From NCBI GenBank assembly GCA_008632985.1, contig QPGO01000025.1, forward strand, positions 1-64,000: a DNA stretch of 64,000 nt, given 5' to 3'. Below are positions 1-64,000 of the stretch, one piece after another (within the stretch, counting starts at the first letter, position 1; each line of letters starts with the position of its first letter). The notes beneath the pieces were generated by a model. The model saw only the letters and a program-made list of their open reading frames with translations, did not search any database and was not told where the DNA came from. Source of the DNA: Psammoneis japonica (lineage: Eukaryota). Made by a program: the position numbers and the translations under genes.

Positions 1-464
1 AATCATCATCATCAAGACCTTCCCTGATGAGGGCTTTGATTACTCCCTTGCTTAACTTCGTGTTGGTCCTGCGTTTGATACAACAGAACAACAGAGCTTG
101 TTCACAAAAAGCGGTTTCGTGGCTTTATTTTATGTGCGTTTGCTCCCCTAGTCGTCAGTGCCACGTCATCTCAACGAGCGGTGGCGGCGGGCGGCGGGCG
201 CCAATGCGCGTTGAGGCCTGATATCTTCGCGATGTCTGGCGCCCTGCCCGGCGATCGGCTGCAGGGCGCTTTACTGCCCCGGGGCGCGAATGCGCGCTTG
301 TTATCCCGGCGTCTGACTGTGGTGAAATCAGACGTAGGAGTTACGAGCATACGTTAAATCAGTCATGCCTTGAAGCGGTGATGGCGGGTCCGATGACACC
401 AAAACTGCCGCCCTGGTCAGGGGTGCAGCATCTATCCACACCAGGTGGGTGCTTCTGTAGCATC

Positions 465-3400
465 TTCTGTTGCCACCACATCAAGACAGCAACATTGAAA
501 TCGAACACCACCAAGGCAGGCAACCATCACTGTGACAACCGCTGCTGCAACAAGTGTGGGGTTCCTGTGATGTGGGCCCCCCACATCAACAACCCCCAAG
601 AAGTGCACAAGCAGAGAGGGGAGGAGGGGAGCAAGGGAGCTCACTCAAAGCCACTGTGCGCCGGCTGCACTGCAAACTTGTTCTCACATTCACCCAGCAT
701 GAGCACCAAAAGATGTTAAAAATTTTGTGTGCCCCAAAAAGGGGTGGGGCTGCAAATCTTTCTGACTTCCTGACGCAGCCACTTTTTGCTTCCGCCAGCA
801 TTGGTTGGCTGTCCACGACATGCGTGTGACCAACCAAGCACTTTGGTGGCCTCCTCCAGAGACAAGTGCAACTCCCACATTGGCCAGTGCTGACAATCTT
901 GTCATGTCTTCTTGTGGTTGCTCATTGGGGCCTGCATCACCCACTGTGGCTGCCAGCGTGTGCCCTGGGTGCAGCATCGCGTCTCTGTTGCTTTCTGCTT
1001 TCTCAAGGACTCCACCCAGCTGGGTGCTGTTTCAATTGGCAGTGTCTGCAATCAACATAACTGCTGGAGAAAAAATGTGCAGTTCAACTGTGGTTGTGGA
1101 ATTTCTGCAGCCACAGCTTTGTGTGGCAGCTGCCCACCGTTGGAGGCTGTGTGTCATCTGCTGTGGCTCTGGAGGTGCTGCCATGTTTGTTGCTTCCAAG
1201 GATGCACTTCATCTGGTGGTGCAAGCACCAGCAGCTGTGGCTGCAACTCCTGCTGGAACCATGCTTGAAGAGTTGTTGCCAACTGCTTCTTGTCACACCC
1301 TTGTGCCACACCAAATGTTGTCGTGCGGCGCTTGGCTGGCTGCAAATGACAGCCACACTGCCTTCTCCATCACACATGCAACCTCTTTTGTTTGAGCCCC
1401 AATGTGTTTGCAGAGTCCCAATTTCTTGGACCTGGTGTTCTTGCATCTGCTGCCATCAGCTGTGTGCCTCCTGTTGCTGCAATGCAATGTCTCAAATTGA
1501 CAGTGCAGCTGCTGTCAATGCCCAGATGGATCTTGTGGCCACCAGCTCACCAAACATCAAGCCCATTGTGTTTGTCATGGTGCTTGTGAGTGAGCCATGT
1601 GCAGCAGTGATTTGTGCTGGTTTGCAGCTGTTGTCTGCCAGGATGGCAGCACTTTCTGCCAATGTTTGAACCAGCTTGATCTGAGCCCCAAAGGTTTCTG
1701 ATTCTGGCACTTGTGCCTTTTTCTGAGCAGCGGTGGTGGTTGCCACATTCTTCCAATGGATGGATCAGGTTGTGCCCATGCCACTTGCTGCCTCTGCAGC
1801 ACCATCATCATCTGACAAACATGGGTGCTGCCACCACTGTGTCAGCTGGTGCCAAGTTGAGCCACAGCACTCACATTGTCAACTCCACTCTTTCGCGCTG
1901 ATCTGAGCAAAACAAACAGAAATGGAGCAATGCCAAGTTTTATCGCCTTCACCTGCCAGTCATCAAATCTCTTTCCTCCACTGTCAAAGCCATTGTTGAA
2001 CTAAGCTGCACCCCCTTGCTGTGCTCCCAGCCTGCCTGCCATCATTGGCATGACCCCACAGTTCCCAACAAAAAGAGAGCAGGGCAGCAAAGTCATTTCA
2101 GGAGACACTGGCCAGCCAGCATGCGCCCATGCTTGTCCAATGCTGAGTCATTCTGCAATGTTTTTTCTTTGCCCAATGTGCTTTTGAGGGGCAAAGCAAA
2201 ATGCCATGTGGCAAAGGCACCAACTTTGACTGGCAGGCTGCCATTGCCTCATTTTGCTGCATTGTCCACCATGTGGTGAATTTTCACCTTGCTCCACTTT
2301 GCTCAATGAGACTCAACAATGCTGTGGCTTGCCAGAACATCCCTTGGACTTTGACAACTTTCTGTTGGTTGGTGTTTTTTGGGCACAAGACTTTGTTGAC
2401 AGGCAAGATTCATGGAAAGCTGCCACTGACTTTTTGTTGTTGTTGTTGAAAACTTTGATGGATTGCCAGCACGTGTGCCTGCCCACCACTGTCAGAGATG
2501 TTTCAGACACATTGATGCCCCCTGTGTGTTTCTTTCTTAAGACCTGCACTGTCTTTGGACAGATGCCACATGGATCAGGAGAGGCTGTCAGCATGCCAAC
2601 TCTGTGAGTGTCAGTCAAACCCAGATGCCTGCATGGACATCTGCCTCTCTTGCTCTTTCTCACCAGCACTCATGGCTCATTTGGCTGCAGGATGTTCTTG
2701 ATGGTGTTTGCAACAAGCTCAGCATCGCTTGTCAACTTGGTTGTTGCCAGTCTGACAGAAAGAAGAATAAAATCAACAAAATGAATCAAAGAAAAAGACC
2801 GCCACATCATTTTTGCAGTGTGTTTTGGGGTTTCAAGCAGACAAAACCTGGTGCAACAATTGCATTTGGCAAATGAGGAGAATGGTGCATCAACCTCATG
2901 TGCATCAACTCAAAAAAGAAGCTCATGTCAGAGAGAAAAGGGGGCATTTTTCTGCAGCAGTCAAGCAGCACTGGCATGTTTCTCTGCTTTCTGACATCAG
3001 TGTGCGTCACTGGATGAAAAAGAGCTCAACTGCAAACATGATCTGCCCCCCCCCCCCCCCCCNCCCAGGTGAATGCCTTGGCATCACTCACATTCAAGTG
3101 CAAGCTGCACTCTTCAAGAATGTGGGACATTGATGAAAAGTGCTTGAGTGGCAAGCTTGTGCTTGCCTGGAGCATGGACAAACAAAGGTTTTTCCAATCA
3201 CCAGCCAAATCTTCATGGGACAGGTCACACATTTGGTCTGCATGTTTTGTGCTGACTGTGCGACATTGTTGTGTGCCCACATGTGCAGAATAGCACCCAC
3301 AATGTTGTGTGTGCAATGCTTCTTTTTTTGTTTTCTAACATTCAAAGATGTCATGCAAATCTTCCAGATCAGAGATCAAAAATGATCCCTTGTCTTGCAA

Positions 3401-3468
3401 CTCATTTGGTGCAAATGAAAGACAAAGATGCTGCAAAAGCAACAATGTTGCACCACTGATGTCTCATC
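465..3468. other. TpA/CpG-depleted hypermutated block D1 (decayed repeat, family not identified)
   Basis: About 7 TpA in 3 kb by hand count; CA/TG-rich; overlapping Tyr-free, Cys/His/Gln-rich ORFs in all frames. Confidence 0.85.
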
Positions 3469-3681
3469 GGACTAGTCTACTGGCAGTCACCAGAACGTTG
3501 AGAGTGCTTCTAGCTGAAGGGGCAGCAGTCTTGCCCTAGGGCTGCTTTGCCAGTGGATGAGTCGGATGCTTGGTGGGGCGAAAAAGGTGGTGTCTTTGTT
3601 GGGCGCAGTGTCGGTGAATGGTTATTGAGTTGTTGCAGGATTCATACATTCGGTTCCTATGTAAGTAATTCAAGGCTGTTG

Positions 3682-4986
3682 CTACAAGGACTGGATTGAT
3701 TCCCCATCGCTGTCATAATACTCACTTTCCTCTTCATTCCCTAAAAACCATTCTTTGGTACCTGCTTCTGTCAGAACTTTCCAGCCAGCGTCTATCAGGA
3801 TTTGAGCAACAGCTTCGTCGTCTTTGGCCATTTCCCAAAACTTTTCAGAGGCATTGGCCACCAAAATTCCAGACGGCCTTTCGCTTAGCCAACGGCGACT
3901 TGCGTCTGCCCAAGCCTGGAATCCATTCTTTTCAGCGCATTTTGTTGTGCAGTAACAGGGTGATGGTACGATACGGCAAGGAAGCTCAAAAGCAACATGC
4001 AATTCGATCGAATTGTAAACAGCCTTTTCCTGGTCACGCACTTCCTTGCCACAACCATAACATTGCTCAATGTATTGAACTTTTGAGGTCACAGTGCCAT
4101 CGGAGATGCACAATTTTGAATCGAAAGTCTGGTTTGGAATGTTAAGGGGGGGCATTTCTTCGTTGTTTGCATGTTCTCTCTTGCGTTTTCTCTCGGATGT
4201 TACTTTGTGTGCGTGAAGATCGAGAGTTCTCCAGGGTGCAACTCTTACCGCCTCCGCACCGGGCGACTTTAGGGAAGGCATGAAACTTCCAGGGTCTGCT
4301 TCCGACACTCGTCGGTAAAGCTCTTCAACGGTCCATTGGATCCGAGCATCGTGTTCGTCGAGGTACCGTCTACCAAGAATGATACCATGACGCGAGCTGG
4401 GTGAAATACCAAGACGGGAACTGGGTGTTGTTGAATTGTTTATAGCTTCAGGTATCCAGAGTACATAGCCAGCAGATATGAAGTGTCCAAAGAGATTGTC
4501 ACCTTTGGCCACCACCAAGGCACCGTTCTCACCACTCGGTTGTGTGATATCGATTGCTGTCATGATGACATGAGAATGATCCTCGTGCTTCTTCTTGTCA
4601 CGTCCCTCTCCCATGTCCCAGCCAAGACCATCGACCATTTGGTAGTACCAAAACTCGTCCTTTCCACTCTTCTTTGGCGCGATGGTACCCGAGACATTGA
4701 AATCCATTTCCGATGCTTGAAAGGCCGAAAGATTCGGAGTCGGGACAGTCCTGGCATCTGGGTTATCTTCGCAGCCAATCCAAGAGCCCTTCCAGTCGAC
4801 GCGATCCTCCTCGTCATTGACCCTTGACATGCGACCTTCCCAGATGAATAACGTGTCTCTCCAACATCCTGTCATGATTGTTTTTGTTGGATTTGACATT
4901 ATCTGATGACACTTATCTTCAACACCAGCAGAAGATTTGAGATTGAGATGATGTTGACTGTTGACAGGCAGCGCATCAATCATCAA
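3682..4986 (-). CDS. Hypothetical protein with C-terminal Cys cluster (CYGC...CYCTTKC); start uncertain
   Basis: 434-aa ORF with normal Tyr usage and acidic tail, lying between two mutated blocks. Confidence 0.7.
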   Translation of the reverse strand: MMIDALPVNSQHHLNLKSSAGVEDKCHQIMSNPTKTIMTGCWRDTLFIWEGRMSRVNDEEDRVDWKGSWIGCEDNPDARTVPTPNLSAFQASEMDFNVSGTIAPKKSGKDEFWYYQMVDGLGWDMGEGRDKKKHEDHSHVIMTAIDITQPSGENGALVVAKGDNLFGHFISAGYVLWIPEAINNSTTPSSRLGISPSSRHGIILGRRYLDEHDARIQWTVEELYRRVSEADPGSFMPSLKSPGAEAVRVAPWRTLDLHAHKVTSERKRKREHANNEEMPPLNIPNQTFDSKLCISDGTVTSKVQYIEQCYGCGKEVRDQEKAVYNSIELHVAFELPCRIVPSPCYCTTKCAEKNGFQAWADASRRWLSERPSGILVANASEKFWEMAKDDEAVAQILIDAGWKVLTEAGTKEWFLGNEEESEYYDSDGESIQSL

Positions 4987-5049
4987 TCTTCAACCTCGGT
5001 TTAGTCCAACTAGTCAAATGATACGAGGCTTTCTGGGCGTTCTCCGCCC

Positions 5050-7320
5050 ATCACTGCGCACTGTGTCACAAACAGCAGTCTCGACAACACCTTTGCAATC
5101 GATTGATTCTCTGCAACTTTCAGCTGCATGCTGTGGTTTTAGACTCATTGCATGTCAACTCAAAACCAGCCAGATGCCATTGGTCTCATCACAGGAGCCC
5201 ACCAAGAGTCTCGCAGGGTTTTGTTCCCTCACTGCTGCCCTGCCTGTCAAAGGTGCTGGCTGCCGCTGTGAAACTGAGAAAGATCTGACTTGACCAACCA
5301 GACAAATCTCCAACTCAGTCTCTGCAGGGACAACAGTCAAACCCATCACAACCTGAAATCTTCAGCTGAGCAATGCCAAAGTGGCTCTTAAGTGCCCTGC
5401 CTTGTGTGTGGCCAACAAACACGTCTCTCTTGCCATGGCGCAGAAGTTGAGGACACACGCACAAAAACAGAGTCACTCTCTGCATGTGACACAGCTTCAA
5501 GTGACACATGTCAACTGCACCACTCAAAAAAAAAGCTGCCAAAGAGCAGCAGGCTTCCTCTTCCCAAAAGAGCTTGATGCACCCCGCAGTCTTGTGTCAA
5601 AAGCATGAGGAATGTCCACGCCACCTTGCCATCTGCAAAAAATGCTTTGACACATTTGAGTGCTGTTGCAAGTGGCAGCACACACTCTGCAGGAAAGCAA
5701 GCAACCACCAACAGACAAGCCACCATGAAATGAAAAAAGGCTCCTGCTGCAGCCTCCACAGCTGTCTTTCTGAAGTCAGGGCACAACGCTGCAGGCCCAG
5801 ACAATCTCAGCAAATTGATCGAGGACACCCCAACCATTGGGATGCAGTGAAAAGAGAAAGTCACAATTTGCCCTTTTTGGCTTGTCAACTTTGTTGGATC
5901 TCATGCTGGGAGCTGTGCAGAATGTGCACATCATGATTCCAACACATGCAACAGTGCACAATTGTCACACAAAGGCTTGCACCATGAGAGTGAGCAAACT
6001 GCCCTCATTGTTGCACTGCAGCAGTGACCAGCTTGCATTTGTCTCTGCTGTCTTTGCTCTCTCCCCTCTCTTCTTTTCAAGCAAATCATTGCTGAGCATG
6101 CAGACAGTTCAGTGCCACAAGCTGCAAGACAGACAAATTGCGCACATTCCAGACATGAGAATTTCACAGCTCTGCAGCTGATCTCACAGGCAGCAGCACC
6201 ACACAAAGCTCAGCACTCAACCTGCCACTTCTGTGGCTGGGCAGGATGGCTGCATGTTGGGCAGAGGCTCCAGCAGCTCTTTGTGCTTTGTTGGCTCCAT
6301 GCCAGCAAGCGTCAATCTCCTTTCTTGGAAATGAGTGGGCATTCATTGAAGATCTCTCCCATTTGTTGTCTGTGTTTCTCTGTGTGCAAGGTCACATGCC
6401 AAGTGTGCAGAAGATGTCATGCACCCATGTGTGCCTTTTTTTTCATTTTTCACTGCTCTCCCAGACTTTCACTGGTTTGACTCACCCTGTTGGCTGTGCC
6501 CAACTCACAAAAACTTTTGCCAAAAAGCTCCCCCCGCCATTTCACATCATGGGAGGGGAGCAACACATGTCAAAAAAAAAAAAAGAGCTCCATTTGTTTT
6601 GTGCTCTGTTTGCCACTCCTCTTGCTGCACTCTGTGTGTTGTGCATTCTTTGCCTCCAGACGAACAATGGAACACACAATTGTTCCTCATTCCACACATG
6701 CTCCATGTCCTCTGGTGCCACACAGGTGTGTGGCAGAAACTTCGAGACAACCATCTGTCAATGTCAGAAATGGAGTGCTGGATGGATCATCAAAGCTGTG
6801 TTGTGTCAACAAGTGTTGGAGAAATGCAAAGCTGACTGCCGTTCTTGCTGGGCTCTTCTGTGGTGCTGCACCAAGTTGTTTGAGACAGCACAAAAACAAG
6901 ACTCCTTTTTGGATGCTTTGTCATGGCTCTGCTGACAAAAAAAAATCAAAGAACAATCTCAAGACAGGAGCAGTTGCAAGCCACCTTCTCCAATTTGAGA
7001 TTCTTTCCTTGATGCTCATGCAACAAACAACCACAACAGAATGTGTGATGTGTGTTGAGCTCAACAAAAGAGCAATGCTCCAGTGCATTTTCAGATGCTG
7101 TTGTTGGCAGTGGTGCAGTGGCATGACAACACAGCAGCTGTTGGTGTCACACATCAGATCTTGGATGTGGTGTGAGCCACCAAAAGGTCCAAAATGAACA
7201 AGGCAGTTGTTACAATGATGGCCCCAGTTGGGCATTTCATGTGCAGATTTTCTTGTGTCACAACTGCCATGGCTGACACTTTGTCAAACAAAGCTGTGTT
7301 CAAGGTGCACTTTGAGCGTG
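5050..7320. other. TpA/CpG-depleted hypermutated block D2
   Basis: Only about 2 TpA seen in 2.2 kb (TTAG near 5140, TTAA near 5388). Confidence 0.85.
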
Positions 7321-7498
7321 ACTTTTTACCGCATAACACCAGGCACCGGTGGGGTGTGGGGCCCTCTGGCTCTACGATGTGGATGAACGTCACAAATGAG
7401 ATGCATCGTGTTAGAACATTTGCAGAAAAATGGTAATTAGCATAAGAAAGTAGCAGAAATAGTCTAGCTGATACCGCACGGCGGACACCTCATTGAAA

Positions 7499-10202
7499 CT
7501 ATTTTACGAAAAAAGTGGCGGTCGGATATAGCTGCTGCGCCTGAACTCCGGCTAGCATAAATTCAACAGTGGGTTCTTGTAGGATGTCCCGTATTGAATC
7601 AAATGTGCTGAGACCGACGCATGGTTTGTGATCTTGTAGAAACGATTCCTGTTCGGGACTAACATAACCTTGCACGTTTTCACTTAACTCGGAAGCACTA
7701 CTCACAGCTTGCGAGTTTTCGCTATCAGCCACATCATTCGTCGGACTGGGGCTCCCCTCTGTGTCTGATAAATTCGCATCAGATGAATCTCCAGCATCGC
7801 TCGCTTCTTGTTGTTCTTCTTCTGAAAAGAGCGCCTCGGTCTCGGGCTCGGCCACGCCGAGCTCATTATCCGTCTTGTTACGAGATATCTCAGGATTTCA
7901 GGTGGCTCTAAACCGTCGGGTAGCATGATTTTGATACCATTATCGTCCTCCGAATCTGGAGCGGGCGTTCCAACTACGGTTTCATCCGATGGTATACTCA
8001 ACACGCGAGGAGGCAACTTCGGGCTAGCTTCCCACCAAGGATGTCCTCCCGCCGGTTTTGATTTTGTATTCGTTTCTTTGGAGCCGGTGATGTCATTCTG
8101 TGTGTTGATAACACTATCATTTCGTCTTGAGAATCGAAATTGCTTAAGAGAGGGCGGCGTCCATGCAGTCTCGACCACCAAACCGGTCAGCCTCTGTGGG
8201 AGCATCGGTGTCATCAGCTTTACAAAGGCTCTGTTTTGCCAGCCGGGGCAGACCTCGGTTTGACCCGCCAGCATCGCTCGAACACCCTCGTGTGCTACAA
8301 TTGGAGCCGTGCGTGTATAACCCGGCAAGCTCCAGCACAAGGCCTGTTCACTACCGCTCTTGGATCGAAACCACGTGTTTCGAACAGCACCGGGCATAAG
8401 ACATGTAACCCCAACCCCATAAGGTTCAAGCTCTTTCCCCATTGACAAAGCTAGATTCTTCTCGAATGCCTTCGTCGCAGCGTAGGTGGCAACCTGAGGC
8501 CCAGCCGGCGAACAGCCAACAACAGAAGAAACAACTAAGATACGACCCCGTCCTTGTTCCTTCATGTCTCGTCCATACAAGTGATTAAGCATTGTGACGG
8601 ACATGGCGTTCACCTGGACCATCTGTCTCACGTCAGCAAGTGGCATATCAACTGATAATCCAGTGGTACAAACGCCCGCATTGTTGACCAAAATATCAAC
8701 CCGCAATCCAGCTTCACTAGTTGCCTTATGAATCTTGTCGGCGCTGTGAGGCTTTGCTAGGTCTGCAGGTAGCACACAGCATCGAACCCCGTAGCAGGTT
8801 TCAATTTCATTTGCAAGCTCTGTCAAACGGTCCGCATCACGAGCCACAAGGATGAGAGGAATGTCCCATCTGGCCAACTCAACAGCAATGGCGCGACCAA
8901 TCCCCCGGGAAGCGCCAGTCACCAGAGCATAGCCTAACTGAGGTACTTCAGCCTCTCCGTCCAGGTCTGCATCGCGTTTCTTTCGATTGCGCTTTCTCTT
9001 TTTCTCCGCATTTTTCTTCAATAACTTAAGTGCAATGAGCTCATCCATAATATCCTGACGACGAACTTTATCTTGCTGCCTTCTACGAGACTCTCTGACT
9101 CGGTTCCACTCCCGTACGGTCGACCGAAAGGTTCGCGGGTCAGGCGCCACCTCGTATAAATTTTGTAATTGACGTCTCAATTTTGGAGGCACTGAAGATA
9201 GCCCTTTCTGTAACGTGGCATCTTCTTCCTCCTCTTCGTTGCTTTTGGGTATATTGCTACTGGTGGGGAAAACCTCCTCTTCCACAAGCGAGGCATCAAC
9301 ATCGTCAACATTGGTTACCTCTTCGGGTAAGAAAGGGGGTAGCACCGCCTGCTGCGTATCTCGATACTGACTTTTGAGAGGCAATGGTACAAGACGACGC
9401 TTTCGATTGATTTCTGAGTGGGACCAACTCAGGATTGCAACGCCGACGTATCCCATCACAAGGTTACGAGCAAAAGCGTTTCGAAAAAAGGGTGGAGTTC
9501 GAGTTGTCACTTCACCAATTGTTACACGGCGAGGCAAGGTTGCAATAAGAATCAGTGGGGGAGCTGCAGGTGGCAAATGAAGCCATAAGTCACTTCCGAC
9601 TAGAAATAGAGATTCAAACCGAATTCAGATTGAGTCAGTGATGTTGTAATGAAAAGATGAAGGCTGTGACCCGAATGAGAAATCATACCTTGCTGCATCT
9701 GACGAGCCCCAATTCTTGCACGCTGACGAAAGTACAACCAAAAGAGTTGTGCATTGCTACGATAGCTCCCCTCCTCTGATGATGAAGGTTTTGATGATTG
9801 AGACTCGCCATAATCTCGCCTCTGTCGTTCTCGTTCTTGAGCCAGCAGATTGAACGGCCACGGGGGCCACATGCTTCCTTCACTTGATACTGCTACGGCC
9901 TTTTCATGAGAATTAGAAGCCGAATGTGCAGATCGCCTTCTCGACGATAAGAAAAGCGGATTATTATGCCGAGCGCTACTTCGACCAAGATTATGATCGG
10001 CATCTTGGGAATTTACACGTGACAGTCTTCGCGTTGCCCCATCAATCGGCGATGAATTCGCTAGCGCGCATTGCAGCAGTATAACGAAAACAACTTTTAG
10101 ACAGAAGGCAAGATTTCCTTTGAGACACAGAAAGCTCAGAGAAGAAGTCGCTACGTTCGGCGAACTGTGCATGGTGCTATCTCGCCGTTTGCAATCGGCC
10201 AT
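7499..10202 (-). CDS. Short-chain dehydrogenase/reductase with N-terminal extension; intron 9688-9600; probable 1-nt frameshift near 7895
   Basis: TGASRGIG, NNAG and YAATK motifs; a GT..AG intron joins ORFs 9600-10202 and 7702-9576 in frame; acidic tail continues in ORF 7499-7855. Confidence 0.85.
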
Positions 10203-10687
10203 CGTTGCTTGTGAGTTCTTGTGAAGATCGAAGATGCAGGAGATGTTTTGGAGTTTTCTGTTGAGGGACGGACGGCGATGCGGATGGACGGACGTACATA
10301 GCGTAGGACGGCATATTGTACGTAGGGCCCCCCACTGTAGCCCGTATGAATAGCTCCTCTGATCCTACTTCTAATCTGATTCTGGCCGGCTAGAAATAGG
10401 ACCTCTCTAGAGAGGGCCTATTCCAATTCATGTTGATCAACTGTGATGGTACCTATTATTTACAGTCTTTTGCTTATGAAGGGGAACAACAGAGCCACGT
10501 ATGTTAAGTAGTAGACGACGACTCCGTCAAGACAGACTTCAATTACTGCTCGTTGATAGCTTCACTCGCTACTTTGGTTGCTTAATGTGTCTAACAGTGT
10601 CCCAATGAAAACATGTCACAGCCCTTTTGTGCATTGTGTTGTTACAGTGCGTTTCGGCAAGAGTACAGGGCCGCAAAATGCAAACCC

Positions 10688-11332
10688 CTATCGTTTCGGT
10701 TTGTCATCGATACCGCGTTTGTCGTCTGCTTTCGCCGACGCTCGAAGGGCTTCCTCGAGCTGTTCAAATCTTGATTTCTTGTCTTTCATTAACAAATCAT
10801 CATTATCATTGCTAAGCTCATCAAGGACATCAGAATCGACGCCACATCTTTCAAGGAACTCGCGCGGATCAATAACAGTTTTGTCTCGAACAATCACGGC
10901 TTGGAACAATACTTGTGCGAGCACCTTGCTTCCCTTGTCTTGAGGATTTCGAAACATCTGGTAAAACCACAGATTTCTCTTGTCAATAGACCCTACGTAT
11001 GTTTCGATATCAAACCTCTTAAAGAGCGGACCAATCTCCTTTCGGTATCGAATTGCAGCACCAGTAACTACAAGCATTGATTCTTCACGAACATGCACAT
11101 CCAAAACTCCAGTGTATGCTCCCAATTCCCATCGAGCAAGCTCCGCATGCGTAAGGTACGACGCATTGTTCATGTGACCGAGAAGGTCAACGTCCCAAAC
11201 GCCAGCACGTGCTTGGTACCTTACAGGATTGTTGCGACCTACACCGGCGTTGGGGCTTGGTGGCATAGCCCGTCGTTTATAATATCCCCTTGCACAAGAA
11301 ACCATTACCCGGGGGATGTGAAGAAGACCCAT
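10688..11332 (-). CDS. Hot-dog fold thioesterase (4HBT/THEM6-like)
   Basis: DVDLLGHMNNASYL..AELARW motif. Confidence 0.85.
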   Translation of the reverse strand: MGLLHIPRVMVSCARGYYKRRAMPPSPNAGVGRNNPVRYQARAGVWDVDLLGHMNNASYLTHAELARWELGAYTGVLDVHVREESMLVVTGAAIRYRKEIGPLFKRFDIETYVGSIDKRNLWFYQMFRNPQDKGSKVLAQVLFQAVIVRDKTVIDPREFLERCGVDSDVLDELSNDNDDLLMKDKKSRFEQLEEALRASAKADDKRGIDDKPKR

Positions 11333-11748
11333 TGTCGACCGTAGTTGTCTCCGCTTCTTCCTGCTACGACTACAGGCTGATAGACCAATACAACTGGTTC
11401 ATTCCAGAGAGATACCCGCTGCACCTTCGCTTTTATAATCTCGAGAGGGATATGATGCGATGATTGATATGATGGTCGCGGATACGCCACGACTGATCTA
11501 AATGAATGAATAGCCGTTGCGATGAATATATGATGTAAATTCAGGATTGAATATTATATTCCCCTATCTGATCTAACGGTCACTATTCTGGATTTTCAGC
11601 TCACCAATCGCATCGAGAGAAAAGAACAAAGACGCGGTTCATTCCAAGAAGCTGTCGCAACTTGTTACCACAATACGACTACATAACAGGCTTTATAGAA
11701 CTTTAGCTGTACCGGTTGAGATCTTTGCTGCTCAACTTTTTGTAGAAA

Positions 11749-14700
11749 ATGTCGCCTTTAAAGAAGCGGCGCCGATCGGATGATTCTGAATCTTCGACGG
11801 AACAACTCGAGACTTCGATGGTGTCAGTCGACTCTGTGGATTTCGAAGCATCCAACGCGCAGAATGTGAGAGTCGTTGTGCGATTAAGGCCCCTCTCCTC
11901 CAAGGAACTTAATGAACTTTCAACTGAGTCGATTAGCTCGGACCATTGCGATGTTGTGGTTGACAAGAATCGAAGATTTCAATTCGATGCCGTCTTTGGA
12001 CCCAGTTCAACCCAGCAAGAATTGTACGACGGCACTGCAGGTGACATGGTGAAGACAAATGTCTTCAAGGGCTTTAATGTCACGATACTTGCGTACGGGC
12101 AAACTGGATCGGGGAAAACCTTCACGATGGGGACGAATGGAGGAGGGAACGGAACCGCAGCAAGCAGTGGAGATCTCTCGGCGCCAACACAGGGCGACGG
12201 CGTCATTCCACGTGCCGTTTATGACCTCTTCAAGACAAGGCAGTCTATGGAGGACGGGGAAAACCGTGTCAAAGTAGAGATGTCTTACCTCGAAATTTAC
12301 AATGAAGAAGCTCGCGACTTGCTTCAAGACGACAAGACAGGATCCTTGTTGAATATTCGCGATGGAAAGGATGGAGTCATTGTTCAGAATCTCTCCCTTG
12401 TCGAAGTAAAGTCTCCAAAGGACGTCAGTGACCTTATGGAATCAGCCGCTCTTCGAAGGGCGACGGCCAGCACAGCTATGAATTCGGTTTCTAGTCGGTC
12501 ACATGCTATATGCACGTTGAACGTCACTATTTCGCCATCGTCGAGTCCCAAGGCGTTGCAATCTTGCAGCGAGGTGATTCGTTCGAAGTTGACACTCGTT
12601 GATCTTGCGGGATCTGAGAGGATCAAAAGGACAGGTGCCGAAGGCCAACGTATGAAGGAGGGTATCAATATCAACAAAGGTCTTTTCGTCCTAGGTCAAG
12701 TGGTTTCGGCACTTTCTGAACTTGGTCAACAAAACAACGAGGCGACCGGTAGAACAGCGCATTCTCACATTCCATACCGCGACTCGAAGCTCACGCGTTT
12801 ACTGCAGGACTCTCTCGGGGGCAACTCGCGCACAGTCGTCGTCGCGTGTGTATCTCCTGCTAGTTCGAATATTGACGAATCGATCAACACGCTTCGGTAC
12901 GCAGAAAGGACGCGTAATATTCAGAACTCAGCTGTACGAAATGTTGTCGCTACAAACAGCGTATCTATTGAAGAAGCCAATGCTCTTCGTAGAGAGAATC
13001 AGATGCTCAAGCTGAAACTCCTTCAAGCCCAGGCTAACTTGCCCGCTCCAAAGATTGCGTCTCACACTGTCACTTCAGCACCCTTGTCATCAGGAGAGTC
13101 GGAGGTACGTACAACTTTTCTCACTTTGTTACTGTGCAAATGTCTTTCTATCACAGGAATGTTGATATAATCTCTCGTCGTTTGCCTCTCTTTGCAGAGT
13201 CTTTCGTGTCTTCTTGGCGTGAGTGACGAGAAGTTGGAGCTAGTGTCAAGATTGCGGGCTCGCATCGCTTCCCTAGAATGCAAGGTGGAGCAAATGGAAA
13301 GTCAAGTTCAATGTGCACATGAGGATACGCTGGAAGCAACGCTACGTGCTGACAAGTGGGAGCTCAAGTATAACCAGCTTTTTTCTTCAGTTGCTGAGAA
13401 GAATATGAGTGTCACACTTGACGAACCGGTGAACTCAGACGACTCGCTTGTCACCAGAATGAGGAAGGAGATCGCTGACCTTAAATCCCAGTTACAAGAA
13501 GCGCAGACGGATGCTGCTGTCGCGCGAGCAACGGCCGCCGCAGTTGTTGTGGGAGGAGGAGATATTGCAAACTTGTCGGAGATGATCGTGTCCACTGAAA
13601 GTGAGCTCGACCTTGACACACAAGGAGTTGATACTGATAATGCTAACCAAGAGAAGTGGACCGCAGAGCTAGTATCGATGAGTGGGCAGATCGAGCAGAA
13701 AGAAGCCATGGCTTCGCAAATGAATAAGAGCGTGAGTGTATGGATATGCTACGGTCTCATTTCGAAAACGCCGTTCACCAACTTCAGGAGGAGGTCAACG
13801 TATTGGCCTCTGAAAGAGATGGCCTCTTGACAAAAATCAACGATGATGTTGCTGAAAAAAGTGATTCTAAAGCAAGAACCCGTATTAAAGAGCTCGAGGC
13901 AAAAATTGCTGCATTGAAAAGGAAATCCGAAGAACACAAGAAGACTCTTCGTTTGCGAGAGCAAGCCGAGCAAAAATGCATCCGATTGGCGGAAGAGATT
14001 AAGGAAGACAAAAAACGTCGAGCCGAGCTGCAGCGAAAGCTAAAAGAGGAATCTCGGGAAAGGAGAAGTGAACAAAAGGCGGCAAGGGTACACGCTTCAA
14101 AAATGCTACGAGATCGGCAGAAACTGGAATACGAGTTGAAAAAGGTAAAGGATGCAGCCGCTAGGCAAACGGCCGTTCTCAGGAGGAAGAATGCCGAGGC
14201 ACTTAGTAAACAAAAGCAGATGGCTGAGCAGCAACGCAAGCGCAACGCGGCAGCATCCATTCGTCAGAATAGGAGCGGTCGTGCTAGAGGAAGTAGCGGC
14301 GACAGAAGACAAGACGAATTGAAAGCTTGGATGAATCGCGAAATGGAATCGTCTCTGGCCCTTAAGAGAACAAAGAGTCAAATCTCAGAACACACGACGA
14401 TGCTTCAAGAAATGATGTTAAGGAGGAGGGAAATCTGTTCTGATGACAACATGAAAAAGGAGTTACACGCCCTTGACAGAGAGATTGAGCTGCGCAGAGG
14501 CGTGGTTAAGCAACTGGAAGAGGCTGTGAAGGAACATCAGAAAGTTCGGTCTGAATCTTCATCGTCTTTAGGTTTCGAGGATAGTCATACCTGGAGTAAT
14601 CTCACGCGGACTGATGCCAAGTTTGTATTCACATGTGCTTTTGAACATCTTCTGGCAAACCGTGAAAAATCAGAGAACCTTGAAGCGTCTCAGAAAGATG

Positions 14701-15889
14701 TCGTAGCGGACGCGGTTAGAGATGCAGTAGACAAGGAGAAGCGACATGCCAATGAAACTATTGCCAAGCTCAAGATGCAGCATTCAGAAGAGGTGATGAC
14801 GTTGCTTTCGTCAACAAAGAGTGCCGTGGAGAACGACGTAAAACAGAAGGTATTGGAGTGCTCCAGCAGTGACGATCCAGACTTCCGAGCGGCAGTAGAT
14901 GAAATGATAGGATCATATTTGAAAGGATACGACGAAGTGGGAGAGAAAATGAAAAATGACTTACAGTCGATAAAGAACGAACACGATGGGATGCAGAGAC
15001 TGGTTGGTGAAGTTGCGCAGACTATGATAGCCAGCAACGAGGTCGCTGTTGATTCTGAGCCAAAGAAGAAGAAAGCAAAGAAGCCATCACGTCGATCTTT
15101 GGTTATTGCCGAGGAAGAAGAGGAATGGTTTGAAGACGAAGAAGACATTCCGTTTGAGGACAGTGATGATAGTGACTGGAATCCAGAGACTCCAGCCCGG
15201 AAGAAGCTTAAGCGTGAGAAAGAAATCGAAAAAGCAAATGCGAAGTCGCAGTTGAACTTTTCCAGAGCCAATAGGAATAATGCGGTTGGCGTGAACGAAG
15301 TAGAGAACCACGAGAATGGGGTACATTCGGAAGAGCTTGAAAAAATGAAGGTGGCTGAGTTGCGAGATCTTTTGCGACAGCGGGGGCTCGCGGTGTCCGG
15401 AAAGAAAGTAGATTTATTGAAGAGATTGCGAGGCAGCGGATTTGCTTCACAACCAGGCCATTCGAAAGACGCAGCAGTCGACGCGGAGACTTCGAATTCG
15501 AACGATTCGGAAAAGGGAAGTCTCGTACGAAGCATCAGTAGCTCTTTCGATTCTAGTGACCGTGGCTCCTTTTTGAAGTCGTCGGGAAGGAAAATCAACT
15601 CTCAGAATCGCCCATTGCCGTGGCTAGCAAAATCCAGCGAAAGCCACTTGGCCAGAAGGCCTTCATGCCGACAGCAAACCAGCGAGCAAATTCGCGAACA
15701 CAGGGCAAAGGCACTACGTTGCAGCAACCCCTTCATGCTCGGAAGCAGCTGGAGAACAATTCAAGCATTGCTTCCCCCCCGAAAAAGACAGCCACGAAAA
15801 AACTCTCTGTTAGTGCCAAGAAGCGCCGTCGAAGAGACATGGCAAAGGCAATGATGGCGGCGGAGAAAGCATGCCAAGGCATGAACTAA
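11749..15889 (+). CDS. Kinesin-4-like motor with coiled-coil stalk and C-terminal SAP domain; intron 13105-13197; apparent frameshifts near 13729 and 15585
   Basis: AYGQTGSGKT, SSRSH, DLAGSER and HIPYRDSKLTRLLQDSLGGN motifs; SAP motif MKVAELRDLLRQRGLAVSGKKVDLLKRL. Confidence 0.9.
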
Positions 15890-15974
15890 ACTTGTCACTG
15901 ATGTTGCTGGGGTTGGACTCCAGTTTTGCTAAAGTGCGTGTTTAGATTGCTCACCTCGTCTAGAGCATAAGATG

Positions 15975-15984
15975 TAGGGCCCTA
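15975..15984. promoter_or_regulatory. TAGGGCCCTA palindrome (also 21035, 56297, 63562; near-match 49764); function unknown
   Basis: Four exact 10-mer copies, each just downstream of a gene 3' end. Confidence 0.45.
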
Positions 15985-16032
15985 GTCATAGTACTGCACT
16001 ATCAAGGTGGAGATTTGTTCTACTCAACGACA

Positions 16033-17933
16033 TTATATCAATAGGAGTGAAACTAGCAGTGCAGGCAATAACACAAGCATCAATAAGGCGCTGAAACAAG
16101 CTTTGGTTGCACCCGAAAGCAAAAAATTCGACATTTCATTAGTTGAATGCCTCTCAGAATTTGACCCAACCCAATTAGTTCGCAAAGCCAAAGCCATCTG
16201 GAGATCGCGTTTCGTTCCTGATCTTGTGCCATCATACACGTAGTTGTCCATGTGCGGAAGTGCCACCGATCCTACATCAACAAGAGCAGAAGGCAGTGCG
16301 CTGGTACTTGTTTCGTACTCACTTTGCCCGCCTGGTGCCCAAGAATCGCTGTAGGAAAGCCCCCCGAGAAATACAATATCTCCACTATTCTCATCCTGGC
16401 AGTAAACCAAAACGGTGTCACCAGCGGCCGCTAAAGCAAACCCTGCATCTGATTCGTCCCACGATGAGGCGTACAAAAGAGAATCCCCGTAACCCATTAC
16501 ATTTCCGGCTTTTATCCCGCTTTCAGGCACCGTGAGCTAGTCATAAATAGCATCGAATAGAAGCGTTAGCATTCGAACCGGCTTCATAAAAGGAGAAGAT
16601 GAGCATCAACTTACCTTTAACGTGCCTTCGTTAGAACGAAAGGTGGTACCTGTCCAAGCGTTATCCGTCAAATAAATGTCAATTCCTCCGGGGATGTTTT
16701 CAAGTGCAACAAGACCTACGCTGTCTGGGTTATCGGAATTGAGCAACACCACCATGACGTCTCCAGCTTTGAGGTCCACACAAGTCCCATTCGTCGGAAC
16801 AGGATTCTCTTCTTCCTCTCCTCCTGCGGTGCAATTGTACCCAAACTGCCCTGGTACAATGGATTTTGGCTCTCCAAATATCGTGGTAGCCAATTGTGGA
16901 AAATCTATAAAAGGATTGCGATTTCCTTGCCAGCGTTCGCATGTGCGGTTGTTTCGTGCTTCTTCTCTAGCATCGGGAAGATCTTGCCAGTGCCACTCAA
17001 GCAACTGACTGAGATACGCCATTTCATTATCATTATTTGTAGGGCAGTCCGTCAACACCAAGTCTTCACCATCCAGCCCATCGTATCTCAAGTCCATGTA
17101 AAAGAGTGACCGTGCAATGTCCCCTCGACTTGCGGCTGGTGGTAACCAGACTGTCCCATCTGTAGCCGTGTCCTCTGCTGCTTCGCCATTGGCGGGTATT
17201 CGGCATTCGCTTAGGCTTTCGAAGAAACCACAACCCCCAAAGTATTTATTACTTCTAGCAGTGTTTACTGAAACAAAAGAAAAGCGAGCATTGGGTAAGA
17301 GGTGAAACCGTCCAGTACCAGCACCTTCCGCTCATTTGCCTTTATTTGTCAGGTCGCTCACCATTAGCATCCGCGGGTTTCAAGTGAAAGACCTTTGCAG
17401 AAAGCAAGGAAAAGAGAAACGCGGAGATGCACAGCATAAGGTACGGACGTAGAAAGCGGTGGCTCAAATCATTCAAATCTGGACACTTGAAGCAGTCCAC
17501 TCACATCTGTAAAATCCATGCCACCAGTCTCTACCCCACGACTCTTTGGCCATATGTGTTCCCTATTCCAAGTAGCAGAATCGCCAAAAGGGATTGCAGG
17601 AAAGAGAATATTTCTGTAGATCAAGCGTACCATTGTCTGAGTTTCCCCACTGGCGTCCACAGACTCAACTCCATCTAAATCAATTAGGGCTTTCCAAACA
17701 TCGTCACCACCAGTGGATGATGTATAGGGAAGAGCTTGTCGATGTGTGTTTCTAATCAAATCGTGCAATTCAGCTCTTTTCCATTCTTCCGGTGCGGTCC
17801 CAGACAGGCCCTCGTAGTAAGATGACAAATCACATCCCGAAAACGAATCCTGAGCGATACTTCTCGGCATCAAGATTATAAAGCACAAACTTTTGAAGAG
17901 ACATTGGCCTCTACTACCAGTAGCAAGAAACAT
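16033..17933 (-). CDS. Secreted or anchored Endonuclease I family (EndA/NucM-like) nuclease; exons 17933-17505, 17392-17362, 17267-16615, 16536-16033
   Basis: WNREHIWPKSRG, DVFHLKPADANVNTARSN, RGDIARSLFYMDLRY and QGNRNPFID motifs; three in-frame GT..AG introns; hydrophobic N- and C-termini. Confidence 0.88.
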
Positions 17934-18065
17934 CTTCTGCGGATGATGTCGAAGGGCAAAAAAAGTGACAGCGATGTGAGTGCACACCGACCGTGATCGC
18001 TGGTCAGGTTGAAGGTCGCGCGTTCAGATTCGCTCGCTCGATGCCCGCTTAGCTTGCCTCTCGCC

Positions 18066-18176
18066 ATCTCTCTACTAGGAGTGCTAGACTACCGGTAGTA
18101 GAGAGAGTAGAGAGAGTCTCTACTCTACTCTAGAGAGAGAGAGAGAGTAGAGTAGCTACCTCTACTCTAGAGCTAC
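18066..18176. repeat. Low-complexity AG/TAG/CTA tract with short inverted repeats
   Basis: tagagagagtagagagagtctctactctactctagagagagagagagagtagagtag. Confidence 0.7.
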
Positions 18177-18724
18177 GCTTGAGGGCATGCATGATGGTAC
18201 CAAGGCCAGTGTTTACATTTATGGTGTCAGTGGCATTCGATTTGAGATTGTAGTCCAGTGACCATCTCACTGGTGCCAAGATTGTTATACCCAGCTCACG
18301 AATATAGTGCTGTGTGTGTGCGGTGGAAAATCACAAGACAAGGCCCTATACTACGTACTACACATCATCAGAAGGAGGGACAAAACATGCTTGCCTTCCA
18401 AGCGATTCTACATATTAATGACCACACTGCATCCGTCATAATAAAAGGAGACTAGTGCTGCCTACTAGGCGAAAATAGACTAAACAGGATAGCCTGGCAG
18501 AAGCGGTTCTGCATGCCTACTTGTACTTCTCAATGCCACGCTGCCCTCACCACAAAAGGAGACTAATGGCTGGTCATGATAATTGGGCTTTGAACGTTTG
18601 ATAATGCTCTAGTACTTTACATGCTGCATACATCAACTACTTAATGTCGTTGTGATTTGCCTTGCTTGCGTGACACCCCGTGTATCAACCTTACGTCTGA
18701 TTTGTTGTTGATCCGTCAAATCAG

Positions 18725-19384
18725 TTACACGAGCCCATAGAGGAGCCAAACTGTGGTTGTGATTAGTGCAGCTGTTCCAAAGTATCCACTCCTGTCCGCA
18801 GCCGATGGATCCCCATCAGTCTGCACTTCGCCATTGGTAGGCTGCAAAGGACCCACATTCGGAGGTGAAGGCGGTGGAGAAGGGGTCGACGGGTCTGATG
18901 GGGTGGGTGGAGTTGGCTGTGTTTCTCCATCGGTGGGTTGAGAAGGAGCTTCATTGGTTGGAGGCGAAGGAGGTGCTGGGGAAGGTGTTGGATTGGAAGG
19001 TTCCGACGGGTTACTGGTCCATTCACAGCCTTGAGTAAGGATGCAGTCGCTTCTGCTGGTCAAGGTGGCGCAACTCGCAAATCCTTGACAAGAAACTTCA
19101 CTTCGGCATTGCAAAGTTGAACATCCCAGGCTGCGGTAACTGCATCTGCATTGAGAAGTACGCTCACAGAGAATCTCGCAGGTATTCATGAGGGTGGTGC
19201 AAACGCCGCTAATGCCCGGTGCTATAGAGCAACGAGATGGGCTGAAAGTATCGCCGCAGGACTGTGCCACACCCGAACAGAAACCAGTGGTACTCTGGGC
19301 GAGTGTGAAGACCGGAAACATCAACCAAAGGATTAAGGTTGTCCCGAGAGGAGAAGCATAAGACAGGGTCAAATTCTTTCTCAT
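18725..19384 (-). CDS. Secreted Cys-rich, Pro/Ser/Thr-rich surface protein, possibly GPI-anchored
   Basis: Signal-like N-terminus, Cys-rich domain, PSxPT repeats, hydrophobic C-terminus. Confidence 0.75.
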   Translation of the reverse strand: MRKNLTLSYASPLGTTLILWLMFPVFTLAQSTTGFCSGVAQSCGDTFSPSRCSIAPGISGVCTTLMNTCEILCERTSQCRCSYRSLGCSTLQCRSEVSCQGFASCATLTSRSDCILTQGCEWTSNPSEPSNPTPSPAPPSPPTNEAPSQPTDGETQPTPPTPSDPSTPSPPPSPPNVGPLQPTNGEVQTDGDPSAADRSGYFGTAALITTTVWLLYGLV

Positions 19385-19649
19385 GTTTTCGCTCAAGTGT
19401 GCAGCCGATGTATTTTTTTGTTTCGTTTTTTTTGTGTGACGAAACAACCAGATGAGACCAAAAGAGGCACGACTGCAACCATCCCCGCCACGTCACCAGG
19501 CAATTTTATGATTACATTCATGTACGATCATCACATCCCGAGGTGACGTCAGACTCGGAGAAAATAGAAACCCCGCATTTATTTTTGAAATCAACAACCG
19601 TCTTTCTCATGCTTTCCGAAACCAGTCCTAAAAACAACCAATGGATTAG

Positions 19650-21030
19650 TCTCTTTGTTCACAGAGGAAAAGAACAAGAGACAGCAAGCGAAGTGGTCGC
19701 CACGTTGGAGTGGCGACATGGAACATGGGTGTGCAGTGCTTCTGACTTGCTGCTGTGAGGGTGCGCCCCCCAACTCCAAAGTGAGGAGCAGTGGAGGGAG
19801 CTGAGACCAGAACAGGGGCAGTTTCTGGTGTCATGTTGGCATCATCAGTGGTTGCAGCTCTTGCAGTCTTGAAAGCATGAAACACCACAAAGCAACAAAG
19901 GCACCAGCAACCAGCAGCACAGAGTCGCTGCTCTCGAAGAAAAAAGAGGAGAGTCTCTCTCCCGAACCCCCCACATCTCCCAAAGGAGCAACACACCCAT
20001 GGTCACAACTGCCACAGTTATTTTTGGGATGCACAATTCACACACCTGATGGTTGCAAGCACATGTGCCACCAAAAGCCTCAAATTTGAAGCACAGCAGT
20101 TGTGTGCACCAGGCGCGACCCCCACACCTTGAAAACCACACCGGCCCACTGCTGTGAATGGAGCTCACAATCACTGTCATTTTGTGGTCACCTGGCCCAA
20201 ACACAAGAACCAAATGACAAGATGCAAGCACATGAATTTGCCCAATTGTGTCAGAAGTCACACCCAACTCTCTTCCAATGCTCTTCAGCTGCGCCATGTG
20301 GTGCGCAATGCGCAGTCATTTGCAGCAACAGCAACCTGAGAGGGAGAGCAGCTGTCTCTTCTTGTGTCCCTTTGTGTCACACCTAAGACTGAAGCAATCT
20401 TCAGAAACACACTTGTTGCACCAACAATGTGCCCTCTTTGTTTTCAGGATGCTGGGCTTCTCCTCAAACAAAGCCCCTCTCAAGCTCCCAGCCACAGGGG
20501 CAGAGCTGGCGTGTGTGTCTCTTTCCTTGAACAGCCCTCCTCATGCCTTCTCCTCTCCCACCTCCTCTAAAACATCACATTTGGAACACTTCCTCAGTGC
20601 ATCAAGAGGCAGACAATCATCATCACAACAGCAACAAATGCAAGGTTGAGCGTGGCACAATGTGCAGCTGGCTGGGATGTGAGGAAGTGCGACTTTGTGG
20701 CTGCACACATCACCAGTTGTGCCAGATCATTTGAAGACTGCCAAGATCCTCATCACATTGATTGAAGAGGCCTGTGATGAAGATGACACTGACATGAGAT
20801 TCTGTGAGAATGGTGCTGAGCTCTCGAAGCTTTGGTTTGCCAGCAATGACTTTCCAACCAACAGAATCGAAGACCATTCTGGATGCCCTTCTTCTTAAGT
20901 CAACAATTTGACATAAACATGTTTCTGTGCTCGGACACTCATCATAATTAACCTCATGTGTTCATTGAGAAAACGAGACACAGCGGTTCAGCGTGCAATT
21001 CAAGAAGAGAACAAGGCACCTACAAGACAC
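19650..21030. other. TpA/CpG-depleted hypermutated block D3
   Basis: Very few TpA; coding-like remnant near 20720-20898 without Tyr. Confidence 0.8.
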
Positions 21031-21102
21031 ATGTTAGGGCCCTAGATGCAACTCAATCTCGCGACTGGTGGGCTAACTAGAGTACAATGCCACTTTATTA
21101 GC

Positions 21103-22179
21103 TTATTGTGTCTCGGCACCAGTCAAAGCTGACTCTCGAATTTGCACTAGGTTGAAATTTCGGAACGATTTGTAATTTGGAATAACAGCCATGCCGCACA
21201 ACGTTTGGCAAATCTCAACGTTAATCGTAAACTCAGGTTCGTCAAGGTCAACCTTCCATGCTGAAGAGCTAGATGTCTCTGAAGCTATAATTATTTCCAC
21301 AATCGTGTCAATCACCTGCTTCGTTGTCATGTTGGAACAATGTCGTCTCTTAACTGACACTGCAAAAGAATGTACCGTGGTAGAGTCACTCGCAATGGAC
21401 AGCAGCTTTTGCTCTATCAAAATTCGTGCTGTCTTTCTAATCTCCTCCAAGGAGGCAAAGCAAGTAACCTGTATCGGAATCATTCGTGTCACAAACCGAG
21501 AGCTTGGAGCCCCAGCTCCAATGTTGTTTGTTTCAAGATCCTTCACAACACGTGCGACGGTGCTCAAAGGATCCCACTTGCGCTCAGCACTTTCCCCTGA
21601 AGTGGAGGCCTCTTCCTCGCCCTTATCTCCATCAGCCTCAGTGGAGTCACCTTGGTTCTCAACTCTTTGTCGCTTCTCTGAAACTGCCGCTTCTCCTTCT
21701 TCGCTATCAGCTGCTACATTCTCGGATTTCGTCTCCCCAAGTATTGAACAATGGGGCAGCGTACACATGAAAAACACTGATCCTCGACAACCGGTATCAT
21801 AGACCGCAAAAGGAGATGACTTTTTGCGCTCCTTATTGTTTCCAGTGGAACTAGCACCCGCTTGTAACGACAAGACTTGGTCTGTTGTGGCTCCGCCGTG
21901 GAGCATTGCAATTTCCTCATCAAGACTCATGCACTTCTTTGCCTCATTTTTCTTTTCTATTGCATTCTTTTCATTCGTTTCTTGGGGCTTGGCCTCCTGT
22001 CGTTGCGTATCTTGGCTGTAGTAGTAATGCGAAAGAATATCCAATCCCTCGCGACGGCACTTCGATTCACGCCCCGTTTCACAAGTTAGCAACACCCCGG
22101 GTCCACCGCGGCGCGGTTGATGACGATTGACCTTACCGTCGCCAAACTTTTTTCTCTTTTTATATTTAGTTTCACTCAT
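21103..22179 (-). CDS. THUMP domain protein (THUMPD1/Tan1-like)
   Basis: GVLLTC..GRESKC, RFVTRMIPIQVTC and WKVDLDEPEFTINVEI motifs. Confidence 0.85.
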   Translation of the reverse strand: MSETKYKKRKKFGDGKVNRHQPRRGGPGVLLTCETGRESKCRREGLDILSHYYYSQDTQRQEAKPQETNEKNAIEKKNEAKKCMSLDEEIAMLHGGATTDQVLSLQAGASSTGNNKERKKSSPFAVYDTGCRGSVFFMCTLPHCSILGETKSENVAADSEEGEAAVSEKRQRVENQGDSTEADGDKGEEEASTSGESAERKWDPLSTVARVVKDLETNNIGAGAPSSRFVTRMIPIQVTCFASLEEIRKTARILIEQKLLSIASDSTTVHSFAVSVKRRHCSNMTTKQVIDTIVEIIIASETSSSSAWKVDLDEPEFTINVEICQTLCGMAVIPNYKSFRNFNLVQIRESALTGAETQ

Positions 22180-22631
22180 CTGGTCGTAAAGTTTGACTGA
22201 TCGTTCTGTTGATGTCGTTGCCAATAGATTAGCTCCCTAGTTTTAATCACAGAGTACGCATATATTAGCAAAAGAAGCTTCAGCTTTTTGTTGCGATCGT
22301 CAATCGTCACCTGTCTTTGTTAGCTGCGCTCTGCTGGCTGCGACGACTCCCTCCGTCGTCGCTCGTCAAATGGGAATCTGGAATTCATATCTCAGTCGTG
22401 AGTCAGTCGTGCATGCCACTCTATTTCCGGGTCCGGGAAAAGTTCCGATCCCGACGAGTTCGCTTTCTTCCCGCACTTTCACGTGTAGCAACCGCGGCCA
22501 GAAATGCAATTGCCACAAGTGCGAACGCAAAACAAATAAACTATCAACGCAAAAAGAACAATCGAACAGAATCACAATCTATCACCACAAGACTTTACTA
22601 CAAGAGCCTGAAGCTGATATTATAAGCAAGC

Positions 22632-23885
22632 ATGTTGGTACGAAACAAGAAATTGGTCCTCTTGTTTGTTCTGTCGGTCTCGACGAGACGAACAGAAGCA
22701 TTCTTCGGTGGGCAACAAACCCGAAGCTTAAGCAGGCAGCCGATGATTCCTCGATCTTTATCTGGGACTCACATGAATAAGAATGGGTACCAAGACACAG
22801 ATGGTAGCCAAACACAAACAAAGAGGCGAGTTATCAATGTCGCTTCCGACCCGAATGTGGAGGGTAAATGTACCTGTGGTCGCACCCACGTGACGCCACG
22901 CGTAGCCCGAGTCATGATGCCCATGATGTCGATGCTTCCCGCTCCGTTTGGCTTACCCAAGGAGGCGCAAGCAACGTCCATTGCTTCTTTTGAAAAGTCG
23001 GCATCCTTGTACTTTCCTGGGTCGCAATCATCAAACAAGATTCTTTCACGAGTTGCAAAGACATTGCACAACAAGCGGCACTACTCTCCCGCAAACACGC
23101 TCTTTGGAACATCCATCTGTCCGGATGAAATCAACAGCAAACCGACAAAGAGCTTGAGCACAAAGCTCCTGCAGTCCATGAGTGGTAAAGACCGAAACGG
23201 TGTCTTCAATCTGGGAGGACTTGGGGGTTTGCCTTTTGTGGGACAAGCTGGTATGCAAGCTTTTCTGAGCCATTGCCCACAAAATGGAAAAGTGCTGATA
23301 TTCTTTGGTCCACACGTTGGAATTACAGCACAGGGCATGGTTGGATTGGTGGAGCGTCAGGGGCAAGTCAATCCCGGGGCTGCCTGCGGAGCTGTCGTTG
23401 GAGCATACAAGACGGTGCTGCGAGAAGCCGAGAACAAGAAAGAGTCGTCTGATGATTTCAGCATCATGGACTTTCAAGAGGAGTATCTCATTTCTCGTTT
23501 ACGATCCAAGGTGCCAGAGATTCGCAAAATACTGGAGGACGAGGGTGAAGACATGGTTGCTGCCTATGTCACGGAGCAAGTCTACATTATGGTGCAAGAA
23601 ATGCTCATGAAGGAGCTCGAAACCTCATGGGAGCGAGACTCGGGGAAGTTTTGGGACGGTATCTCAGAAGTTTCGCTTTTGGGGGGTATCCTCATAAATG
23701 GTGGATCTGAAGACTACTTCCAGCCCATGGTATTTGAGTCTTGGTCCAAGCCTCTTGAAGAGGGAGGCCGTCCCGCTCGGGAGGATCTGTTCTTTGATAC
23801 CTTTGGCACCGACTCTCCGTCGATGGGGTCAGACTCATCTTTGACGAAACGAAAATTAAACGGTGCAGTTGTAACTCGTTGGTAA
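22632..23885 (+). CDS. LCIB-family / theta-type carbonic anhydrase, probably plastid targeted
   Basis: TSICPDEIN, FNLGGLGGLPFVG, GPHVGI and ACGA motifs; signal peptide ending TEA-FF. Confidence 0.85.
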   Translation: MLVRNKKLVLLFVLSVSTRRTEAFFGGQQTRSLSRQPMIPRSLSGTHMNKNGYQDTDGSQTQTKRRVINVASDPNVEGKCTCGRTHVTPRVARVMMPMMSMLPAPFGLPKEAQATSIASFEKSASLYFPGSQSSNKILSRVAKTLHNKRHYSPANTLFGTSICPDEINSKPTKSLSTKLLQSMSGKDRNGVFNLGGLGGLPFVGQAGMQAFLSHCPQNGKVLIFFGPHVGITAQGMVGLVERQGQVNPGAACGAVVGAYKTVLREAENKKESSDDFSIMDFQEEYLISRLRSKVPEIRKILEDEGEDMVAAYVTEQVYIMVQEMLMKELETSWERDSGKFWDGISEVSLLGGILINGGSEDYFQPMVFESWSKPLEEGGRPAREDLFFDTFGTDSPSMGSDSSLTKRKLNGAVVTRW

Positions 23886-24027
23886 CGTACCCAAGACGTC
23901 TTTCAAGCAATGCTGCTTACACCAAGCTCCGTATTGCATTAGAACTGTACAAATGTAATTAGTAGAAACTCTCCCATATTTAAATGAAATGCTAGAGCGT
24001 ATGGATCAAGCGATGAGGTCTACCGCA

Positions 24028-25122
24028 CTATTTTACAGAGGTGATAAAGTCGATCCATTGATCAACGATTGGGCCATCTCCATACCACGGTTTACCGCCT
24101 TTATGATCTTCAGTCAATTCTGGAGCAAAGAAATGCCCCCACACACCAGCGTCTGACCACGGATAGTGCATAACATCGTTTAACGTCTTCTTTTGGACCT
24201 CGTCTCCTTCCATGGCCAGCGAGCTTTCAATCGGTGTCATTGAGTCTCCATCTAGGTCTGACCCATCACTTTCAGGATTGCAAAAGATATAAGAGTTCCT
24301 TGTTAGCTCACCCGAAGCGTCACCTGGGAACCCAACAGCGCCAATCGCAAGCCCTCGCACAGGCAGCGGTTCACGATTACACCATTCCACACCTTTAAAG
24401 GCAGGCCCAGGAGCGTCAGCGTGGGGCGTGCCCAGTGTAACTAGCGAATGAACTAGGTCCGTGCCATTGTACGATTTGCCCCCATAGTTTCGATTTGAGA
24501 GATACACTCGACTTATCCACCCCCCTGCAGAATGCCCGATTATTGCAATCTTTCCCTTTGGGTCATTTTGTGGAGGCGGAAACGAACCGCGAGGATGAAC
24601 GCTTGGAGGATAGTCATCCACGTCATCACTCCCTCCTACCTTGAAAACTCCTCCAGGGTTTTCCATAAAGTCCAGAAAGCAATCCAAGATGCTGTATTGA
24701 AAGGGTGGAACCGTCAAAGGCTCTTTAATGTTGGCCATGTCGTTTGGATCATCGGGAAGTGACGCGCAAACATGCTTTACAGTGTATTCGATTCGCTCCA
24801 ACATGGGCCGCATTGAACGACCTCCCACACACGGCAGCCAGTGCCATTCAGGCATGGGTACTACAACAGAAGGCACCCCTCGTTCCGAAAGAGCCTGAGC
24901 AAGAGGCTTGAAATCTTGTTCACCTGTGAGAAAGCCTGGTACAATCACTGCAGCTTTATAGTTTCGGAGTTCATTACTTGTTGTTCTTGATATTGCGGCG
25001 GACTGTGTTTTGCTACCTCCAAAGGAACGTGAAAACATTGTGAAAGTCTTGCAAACAGAAACAGGACAAGGAAGCGATGTTGCACCATGACAAATGGCAA
25101 GGTTGATGAGTGTTCTCAACAC
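24028..25122 (-). CDS. Alpha/beta hydrolase (PGAP1/lipase-like); start uncertain
   Basis: IVPGFL, GHSAGG nucleophile elbow, TLGTPH. Confidence 0.85.
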   Translation of the reverse strand: MLRTLINLAICHGATSLPCPVSVCKTFTMFSRSFGGSKTQSAAISRTTSNELRNYKAAVIVPGFLTGEQDFKPLAQALSERGVPSVVVPMPEWHWLPCVGGRSMRPMLERIEYTVKHVCASLPDDPNDMANIKEPLTVPPFQYSILDCFLDFMENPGGVFKVGGSDDVDDYPPSVHPRGSFPPPQNDPKGKIAIIGHSAGGWISRVYLSNRNYGGKSYNGTDLVHSLVTLGTPHADAPGPAFKGVEWCNREPLPVRGLAIGAVGFPGDASGELTRNSYIFCNPESDGSDLDGDSMTPIESSLAMEGDEVQKKTLNDVMHYPWSDAGVWGHFFAPELTEDHKGGKPWYGDGPIVDQWIDFITSVK

Positions 25123-25413
25123 AAGCTGTCAAGATGAAGTACAGTAGAAGTTTTCAAGTTAGGGATGTACCATGTACCAGTAACCAGCACCGGTAGAGCG
25201 TCATTGTGAAATCGAGAAAGATCCTCGGAAGATCGACTAGATTTCCGGGTGCCGATTGATTACGTCGACTGCTTTTCAGCAGCAACACAGGTACGGCGAC
25301 GTTATGGTAGACTGTTGAGAAAGAAGTACTACTACCTCTAAGCTCTAAATGTAAAGCTCTCAAGAGAAATTGAAAATCTCTGAATTAATACCTACTGTAG
25401 AATGATCTATGTA

Positions 25414-26493
25414 CTACAACCGCAGGTGCTGAACGATCGAAATCATTGGTTCCATCTCCATCACTTGCTCATGGGAGTGTTGCCGATTGAAACCAACCAA
25501 CATGTTATTTCTAGTTTGATCAAACGTAATGCCATCGGTCTCGCTTCCCAGCAACAAACCCTGAGACCCATTCAACTTCCCACTGTTTGGGTCAAGCATA
25601 TAAATGGTACATTGATAATCATCGCCCAGTAAAACAAGACGACCCTCGAGATCGAAAGCTGCAGATTGGACGTAGTTGATCCCGCCTTGGCTGAGGTGAT
25701 GTGGCAAGTCAAGTACGAGATCCGGGAGACGTTCAAGACTATCAATCGACACTCGATGAACCACCTTGACGTTGAAGAATTCGCCATAATAAAGCACTCC
25801 ATTGGAATGTGCTACCCAGTCAAGATTCACGTCGTGGAGAACAGCTCTGGATTGCTTCACCTCCAACGAATCCGCATCCACAGCAAACAGTCCACCTTTC
25901 CCGTCAATCCCATCGCTATGAGTTGCAATCCATACTTCTTCGCCATGTTCCTTTGAAGAAGCATAGTCGATCCCACCAATGTGTCGCACAGTTAAATTGT
26001 TTGAGAGGGGTGGAAAATCTGTAGGGCCGTTGAATACTCTTCGATTCCTAACTCCAGTCACTGTTCCAGAAGGATCCAGTTCCAAGACGCGGACACCCAG
26101 AGTGTGAAATTCATACAATAGAGTGCCGTCCGGATTCATGGCCAGTCCCTGTAAGCCGTAGTCTCCGACATCACTATTGAATTTAAGTTCATCCATGCCT
26201 GACGCATTCAGAATATCAACAATCGGTATCCACTGATTTTTCTTTTTCGATAGCGTCAATGATGACTTGTTGACGCCATTAACAACTCTCAAGGCTACAT
26301 CTACACCCAAGAGCAGTACCAAGAGACACACCGCAGAGGTCATGAGGTTGCATCTTCGCGATAGTACGCCACCATGTCCTGTAGTTGAAGTGTAAGGTTG
26401 TTGCGACGTGATTGGGATGCGTTCTCCCTCTTTTCCATCCAACGCAAACCGCTGCTCTTCAATATCCACGTTTCTATCAACTGCTTCTGACAT
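25414..26493 (-). CDS. Hypothetical single-pass membrane protein, beta-propeller-like
   Basis: Long ORF with one hydrophobic segment and repeated blade-like motifs (QGLAM, GGIDY, DGITFD). Confidence 0.7.
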   Translation of the reverse strand: MSEAVDRNVDIEEQRFALDGKEGERIPITSQQPYTSTTGHGGVLSRRCNLMTSAVCLLVLLLGVDVALRVVNGVNKSSLTLSKKKNQWIPIVDILNASGMDELKFNSDVGDYGLQGLAMNPDGTLLYEFHTLGVRVLELDPSGTVTGVRNRRVFNGPTDFPPLSNNLTVRHIGGIDYASSKEHGEEVWIATHSDGIDGKGGLFAVDADSLEVKQSRAVLHDVNLDWVAHSNGVLYYGEFFNVKVVHRVSIDSLERLPDLVLDLPHHLSQGGINYVQSAAFDLEGRLVLLGDDYQCTIYMLDPNSGKLNGSQGLLLGSETDGITFDQTRNNMLVGFNRQHSHEQVMEMEPMISIVQHLRL

Positions 26494-28254
26494 TATACGC
26501 GGGGTATGGATAACAGCGGATGAGGAAATGAGAACAACAAAACAGATACCTAGCAGAACCGAGGAAAGAGAAAAGTGCAAAGAGAGAAAAAATTGTCCGC
26601 TGTTTCTCACAGTACATCCGGGTGCTTCATGCGCGATTTATTGTTGGTGTGCGCGGCCGCGTCATTGTCGCCCGCAGCTATGAGACCCAGGCCTTAAGTA
26701 AATCCAAACTGGCGAGGCAGGCGCGCTCCGGATGAGCGTACAGACCATCACCGCGGTGACAACACGGAGAATTTGTCAAAAACCCGCCGGAGCCGACGAT
26801 GACATTGACGCGGTAGATAAGGTGTCTAAACATTCGTCGTTTCTTGGACCATTACAACAGAAGCTCTATTAGACCCTCATAGATATACAGTTGTAATCAT
26901 CCATTCGGAGACGTCCATTTTGGTGAGAAATATTGAAACATACCGTTTCGCTTTGTTGTGACGCGATGACACGTGCCGATTCTTCATACGCCCGCTACCA
27001 ACCGGATTTCCAGCACCAGCTGTGTTGAACTCCGACTTTATAAAAAGGCAAGTAAATAAAAATCAAAATGGTGTTATCAATGTGTCCAAGGCTCACCAGT
27101 TGTTGTCTCACTCAACTCTCTTGCCTCCGCAGCCAATTCTTGTTGTCTTTCTAGAGCATGAGCACATCGACGAATCCAACATCGTCGTCACATCGTCAAA
27201 CCCATTTGAGCAATGGTATTGACTAGACGAATATTTTTAAGACGTTGATAAAGCAACTGTAATGCATTCAGCCAAGTATTCTTAAATGGGAGAGAGTCGG
27301 GCGGATGGGAGTTAAAATGCAGAATGAAGTTGGCGTGCGGTTCAAGAAAGAAGCATTCAAACAACGTTGACAATATTATTCTGATGCTGCTATTCTATAG
27401 AATGATAAATAGTAGTGAATATTGCTCCTCCCTGGCTCGTATCTACTCTAGATTCATCGCAAAGAGACAAATGTCAAATCTCAAAATAGAAAAGTGTGGC
27501 TTGTAAATGAGTATTCATGGATTGCTTCGCCAATTTATAGCATTAAAGAGGTCAAATATAGTAGTCAGGAAGCCAGCCATGGATTAGAGAATAGAATATA
27601 GCCATGAAATAGGTCTTGTGTTGATGTTATCATCTAATCTCGGTGTCGAGAAAGGGTCAATTTCCAAATTTCCCTTCATCGTAAAGTGAGTCACGTGTCT
27701 TGAATCCCGTATGACCCGCTCGACTCAAAATTTTTGGAAGTTTTAGCTAGACTTTGACCCCCGAGAGAGCCACAAAATACGCAAGATATGAGCATTATCG
27801 GTCTCATACTCTTTAAACCGATGTCTTACGAGAATGTTATAGGTATGTATTGTTAATGGTATCTGGTATTTGAAAATAGAACTAACTTTTCGTGGAGCAC
27901 CTTTATCACACGGGAAAGTGCGAGAGTCCATTTTCAGTGATTGGGTGGTAACTAACGTTCACCCCCATTCTAGGCCCCCAAAAGTGTCGTGAACTTCGTA
28001 TCTGGATACTGTTAGTCGATCGAAGTGGGTATTTGGTTAAAAACGGGGGGTTAATTTTTACACGTGGCATCATGGAGCTGGGACGGAAAGCAGCACACGC
28101 AAAAGATCGCGTGGAGATCTTTTTGTTTTCTCGCTCTGTTTTATTGCTTCGCTCTTCGTCGGCACTTTCTCAGCAGATGGCCAACGAAGCAACTACTGTA
28201 GCAACGGCACTGCTTCCCCAATCACAACTCTATACGTACGTTAGTTACTATCGA

Positions 28255-29729
28255 ATGAAAGTAACCATGTCGAAGCCTCTTCTCATGTACCAGTTAGGAA
28301 CCAACAATTGGCAGCGCGAAGGCGAGTTCGCTCCTGGCTCGGGCATTCTTCACCAAGCTCATCACGGCGCATTCAACGAGATGGAAGGTGTCACGTGCTA
28401 TTCCATGTACCCAAGTCAGAAACAAACCCCTCACGAGGATCCGCTCGTGGAAGTCTTCAAGTTGACCCACCCCATTCCAATCTGTGAATCGGCGTCGCCC
28501 GTCAGCAGCTATCGCTGGCACTCCATGTCGGACGAGGAGTTTGAGGCATACAAGAAACGTCTAGAAGACGCTGTTTATAAGCAAATGGCCGAGGCCGAGG
28601 CCCGTGAAGGAACAACCTTTTCCGTTGCGGTAGCCCACCACACGTTTCTGAACCCTATCGTTCTTCGAAGTGTTCTTAGGAGACGTCATGCGGAGGGCAA
28701 GCCGAAATGTGCTCTTGTCTGCTTTGTCCATGGGACAGGTAAGTGATGATGGGGTCGGGATTCGATTGCTATGAAGCACGTTTATCCATGCGTTGTTGTG
28801 TACTGACATATATATTCTATCTTTCTGCTATAGCTCTCAAAATGTACGTTCACGAGCGCGATCAAGACATTCCTGGAGAGTTCCCGAGTCGCTTCTGGCC
28901 CATGCTCAAGGAATCCAAAGTCTTTGACGACGTGAACGGCGACGGTGTACAGCTGTGCTATGCCATTTCCAAGCAACAAGTGGACGCCTTTAGCGAAATC
29001 TTCCCTTCGTTTCCCCGAGATAACATCAGAATATCGCCGAATGGCATTGACCAAAACGTATTTCACCCGATTGAGGGTGCAACGATTGAGAGCGTCCTTT
29101 CCAAGTTTTCAACCGTTCACTACGAAGGGAGCCCCCGCACGGCTACGCCCATTGGCACGAGTGCCATTAAGCACATTGTGATTATCGTGTCCAAGTTTGC
29201 CGACTGGAAGCGCATTCCTGCGCTCTTGTACGCCGCCTCGTCGTTTGAAAAGGCGCTGCCCGGCACGGCTCTTGTGATTGTGGGAACCGGTCCTCATGAC
29301 GCGCAAAAGAAGCTTCAGGATCTTGCCTATGAAACGCTTGGATTGAAGCAGTGCTACTTCTTGGGACCTCAACCCCAGACGGTGCTTGCAGAGCTCTACA
29401 CAATTGCGTCTGTAGGTGTCTTTCCGAGTTACAAGGAACCCTTTGGGCTGGTCTTTGTCGAGTGCATGAGTACGGGGACACCCGTCATTGGAGCTCGTTC
29501 GGGTGGACCAAAGGACTTTGTCACGGAGGACGTTGGTCATCTTGTTGTGGAAACGGATGATCTTGAGGAGCTTGGAAGGAGGCTCGATGAGCAAGTGCAA
29601 GCCGCCATCAAGGACGATTGGAAAGCGTCTCGCGGCGAAGCTTGCAAGAAGCTTGTAGCTGATCGCTTTAGTGTCATGAAGCAGTGCAAGGAGCTACTGG
29701 ATTTCACGAGGGAGCATCTTGATATTTAG
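28255..29729 (+). CDS. GT4 (group 1) glycosyltransferase; intron 28739-28833
   Basis: VHGT, ISPNGID and FPSYKEPFGLVFVECMSTGTPVI motifs; GTAAGT..TAG intron in frame. Confidence 0.9.
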
Positions 29730-29802
29730 ATTTGATATTTACACTTTTTAGATTACCATGTTTGAAAACTCTTGAATACAACGAACAATACAACATACGC
29801 AA

Positions 29803-30630
29803 CTACATTTCGACACGATCGTCTTCCAACTCTCTTTTTTCGCCCTTGCGCACCGCGTGTCCAGCTGTCGAGAGTCCCAGGTTTGCCAGTAGCTCTCGCA
29901 ACAACGCAGCCCCCTTGATCTCGGCCAACTCGCTTCCGATCGTCTTTTGGAGACGTTGCGGCGAATCATTATCCTGCATTTGAATCATCACTTCTGCGAG
30001 AGTGAATGAGCCAAGGAGCCTGCCTTGGCTGGATACATCTGTCAAAGTGTTCTCTCTCCTACGAATATGCCCAGTTGCAAGGGCATGTAGAGCTTCCGTA
30101 ATGAAGCGTCTTTCTTCATAAAGAGCAAAGTGTCTCAGCTCTGACATGTTTAGGTCAGGTGTCTCGGGGGGCGGAAGATTCATGCCAGCGACGAGTGTGG
30201 CATGGATGGCGGAGCATATCGTCAAGAACTTGTCTTGGTCGTATTTTTCAACCAGTCCTTCATTTTCGTCCACGCAGACGGATGCACATTTTATCCCCTG
30301 ATCGGTATCCGCTGGTTGCCATCCAGCAGATAGCACGATCTTACCCTCCCGATCTTTGTCATCAAGATATGACAAGTGCCGAATGGGATCCTTATTCATG
30401 TTGATCTTCGATCTCTCATGATGAGTGACCCATGAGCCGTCATCCCATGCCGTGTACTCGTGTGAGTCAATCTTCTCGTCACAAACCGGACAATTTGGTG
30501 CAAAGAGGCGATTTTTGCTCACAATTGCATCAATTGTGCAACGAGGGCAAAGACAATGTCCGCACGGTATCAAATGAACCACGTCATGCTTGCCTCGTAA
30601 GAGAGGCCTCTGACATTCTTCACACTTCAT
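29803..30630 (-). CDS. RING-finger-containing hypothetical protein
   Basis: CEEC..PCGHCLCPRC..CPVC. Confidence 0.7.
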   Translation of the reverse strand: MKCEECQRPLLRGKHDVVHLIPCGHCLCPRCTIDAIVSKNRLFAPNCPVCDEKIDSHEYTAWDDGSWVTHHERSKINMNKDPIRHLSYLDDKDREGKIVLSAGWQPADTDQGIKCASVCVDENEGLVEKYDQDKFLTICSAIHATLVAGMNLPPPETPDLNMSELRHFALYEERRFITEALHALATGHIRRRENTLTDVSSQGRLLGSFTLAEVMIQMQDNDSPQRLQKTIGSELAEIKGAALLRELLANLGLSTAGHAVRKGEKRELEDDRVEM

Positions 30631-30804
30631 CCCTGTTGTCCTTTTGGGCTATGATAAGTTCTTTGGCGTGTCACCTGTCGCGGTGAGAAAAACTTCAAAC
30701 GAAAACTTGAACCGAGAAAAATGTGAGAAGCCGACTTACCGAAACTATCCATTCCCGAATAATAAGATTCAATTTTCGAAATTTCGGAAGCGGCTATCGG
30801 TGGT

Positions 30805-31442
30805 TGGTGATTGCAGACTTTTTCGTGTCGGTCGGGCATGCAGTCGGGGGGTCGGGCAGTCGGTCCGTCCGAATTTCAGAGTGTGTCCCTCGGATGTCGG
30901 AACGGTGTGTGTTGTTTAGTGCAAATGGATTATTGGATTTGCAGAATGATCATTGAGGACGTTAGAGGTCATGGGGAGACATCCCAAACAATCGACAAAT
31001 TCCCTGCGATGGGTGCGTGGAACTGTTTTTCAGGAGAGCTCGAAAGTGCTGCAAAATTGGGATTGCCGGCGTGCCACATTGACGAATTCATCAAGCTTTG
31101 AATGAAGACAATCATTGACCCCTCAGTGGTCAGTGATTGCAGACTTTTTTGTGTCGGGCAGTCGGGGGGTCGGGCAGTTGGGCAGTCGGGTTGTCCACCC
31201 GCTTTTGAAAGTGTGCCCCTCAGATTTTGGAGAACGGCGTGGGTTGTTTGGTGCAAATGATGTGCTCGGATTTGTGGAACAATCATTGAGGACATCAGAG
31301 GTTGTGGGGACATCCTAAAAATCAGCAAATTCCCTGCGACGGGTGTGTGGCATGGTTTTTCAGGAGAGCTCGAAAGTGCTGTAAAATTGGGGTTGCCAGC
31401 GTGGCATGTTGAAAAATGTGCCCAGCTTTGAACAAAGACAAT
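30805..31442. repeat. Diverged tandem duplication, unit about 320 bp (30805-31112 and 31133-31442)
   Basis: Shared blocks such as gtgattgcagacttttt and tttttcaggagagctcgaaagtgctg. Confidence 0.85.
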
Positions 31443-31464
31443 GTGTCGTGAATTCTACATGAAA

Positions 31465-32470
31465 TGGTCATGTTGGAAAAGATGTGTCAAGCAGTGAGTG
31501 TGTTTGTGCGATGTGCTGTTTTGGCAACAAATTGGAAAAAAGGAGTGTCTGCGCACTTCGCTGCAGCCCCAAAAATGGCATGAGCCATCAAGTGCAATGG
31601 TCATCTGTGTCACCGGTGCGGTGGCCACGCCACTGCTGTGCTCCAGAGTCTACACTGCCGCCATGCATGCAGGGCCCTGCGGCCTCAGCAGCACAGCAGG
31701 GCTCTGTGCATGCAGCACAGGCAATGTGCATGCAATGGCACACACCCACAGCCACAAAGAAACACACGCAAGTGGTCAATGCTCCCCGCAGGCCTGGTTT
31801 GTTGTGAACTGCACACAAAACAGTCACATTGTTGGAAAACACATGTCGAGCAATGAGTGTGTTTGTGCGATGTGCCATTTTGGTGACAAACTGGAAAAAA
31901 AGAGTGTCCGTGCACCTCCCTGCGGCCCTGAAAATGGCGTGAGCCATCAAACACAATGGTCATCTGCATCTCCGGTGTGGTGGCCATGCGCAGCATTGGC
32001 AACACATCATGCAACGGCACACACCCACAAAGAAAGACAAGCAAGTGTTCAATGCTCCCCGCAGGCCTGGTTCTTGTTTGTCCACTGCAGCAATGTTCAC
32101 AAGCTAGACAAGGACCAAACCAATGCAGGCTTGCACTCTCCCAAGAAAACCCAGGCTGGATGGCAAGGGCCAGAGGGCGGGAGAGGTGGGAGCATCAAAG
32201 ACCATCCATTTCGACTTGCTGTTGTTGTCTCAAAAGAACAAGCAAGCTTCATTGAACGGGTGGCTCACATGTTGCTGTGCGTTCAATGGAGTTGGGAATC
32301 TTGCTTGGTGCATTGCTTGAGGCCAGCAGCTGTTGCTGATTTTCTTGTTTGTCCACTGTGCAGCGACATTCACAAGCTGGACAAGGACCAAACCAATGCA
32401 GGAGTGGAGAGGGCTTTGCTGGCACAGGCTTGCACTCTCCCAAGAAAACCCAGAGGCTGGATGGCAAGGG
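31465..32470. repeat. Hypermutated tandemly duplicated repeat units; 32190-32340 is related to 39590-39690 and 39940-39995
   Basis: gagtgtgtttgtgcgatgtgc twice; gacaaggaccaaaccaatgcagg twice; gacttgctgttgttgtctc at 32212 and 39612. Confidence 0.8.
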
Positions 32471-35132
32471 CCTCCAACTCCTCCAAAGGAGGTGCAAGTG
32501 AATTTGGGAGGGAGAGGTGGGACTGGCTGGTGGGCTGTGGCACTCAAGGCACGCAAGGGGTTGCGGGGACATGGTTTTCAGGGAGAAGTACAAAGTTCCC
32601 ACCGGCTGACATGCATTGTGAGAAATTGCGCATGACAGGCTCTGCTTGCATGTGGAGGTGTTGAAGCATTTCATCAGAGCGCCAGCAGCCCAAGAGTCAG
32701 ACAATGTCAGTGTTCACTTGGCACACAGCAACCCCATGGCACCGGTGGCACAAAGGCAGTGCACAGAGACATCTGATGGGTTCAAACTGAGGTTCTGGGG
32801 GCCAAAGACAGTGACGGCAGTGCAGAGGATGGCCGCAATGTCAGCTGGGCTGACAAGGTGCCATGCTCCATCATGAAAGTGTGTGGAGAGGGGGGTGTCC
32901 GGGAGCATGCTGTGGGCGTGCAAATGTAACACTCGACGTGTTGCTGCTTTAACTGGGCAAAGCTGGGGGTGGCCAGAAAGGTCTGGGCTGATGACTTCAC
33001 CGTGCACACCGTTCTTTTGGTTGGTGAATGTGAGGGTGGTGAAGGTGGTGGCTGCAAGCTGTGTGGCTTGTGCTTGGCGCAGATCAAGGCACAAACCACT
33101 GGCGGAGAGAAGGATGTTGACAAGGCAGAAAGGGGTGGTGTTTGAGGGCGTGGCGGTGTGTTTGCCAGGGCACAAAAGGAAGAAAAAGGCCAGAGCAATC
33201 ATGTCAGTGATTGCTTGGGTGCCTGGGTGTTGGCCAAGGGCAGCAGCGGAAAGAATCCAGCACAGGACAGCGACTCTGTCTGGCAGAGGATCTTGCTTCT
33301 TGCAGCAACGGATTTGTTGGGCAAGTTGGAAATCCAAACCGCCTTGTGGTGTGAGGCGCGGGTCCGGGGACCCCATTGCAGCAAACGTTTGGCCAATGGA
33401 CTGCAGGGCATCTTCAGCAATGTGTCAACAGACGGGATTGCCATGTGGTGTGAGGATGCTGATGCGGTGTCAGTGGAGGTAGACCTGGATGCAGAGGATG
33501 GGATTGATGGCCACAGTGTCGCAGAAGTCGGTCCATTTTTCCCAATGGGCGTTGGCGGCAGAGGCACATGAAGTGGTGATGGTGAGAGTGACTGCTTGTT
33601 GTGCAGCACAGAGATCATGAAGGAACGCAGTTGGGTGGCAGGGTCCACAAGTGCCGAGGTTTGCTCTGAGGATGACAAGAGTTAAAGTGGTGCAAAAACT
33701 CAGTGTCAGTGAGGGATTGCAAGCATGAGGCATCATCATCAGCGGTGTTCTTGAGAGGGCCCGGCAGGCAGTCATGTGGGGTGAGGTGCCAGTGGAAACA
33801 TTGGCGGCAAACTTGGGGACACAAAAGGGGGGCACGGACTTTGGTGGCAGTTGAGGAACCTTTGCATTGCCAAAACATGGTGTGAAAGCTGTTGGTCCAT
33901 TGGAGGTGGGTGCGTTCCCACATGTCAAAGCATTTGGAGGCTGCACGTGTTTGCAGCATGATTGGTGTTGGTCATGGAGCAGGTGGGATGTTTGCAGGTG
34001 ATGAGATCAGATGTGACGGCTTTGGGGAAGGGCATTTGCCATGATGTTGGACCTGTTGATGTTTGACAGTGTGCATGTGCCAAAGGACTGAACTTGAGTT
34101 TAGTTGCCCATGGCACGGCATCTGCGCTGGTGGGCAGGAGCACTCCTCCTGCTCCATGCCTGGCGGCATCATGGCATCCATGCACAGTGGGTTCAAGTGG
34201 GGCTGGTTCTTGGATGTGAGCTGGATGATGTTTGACAGTGGCACAGAGGTCTCTGAAGTCATCCATGATTGTGTGGAAGGTGGGTGTGAGACTCACACAG
34301 GAGTCAGGTGTGGCGCAGTGCAGCAGCTCTTGGAGTTCCGAAAACAAGCCACGCGATCCGGGGATTGCTGTTGACAGTGAGCTCACTGAGAAGGTGGTGG
34401 CAGTTGGAAGCGGTTGCTTGATGATCACGCTGGCAGGGGAAGTCCTGATGCAGTGCAGTGTGGAGTCATGCAAGGCAACGGTCGGTGAGGCGCAGTGTCA
34501 TGGCATGGGTGTTGATGAGCCAGCCCAGCACCTCTTTTTGTGTTGACCAAGTTGTGTTGCCTTTGCACAATTTCTTTGCTGAGATGGGTTCTTGACATTG
34601 TTTGGTGTCATTGGCATCAAGCAGTCAAAATGTGTTGTTGAGGGCTGTCATGATGGTTTGCAGAACATTGAGCCGGGAGCACTGTGTTCCTTGTGAGGCA
34701 CCAATGCAGTCATCTGCACACATGTCAACACATTGTAGACATCGGCAGCATGTGTGATGCAGGTGTGGGTCCAGCGTGGCTGGCAAGGGCATGGCCAGTG
34801 TTGAATCTCTGAGTGGTGCAGTGCGCAATGGCAGGCAACGGCTGTTTGCCACCTGTTCCAGGCGGTGGGGCAGTGCCTGAAAGTTGTGCTGCTGGAGTCA
34901 GTTGGCCAAGTTGGTGCCAGTCTTGGCTGCAACACAAAATGCTGGTGGCGAGTTTTTTCCAGCCCATGGGCAGCCTGGCTGGCATTGCTGCTGAGGGTGG
35001 TCCACCAGGCAGCAATGGAAATGCAACAGCCAATGTTGGTGCTCGGTCCAGTGCAACGGAGAGATGACAAAAACCATCGGACATGTCCTTCTTGAGCAAG
35101 CAGATGCGTCCTTTGGATGGGTCAGTCAAAAG

Positions 35133-35577
35133 TGCAACACACAGCTGCTGACAAGAGTTGATGCATCACGGCGACGTGTTGCAGCCTTTAAATGTCACAA
35201 AGGGCGTGACAAAATGACCTTTTGTCTGCATGCATGCTGCATTGTGAATTCACAGCGGAGTGGTTCATCGCAACCATTGGGCAGGAGGCCAGGGGTTCGA
35301 AACCCTGAGTGGGAGTTGTCTGCAGCAACGTTGATCACTGTCGAACGCGTAAAACTCTGTGCAGTTCTGCGTGTTCCTTCGTGCGCACCCACACTGTTCC
35401 GCCAAAACCGTGCAGTGTCAGCACACGTCAGTAAAGAGCCGCATGGACGCGCGATGCATGGGGAGGAGTGCAATGTGCAGCTGCCAATGAGAGTTGATGC
35501 ATCACGGCGACGTGTTGCAGCCTTCAAATGTCACAAAGGGCGTGACAAAATAACCTTTTGTCTGTGTGCATGCTGCA
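35133..35577 (+). mobile_element. Miniature LTR element (TRIM-like): 109-bp LTRs 35133-35241 and 35469-35577, AAAG target duplication, internal tRNA-type A/B boxes
   Basis: TG..CA termini; purine tract GGGGAGGAG before the 3' LTR; removal restores the RT frame LLRCALLTDPSKG. Confidence 0.9.
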
Positions 35578-35971
35578 AAAGGGCACACCGCAAGAGGCGA
35601 TCAAGCACACGTCCAAACTGCATGGCTTTGACTGGGACGTTGGGTTGGGTGGTGTCATTGGCGCCAAAGCAGGTGTGGCCAACAATGGGGCGTGGGTGCT
35701 GACTGCATTGTGGGGCCACACCGATGGGGCCAATGCGCAAGCCTGGTTGATTTTTGACTTCATTGCATGGAACGACAACCCAAAAACCCTTGTCCATGCA
35801 GCCAGCCATGTCTTCTTGTAAGAAATTGATGCACCTGCAGGCGGACTTGTGTGGACCCCTGGCGATGCTGGCGTTGAGTTCCCTCAGCACTCCAGGGTGC
35901 ATTTGCAATGGTGACTGGGATGTCTCGATGCTTGTGGTGGTGAAGCACCTGGCATGCCGGGTGTTTCTTAA

Positions 35972-36573
35972 GGTGGCACGAGACAAAAATTGTGAAAATC
36001 GTTTCTGCGCACATTTTCATTGAAAATCACGGGAAAATCAGGAATCCGTCGTCACACAAAAGCATTGTGTCTCATTGGCAAACCACATGGGTCGGCATGC
36101 GTGTGATTGCGAGTGTGTCACTCAACGGAAATTCCGTTCGGCGATTGCTCATTGTTCATCGCCTCTTTCTCTGCTGTCTCGGAAGGGCCATGAAAGGCAC
36201 TTCCAAGATGAAAACACTTGTGAATTTAAGCATGCAGACACTTTCTACACTGTCTTGGCTTCCTGCCGAGTGAAAGAAAATGCACCTTTTGACACTTTTT
36301 TCCACTCAAATGTCCAATTCAAAAACTCAGGGCAAAAAAACAGGACCTTTTTTTTGCTGACAGGAACATCTCATTGACACAATCTCGAAACTTGCAGTTT
36401 CTTTCCATGGGCAAGTCAAGGAGACACCAGTTGAGGATGCAGGACACTTGGTTGAAGGAAACGCAACATTTGACAGCGTCCTGGGAGAAGCCGAAGTGTG
36501 ACCATCGCTTTGTGTAGAAACGTGCAGAAATCACACCAGAAAAAATTCCAAACAATTTTCATCTCGCACCACC
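35972..36573. mobile_element. Non-autonomous TIR element with TTAA target site and GG..CC ends (Kolobok-like)
   Basis: TIRs of about 22 bp; flanks TTAA (35968-35971) and TCAA (36574-36577); removal restores the frame PMSCIKKHPA. Confidence 0.8.
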
Positions 36574-39230
36574 TCAATGCAGCTCATTGGCCCCAAATCA
36601 CCTTGGCCGCAATGTAGATGCAACAAATGGTTGAGGCCATGTCGACATGATCTGGTGGCATCATGTGCAATCTGCTTGCCCAACTCATCAGTGTTTGCTG
36701 ATGCAGCAATTGCCTGTCCACATTGTCGCTTCGTGGTGCGGTGCTGTTGCTGGCCAAACCTTTCCGCCTGCAGTGGTGGTGGCACAATGGGCTCTTGGTT
36801 CACAGTCCCTGAACTAGAGCCATTGCCAACAACCTGTTTGGTTGTCCAGCACACGTTCGCCCATTCAAACAGATTGTCTTGCTCTTCCTGTGTGTGGCCA
36901 TGATGGTGGTCCACATGGGGCTGCCACAATTGGAGTTGCGTTGGCCCTTTAGATGGCAGGGCAAGCACCGTGAGTTGCCTGGGGCGTTGACAGGCAGGGC
37001 GATGTTGTTGCGTGCACATCGTTGCTTGACGTCCCGTGATTGTGCGTTCGGTCGAGCATGCAGTTCATCAAAGCATGTGTTGCACTGGAGGTTGCGCGCC
37101 AAGCTGTTGTCTCTGGGTGTTCCAGTGGCAGGTGCTGGTGCCGGTGCCTCGCCCAATGTCAAAGTTTGGGGTGGGCGCTGACACAGGTGCAGATGGGGCC
37201 AAGTGCACTGTGTGGGGCAAATTGCAGCCCCAGCACATGGATGGAACCTTTAGTGGCCTCGTGCACTGCTGAGCGGGCTGTTGAATGGCACCTTTTGATC
37301 ACTGCATTCCTGTTGGTGGAACCAGCAAAGAAGTTTGATTTGGGTGCACCATTGAAAATCCACTGTCAGTGAGGGGTGACAAAGCAGTTGCACAGCCAGG
37401 TTGCTGGCGCAAACATTGACATCCCATTGGAGGTCCCCAAGGTGGCACATTGTTGGATGCTGTGCTCTGAGCAGTGCTGACAGCAAGACTTGCAATCCAT
37501 CCAATTGATGTTGGGTGGCTTGGATTGTCATCACAACCTTGGTGTCATCTGGCACCTCCAACACCATGGTGTCAGCCAAGAAAGGTGCTCCATCTCCGCT
37601 GTGCATTTGTTGGTGCAGCACATTGCAATGGTCAATTTGGGCAGCTTGCTGTGGCATGGTGAGTCCAAACATGAAAGGACCAAGTCCTTGAGACAGCTCA
37701 TCTTGATCATGCCCGGCAAAGGTGAGCCACACAAGCTTGGTGACGAGATTGACAGTGACTGGTGCTTCAGTGTAAACACCTTGAGCTTGGTGCTGCTTGT
37801 CTGCAGTGTTTTGTGCCATTGCAATGTGCCCGGTTTTCAGTGCGGTGGCCAATCATGTCCACATCGGTGGCAGTTGTTGTTCCTGGTGCACTTGGCAGAC
37901 ACACATTGACTTTGGCACTCCATGTGCACCATGGAATTGCTGCTGCAGGACCTTCCCCCTTTCACTTGCTTGCTGCCTGGCGACAGTGTCTAAACGCTGC
38001 TGGCATTGCTTGGCATTGAGGTTGTCAATGGCATTGATGATGGGCTGCCACTGTTGCGTGATTGGATGACCTTGTCCAGTGCAGTTTGGGAAGTCCCTTT
38101 GCACCTTGCGTTCAAAGCATTGGACCAGCAAGGCATTCTGTGGTTGGGGCGGACTTGGCCAATTCTGCAGCATGGTGGATGCATGGGCATCTTGTTGTTG
38201 CGCAGCCATTGCTGCTGCCTTTAAGAAGTCCAACAGTGGACGGCACTCATCAACTTGATTGGCTGCTGTGGCCGCTCCATGGATTGCCGCAAAAGCTTGC
38301 TTGGGTCCAATGGCGTTTGCAACAATGGGCTCACACAAGCAAATGGCACGTGCATGGACATGCGTGTGCAAACCTTGACAGCAATGGGGGTCTGAGCTGT
38401 GACGGCCGGATGTGGCCCTTCCGGTGTGGCAGTGATTGCTGCCAGCATGGCATCGTCAGTCAATGCGTGCACACCATTTGGTGCTGAGTTTATCAGCAGA
38501 TCCAGAAACTCTGCGATTTGGCACTGGTTGCATGCTGGGTCTCCAACGACTCCACAAACGCAGCCATCCCCCCCATGGTTGTGGCTGTCCCACTGCTGCA
38601 GCAGGACAGGTGGAGATCCAGTGTGACACTTGCATGTGTCTGGTGTGGTTGGATGGTCCTGGCACTCAGCAGTGCATGACAACAGGCATGAGAACATCAT
38701 GCTCAGAGGCTGCTGTGTGCTGTCAAACAAAGCTGCCAGGTTGCATTGGGATTGACCGTTTGCGATGGCAGCAAAGTCCAACATGGCTTCTGCACAGCTG
38801 CGATGATGCAGATCTAAATCGGCAGTTGCACAAAAATCAGCACAGGTGTGCAGGATGCATGGCGGCTGGTGGTTTCCTGGAGGCAGCACTTGTCCAGCGG
38901 CGCCCGCCTGAGGCGGCGGTGCCAGCTGCACTTGTGGTTGAGCGGCTGCTCCTTGTTGCACTGCTGGCGGTCCTTGTGGGGCGCTTGCAGCACGGCGGCA
39001 CTTGCGGTTGTGGCGCACCTGTTGTGCCAGCGGTGCTGGGTGTGCAGGTGGTGGGGGCGCAACACCTTGTGCCGGTGATTGTGCCCCTTGTTGGGGCGGT
39101 TGATCCGCTCCTTGGTTTGACACATTGAAGTGTTGTTCTCATGCGAGTGGACAACAGCGGCGGAGGTGTCGACGCGTTCCAGACGTAGGTGGGAATCCGT
39201 GTGACATTGGGCCCGTAGACTTCTACGTGC

Positions 39231-39548
39231 GAGCTCCGTAGTAAAATTATACGGTAATTAATTAAAATGTCAATGATCGCCAACAGAAAATGAGGCAATT
39301 TTGCGAACGCACAAACTCGCCCATGATTGAAGTACATCATTTTTTACTTAGCCAGTTACATTCTTCAGACATTGAAGAATGTAACTGGCGCATTATTTTT
39401 TCTATAAATTCGTTATATAAAACGTCTGGGGCTTCGCAAAACAGCGAGTCTGGACAATTTTTTTTAAATATCACACGTAGAAAGCTACGTGCGAAACATA
39501 CGACGGATGATAAAAATTATTTGTGTCACACGTCAGTACTACGAGCTC
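39231..39548. mobile_element. Possible AT-rich MITE-like insertion, not hypermutated
   Basis: Ends gagctccgtagta and tactacgagctc are inverted repeats; interior is TpA-rich. Confidence 0.45.
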
Positions 39549-39799
39549 CCACCTAGGGCTGGAACGCGTCTGTCCTGCGTCAAACCAAGGGCATCAAAGA
39601 CTGTCCATTTAGACTTGCTGTTGTTGTCTCGAAAGAACAAGCGAGCTTCGTCGGATGGGTGGCTCATGCATTGCTGTGCATCAATGGCAATCTTTCGTGC
39701 CATGCAGTCATTGTAAAAAGACATGTAGAAATTGTGCAGATCAGTGCCAAGAGCAAACAATCATTTGTCTGTCCATCCACCCTCAGTGAATTTTAATTC

Positions 39800-39899
39800 T
39801 GCGAAAAATGGACTTGACTGCAAACTGATCAGGCTCATTTCAGAACAACGCATTTGCAGAAATACGCCTGATCAGTCAGCAGTCAAGTCCATTTTTGCA
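39800..39899. repeat. Inverted repeat with arms of about 42 bp and a 17-nt spacer
   Basis: aaaaatggacttgactgc..actgatcaggc pairs with gcctgatcagt..gcagtcaagtccattttt. Confidence 0.9.
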
Positions 39900-40152
39900 A
39901 AAGTTTTGAGAAGACAACAGTTTTGGTACAAAAACGTGCAACGGAATTGGGAATCTCGCTTGGTGTATTGCTCGAGGCCAGTGGACGCCGACCGTTTTTG
40001 CGCGCTTTTGCCAAAACGCAGAATGCAGGGCAGGTACTACTACTGTTGACTGTGCTGTAAGGGCCTACTCCTATGGTATCTTCTACTCCTATGAAGCAAG
40101 ACCTCGCTCATCAAATCATATCAGAGCCATAGGGCCTCTAAGATAGCGTACC

Positions 40153-41691
40153 ATGGGAGACATTAAGATTGTCGGTCCTGATGGTACTGAACTGTTAACC
40201 TTGGACAGTGTAGATGAAATCACAATAGCCGGAGTGCAACAAGAGCTAGGCAAATGCACCATCACGTTGAATGGAGTGACAAAAAGCATCAACCCGGCGT
40301 GGAAATTAGTTCCGGGCACCTACTTGGCGACACCCAAAAGGCAAGCAGTTTTCGCTGATCCTTCATCTCGGGAAGAAAATGAACGCATTCGCCTTCTTGA
40401 GAAGGTGGTGTATGGATTAAAGAGTCGTGATTCCAAGGCTGTTAGCTACGCAGACTACTACCAAGAGAAATTAAGGGAAGGGCGCATCAACCGCTGGACT
40501 GTCCCGTCGATAGCGAATCCGGAAATGTACTTGCCAGAAGCTCTGAAAAATTGGCAGAGCCTAGAGAAGGGGTCCGAGAAAGATGTCGTCAAGCCTTGCT
40601 GGAAGCGCCTTATCGACAAGTCAGACCTTTTCCCTGGCCATGCGGTTGGATATGAAGTTGGGGTGCTCGGCACGAAAATCCCAGATATTGCATTCTTTCC
40701 ATCCAACGTCGCAAAGCCTAGGGCGACAGAATACGTAGCCTATGGAGACTGTAAGGGACAGTCTTGGTCTGGAAATTCACTTTCAGAACTTGGACAAGGT
40801 ATTCAGTACGGACATCGAATTCTGGATGCGAACCCCCTTCGGACACATGTCTACGGATTCTTCACAAACAATTCAGTTGTGGTTCTGATAAAATCAACTC
40901 GATCCAGAGAGAGGCCATGCCTCGTGCATTGGGTTGTCTCTGGTGCCCTGACTTTTGATCAAGGAATGGCAACGTTTTTCCAACTAATACGAGACGACAG
41001 CGGGTACCTACAGCCACCGACTGTCCAAAACCGGCATGTGACAATAATAGCGAGCCTCGGTCAAGGGAGAACATGTCGTGCCTACCTGGCTGACTGTAAT
41101 GGTATGGAAGTTGTGGCTAAACTGTACGATTGCGACGAAACTGTCACGGAGGATGTGCGAAAGCTTGGGGACGCAAAAGCAGCGATGCAGGGGGCGACTG
41201 AAGTCCACGGTTGTCAAATTCCAACGGTAAAAGGATCCGAAGGCAGATGGCTGCTCATTGCCCCCGCCGGAATCCCATTCACTTTCAACACGATACGACA
41301 AGAACACATTCGCAAGCTGGTTTCAGCTCTGAAGGTCGTTCACGAAGCGGGCATAGTTCACCGTGACGTCCGTTTCGCAAACATTTTTCACCTAATAACA
41401 AACGACTCGGTGCTATTGAACGATTGGGGGTCTTCCATTCGGTCAGTAAGTTTGGAGCTGGTGGCTGGTTGCCCGGATCGATGGGCCCACCCGGATATTC
41501 GTGGCGCGACAGAGGCAGTGCCGCTCCCCAAACATGACCTCTACTCATTGATTTCTTCACTGGGCGACCTCATCGCACCAGGATTGTCGCCCGGAAAAAG
41601 GAACATATTGCTAAGGGAAGCTTTCCAGGCGGCGGAAAGTTGCGACTACGATCAGGTTGTAGAGGTTTTGGTACCACTTCTTACACATTAG
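40153..41691 (+). CDS. Header + PD-(D/E)xK-like nuclease + protein kinase-like domain (Crinkler/RHS-type architecture)
   Basis: IPDIAF..GDCK..GQGIQYG; kinase LGQGRT, VAKL, HRDVRFANI, LNDWG. Confidence 0.75.
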   Translation: MGDIKIVGPDGTELLTLDSVDEITIAGVQQELGKCTITLNGVTKSINPAWKLVPGTYLATPKRQAVFADPSSREENERIRLLEKVVYGLKSRDSKAVSYADYYQEKLREGRINRWTVPSIANPEMYLPEALKNWQSLEKGSEKDVVKPCWKRLIDKSDLFPGHAVGYEVGVLGTKIPDIAFFPSNVAKPRATEYVAYGDCKGQSWSGNSLSELGQGIQYGHRILDANPLRTHVYGFFTNNSVVVLIKSTRSRERPCLVHWVVSGALTFDQGMATFFQLIRDDSGYLQPPTVQNRHVTIIASLGQGRTCRAYLADCNGMEVVAKLYDCDETVTEDVRKLGDAKAAMQGATEVHGCQIPTVKGSEGRWLLIAPAGIPFTFNTIRQEHIRKLVSALKVVHEAGIVHRDVRFANIFHLITNDSVLLNDWGSSIRSVSLELVAGCPDRWAHPDIRGATEAVPLPKHDLYSLISSLGDLIAPGLSPGKRNILLREAFQAAESCDYDQVVEVLVPLLTH

Positions 41692-42883
41692 TATGTCTCT
41701 TATTCTACCAAATCCAATCCAATTCATATGATTGTGTCCTCAAGGACAAAAATTGATCATCATCCTTATCATCTTGTTGCGACTTTGCCAATACGTCCAC
41801 CCTCGTGGGAGGGAAAATGGAATTCTGGAATCCTTTTCTGTGATTAATTAATAAATTTATGATCAGGCCCTTCTGCCGACCTGGCTGGATGTCATTGTTT
41901 CACTTAAAATTTTGGGGCCACTTCGAGTTAACAGGTCAAGACTCAAAGACTTCTACGCACTTGTAGTTATCAGGCTGCCTGCCTCTTCTCACTTTTGCCA
42001 TTGCTTTTCAATATATTAAATAATGTCAGAACGGAATATGTACACTAAAGTTTAGGAATGCACTGTTAGTGACAGCACATCCGCCGTTAAGCTTTGACAT
42101 GCATTATTTGATTTGCAGCAGAAAGTGAGCGTTCCAGCTCTCGGTGGGAGAATCCGCATTCTAGTCTCCTATTTCTCCTTTTCTGAGGCCTCCGAGTCAA
42201 GTTCAGTTTCGCTGCTCTTGGCCTGCACTCCAGCAGCTATGTTAGAAGCAAGGGCCGGGCTTCTTGTTCAGGAAAGCGAATGGTTCAATGTTCTCAAAGC
42301 TGTGACCATTTCGACCACTGCCTCAGCATTCAGGATGGACTTCCCTTCATGGATACACTGCCGATTGAAGACAGCGACCTCAAACGCTACCCCATTGTCA
42401 ATTTGACCAGCCCCTGAGGCTGTGTTCCCCAGTGCGTTGATGACGAGCGCACCATTGAAGATCTCCTCCGTGATTCACCGCCTGCCAATGATTGCGTGCA
42501 GACCATGTGGGATTCTTGGGTTTTGCTCCTTGTGCTTCCATCACTGAACGAGTTGCTTCCCAGTTTCATGTCATGATTGAGCGCGTTGAAGATCAATTGG
42601 ATCACACCACCCTCCATTGCCAGAATGGCTTGCTTGATGATCATGCTCCATGGTTTTTCCTCCAGCTTCTCCATCTCCAGCTTTCTGCACCGGCGACCAA
42701 TGTGTGGTTCAGCAACTCAGTTCCTTCACCCCCGTCCCTCTTGTCCAGGGTTAGAAGTCAAAGCAAGATCTCAACTTCTTGGATCAGGTTCATCCCATGG
42801 TTGGTTTTATCCCCGAGGAATGGGTCAAGTCCACCTTCAAGCATGCTGTCCAACTTGGGCACCTCCATCACAACACTGCTTTC

Positions 42884-43914
42884 TGGGATGGGCAAGTTGT
42901 GATGGGGTCAGGATTTGATTGCTGTGAAGCATGAAAGTCCAAGCATTGTTGTGAACTGGGATTTGATTGCATTGTTGTGAACCAATGGACATGACACTCT
43001 GTTGTTCTGAAACAGCTCTCAAGATGTGCGTTCACGAGTGTGAGTGAAGACATCCCCCAAGAGTTCCCGAGTTGCTTCTGGCCCATGCTCAAGGAATCCA
43101 AAGTCTTTGATGATGTGAGTGGCAATGGTGTGCAGCTGTGCCATGCCATTTCCAAGCAACAAGTGGATGCTTTTGGCAAAATCTTCCCTTGTTTCCCTGT
43201 GATGACATCAGAACAATTTGCCGAATGGCGTTGACCAAAACAAATTGAGGGTGCAACAATTGAGAGTGTCCTTTCCCAAGTTTTAATGGTTCGCCACAAA
43301 GGGAGCCTCAAAAATGGCTGCTCCCATTGACACAAGTGCCGTTGAGCTCAAATTTTGGTTGTTGTGTCCAAGTTTGCTGTCTGGAAAAGGTGCATCCCTG
43401 CACTGTGGTGGACCACCTTGTTGTTTGGAAAGGAGCTGCCTGGCATGGCTCTTGTGATTGGGGGAGCCAGTCCCCATGATGCACAAAAGAAGCTTCAGGA
43501 CCTTGCACATGAGGCATTGAAAACCAAAGCAGCACCACTTCTTGGGACCTCAACCCAGGACGGTGCTTGCAGAGCTCTGCACAATTGCATCTGCAGGTGT
43601 CTTTCTGAGTCACAAGGAACCCTTTGGGCTGGTCTTTGTCAAGTGCATGAGCGCAGGGACCCCCGTCATTGGAGCTTGCTCAGGTGGGCCAAAGGACTCA
43701 GTCACGGGGGGATGTCAACTGTCTTGTTGAGGAAATGGATGATCCTGAGGAGCTTGGAAGGAGGCTCAACAAGCAAGTGCAATCTGCCATCAAGGATGAT
43801 GGGAAAGTGGTGTCTCATGGCGAAGCTTGCAAGAAGCTTGCAGCCAATCTCTTCAGTGTCATGAAGCAGCACACAGAGCTGCTGAATTTTGTGAGGGAGC
43901 ATCTTGACATTTAG
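42884..43914 (+). pseudogene. Hypermutated copy of the GT4 glycosyltransferase intron and exon 2
   Basis: Colinear with 28731-29729; frameshifts; Tyr to Cys/His changes (ELYT to ELCT, PSYKE to LSHKE). Confidence 0.95.
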
Positions 43915-43984
43915 ATTTGACACAAACACTTTTTAGACCACCATGTTTCCAGTGCTCTTGAGTGCAAATGAACAAAACAACATG

Positions 43985-44844
43985 TGCAACTGCATCCCGA
44001 CATCCTCTTCTTCCAACTCTCTCTTCTCACCCTTGCGTGCCATGCTCCCAGCAGTTGAGAGTCCCAGGTTTGCCAGAATCTCTTGCGACAACACAGCACC
44101 CTTAATCTTAGACAACTTGCTTCCAATGGTTTTTGGAGATGTTGTGGCAAACAAGTGTCCTGAACTCAAATCGTCACCTCTGCGAGAGTGAAGGAGCCAA
44201 GGAGCATCCCTTGGCTTGTGACACATCTGTCGCAGCACTCTCTCTCCTGTGAGTGTGCCCAGTTGCAAGTGCATGCAGAGCTTTTGCAATGAAGCACCCA
44301 TCTTCATAAAGAGCAAAGTGTCTCAGCTCTGACACGTTTGGGTCTGGTGGTGTGGGGGGTGGGCGGATGAATCACACCGGCAATGAGTGCAGCGTGGGTG
44401 GTGGTGGAGCATGTCACCAACAACTTGTCTTGGTCACATGTTTCAACTGGTCCTTCAGTTTTGTCCGTGTAGATGGTTGAACACTTTCTTTTGGCATGAT
44501 TGGTGTCTGCTGGTTGCCATCCAGCAGATGGTGGCAAGATTTTGCCCTCCCAGCCAATCTTTGTCAACAAGGTGTGACAAGTGCCGAGTGGGATCCTTTT
44601 TCACATTGATCTTTGATCTCTTGTGATGAGCAACCCAAGAGCCTTCATCCCATTCTGTGCATTTGTGTGACAACTCAATCTTCTCATCACAAACCGGACT
44701 GTTTGGTGCAAAGAATCGATTTTTGTTTGCATTTGCACCAGCAGCAGTTGTGCAACGAGGACAAAGACAATGTCCACAAGGTGTCAAATGAACCACGTCA
44801 TGTTTGCCTTGTAAGAGAGGCCTCTGACATTCTTCACACTTCAT
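43985..44844 (-). pseudogene. Hypermutated copy of the RING-finger gene at 29803-30630
   Basis: MKCEECQRPLLQGKHDVVHL matches the intact gene; frameshifted; HEYT to HKCT. Confidence 0.95.
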
Positions 44845-45111
44845 TCCGGTTGTTCTTTTGGGTCATGATAAGTTCTCTGGATTGTCACCATGTCGCGGTA
44901 AAGAAAAACTTCAAACAAAAACTTTGAACCGAACAGGATTTAATTTTCGAAATTTTGGAAGTTTGTGCTGTACGCCGACCGTTTTTGCACGGATTTCCCG
45001 GCACAAAAAATGAAGGGAGCGAGATGCCGCGATGGCATTCCGAGTTCCTTGGCGAACACAGCGTCGATCATTTGCAGGCTACGCTCCCAACTCAGAAAAG
45101 AAGTAGCAACA

Positions 45112-46272
45112 ATGGCAGTTTCATCTCAGCAGCACGTGTACCCGTCATGTGAACTATATGATCTGGTTATAGACATGGATTGGGATGCGGTGACGATACA
45201 TGCCAAGAAACACCCGGTAGATGCGCAATGGGAAGACCACGATGGGCGCGATGGAGGCGAAACGCCACTCTATCTTGCTTCTCAGTACGGCGCTCCTCTT
45301 GAAGTCATCCAAGCCATCATTTCAGCATATCCACAAGCACTGAGAGTACAAAACAGAAATGGCAATTCTCCTTTGCATATCGCATGTCACTACGACGTGA
45401 ATGTCGAGATTATCAGAGCCTTGGTGGAGGCGGATCCTGGCACGGTGTTTCTCGGAACAAAATGGGGGAAAACGCCCATGAATGCCCTTTACGATGGAAT
45501 ATTGAAACGAGCTGATCGCACTGATATCTCAACAATTGAAGACGGGCAATGGGAAAAGATCATGGTTTTGTTGAGAGCTGTTGCCATGGAAGAGAGTCTC
45601 GTCTCTTTGGATGGGGAAATGCTGTATGTGCATGCTGCAGTATCGCTAGGAGGATTTGGCTGTCCGCGCCGGGTATTTGAACTTGTCGTCGATCGCTTTC
45701 CGGAACAAGTATTCAAGAGAGATGTTCTAGGACGCCTGCCTATTCACCTTGCAGCTGGGCCCATTCGGAAGATTCGATTTCGACATTTTGTTCGTCGCAA
45801 CAACTCAACACGCGAACAGCATGTGTTTGCAAGACTGCTTAAAGAATACCCACAATCTGCACAAGTTGTTGATCCTCAAGGGCGTTGGCCTCTGCACATT
45901 GCTCTCGGCAATGGTCGCACCTGGGAAGGAGGCGTGGAAATGCTGTTTCAGGCTGCGCCACGCGCAATTTCTGTGGTTGATCCAGTCACTGGTCTATTCC
46001 CGTTCATGCTTACAGCTCAAGAGAAGAAGTCCGATCTAGACACTGTGTTTCTTCTGTTACTGTCTCAGCCTGACGTTTTGAACTCTTGCCGACCAGTCAA
46101 AGAATCGAAAACGAAAGATCTTATTACGATGCTAAGCTTTGAAGACTTGCATGACAAGTGGCATTGTGCAGTCACCAGAACCATGCCACACCGGCGCATT
46201 TCTAATGCAGCTTGCGTTGCTATATGCTCCATTTGTGTAGGAATTCTAATGACATCGAGACGATCGAGATAG
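45112..46272 (+). CDS. Ankyrin-repeat protein
   Basis: GETPLYLA, GNSPLHIAC, GRLPIHLA and GRWPLHIA repeats; FPFML tail motif. Confidence 0.85.
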   Translation: MAVSSQQHVYPSCELYDLVIDMDWDAVTIHAKKHPVDAQWEDHDGRDGGETPLYLASQYGAPLEVIQAIISAYPQALRVQNRNGNSPLHIACHYDVNVEIIRALVEADPGTVFLGTKWGKTPMNALYDGILKRADRTDISTIEDGQWEKIMVLLRAVAMEESLVSLDGEMLYVHAAVSLGGFGCPRRVFELVVDRFPEQVFKRDVLGRLPIHLAAGPIRKIRFRHFVRRNNSTREQHVFARLLKEYPQSAQVVDPQGRWPLHIALGNGRTWEGGVEMLFQAAPRAISVVDPVTGLFPFMLTAQEKKSDLDTVFLLLLSQPDVLNSCRPVKESKTKDLITMLSFEDLHDKWHCAVTRTMPHRRISNAACVAICSICVGILMTSRRSR

Positions 46273-46358
46273 TCAAAAATAATGATCATGCCGGTCCGTT
46301 TAGAACTGGAGAAGAATGCAGCTAGTACTGTAGATGTGACAGAGTTACAATACCTTCA

Positions 46359-47651
46359 TCATGCTGCCATCTCGTCCTCATCGGGCACAAACGGATCATG
46401 CTGGGGCAATGGCATGAACTCTTCGTGCTTCTCTCCAGTGCCGTCGACGCTTTCTTCATATTCAAACGTCGGTAGAGGAGGCATGTCCAGTTTCTCCGCA
46501 ACCTTGTCCGTGCCCCAGAGAGGCATTTTGACAGCATCACGAATTTCCACAAAACCACCCTTGTTGCCCGGAATGGCACCCTTAACGTACAAAAGGTTAC
46601 GTCCTCTGTCGACCTTGATGACACGAAGATTTTGAACAGTCACGCGGTCGGTGCCCATGCGACCAGCCATTTTCTTTCCCTTGAATACCTTTCCTGGATC
46701 TTGGCACTGTCCGGTGGATCCGAGCGCACGGTGTGACAAGGACGTTCCGTGTGAGGCTGGCATACCTCCGAAATTGTGCCGTTTCATGGCACCTTGAAAC
46801 CCCTTTCCCTTGCTAATGCCAGCAACGTCGACATTTTGACCGGGAGTGAAGTGGCGAGCGTGAATGCGAGAACCAATGGGTGGAAACAAGTCATCGCCCG
46901 TGACACGGAATTCTCGAACTAAATAAGGTGGTTGTTCCTGCACTTCTGGTAAGTCAGAGTACTGTCCCAAGACGCATTTATTAACGTTCTTCCGTTTGCG
47001 CTCTCCACCGCCAATCTGCACAGCCGTATAGCCGTGCTGCTCCATCGTCTTGTGCCCGAGAACAATGTTGGTGTCTAAAAATAGTACTGTGCAAGGATGA
47101 CGCTCGCCCCAATCATCCCACACAGGCATCATACCTAACTTAATTCCCAAGGCTCCACAACGTTTGTCCCTCGTAGTCCATCGACGTACGGATTTGTCAG
47201 GGTTCAGTTCGGCTTCGAAATCTTCCAGTCGATACGACATGACGAGGGGCCGCTTGCGTTCGCCCGGCTTCCAATCGGGATACTCCTTGGCTCGTTCCTC
47301 CTCCTCCATTTTCGCCAATTCTTCGTCGAGAAACTTTTCAATCTCTTCGTCAGACATGTCTGTGTTCATTTTCTGAATACCCTGCTGCTCCTCCAGAAGC
47401 TTTGCAATTTCTTCGTCATCATCGTTCTTCTTTTTCCTCAAAATTCTGCTTGTGGATGAGTAATCACGAGAATTAGCTACACATATTGAAACAACCGGTC
47501 CATGTCTCCTCGTCACATGGTTCAGAGTGGTGCGGACAAGCCGTTTGCAAGTCTCTGAAGCCGCTGCTCGTATCATCGTCGCTGACAGGAATTTTTGTGA
47601 ATGTGATGTGAGGGCGAGTTTCGATCGACGTACGTACGATCGCGCGTTCAT
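46359..47651 (-). CDS. MRPL3: Mitochondrial ribosomal protein uL3
   Basis: KLGMMPVWD, SKGKGFQGAMKRHNFGG, HGTSLSHRALGS, GKKMAGRMG; Arg/Ser-rich presequence. Confidence 0.93.
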   Translation of the reverse strand: MNARSYVRRSKLALTSHSQKFLSATMIRAAASETCKRLVRTTLNHVTRRHGPVVSICVANSRDYSSTSRILRKKKNDDDEEIAKLLEEQQGIQKMNTDMSDEEIEKFLDEELAKMEEEERAKEYPDWKPGERKRPLVMSYRLEDFEAELNPDKSVRRWTTRDKRCGALGIKLGMMPVWDDWGERHPCTVLFLDTNIVLGHKTMEQHGYTAVQIGGGERKRKNVNKCVLGQYSDLPEVQEQPPYLVREFRVTGDDLFPPIGSRIHARHFTPGQNVDVAGISKGKGFQGAMKRHNFGGMPASHGTSLSHRALGSTGQCQDPGKVFKGKKMAGRMGTDRVTVQNLRVIKVDRGRNLLYVKGAIPGNKGGFVEIRDAVKMPLWGTDKVAEKLDMPPLPTFEYEESVDGTGEKHEEFMPLPQHDPFVPDEDEMAA

Positions 47652-47821
47652 GCGCCGCGCGAGCGCAATGTAGTGAAACGTCCGTCACACGTCCGAAGGA
47701 CCGGTATGACGGAACACCGTCCGTTATCGAGCGGTTAAAAATGCTAGAGATGATGATTCAAAAAATCAACAGGATCACACAATTCAGATTTTAGTTGTTC
47801 TTGGCCGTTCGCCGAGACACC

Positions 47822-49276
47822 ATGGGCTTTCCTCTTGCGCTCTTTTCAGAAGAACCAGATGACGAATGGATCTGTGCCATTTGTCACGAGGTTCTGGAAT
47901 GCTCAGTTGCGACGCCGTGTGGCCATTCGTTTTGTTGTTCTTGTTTACAACAGTGTGTGGATGAAAAGGACGAATGCCCCACCTGCCGGACCGCTCGTGT
48001 AGACACACACTATGTTCTGGAGCGAAACTTTCAGGCACATGTGCTCAAGTCCAATGTGAAATGTGGCTTGGTGAACAAGGAAGAACCTTCTGCGGGTCGC
48101 CGAAAGCTCAACGACGGATCAGCAGCAGCGGCAGAAGAAGCGGGGTGTGGATGGACGGGAAAGCTGAGCGATTGGGAGCAGCACTGTAAAGAAGAGTGTG
48201 AGTTCTCCGTTGTTGGATGCTCGGTGGAAGGATGCAGGCATCGCTGTCCTCGCAAACTTTTGTCGACACACATGGCTAATGACATGGCACATCATATGGA
48301 GCTTGTGGTTCTCGCCAAAACCCGGGGGCTACAAAGGGAGTTCAACAAGAAGCTAAACGAGAAGACCAAAAAGCTGGAAAAGGAATTCGACAGAAAGCTA
48401 AACGAGAAGACCAAAAAGCTGGAAAAGGAATTTGACAGAAAGCTAAACGAGAAGACCAAAAAGCTGGAAAATGAACCGCGCAGTCACGGGGAAGTCTTGG
48501 AGCGACGACTGGCTGACTCATATTGCCAACAATTCTGTCAGCAATGGATGAGACACAAACCGGATGCACTCTTTGATTTCCGTGTTTACGGCCACCGGAG
48601 ATGTGTAACCCGTGTACATCATCCCGAGCAAAATCCTGATGACTTGGAGAATGCCACATCCCTTTTATTTGGAATTCCAGGTCCCGCTAACACGCCTTGG
48701 GAAGGTGGGTTGTTTCCTTTGGTCATGGATTGGCCTTCTATAGATGAGCCCCCAAGATTCAAGTATCCGGAAGGGTTTCACCATGTTAATGTTTACCCCT
48801 CTGGCACGGTGTGCGTTAGCACTCTGATTCCCTTGGCAGGATGGAAGACTGATTTCTCGCTTCCCGAAATGTTGTTTTCAATCCAAGCTCACTTGGCGCA
48901 CCCGAACGCGAACTCGCCTTCCCAAACAGAGGCTTACCACGTCTATATCAACGACATTGAAAAGTACAATTCAAAAGCGAAATTGCTTGTTAACAAGTAT
49001 CCCGCATCTGCCTCTTCGAAAGACTTTTTGGCCGCAGCGCGCACGGCATTTGGTCCAGAACGCATTCCTCCAACCCTGTCTCTCATTGACGACGAGGACG
49101 GAAGGTGGACCGAAGAAGGCGCCTTTCATCCTGGGCAGAAAATCATCCCGGTCTCTAGACCACCTACACCAAAAGCCAAAAATGGTACTACATGCGATTG
49201 TTCTTGTTGCGCCTGGGGGTCAACCTTTTGGGACAGTCGTAGAGAAATGCGCTTCATATTTGGTGAGGGCGGTTGA
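47822..49276 (+). CDS. RING + TRAF-type zinc finger + coiled coil + UBC (Ubc9-like) fusion protein
   Basis: CAIC..PCGHSFCCSC..CPTC; CGWTGKLSDWEQHCKEEC; TPWEGGLF..HVNVYPSGTVC..PSQTEAY. Confidence 0.85.
   Translation: MGFPLALFSEEPDDEWICAICHEVLECSVATPCGHSFCCSCLQQCVDEKDECPTCRTARVDTHYVLERNFQAHVLKSNVKCGLVNKEEPSAGRRKLNDGSAAAAEEAGCGWTGKLSDWEQHCKEECEFSVVGCSVEGCRHRCPRKLLSTHMANDMAHHMELVVLAKTRGLQREFNKKLNEKTKKLEKEFDRKLNEKTKKLEKEFDRKLNEKTKKLENEPRSHGEVLERRLADSYCQQFCQQWMRHKPDALFDFRVYGHRRCVTRVHHPEQNPDDLENATSLLFGIPGPANTPWEGGLFPLVMDWPSIDEPPRFKYPEGFHHVNVYPSGTVCVSTLIPLAGWKTDFSLPEMLFSIQAHLAHPNANSPSQTEAYHVYINDIEKYNSKAKLLVNKYPASASSKDFLAAARTAFGPERIPPTLSLIDDEDGRWTEEGAFHPGQKIIPVSRPPTPKAKNGTTCDCSCCAWGSTFWDSRREMRFIFGEGG
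48338..48470 (+). repeat. In-frame 45-bp tandem repeat, three copies (EFDRKLNEKTKKLEK)
   Basis: aagctaaacgagaagaccaaaaagctggaaa repeated at a 45-bp period. Confidence 0.95.
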
Positions 49277-49846
49277 TTGTGAAAACGAGGATAGTAGTCG
49301 TAGCTTTCTGTTTCACGTTCATGTACCGATTCTATGTTGTAAGAAGGGTAGAAAACAACTCGTCGAAGTCTCTACGTATGGAAAGAGCTTGGAGATATGG
49401 CATGTACACGATACTTTAGTTCGATGAAGTAGACACCTAAAAAATGTTATGTACCCGTGAACTCCGCACATCGGCAACTTAAACTGAAACTAGCCACTGC
49501 TGCGGGATAATGGTTGGCGCACGCAGATACGTTTTGTTTTCCATTTCAAAAGAATGATTTCGTGGAAGCTCCAACTGACGATTCAATGTGGCCAAGAGAA
49601 AAGCCCCGAGAACCGCTCTCCTGGAAAAAGCCGTTGCATCGACGAGGCCCACTAACTATTGTGGCCGCGAATGCACTTTGAACGTGCCACGGACTGCCCT
49701 ACAAGAGCAAGATCGTATGTAGTCCCATTCTCTCGAAGATTCAAATGGCGACAGCAGCCACCTTAGGGCCCTGTCATATCGCTTACTTCAGATGAACTGC
49801 TGGGAGTTTGCTCTATTACAAATATTTCTACTGCATGTTACTTAAA

Positions 49847-52589
49847 TTAGACCGAGACAACCCGAGGCCGAAAAATCGAGCTTGAAAAGGATTGAGAAGT
49901 TCCTGTGGTCGAGACACTCCTGTCGTCCCGTTGTCGTGAATCGCAGCGGTCTTTTCCGTGCGAGGATGAACCCTTGCGAGACTTATCATCCATTTTCTCC
50001 AGCCTATCCAAAACTGAGCTCTTTGATTTCGTTTCATCGTGCAGCATCTGCTTCAGGTGCTCGCGCTTCTTTCTGGCTTGTGCCAAAGTATGTTTCTTCT
50101 TTACAATTTCCCTCTCTTTGGTTACTCCCGTCTCCTCTGCAAGTTCTGTGAACCATCTTCTTAGCGTGTTTGAGGTTCGAGAAGTAACGCTCTGAACCAT
50201 ACTGTCATCATCGGTTTCGTCCTCTTCATCTCCAAATAATATCGAGTTCGCAACGGACTGGTAGGTTGAGCTAGCAGAAGTAGAGACAGATGATTCGTCG
50301 TCGAAAAAGGTGGTACACCGCGATGAAGACGAGCCATCGCCAATTGCATACAATTGTTTCTCGTGTTGTCCGACATGGCCCTGTGGATGGACTGCCTTGT
50401 ACAGGCTTCTGGCAGATTTCATGCTATGATCAATTTCTTTCTGCTCTCGTTCCATCTCTTTCACCATTTCTTTTTCCTCCCGGAGCATATTGATTGCCTC
50501 TTCTGCTGTATACATGGTCTGCAGCGAAAAGTATCTTTCAGCCCAATATGTGTCCATGGTAGAGACTGACGCTTCAGACTCGAAATCCCCAAGCAGGCTT
50601 TCTTCAACTCCAGAGTTCCGGCGGTCATGTATGGAAGAGTCGTCCGAAAAGTCAACGGAAATGTGACTGCCACGACTGCTGCGTCTTTGTGGCCGATGAG
50701 ATGACGTCTCCTCACCGCGGTAATTCTTCAGTGCCACTGCAGTTGTCCGCTTCTCGGGGCGTTGCTTTGTGGGCGATTTGCGACTGTGTCTACTTGAAGA
50801 TTCTGGGTCGCCTGGTTTGCGACTGTGCCTGCTACTTGAAGATTCTGGGTCGCTTGGTCTCCTTCGGCTCTTTCGTTTGGATGTTTTAAGAGACTGATCC
50901 TCTGATTCATCGACAGTTTGTCGGCTCCGACGTGACGAGGTGGTGGCGACAGACTTGGAGCTTCCTGGAATCCTCCGTTTGAGAGAGGCATCCTCCAGCG
51001 CATTCAGAGAGCGTTCCTTTCGACGTCGCCTTGACTTTTTGGGCTTTGAAAGCGATTTCATTAACACTTCATCAATAATTCGCCGGCTCGGAGGTGATGA
51101 ATCTGGCGTAACCGACGGGAGGTTACTTGGATTTCCTATTTCACCTGTTACGTCCTGCAACGCAAGCATCGTACGTTCCCTCTGTACACGATGCGACCTT
51201 TCTGATTCTGAAAGAGTCTGATTCAAAGATTCACTGACTATTCGGCGGCTCAATCGCGCTGTCGCTGTCGCCGTCGCAAGAGTTTGGTGAACATCAGTTA
51301 CGTCTGTGATGGTCGAACAATCATCCTTCTGTACCTTCGCGGTGCGGTCGTTTCGGCGACGATGCCTCCTTTCGGCTTCTACAACATGCTGTTTTTCAGA
51401 TTCGTTGGAAACTGGGTGACGGCTTGACATAGATGACTCTGTAGCGACCGTTTGACACCTATCACGATTTCTCACTCTGGGAGTAGCGTCCTCGGACTCG
51501 TTCTCAGCGCGCTCTCTTCGACGACGATGCGATGTGGGATTATTGGACCACTGCGCCACTCGTCACCAAAAGAGCTCCGTAGAGGTGTGATCGTTTGTAA
51601 TTTATTCAGTGGAACTGCTGAGTTAGCAGTGATGCGCGAGGTGCGCGCAGAATCATCGGAATTGTGGATATTCTCACACTCCCCGGCGGACGGATCACGG
51701 ATGGATGTTCAAGGTGAAGGAACTGGAGTGGTCTGGACGTAACTGAGTCTTGAAGATGATTCGATGTAAGCGTGTGTGCTTGATGTGGTGCGTGCCACGT
51801 GATGTCAGCGTTGTGACGTTTGACGTTCTGAATGTTGTCTTGTTGAAGATTGAGCTCTTCCCCGCGGTGCAGACATGCGTGCGAGTAGGGAAGGATCAGC
51901 TTTCCGAGGTGAGCGAGCGTGCTGAAGGATCTGAAAGTTGGGAATCGAACCCTTGGCCTCCAACGTTATATTGCAACCAAGTGGGATTATTGGACCACTG
52001 CGCCACTCGTCACCAAAAGAGCTCCCCGTAGAGGGGTGTTGATCGTTTTGTAATTTATTCAGTGGAACTGCTGAGTTAGCAGTGATGCGCGAGGTGCGCG
52101 CAGAATCATCGGAATTGTGGATATTCTCACATGCGACCTTTCTGATTTTGTAAGAGAGCGCCCTCTGCTTTCACTAGAAGTACCATGTTTTGTCGAAGCA
52201 AAAGCCGAACGCACAGAACGAACTGAACGCACGGAACGACCGTCACTTTCTCTTCTACTCCGGCGGCTTGTGAGCGAGGCTTCATCTCCGTTTCGACTCT
52301 GAGAAGACCTTTTCTTCTTCGTCCTTTTATGTTGAGATCTACGATGCAGCTCCTTCCTCTCTGTTTCCCTTCTCTGCAACCATTCCTTACTAGTTGACAT
52401 ATAAGCCGAGGTAGAACCGGATTCGACATCTTTTATACGGTTCTGGTCGAATTCTCTGGTGCTGCCGCTTTTTCGGTGATACTGTAGTTGCTGAAGCTGC
52501 TGTAGCTTGTGCGTTTTCGCTTGTTTTTCGCGAAGGCTGCGCAGTCTTTGCCTTAAAACTCGGAGATCTTCGTTCGATTGTTCGGCCAT
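49847..52589 (-). CDS. Ser/Arg-rich coiled-coil hypothetical protein interrupted by a TRIM; paralog of 53262-54800
   Basis: Removing 51533-52131 plus one target duplication gives one 713-codon ORF (..SERSH-RRRRERAE..); shares LRQRLR, ISVDFS and YWxERYF motifs with its neighbour. Confidence 0.85.
51533..52131 (-). mobile_element. Young miniature LTR element (TRIM-like): LTRs 52131-51981 and 51678-51533, 5-bp target duplication TGCGA
   Basis: TG..CA ends; PBS-like TGGTTGCA after the 5' LTR; GGGGAG before the 3' LTR; LTRs differ only in homopolymer lengths and the last base. Confidence 0.92.
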
Positions 52590-53261
52590 ACTACAAGAGT
52601 TGCAGCAGAGTTCGTGTGAAATGTGTGCTCTTTTTACGAGTTGAGTATTTGAGTATGGTCTTGAGTGGCGTGTGACGACAGTTCGACGATTTTGTTGACG
52701 GGGTTGAAGAGATGAGAAAGTGCAAAGATGAAGCGAACACGAAGGTGGTGCAAGTTTGATCCGATTTCAAAAGTTCTCCCAAGTACCTTCTTTAATTAAT
52801 ACATATTCAGACCCGAGGCTTATAGAAATGAAACGGGAACAGTGGGCCGAACCCTCTCCATTCATTGCAATTCAGTGCGATTTATTTTGGTGCCGTTGCG
52901 ACATTTCTGTAAGTTGGCTCGAGAACCGAAAACTGAGAAACAGACACGCGAGACACATCAGCCAATGCCGATTTCAAATTTGAATGCCACTCCCACAAAC
53001 TCTTTCTTCTACTTTGTCGGAGGAGGAAAAAGTGAACAGTTTGGTACTACGGTAGATGTTGCACACCAAAAGCTGCGGATGAATCAATCTCTAGAGTAGC
53101 TATTCCTAGAGTTGGCCTTCATACGGTAACAGAACACACTAGAATCATCTAAAACGTGCACGTCTTACCGTAGAGGTACGAGGGAGGGGTGGATACAGAA
53201 CTACCACACTGACAGCCGCTAGCAGTAACGTGTCAACAACCGAAACTCTCAGTCTCGTTAC

Positions 53262-54800
53262 CTACCTACCGGTGGACAAAAGGCTTGCCTCACCGAGGAT
53301 CTTTGGATGAAAAATCGCGCTCACAAAGGACCGAGAAGTCCCCATTGTCGACACACTCTCGTCGTCCCATCCGGCTTGAGAATCAGCACAACTATCCAAG
53401 AGAGAGTCATTATCGTGAGGTACTCCCTCCATTTTCTCAAGCTTATGCAGCAGTCTCGCATTCTGTTCGGTTCGTTTCGCCAACTTTTTGCGGAGCACGT
53501 CGCGTTCCTTTTTCGCTTGAGCCAGATTCCGCCGCATCTTTAGCTGTTCACGCTCAGTTTCTGTGCCTACTTCGTTTTGGAGGTTGGGGAACCATTTGTT
53601 TACAGCACTCGAAATACCTGAAGTCACACTCCTCCCTGTAGTGCTGGCCGCATCATCGCCATCATGAACTGACGGCTTTGAGAACATTGAGCCTACAATG
53701 GAACTGGCATACGTAGAGACACTTCTATCATCCCACGTGGCTTGCGATGCCGTCTCATCATCATTTCCATAAGGGTCTTTCTCTAGACGCTTCGAATTCT
53801 CCTTGCCCAGCATGTGCCGTTTGGAGAGGCTCTTCTTTAGAAGAGTTCGCTGCTGCTTTGCCTCTTCCATGTCCCTTTCCAACTCCCTCTTTTCTGCCTC
53901 CAGCAATCTCATCATTTCTTTTTCTTCCCGAAGCATCTCGAGGGCTTCTTCTGCTGTGTACTCAGACTGGAGCTGGAAGTAGCGTTCGCCCCAATATGTT
54001 TCAATAGAGGCATCATCGTTGAAGAGCGAATCATTGTCGTCAAGATGGCTTTCTTGGTTTCCACAAGACAACTCGCCAGAGACATTTCGTCTGCCAGCAT
54101 GAGAGGAGAGCGAAGGTACTTCAGAGAAATCCACAGAAATGTGGTTGAGACGTTTTGTAGGCTTTGGTTTTTCATAAGTTTTGCACTTGCTTCCCTCGTC
54201 AGACGAGGGCTTTTTCGAGCGCTCTTTGGAGTTCTTCTTGGAGCTGCGACTACGTCGCTTGTCTTTGCTATGTGATTTCTTAGTCTGCTTGAGAGAGAAT
54301 TCCTCAGAGTCATCAATGGTCTGGTGGCTTCGACGTGACTTCTTTGGAACATATGGTTGATCTGCAACGTCGATATTTTTGTAGCTGGAACGCCGAGGCT
54401 TGGGCGGTGACACCTCGGACTCGTCAACGTCATGGAGGTTGTGACATCGGAAAGATCCATGTTCAGACTTAGAAAGGGAGCGGTTACTGCCAAGGTCCGT
54501 TGTTTGAAGCCCGGAGGAACGCTGGGATTGGCTGTCGCTGGACCGCCTTGCTGGTTTCTTTCTTGATCTACGGCTTCGCTCTTCTCGCTTCTTTTCTCTC
54601 CTCTGTACCCACTCTTTAGCTGCGGCGAAATCAGAAGAAGGCGCTGCCGATGCCTCGCTGCTATTCTTCTTCACCTCTGCGTGATCGGTCTTCTTCAAAG
54701 CCGGTTTCTTGACTTGCTTTCGACGAAGCTTTCGAAGCCTCTGTCTCAAGCTTCGGAGCTCATCACTTGGCTGCTCGTTCGTTACTTCCTCAGCGGCCAT
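53262..54800 (-). CDS. Ser/Arg/Lys-rich coiled-coil hypothetical protein (tandem paralog)
   Basis: Intact ORF of about 512 aa; YWGERYFQLQSEYTAEEALEMLREEKEM matches the neighbour. Confidence 0.8.
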   Translation of the reverse strand: MAAEEVTNEQPSDELRSLRQRLRKLRRKQVKKPALKKTDHAEVKKNSSEASAAPSSDFAAAKEWVQRREKKREERSRRSRKKPARRSSDSQSQRSSGLQTTDLGSNRSLSKSEHGSFRCHNLHDVDESEVSPPKPRRSSYKNIDVADQPYVPKKSRRSHQTIDDSEEFSLKQTKKSHSKDKRRSRSSKKNSKERSKKPSSDEGSKCKTYEKPKPTKRLNHISVDFSEVPSLSSHAGRRNVSGELSCGNQESHLDDNDSLFNDDASIETYWGERYFQLQSEYTAEEALEMLREEKEMMRLLEAEKRELERDMEEAKQQRTLLKKSLSKRHMLGKENSKRLEKDPYGNDDETASQATWDDRSVSTYASSIVGSMFSKPSVHDGDDAASTTGRSVTSGISSAVNKWFPNLQNEVGTETEREQLKMRRNLAQAKKERDVLRKKLAKRTEQNARLLHKLEKMEGVPHDNDSLLDSCADSQAGWDDESVSTMGTSRSFVSAIFHPKILGEASLLSTGR

Positions 54801-55357
54801 TTGCGGCAGCCTTAGACAGGATACGGTAGTGCGGCAATACAGAGGAGGATCTGTTGTACCGTTACAATGAATAGCAGGGCTTTGCAATGCCCCCTCAGAC
54901 AATCTCACCCGTCATTACTCTTGGCAACGACATGCCCAACCAGCAACCAGACGCACTTGAGTTTTCCTGAGTTTTTCCTCATACTTCAGAATGACTCGTC
55001 AGTCCTGTATTGGGATCAATGACCTTTCTCGTGAATTGACTTTTGTCTTTCGTATGGTTTCACAGTCATCGTTTCCTAAGTGACTAGAAAGGTAGCATTG
55101 ATATTGGGCTTATACTGAGATTCTCTACCGAAAACCACGACTCGTCAAAATGACTGGCATAACGTAGATTGGAAAGACTTTCGAAAGTCAAAATTGTCTT
55201 TTCAAGTCATATGACCGTCTTAATCCGTTCGGGAGGTGTGAACGAAGTGTCATGCTCACGTTTTCCTCGAGATTTATGCCGACCTCCCCATCAGTGTTTC
55301 AACAAAAGACGTGCACAAATTACCGAAACAAGAGTAAGGAGGCTCAAAATTTCAGCC

Positions 55358-56152
55358 ATGGATGCATCCACCGACTATGGCGCTCTCCGTCTTGATTACT
55401 ACAGAATCGCCGCGGAATTGAACAACATTGGCGTTTGTCTCTTGGAGTCAAAAGCGTACAAACCGGCTATTGACACGTTGAAAGGGAGCTTGGAAGTAAT
55501 GAAACGCGTTGTTCGTCCGGCGTATTGTGGTGCTGAATCAGTCTTCAGTAATCAGGCTGTTTATTATATCGTAAACGCAAGAAAGCGATTGGCGCAACTG
55601 GAAAGCAATGGCACTATCGCAACCGCTTCGATTCTCTACAGTAGAGGCGAGGGATTTCAAGTGAAAACTGGAACGGTGGACGGATCGGGTGCTGACGAGA
55701 GCCCTCCCATGACGGGGAACCCTATCCTGATTGACGCCTCTTTAGAAATGGAGGGTACACATCTGAACCCAGATTTGGAATCCGCAATATTGTTTCACAA
55801 TTTGGCTCTTGCCGAGTTGCAAGCAATGAGTTCTCGTTCGAACCAAAGTATCTTTCTGCAAGGTGCACTGGACCTGTTCGAGATGGCCTACTCCATTACT
55901 CTTCTGGAAGCAGATTCGCTTTTAGAGATGACTCTCGAAGAAATCCAGGACCTCGGGGCAACAAGAGTGTTTCTGGCTATCGTCTTGGTAAACAACATAA
56001 TTCGGGTAAAGGAATCGCTCGGGAAACACGGGGATGCGCACGTGTCCTGTCGGCATCTTGTTCGGCTTGAGCTAGCAGTGATGAATAACAACCAAGATCA
56101 TGACATGGAGGAGGAGTATGTTGAAGTTTCTGTTTCTGCGCCTGCTGCATGA
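55358..56152 (+). CDS. Hypothetical helical (TPR-like) protein
   Basis: LNNIGVCLL, SAILFHNLALA; C-terminal APAA. Confidence 0.7.
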   Translation: MDASTDYGALRLDYYRIAAELNNIGVCLLESKAYKPAIDTLKGSLEVMKRVVRPAYCGAESVFSNQAVYYIVNARKRLAQLESNGTIATASILYSRGEGFQVKTGTVDGSGADESPPMTGNPILIDASLEMEGTHLNPDLESAILFHNLALAELQAMSSRSNQSIFLQGALDLFEMAYSITLLEADSLLEMTLEEIQDLGATRVFLAIVLVNNIIRVKESLGKHGDAHVSCRHLVRLELAVMNNNQDHDMEEEYVEVSVSAPAA

Positions 56153-56789
56153 CAGTAATGGGAAAAGGTTGGTTCTATTGGGACGTGATCGCTGTGCAAC
56201 AATGCAAGTGCTTTACACTAAATTTAGGATCATTTTGCACTAGTCTAAACGCTTTCATTGAAGCTCTTGATGGAAACGGTTGCACCTGACTGTCACTAGG
56301 GCCCTACTACAAAATCTTCCTGACATCGAATGACCAGAACAGCGTTTTGGCAAGATACAGCTTTCAGTAGGACACCTCAACCGCGACCTCAAGCGGTGGG
56401 TTAGATAAAGGATGGGTTGACTTCATTCAAAATTTCAGTTTTTGGTCTGACAATTTTGTTTAGGAGTCGATAAAACTGTTATGGGCGTACCAATGCCGAG
56501 CGTCCAATTGGAATGACCGTACATTGATAAAGCTCTAGCAACGAATTGTTTATAAATGCGTCAATCGGCACGGTGGATTTTTTAGTCGTGTCCAGCGTGA
56601 ATGTAATATTGTGCCTTGAAAAGATGAATGATTTCGTATGTATCATACCAACAGCGGCCTAAGAACTTTTTTCGCATTTAGAGAAATAGAGCAATGTCAT
56701 CCTCTCTCTGAACCATAGGAGTCAACAACGGATGAATTTAAGACATTGAACATGAATAAAAGTAATGAAGCTTCAACGTCTATTCCCTC

Positions 56790-59700
56790 CGATGGTGACC
56801 AAAAATTTGGCAATCTGCAGCAAGTTCAGCCCCGTCCACCCCAGCCATTTTTTGACTCTCATCCATCGTGTGCACAACAGGGGCCAGCTGGCAGCAGCAG
56901 CCATGCTCTGTGTGTTTTGCACACCCCATGCTTGCTGGGAGACACCTCAGAGGTGGCTCCGCTTTTGCGCTCCTCTTCTTCCTCCACGAGCTCCCCCAAG
57001 CCCAGAGGGGCAGAGTTTGGCCCGCGCTGCTGTGTTTCTTGAAAGTCTCTTTTCCTTTTCTTCGCTGGGTGCTGCTCTGCTTTGCACTGCATTTTTGGCC
57101 ATCAAGGCAGCCAGAGAGCTTTTTTCATTCCTCCTTCTCTTTCAAAACTTGTTTTTTGTGCCACCGCCAGCTGCCACTCTTTTTGTGGCGGAGCCCAAAG
57201 TGCCTGCCTGCTGCAAAGGGTGGCAAGGAGAGCAAGAAGAAAGTGATGCAGCCAGCCTGTCTGCGCTCTTTTTGTCAGCTGGCAATTTTTCAATGCAGCC
57301 AAGAAGGGACAAGAGAGCCACATCCATGCTGAGAGCAGAAAAGCGGGGCAGAGCCATGTCAGCAGCACGAGAGAAAGCGGGAAAACAAGCACAAAAGAGA
57401 GGCGAGAGAGAAATGAAGTCTCGAGAGGAAGGAGCCGCAGATGAAGGTGGGCAAAGAGGGTGTCAGAAGATGGCTTTTTACCCATTCCACCCTTCCACCA
57501 AGGTCCTCACTTGTGCTGTGTGGCAAGCCGCTCTTTTTGTCACCAACTTCCCCCCTGCAGATGCCAGCACGGCCTGCAGGTGCTGCAACAGTCACTCAGT
57601 CTGATGAGGAGTCCATGAACCGCGTGGGAACATTCTGTGTGCTGCCACACGCGATGCTGCGTGGCCACTTTGGTGGTCCATCATTGAAACACTGGGCCCC
57701 CTCAGTGGTCTGTGCCACTCTGGCTGACAAGTTTGTCCAGACCCCGCCGGTCTTCTTTCCACCCCCCCCCAAAATGCCCTGCCAATGTTGGCGTTCAACT
57801 CATCCCCAGTTCCACACCACCAGAAGCCCCATCCACCCACCAATTTTTGGCCATTGACATCAATGTGCCGACAGCTCTGGCTCCCGCGCCTCCTGTGCAC
57901 CTGGCTTGCCTGCCCCTGAAAAGAACCTGTTGAACAAGGCTCACCTCAGCAGTGCATGGGACAAGCTCCTTAGCTGAGCCTGACAAAATTAAGGCAAGTG
58001 GCAAGAATTCAAACAATGACTCCTTGCTGCTGTCTAAATGGCAGATGAGTCTCCACTCAGAGACCGTCACAGGAGCCGAAAGACGTGCAAGTCGGTGTGA
58101 TGGGCTGCTGTCATCGTTCTTGTGAGCCTTGTGGCTCGAAAGCAAACCACATCATGCGCGAACGCGCGGAACTGAAGCACACAAAACTGTGCACGGCAAA
58201 CTAAACAGCACGCGACATTTCACGCGCACCTGAGTCCTGCTCAAATCCTGTCACTCCCCAGTTTGCTTGAGGAGTCACAGAAACAGATTCGACTTCGGAT
58301 GGAATGAAGTTCCAAAACATGAGGGGATGGAGAAGGTTCCAGATTTGGGAGCAACCCCAATGCTTGCTGAGAATGTCAGCAGGGTTGCGGGAGCCTTCGA
58401 TGAAGTGGAGCTCAAGGCAGCCAGAGGCAATCGCCTCGCGCACACGATGGAATGAGAGAGCGGTGTGTCGCTTGTGCAACTTGGAGTGCAGGATGGTGGC
58501 ACTGTCCACAACTGACTTGTTGTCACCGAACATGCAACTGATGTCACGGATCGGGATGCCGAGGTGACACAGGGTGATGCGCAGGTCAACAATCTGCTCA
58601 ACACAAGTCCTTGCGGCAACAAATTCAGACACCCGCAGGTCGCAGTCTCCACGGTGGCTTGCTTCTTAGAGAACCAATCAGCCGGGCATTTGTTGAGGAA
58701 GTGGAGCATTCCCATGACAGAGCATCCGGTGAGCATGCAATGGTGCAAGTTTGCATTGACGCAGTGGGTGGCAGTGACGAACTTGCCAAGGGGCGGTGGA
58801 GCGTCCTTCGGGATCATCTCTTCTGCTTCGCCGCACACAGAGTGCATCCACTCACAGGCCGGAGCAGGGAGATCCGAATGGTCGGGCTCTTCTGTGCGAA
58901 CGCGGAGAGCGCCGTGTCGCATCTTGGAGAGGTGCCCACAGATGCATTTGGCACGATCCAAGTGGCCTTGACGGGGCGCAGCTCGGAAGCCAGACAGTGA
59001 CATGACGGCCGTGGCAATGTCAATTCGACTGAGAGACACTGCCCATTGGAGGGAGCCAACAAGAGACTGGAGCTGTTGAATGCCATCGGGTTCCAGCAGT
59101 TTGGAAGTGTCCAGTTCGGGGTGGTCACCCTTTTCCAGAGGGGACAGGACGTTGGTGGCAGGTTTCTCCCCAAACAGTCATGTGCAGCTGTCGACCATGC
59201 GTTCGATGCACTTGCGCGGAGACAGACACAAGGTGCCGTCAGGATCCTGGGAGAAGTCGCAGCCTGGGTGGAACTCAATCGGTCCCGCACCCTTGAGCTT
59301 GAACTTGTGCTTCTCCATGAGAGCATCAACGAAAGGCTGAGGATCCTTCATGGCAATGGCGAGGTCATCCACATGAACGGCAACACATTCACAGTGGTCG
59401 CCATTCCTGTGCACCCAAATGTCGGGTTCGGAGCGGCAGGGGAAGAAACCTTCAGCTCGCAGGCAGTCGGCGAAGCACTCGTGCCAGTGGAGGCCGGAGC
59501 TGCGCAGTCCACATGGGGCCTTGTAGATGACAAGAATGTGGCCTTCGAGTTTGCCAAATTCGGGTCCGCGTCATCTGCGCGCCATTCCAACGTTGTTGAT
59601 GCCATCAATCAAGCAGGGCTGCTCCTCTTGCCTCTCCTTTTCACCTTCGACCACCTGGGCAGTGTTGGGGGCACCACTTCCACATCTTCTTCTTTGGCAT

Positions 59701-60410
59701 CTCCACCACAACACCCCCCTCTGTCCCTCCTGTCCCTCCCAAACTGCCTTGGGCTGATCCATCTTCCCTCTCCAACTCCCAAGCTTCCTTCTCTGCCCTC
59801 AAACACTCACTCCCAGCTCCCTCTGACTTCCTTGCCCACTCGCCCAAAACAATGCCTCCTGGAAACAAGTGTCAGCAGACCGCTTTGGCACCTCCCATCA
59901 CACCACAACCCCTCAACCCTCAACTTCGGGCCTCACAAATCCTCAGCCTCAACTTCGGCGTTGCTCTCTCCAACCACCTTTCTGCATGCCAAGCCCTCCG
60001 CCTTCTCTGACACCCAACCATGCATCAATGAAGTGCAACTTGTTTGAGGCTTGATCGACATTCAGTGGCATTTTTTCAAACAGCTCGTGATTTTGCAATC
60101 TTCTCGCACTTCGCCCGCGTCATTTTGCGGCGCCTCTGAGCACCCCAAACACCCATGTGTGTGTCTGGCCCCCATCAGGGCTGTCAGACCTTTGCATGAA
60201 CTGTGCTTGTCAACCTTCAAATGCCAATTGTCGCATCAGGTGCGGTTGTGATTTTGGGCGAACCGCTGTTTTTCACCAAAATCGGGCTGTCAATGACAGA
60301 CAAGCCGCGGCTTTCCAGGAAAGGCCAAGAACTGGCGTTTGACTGGCCACAGACATGTCTGCTGGTGCGGTCGTTGTTCTGGAGATCCCGAACCTTCATG
60401 TTCATTGTGC
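56790..60410. other. TpA-depleted hypermutated block D6
   Basis: About 7 TpA in 3.6 kb; includes the Copia remnant. Confidence 0.9.
58254..59565 (-). mobile_element. Truncated Ty1/Copia RT-RNase H with polypurine tract; 3' LTR starts at 58253 and runs left (extent uncertain)
   Basis: KAPCGLRSSG, VHVDDL, WFSKKQATVETAT, MFGDNKSVV, FHRVREAIA, NPADILSK; GGGGAG then TG. Confidence 0.93.
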
Positions 60411-60715
60411 ATGCATTCTATGACATCTTACGAACGGACAAAGTTCGATCTACAGCATCGCTGAATGGCACATTTTTGGCGAACGCGCGCATTGTTAGTG
60501 CGACGAATCCGGGTTATTTTTATCATTTACGAGCTCTATAACACAAATAAAATCGACCGCTAAATTCCGTACCCTCGGCCCATCTTTCTTCTCTCCATCA
60601 CTTCTAACACTGTAACTAAAAACTAAAACAACAAGTCACAAGTCTCATCTCTCAGCTCCTCTGTGCGTAGGCATCGATTTCCTACGACTTCAGTGTCTCG
60701 AGGTAGATTCTAAAA

Positions 60716-61502
60716 ATGAAAAATGAATCCAAAAAACCGCTCGAGATGGTTGAAGATTCTGGAGTTGGAATGCACCCGGTCTTTGCAGCTGTTCTCGGAG
60801 GTGCCTTTGTCCTCAATCTGGGAATTCTTCTCAGCCTTCCTCCTGTCATTAATGGCAGGGGCGCTCCGTATCTTCCAACCTTTCAAAAGAAAATGGATTC
60901 CATGTTTCTGCAACTAAGAAAATTACCTCACTTGTCTTCAAAGAGTTCTCGGGGTGAAAAATTGAAGTTTGTTGACCTTGGCAGCGGTGACGGTCGAGTT
61001 GTCTTTCGAGCAGCTCGAGAGGGTTTCGTTGGCGTTGGATACGAAATAAATCCCTGTGAGTGTCTTTGATTTCCAGTCCTTTCCAGATATTTTAAGCTGT
61101 GGTTACACGGAGAGTGGCACACTAACAACGATCGCTGAATATATGTATTGTTTTGCCCTATCCAAAGTGCTGCATCTTTGGGCTGCTACGCGACGATGTA
61201 TCCAAGCACCGAAGTATTGGTCATCGACTAGTTTTGCCTTGCGCGATCTATGGAAAGTCGATGTTTCTGGTTTTGACGTAGTTGTTGTCTACGGATTGAA
61301 CCCTATGATGCTTGATCTGAGAGAGAAGCTGCAAGCAGAACTCAAACCTGGAAGTGTTGTTGTCTCGGAAGTATTTGAAATTCCGGGATGGAAACCATCT
61401 AATACGAGTCAGAATGAGGTCTACCTATATAATGTACCTTCTTGCTGGGAATCATTCAAAGCCGTGACTGCAAAAGAGAATACTATGTCGAATACAAAAT
61501 GA
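60716..61502 (+). CDS. Class I SAM-dependent methyltransferase (FAM173/ATPSCKMT-like); intron 61056-61167
   Basis: APYLPT, VDLGSGDGRVV, GYEINP, DLWKVD, ELKPGSVVVS. Confidence 0.85.
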
Positions 61503-61529
61503 AGACGTGTTGTCGAGTTCAAGATGACG

Positions 61530-63533
<2,004 letters not shown>

Positions 63534-64000
63534 GCCGAGATCCGACCCAATTCGTTGTGAGTAGGGCCCTACATTCCGTTTAGTTGCATTAGTGCATGGC
63601 GGACGCTACTAGCGTCCTGTATTCATCATGTCTTGCACTAGGTTGTGAAGCGTCCGTTTCTGTTGAACAATTGAATCCACGAACGGGGAATGGTCCGAAG
63701 AAATGAAAACGGGAAACGTCGACTATCGATTTACTCCGGCCAGATAGGTGTTTCTGCTTTCTCAATGTCGGAACTCAGTTTTTCTGTTTCGTTTGATGGC
63801 GGTGCTAATTGCGCAAGCTTACATTGTTTTTTGCCCCTTCTTTTGCGGACTGTAAGGCCTCTCTATCCTCAATGCACCGCGCCATATGGTTGCGTATTTA
63901 CCGAAAGAAAGCGAACTCTCTCTATGCAGCTACTATCACCTCTAGAGAGTACACAGTACACTATGGAGACAATGTATTCTATTAGTAGCTCTTCCTATTA

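Follow-up and report, generated by a model that had tools for sequence, protein, structure and literature searches.

How a reverse transcriptase gene can lose almost every TpA dinucleotide while CpG stays frequent is the question raised by a short stretch of Ty1/copia sequence near the end of the 64-kb stretch of DNA analyzed here (the window in what follows). The composition is as extreme as a preliminary description had claimed: The 1,312 nt from 58254 to 59565 hold 2 TpA (at 58667 and 59524) versus 61.8 expected from base composition, an observed/expected ratio (o/e) of 0.03, and even the TA o/e of the remaining window, 0.56, would predict 34.7 (Poisson P(≤2) = 5e-13). CpG is indeed frequent (71 versus 103 expected; o/e 0.69, near the family median of 0.66), and CA and TG stand at o/e 1.68 and 1.36. 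Only the limits needed revision since this interval is TpA-poor but the Copia homology runs from 58264 to 59567, inside a larger TpA-poor block at 56781–60419.

The Copia remnant corresponds to residues ~1462–1895 of its ~1,890-aa relatives (identity 61%–71%), an abundant lineage in aquatic metagenomes, and only the last ~430 of these ~1,890 residues are left. It bears the RVT_2-type reverse transcriptase that marks Ty1/copia pol (Pfam PF07727 on the minus strand at 59178–59570; E 2.9e-10, 40.6 bits versus a cut-off of 31.6), a domain found in 117 of the 118 relatives recovered at E ≤ 0.001. An active element would have an intact YVDD motif and an open frame, and the remnant has neither: Its active-site Tyr is lost from a motif (Y1528 V1529 D1530 D1531) that is invariant across 19 relatives, and the frame is broken by a stop and a frameshift (Table 1). 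The codon ancestral to the stop is uncertain, with CGA>TGA as one possible origin. Past 59567, other genomic copies continue with different, TpA-bearing sequence.

Cysteine or histidine had been noted where tyrosine would be expected, and all peptides quoted for this are present on the minus strand: KAPCGL (59505–59522), HCECVAVHVDDL (59361–59396), SCMFGDN (58519–58539), and WGCSQ (58345–58359). The consensus of 36 full-length relatives reads KALYGL, (I)YEYVAVYVDDL, SYMFGDN, and WGYSQ at these places. In 15 columns, 80% or more of the 36 intact relatives have Tyr, and the remnant has kept it in none of them (Cys in 9, His in 4, and Leu and Phe in 1 each), as opposed to 204 of 231 conserved columns of other residues that are kept (Fisher P = 3e-13); of 19 conserved Arg, 13 are kept. 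With Tyr present here in the intact relatives, the refuting condition of the preliminary description, that intact copies share the Cys and His residues, does not apply.

Table 1. Positions of the Copia remnant, its lesions, the TpA-poor blocks, and the duplicated segment in the window
Feature	Positions	Strand	Remarks
TpA-poor block	458..3291	.	7 TpA, o/e 0.04; CpG o/e 0.14
TpA-poor block	5140..7211	.	2 TpA, o/e 0.014; CpG o/e 0.13; one 1822-nt run without TpA
TpA-poor block	19647..20896	.	4 TpA, o/e 0.053; CpG o/e 0.24
GT4 glycosyltransferase open reading frame in copy A	28743..29729	+	Pfam match
Copy A, compositionally normal source segment	28789..30715	.	Unmutated reference for block B
Second open reading frame of copy A	29803..30648	-	
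Largest TpA-poor block	30963..39186	.	31 TpA in 8224 nt, o/e 0.069; CpG o/e 0.44
TpA-poor block B	42388..44932	.	13 TpA, o/e 0.078; CpG o/e 0.30
TpA-poor block around Copia remnant	56781..60419	.	8 TpA in 3639 nt, o/e 0.044; CpG o/e 0.54; CA+TG o/e 1.51
Ty1/copia polyprotein gene remnant, 5'-truncated	58264..59567	-	Reverse transcriptase end and RNase H region; tblastn with 5 full-length relatives, alignment
Frameshift	58629..58631	-	Some other genomic copies 2 letters shorter there (58629 and 58631)
In-frame TGA stop	59178..59180	-	CAG, CGC, AGG, AAG, CGG, CGT, CGA and others in relatives
Reverse transcriptase active-site motif HVDD (CAT GTG GAT GAC)	59364..59375	-	YVDD in relatives: TAT/TAC > CAT; alignment

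At the nucleotide level, the Copia relatives are at most 67.5% identical to the remnant (best of 80 metagenome loci), and ancestral states were therefore read at conserved positions only, i.e., at 18 TpA and 16 CpG that are present in at least half of 73 metagenomic relatives. None of the 18 TpA is kept (TG 11, CA 5, CT 1, TT 1), compared with 12 of the 16 CpG (Fisher P = 3e-6), and only 5 of 181 conserved nucleotides outside TpA and CpG contexts have changed. TpA loss is thus much faster than CpG decay, and the suggestion that the two are separable holds for their rates.

The simplest way to deny a mutational process would be to say that the family or its transcripts are intrinsically poor in TpA, e.g., by counterselection of UpA in RNA. 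Mild under-representation is general, as the rest of the window and the median o/e of 0.70 in the matching segments of 76 relatives from metagenomes illustrate, but these relatives range from 0.43 to 0.98, and none of 1,541 windows in the 80 metagenome loci had a TA o/e below 0.15 (with scan patterns that contain Tyr and so selected against mutated copies). Because no relative lies below 0.43 and no such window was found, the depletion is not shared by the family. The lost residues include invariant Tyr with catalytic and structural roles, the copy is broken, and non-coding and pseudogene DNA is equally depleted, which makes composition or selection the least probable of the explanations that we weighed.

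The depletion around the remnant belongs to a wider pattern of 6 sharply bounded TpA-poor blocks that together make up 20.6 kb or about one-third of the window, with a TA o/e of 0.01–0.08 versus 0.56 elsewhere. Among 128 windows of 500 nt, TA o/e is bimodal, with 39 below 0.15, 84 at 0.3 or more, and 5 between. The blocks contain the Copia remnant, a pseudogene, and DNA without any trusted Pfam match, and 4 of them lack retroelement features. A Pfam scan of 96 of their 104 open reading frames of at least 90 aa (the other 8 being one at 2771–3130 across the N and 7 in the Copia region, which had been analyzed before) gave only 3 sub-cut-off matches (CNRIP1, zf-RING_5, and Prog_receptor), while Rfam had no match in the whole 64-kb window. 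The largest block has ~330-nt tandem repeats at its left end and no protein family recognizable by Pfam. Since TAA and TAG cannot occur without TpA, all 6 frames of the blocks are open for hundreds of codons, and these long open frames invite spurious gene calls. Three relatives are low in Tyr (P0074, P0106, and P0112), and hypermutated copies are deposited as “proteins.”

All TpA-poor blocks are poor in CpG as well, and TpA and CpG o/e correlate over the 128 windows (Spearman 0.67). Here, the preliminary description stands only in part, as it had taken joint scaling of the two losses as an argument against separate processes: They do coincide in place, but they differ in pace, with the CpG o/e of TpA-poor 500-nt windows spanning 0.06–0.85 while TpA is at the floor in each, and with the Copia remnant having parted with all its family TpA and few of its family CpG. 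A single process may act on both self-complementary pyrimidine-purine steps, TpA and CpG, and the shared poverty of the blocks in both would fit it.

An internal control for these comparisons is provided by a duplicated segment. Positions 42968–44932 in block B are a dead copy of the neighboring host gene segment at 28789–30715 (copy A), and of this pair B alone is mutated, whereas A is compositionally normal; the polarity from A to B was taken from A as an open gene with a Pfam match rather than from an outgroup. From the 58 TpA of A, 53 are lost in B, which has TG at 24 of the 58, CA at 20, CG at 1, and an unchanged TA at 5, and 96 of 115 CpG are lost, 82 of the 115 having become TG or CA. 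In this older pseudogene, both losses are hence near completion. The per-base frequency of A>G is 0.40 at TpA and 0.06–0.12 in other contexts, and that of C>T is 0.38 at CpG and 0.05–0.09 elsewhere. A single one of 14 Tyr codons survives, and 11 are now His or Cys. Only 3 of ~280 aligned CA or TG positions have re-formed TpA in B at background transitions of 5%–6%, and CA<>TG double differences between A and B are in excess (n = 20), both of which fit a continuing process.

These frequencies bear on the idea that TpA loss is a by-product of mismatch handling, either through repair or gene conversion linked to 5-methylcytosine deamination or through GC-biased gene conversion toward G:C in methylated regions. 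That every TpA-poor block is also CpG-poor and that both dinucleotides finish as TpG or CpA would be expected from it. Yet there is no general drive from AT to GC, given that A>G outside TpA is not above C>T outside CpG, and the Copia remnant lost its TpA with most family CpG in place, so that TpA loss does not depend on earlier CpG deamination. Furthermore, the T:A pair of a TpA is neither a mismatch nor similar to a deaminated CpG, and TpA mutations in the chlorarachniophyte B. natans (see below) arise without CpG changes. We consider this origin improbable, and it appears reasonable to conclude that TpA loss is not a by-product of repair of deaminated 5-methylcytosine, as had been proposed from the Copia sequence, with the mutation-accumulation data of B. 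natans as the best support from outside.

Both DNA strands are affected: The ratio of TG to CA outcomes does not differ from 1:1 either on the Copia sense strand (11:5; P = 0.21) or in the non-retroelement pseudogene (24:20; P = 0.65). The original wording of “A-to-G at TpA” therefore describes only half of the changes; T>C at TpA is about equally frequent and would be the same A>G event viewed from the other strand. This symmetry speaks against editing of the transcript before integration, in which an ADAR- or ADAT-like enzyme would convert A after U to inosine and reverse transcription would fix the change. The remnant does derive from a retrotransposon, and TA>TG is somewhat more common than TA>CA on its sense strand, but not significantly so, and the 5 of 16 changes that are sense-strand T>C cannot result from RNA editing. 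The signature is also seen in the duplicated host gene segment and in the 4 blocks without retroelement features, and a copy with HVDD could not have produced itself. The changes on both strands largely refute RNA editing, and we hold it to be very improbable.

An artefact of sequencing or base calling at modified bases in heavily modified repeats is, in our view, marginally less probable still. In some long-read data, base modifications can lead to systematic miscalls that look like transitions, and the stretch was found in public sequencing runs of one study only, with no RNA dataset among the holders; the sole informative run (X1) possibly stems from the assembly's own sample; runs X2 and X3 covered little of the stretch. 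However, contigs of X1 and block B are identical throughout 2.8 kb (42000–44840; 0 differences), and the pattern is therefore not a mistake in the assembly limited to this record. The outcomes are moreover mutually exclusive, as TpA became TG or CA and only once in 58 cases CG, whereas independent miscalls on the 2 strands would give many CG and many kept TA, and the stop, the frameshift, and further substitutions of the Copia copy are typical of real decay. On the evidence given for each, we rejected editing of the RNA, an artefact, composition of the family, and GC-biased conversion.

Other genomic copies of at least 90% identity to the window (compared at the 21 listed of 83 differing places) carry TA instead of the window's CA at 2 sites, namely 58762, with TA in 60% of depth, and 58834, with TA in 13%, and 2 loose-end consensus sequences show a TG versus TA difference. 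Amplification of an already mutated Copia copy may account for part of the signal, considering that many of these copies may share part of the TpA-free state of the window.

Taken together, the sequence context, the equal treatment of both strands, the confinement to blocks, the saturation, and a pace unlike that of CpG loss can be read from the substitution patterns themselves, and we regard it as very probable that these patterns reflect a real, DNA-level, TpA-specific, and region-targeted mutation process. We picture it as a hypermutation that hits silenced blocks of a diatom-like genome at 5'-TpA-3' and turns the A on either strand into G. Most likely, an enzyme deaminates the adenine, and the resulting hypoxanthine pairs with C. 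Read on one strand, TpA would become TpG or CpA, and double hits (CpG) are almost absent because the first change removes the palindromic target. Saturation would be fast, and newly arising TpA would apparently be removed continuously. In the same blocks, CpG would turn into TpG or CpA more slowly, most simply by ordinary deamination of 5-methylcytosine, and this lag would leave a young Copia copy without TpA but with most of its CpG. The full account, in which silenced blocks including the dead Copia element are targets and adenine deamination is the chemistry, we hold to be evenly balanced between right and wrong. Beyond the deamination step, we infer a targeting by silent or methylated chromatin rather than by repetition and a role in defense.

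The same targeted process could instead attack thymine, because A>G and T>C on the opposite strand are indistinguishable from sequence and, at a palindromic target, one fits as well as the other. Enzymatic oxidation of the TET or JBP type, or another modification of the T in TpA, would yield, e.g., 5-hydroxymethyl- or 5-formyluracil; oxidized thymines mispair with G, giving T>C, and the hydroxymethyluracil of dinoflagellates is enriched at TpA. Against this, the sole study of the phenomenon prefers adenine deamination, unproven there too, and tRNA adenosine deaminases, which naturally act on A after U, are a ready source of TpA specificity. Attack on thymine hence seems unlikely to us, though less so than any of the rejected alternatives.

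More tentatively, and with somewhat more doubt than confidence, adenine deamination in silenced DNA may be a standing genome defense of diatoms, the reverse of repeat-induced point mutation (RIP), run by a chromatin-guided DNA adenine deaminase that is old and widespread in eukaryotes. Such a defense would erase all TAA and TAG stops and Tyr codons from silenced DNA, single-copy pseudogenes included, and by its continued action would interconvert CpA and TpG via short-lived TpA. If this is true, occurrence in both stramenopiles and rhizarians would point to an old, widespread immune mechanism of eukaryotes, and its enzyme could be found by comparing lineages.

TpA-specific A:T>G:C hypermutation of foreign DNA has been reported once, as a 2026 preprint on B. 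natans was the only other account that we found, and the diatom-like host would add another lineage to a process of which very little is known. A saturated footprint in such a genome would show that the process is not peculiar to one species or to viral inserts, that it is separable in rate from methylation-driven CpG decay with which it shares its targets, and that sequence repetition on both partners is not needed. Diatoms dominate ecologically and include several genetically tractable species, which would make the responsible enzyme and the targeting signal testable, and comparison of lineages would narrow the candidates.

Among known systems, RIP of ascomycete fungi resembles the pattern described here in that dinucleotide-specific transitions inactivate repeated or foreign DNA in place and leave sharply bounded blocks of odd composition. 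The direction is opposite, however: In RIP, C>T transitions, chiefly at the CpA of duplicated sequence, create TpA and lower GC, whereas here TpA is destroyed, CpA and TpG are created, and GC rises (0.55–0.57 versus 0.48 in the rest of the window). RIP also usually affects both copies of a duplication, unlike the pair studied here with its normal copy A. Literature searches found no paper linking TpA depletion to RIP and none on TpA hypermutation in diatoms, and a search on RIP-like mutation of transposable elements in diatoms led to fungal papers only. ADAR or ADAT A-to-I editing and APOBEC3-type hypermutation share with our case the deaminase-driven transitions in selfish elements, but their substrate is RNA, or a single DNA strand in the course of reverse transcription, and the signature left behind is confined to one strand (for ADAR hyperediting, A>G in the transcribed strand alone), while the changes reported here include sense-strand T>C and extend to non-retroelement DNA.

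Decay of methylated CpG probably runs alongside, as CpG gives way to TpG and CpA in all 6 blocks (o/e 0.13–0.54 versus 0.97 elsewhere), clearly so in 5 of them (0.13–0.44) and in the A/B pair and less in the 1.3 kb of Copia. It is unable to explain TpA loss, and no more than about one-fourth of the CpG conserved in the family is gone from the Copia copy. For a model diatom, methylation of cytosines is on record (PMC6604790), and diatom CoDi elements are Ty1/copia LTR retrotransposons like ours (Maumus et al. 2009, PMC2806351); the searched text of the latter paper does not contain the terms TpA, dinucleotide, RIP, or hypermutation, and the searched passages of a mutation-accumulation paper on P. 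tricornutum do not speak of a signature of TpA loss.

The closest match is B. natans, in which giant-virus and virophage DNA that has been integrated undergoes hypermutation of TpA to TpG/CpA (Mettrop et al., bioRxiv 10.64898/2026.01.13.699255). In mutation accumulation, A>G and T>C made up 230 of the 231 new mutations in 2 hypermutable regions, all at TpA according to the authors, at a rate raised about 1000-fold, and an ADAT2-like adenine deaminase was proposed. ADAR and tRNA deaminases, the preprint states, favor a U in front of the A that they edit (10.64898/2026.01.13.699255). There as here, A:T>G:C change is nearly exclusive to TpA (44 of 53 changed TpA are TG or CA in the A/B pair and 16 of 18 in Copia), yields TpG or CpA depending on the strand, and is confined to discrete foreign or silent regions, which in our window is borne out by the bimodal TA o/e, with the silent state being putative. 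The long-term footprint of TpA depletion with CpA and TpG enrichment is likewise common to both (there in clustered 1-kb windows), and TpA-poor coding sequences of B. natans are enriched in reverse transcriptase and DDE transposase domains, to which our Copia hit corresponds. The two cases differ in that the B. natans signature comes from directly measured new mutations and ours from substitution patterns in one 64-kb window, and in that strong CpG loss marks the same blocks here, while “CpG” occurs 0 times in the preprint. Depletion is near saturation here (o/e 0.01–0.08) compared with a Rho of 0.45 in the NCLDV region of B. natans, and the targets are a Copia element, a duplicated host gene segment, and unrecognizable DNA instead of viral inserts. 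The hosts, too, are distinct: The best named homologs of a kinesin encoded in the window are diatom proteins (55%–65% identity), and an LCIB-like protein in the window has low similarity to both diatom and green-algal PDB entries. Comparison of the 2 proteins with the ESM Atlas was uninformative or gave leads only, and a targeting-motif rule also enters the assignment to diatoms. Unlike the rhizarian B. natans, the host here would thus be a diatom-like stramenopile, i.e., a member of another supergroup-level lineage.

The stretch at 58254-59565 contains 2 TpA dinucleotides (at 58667 and 59524) in 1312 nt, where base composition would predict 61.8 (observed/expected, o/e, 0.03) and the o/e of the unaffected window (0.56) would predict 34.7 (P(≤2) = 5e-13), together with 71 CpG (o/e 0.69) and CA and TG o/e of 1.68 and 1.36, which bears out the preliminary description of about two remaining TpA with frequent CpG. 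Read on the minus strand, it codes for the final part of a Ty1/copia polyprotein (Pfam RVT_2 match, E = 2.9e-10), with 59567-58264 aligned by residues ~1462-1895 of five full-length relatives (~1890 aa) at 61-71% identity. This copy is dead, because most of its codons are missing and the remainder carries a premature TGA, a frameshift, and an altered catalytic motif (see table). The peptides quoted earlier were all found, opposite the consensus KALYGL, YEYVAVYVDDL, SYMFGDN, and WGYSQ, and conserved tyrosines have, as had been claimed, mostly become Cys or His: In the 15 columns where 80% or more of 36 full-length relatives carry Tyr, the window never does (Cys 9, His 4, Leu 1, Phe 1), and the altered residues are thus not shared by intact copies. 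Against the same 36 relatives, other conserved residues are retained in 204 of 231 columns and conserved Arg in 13 of 19, all 6 lost Arg having changed to Cys, His, or Gln.

Features of the window that bear on TpA loss
Feature	Position	Strand	Detail
TpA-poor block	458-3291		
TpA-poor block	5140-7211		
TpA-poor block	19647-20896		
TpA-poor block	30963-39186		8.2 kb
TpA-poor block B	42388-44932		copy of A within
TpA-poor block	56781-60419		holds Copia remnant
Copy A of duplication	28789-30715		
Copy of A in block B	42968-44932		
5′ part absent	first ~1460 codons	minus	alignment to full-length relatives
In-frame TGA	59178-59180	minus	Copia remnant reading frame
Frameshift	near 58629	minus	alignment
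HVDD in place of invariant YVDD	Copia remnant	minus	alignment with relatives

For comparison, 80 loci of the family were retrieved from metagenomes, with scan patterns that included Tyr and hence a bias to unmutated copies, and 73 of them were mapped onto the window codon by codon. At the 1257 shared dinucleotide positions, the average relative has 62.7 TpA and 49.1 CpG versus 2 and 69 in the window. At the 18 positions where half or more of the relatives carry TpA, the window has TG 11 times, CA 5 times, CT and TT once each, and TA never, while CpG is retained at 12 of 16 positions defined in the same way (Fisher P = 3e-6). Outside TpA and CpG contexts, only 5 of the 181 nucleotides that 80% or more of the relatives share are different in the window, so that the copy is young in terms of ordinary decay, yet it has lost every TpA at those family positions. 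TpA loss is much faster than CpG decay within the same DNA; the earlier proposal that the two are separable therefore stands for their rates but not for their targets, which are common to both losses. Family composition or selection as the cause was excluded: In 76 relatives, TA o/e over the homologous part is 0.43-0.98 (median 0.70), not one of the 1541 500-nt windows across the 80 loci (found with Tyr-containing patterns) falls below 0.15, and conserved Tyr were lost, so TpA-poverty is not a family trait. The CpG level of the window's Copia copy is that of the family (median o/e 0.66).

The remnant lies in one of six TpA-poor blocks totaling 20.6 kb of the window, with TA o/e of 0.014-0.078, CpG o/e of 0.13-0.54, and CA+TG o/e of 1.51-1.93, compared to 0.56, 0.97, and 1.14 in the rest. 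TA o/e has a bimodal distribution over 128 windows of 500 nt laid out without overlap: 39 of them lie below 0.15, 84 reach 0.3 or more, and 5 fall in the gap. CpG o/e within the TpA-poor ones spans 0.06-0.85 (median 0.33). All six reading frames are open in the blocks because TAA and TAG are nearly gone (1.4 and 0.8 per 1000 trinucleotides versus 8.6 and 8.9 outside). TGA is the sole remaining stop, and ORFs of 100-390 codons occur in all six frames, such as one of 348 aa antisense to the Copia remnant (59001-60047, plus strand), which makes these blocks a source of spurious gene predictions. Pfam searches with 96 of the 104 ORFs of at least 90 aa revealed no recognizable content beyond the Copia remnant and block B; only three matches were obtained for block ORFs, all under curated cut-offs. 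Repeats of ~330-360 nt (77-89% identical), in tandem or nearly so, sit at the left end of and within the 8.2-kb block (30797-32472 and 35131-35577), and a 98-nt stretch of it (32192-32289) recurs unmutated just beyond the block at 39591-39687.

An internal control is provided by a ~1.95-kb segmental duplication whose copies are 80% identical. Copy A is normal in composition and contains a GT4 glycosyltransferase frame that is open and has a Pfam match, whereas its partner B, at 43-45 kb, shows hypermutation of both TpA and CpG. The 58 TpA of A are found in B as TG 24, CA 20, TA 5, AA 5, CG 1, and GA 1, and its 115 CpG as TG 51, CA 31, and CG 19. With both strands folded, the A-to-B rate of A>G per base is 0.40 after T and 0.06-0.12 elsewhere, and that of C>T is 0.38 before G and 0.05-0.09 elsewhere; a general AT>GC drive is therefore absent. 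GC-biased repair is unlikely given these per-base rates and the loss of TpA without CpG loss in the Copia copy. Of the 14 Tyr codons in A's two ORFs, 1 is kept in B and 11 have become His or Cys. That TA>CG is nearly absent shows that a single hit abolishes the target, as expected if an enzyme specific for the dinucleotide acts on this palindrome. Repetition as such is an unlikely trigger, since both partners are duplicates, yet only B is mutated. TA has arisen in B at only 3 of ~280 aligned CA/TG positions (other transitions, 5-6%), and CA<>TG double differences are in excess (20: 13 TG>CA and 7 CA>TG); small as these numbers are, and assuming A-to-B polarity, they suggest that new TpA are still being removed. 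The excess, like the TG of the window at 59030-59031 where the other Copia copies have CA, fits either ancestral TpA/CpG resolved differently or transit via a short-lived TpA/CpG.

The data show a process that operates on DNA, affects either strand, and is block-confined, TpA-specific, and saturating. The retroelement has a TG:CA ratio of 11:5 (P = 0.21) and the non-retro pseudogene one of 24:20, and RNA editing before retrotransposition was excluded by this both-strand pattern and the non-retro targets. The adenine of TpA would be deaminated, although thymine-directed chemistry would leave the same footprint. The process would be targeted to silent, probably cytosine-methylated chromatin, as the blocks are poor in CpG too and, of the two duplicates, only the dead one was hit.

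The stretch is present in one public sequencing run, X1, whose contigs match block B (42000-44840) with zero differences at a depth of about 60, which supports sequence accuracy to a limited extent as X1 may be the assembly's own sample. This identity and the mutually exclusive TG/CA outcomes make an artefact unlikely. The Copia family is highly repeated, as seen from a summed X1 depth of 30,000-165,000 over the Copia part. Among the 21 differences listed, of 83 in that part, other copies carry TA in place of the window's CA at 58762 (60% of depth) and 58834 (13%), CG where it has CA or TG in at least 5 places, TG or CA where it has CG in at least 4, and, in all of them, CA where it has TG at 59030-59031. 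Past 59567, other copies continue with TpA-bearing sequence, and two consensus sequences differ there by TG versus TA; together with the listed TA/CA differences, this means that the TpA state varies among genomic copies. The left kilobase of the remnant's block (56781-57855) is single-copy (word depth 59.4), with one contig spanning 52131-57855, and is TpA-poor to the same degree as the repeated part. Either this kilobase is itself a repeat, old and diverged, or the mutation extended past the repeat.

In normal-composition DNA, a direct repeat of 145-151 nt (51534-51678 and 51981-52131; 95% identical, 85-nt exact core) has an X1 depth of 477 versus ~59 and several joints and is thus short dispersed or tandem. 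Tyr-poor relatives were also found in other public assemblies: P0074 (1384 aa), P0106 (354 aa), and P0112 (301 aa), on contigs of 46.8, 3.4, and 81.7 kb, respectively. Their conserved Tyr columns hold Cys and His but often also Arg, which the window does not have there (P0074 at 35 columns: Y 9, R 7, C 6, H 6; P0112 at 11: R 5, C 3); TAY>CGY would require hits on both strands. These proteins may be hypermutated copies in other organisms that were called as genes.

Genes of the window are long ORFs without interruption, and the best named homologs of its kinesin are from diatoms (Attheya 64%, Cyclotella cryptica 63%, Thalassiosira 61-62%, Seminavis 61%, Skeletonema 60%), compared to 51% for Triparma and 44% for Tribonema and an oomycete. 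A homolog of LCIB/theta-type carbonic anhydrases (22626-23885, plus strand; Pfam LCIB_C_CA, E = 4.5e-44) begins with a signal peptide that has Phe directly after it (…RRTEA/FFGG…), an arrangement typical of red-type complex plastids, which suggests that it is plastid-targeted in the red-complex manner.

Literature searches found nothing on this signature in diatoms, and it is unmentioned under the terms searched in a paper on diatom Copia elements (PMC2806351) and in the searched passages of one on the P. tricornutum mutation rate (PMC6604790). Full-text search returned a single report of it (Mettrop et al., bioRxiv 2026; 10.64898/2026.01.13.699255). Of the 302 new nuclear substitutions in its Bigelowiella natans mutation-accumulation lines, 231 lay within two viral regions integrated in the genome; 230 of these 231 were A>G or T>C, all placed at TpA by the authors, at about 6e-7 per site per generation or ~1000x background. 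TpA-poor, CpA+TpG-rich 1-kb windows are clustered in that genome, and its TpA-poor genes are enriched for reverse-transcriptase and DDE domains; an ADAT2-like DNA adenine deaminase was proposed, and the preprint does not mention CpG. Our window, in contrast, comes from a different lineage with diatom affinity. The phenomenon seen here extends to another major lineage and to new kinds of targets a process that only one recent preprint has described and whose nearest classical analogue in logic is fungal RIP, though with the opposite chemical direction.
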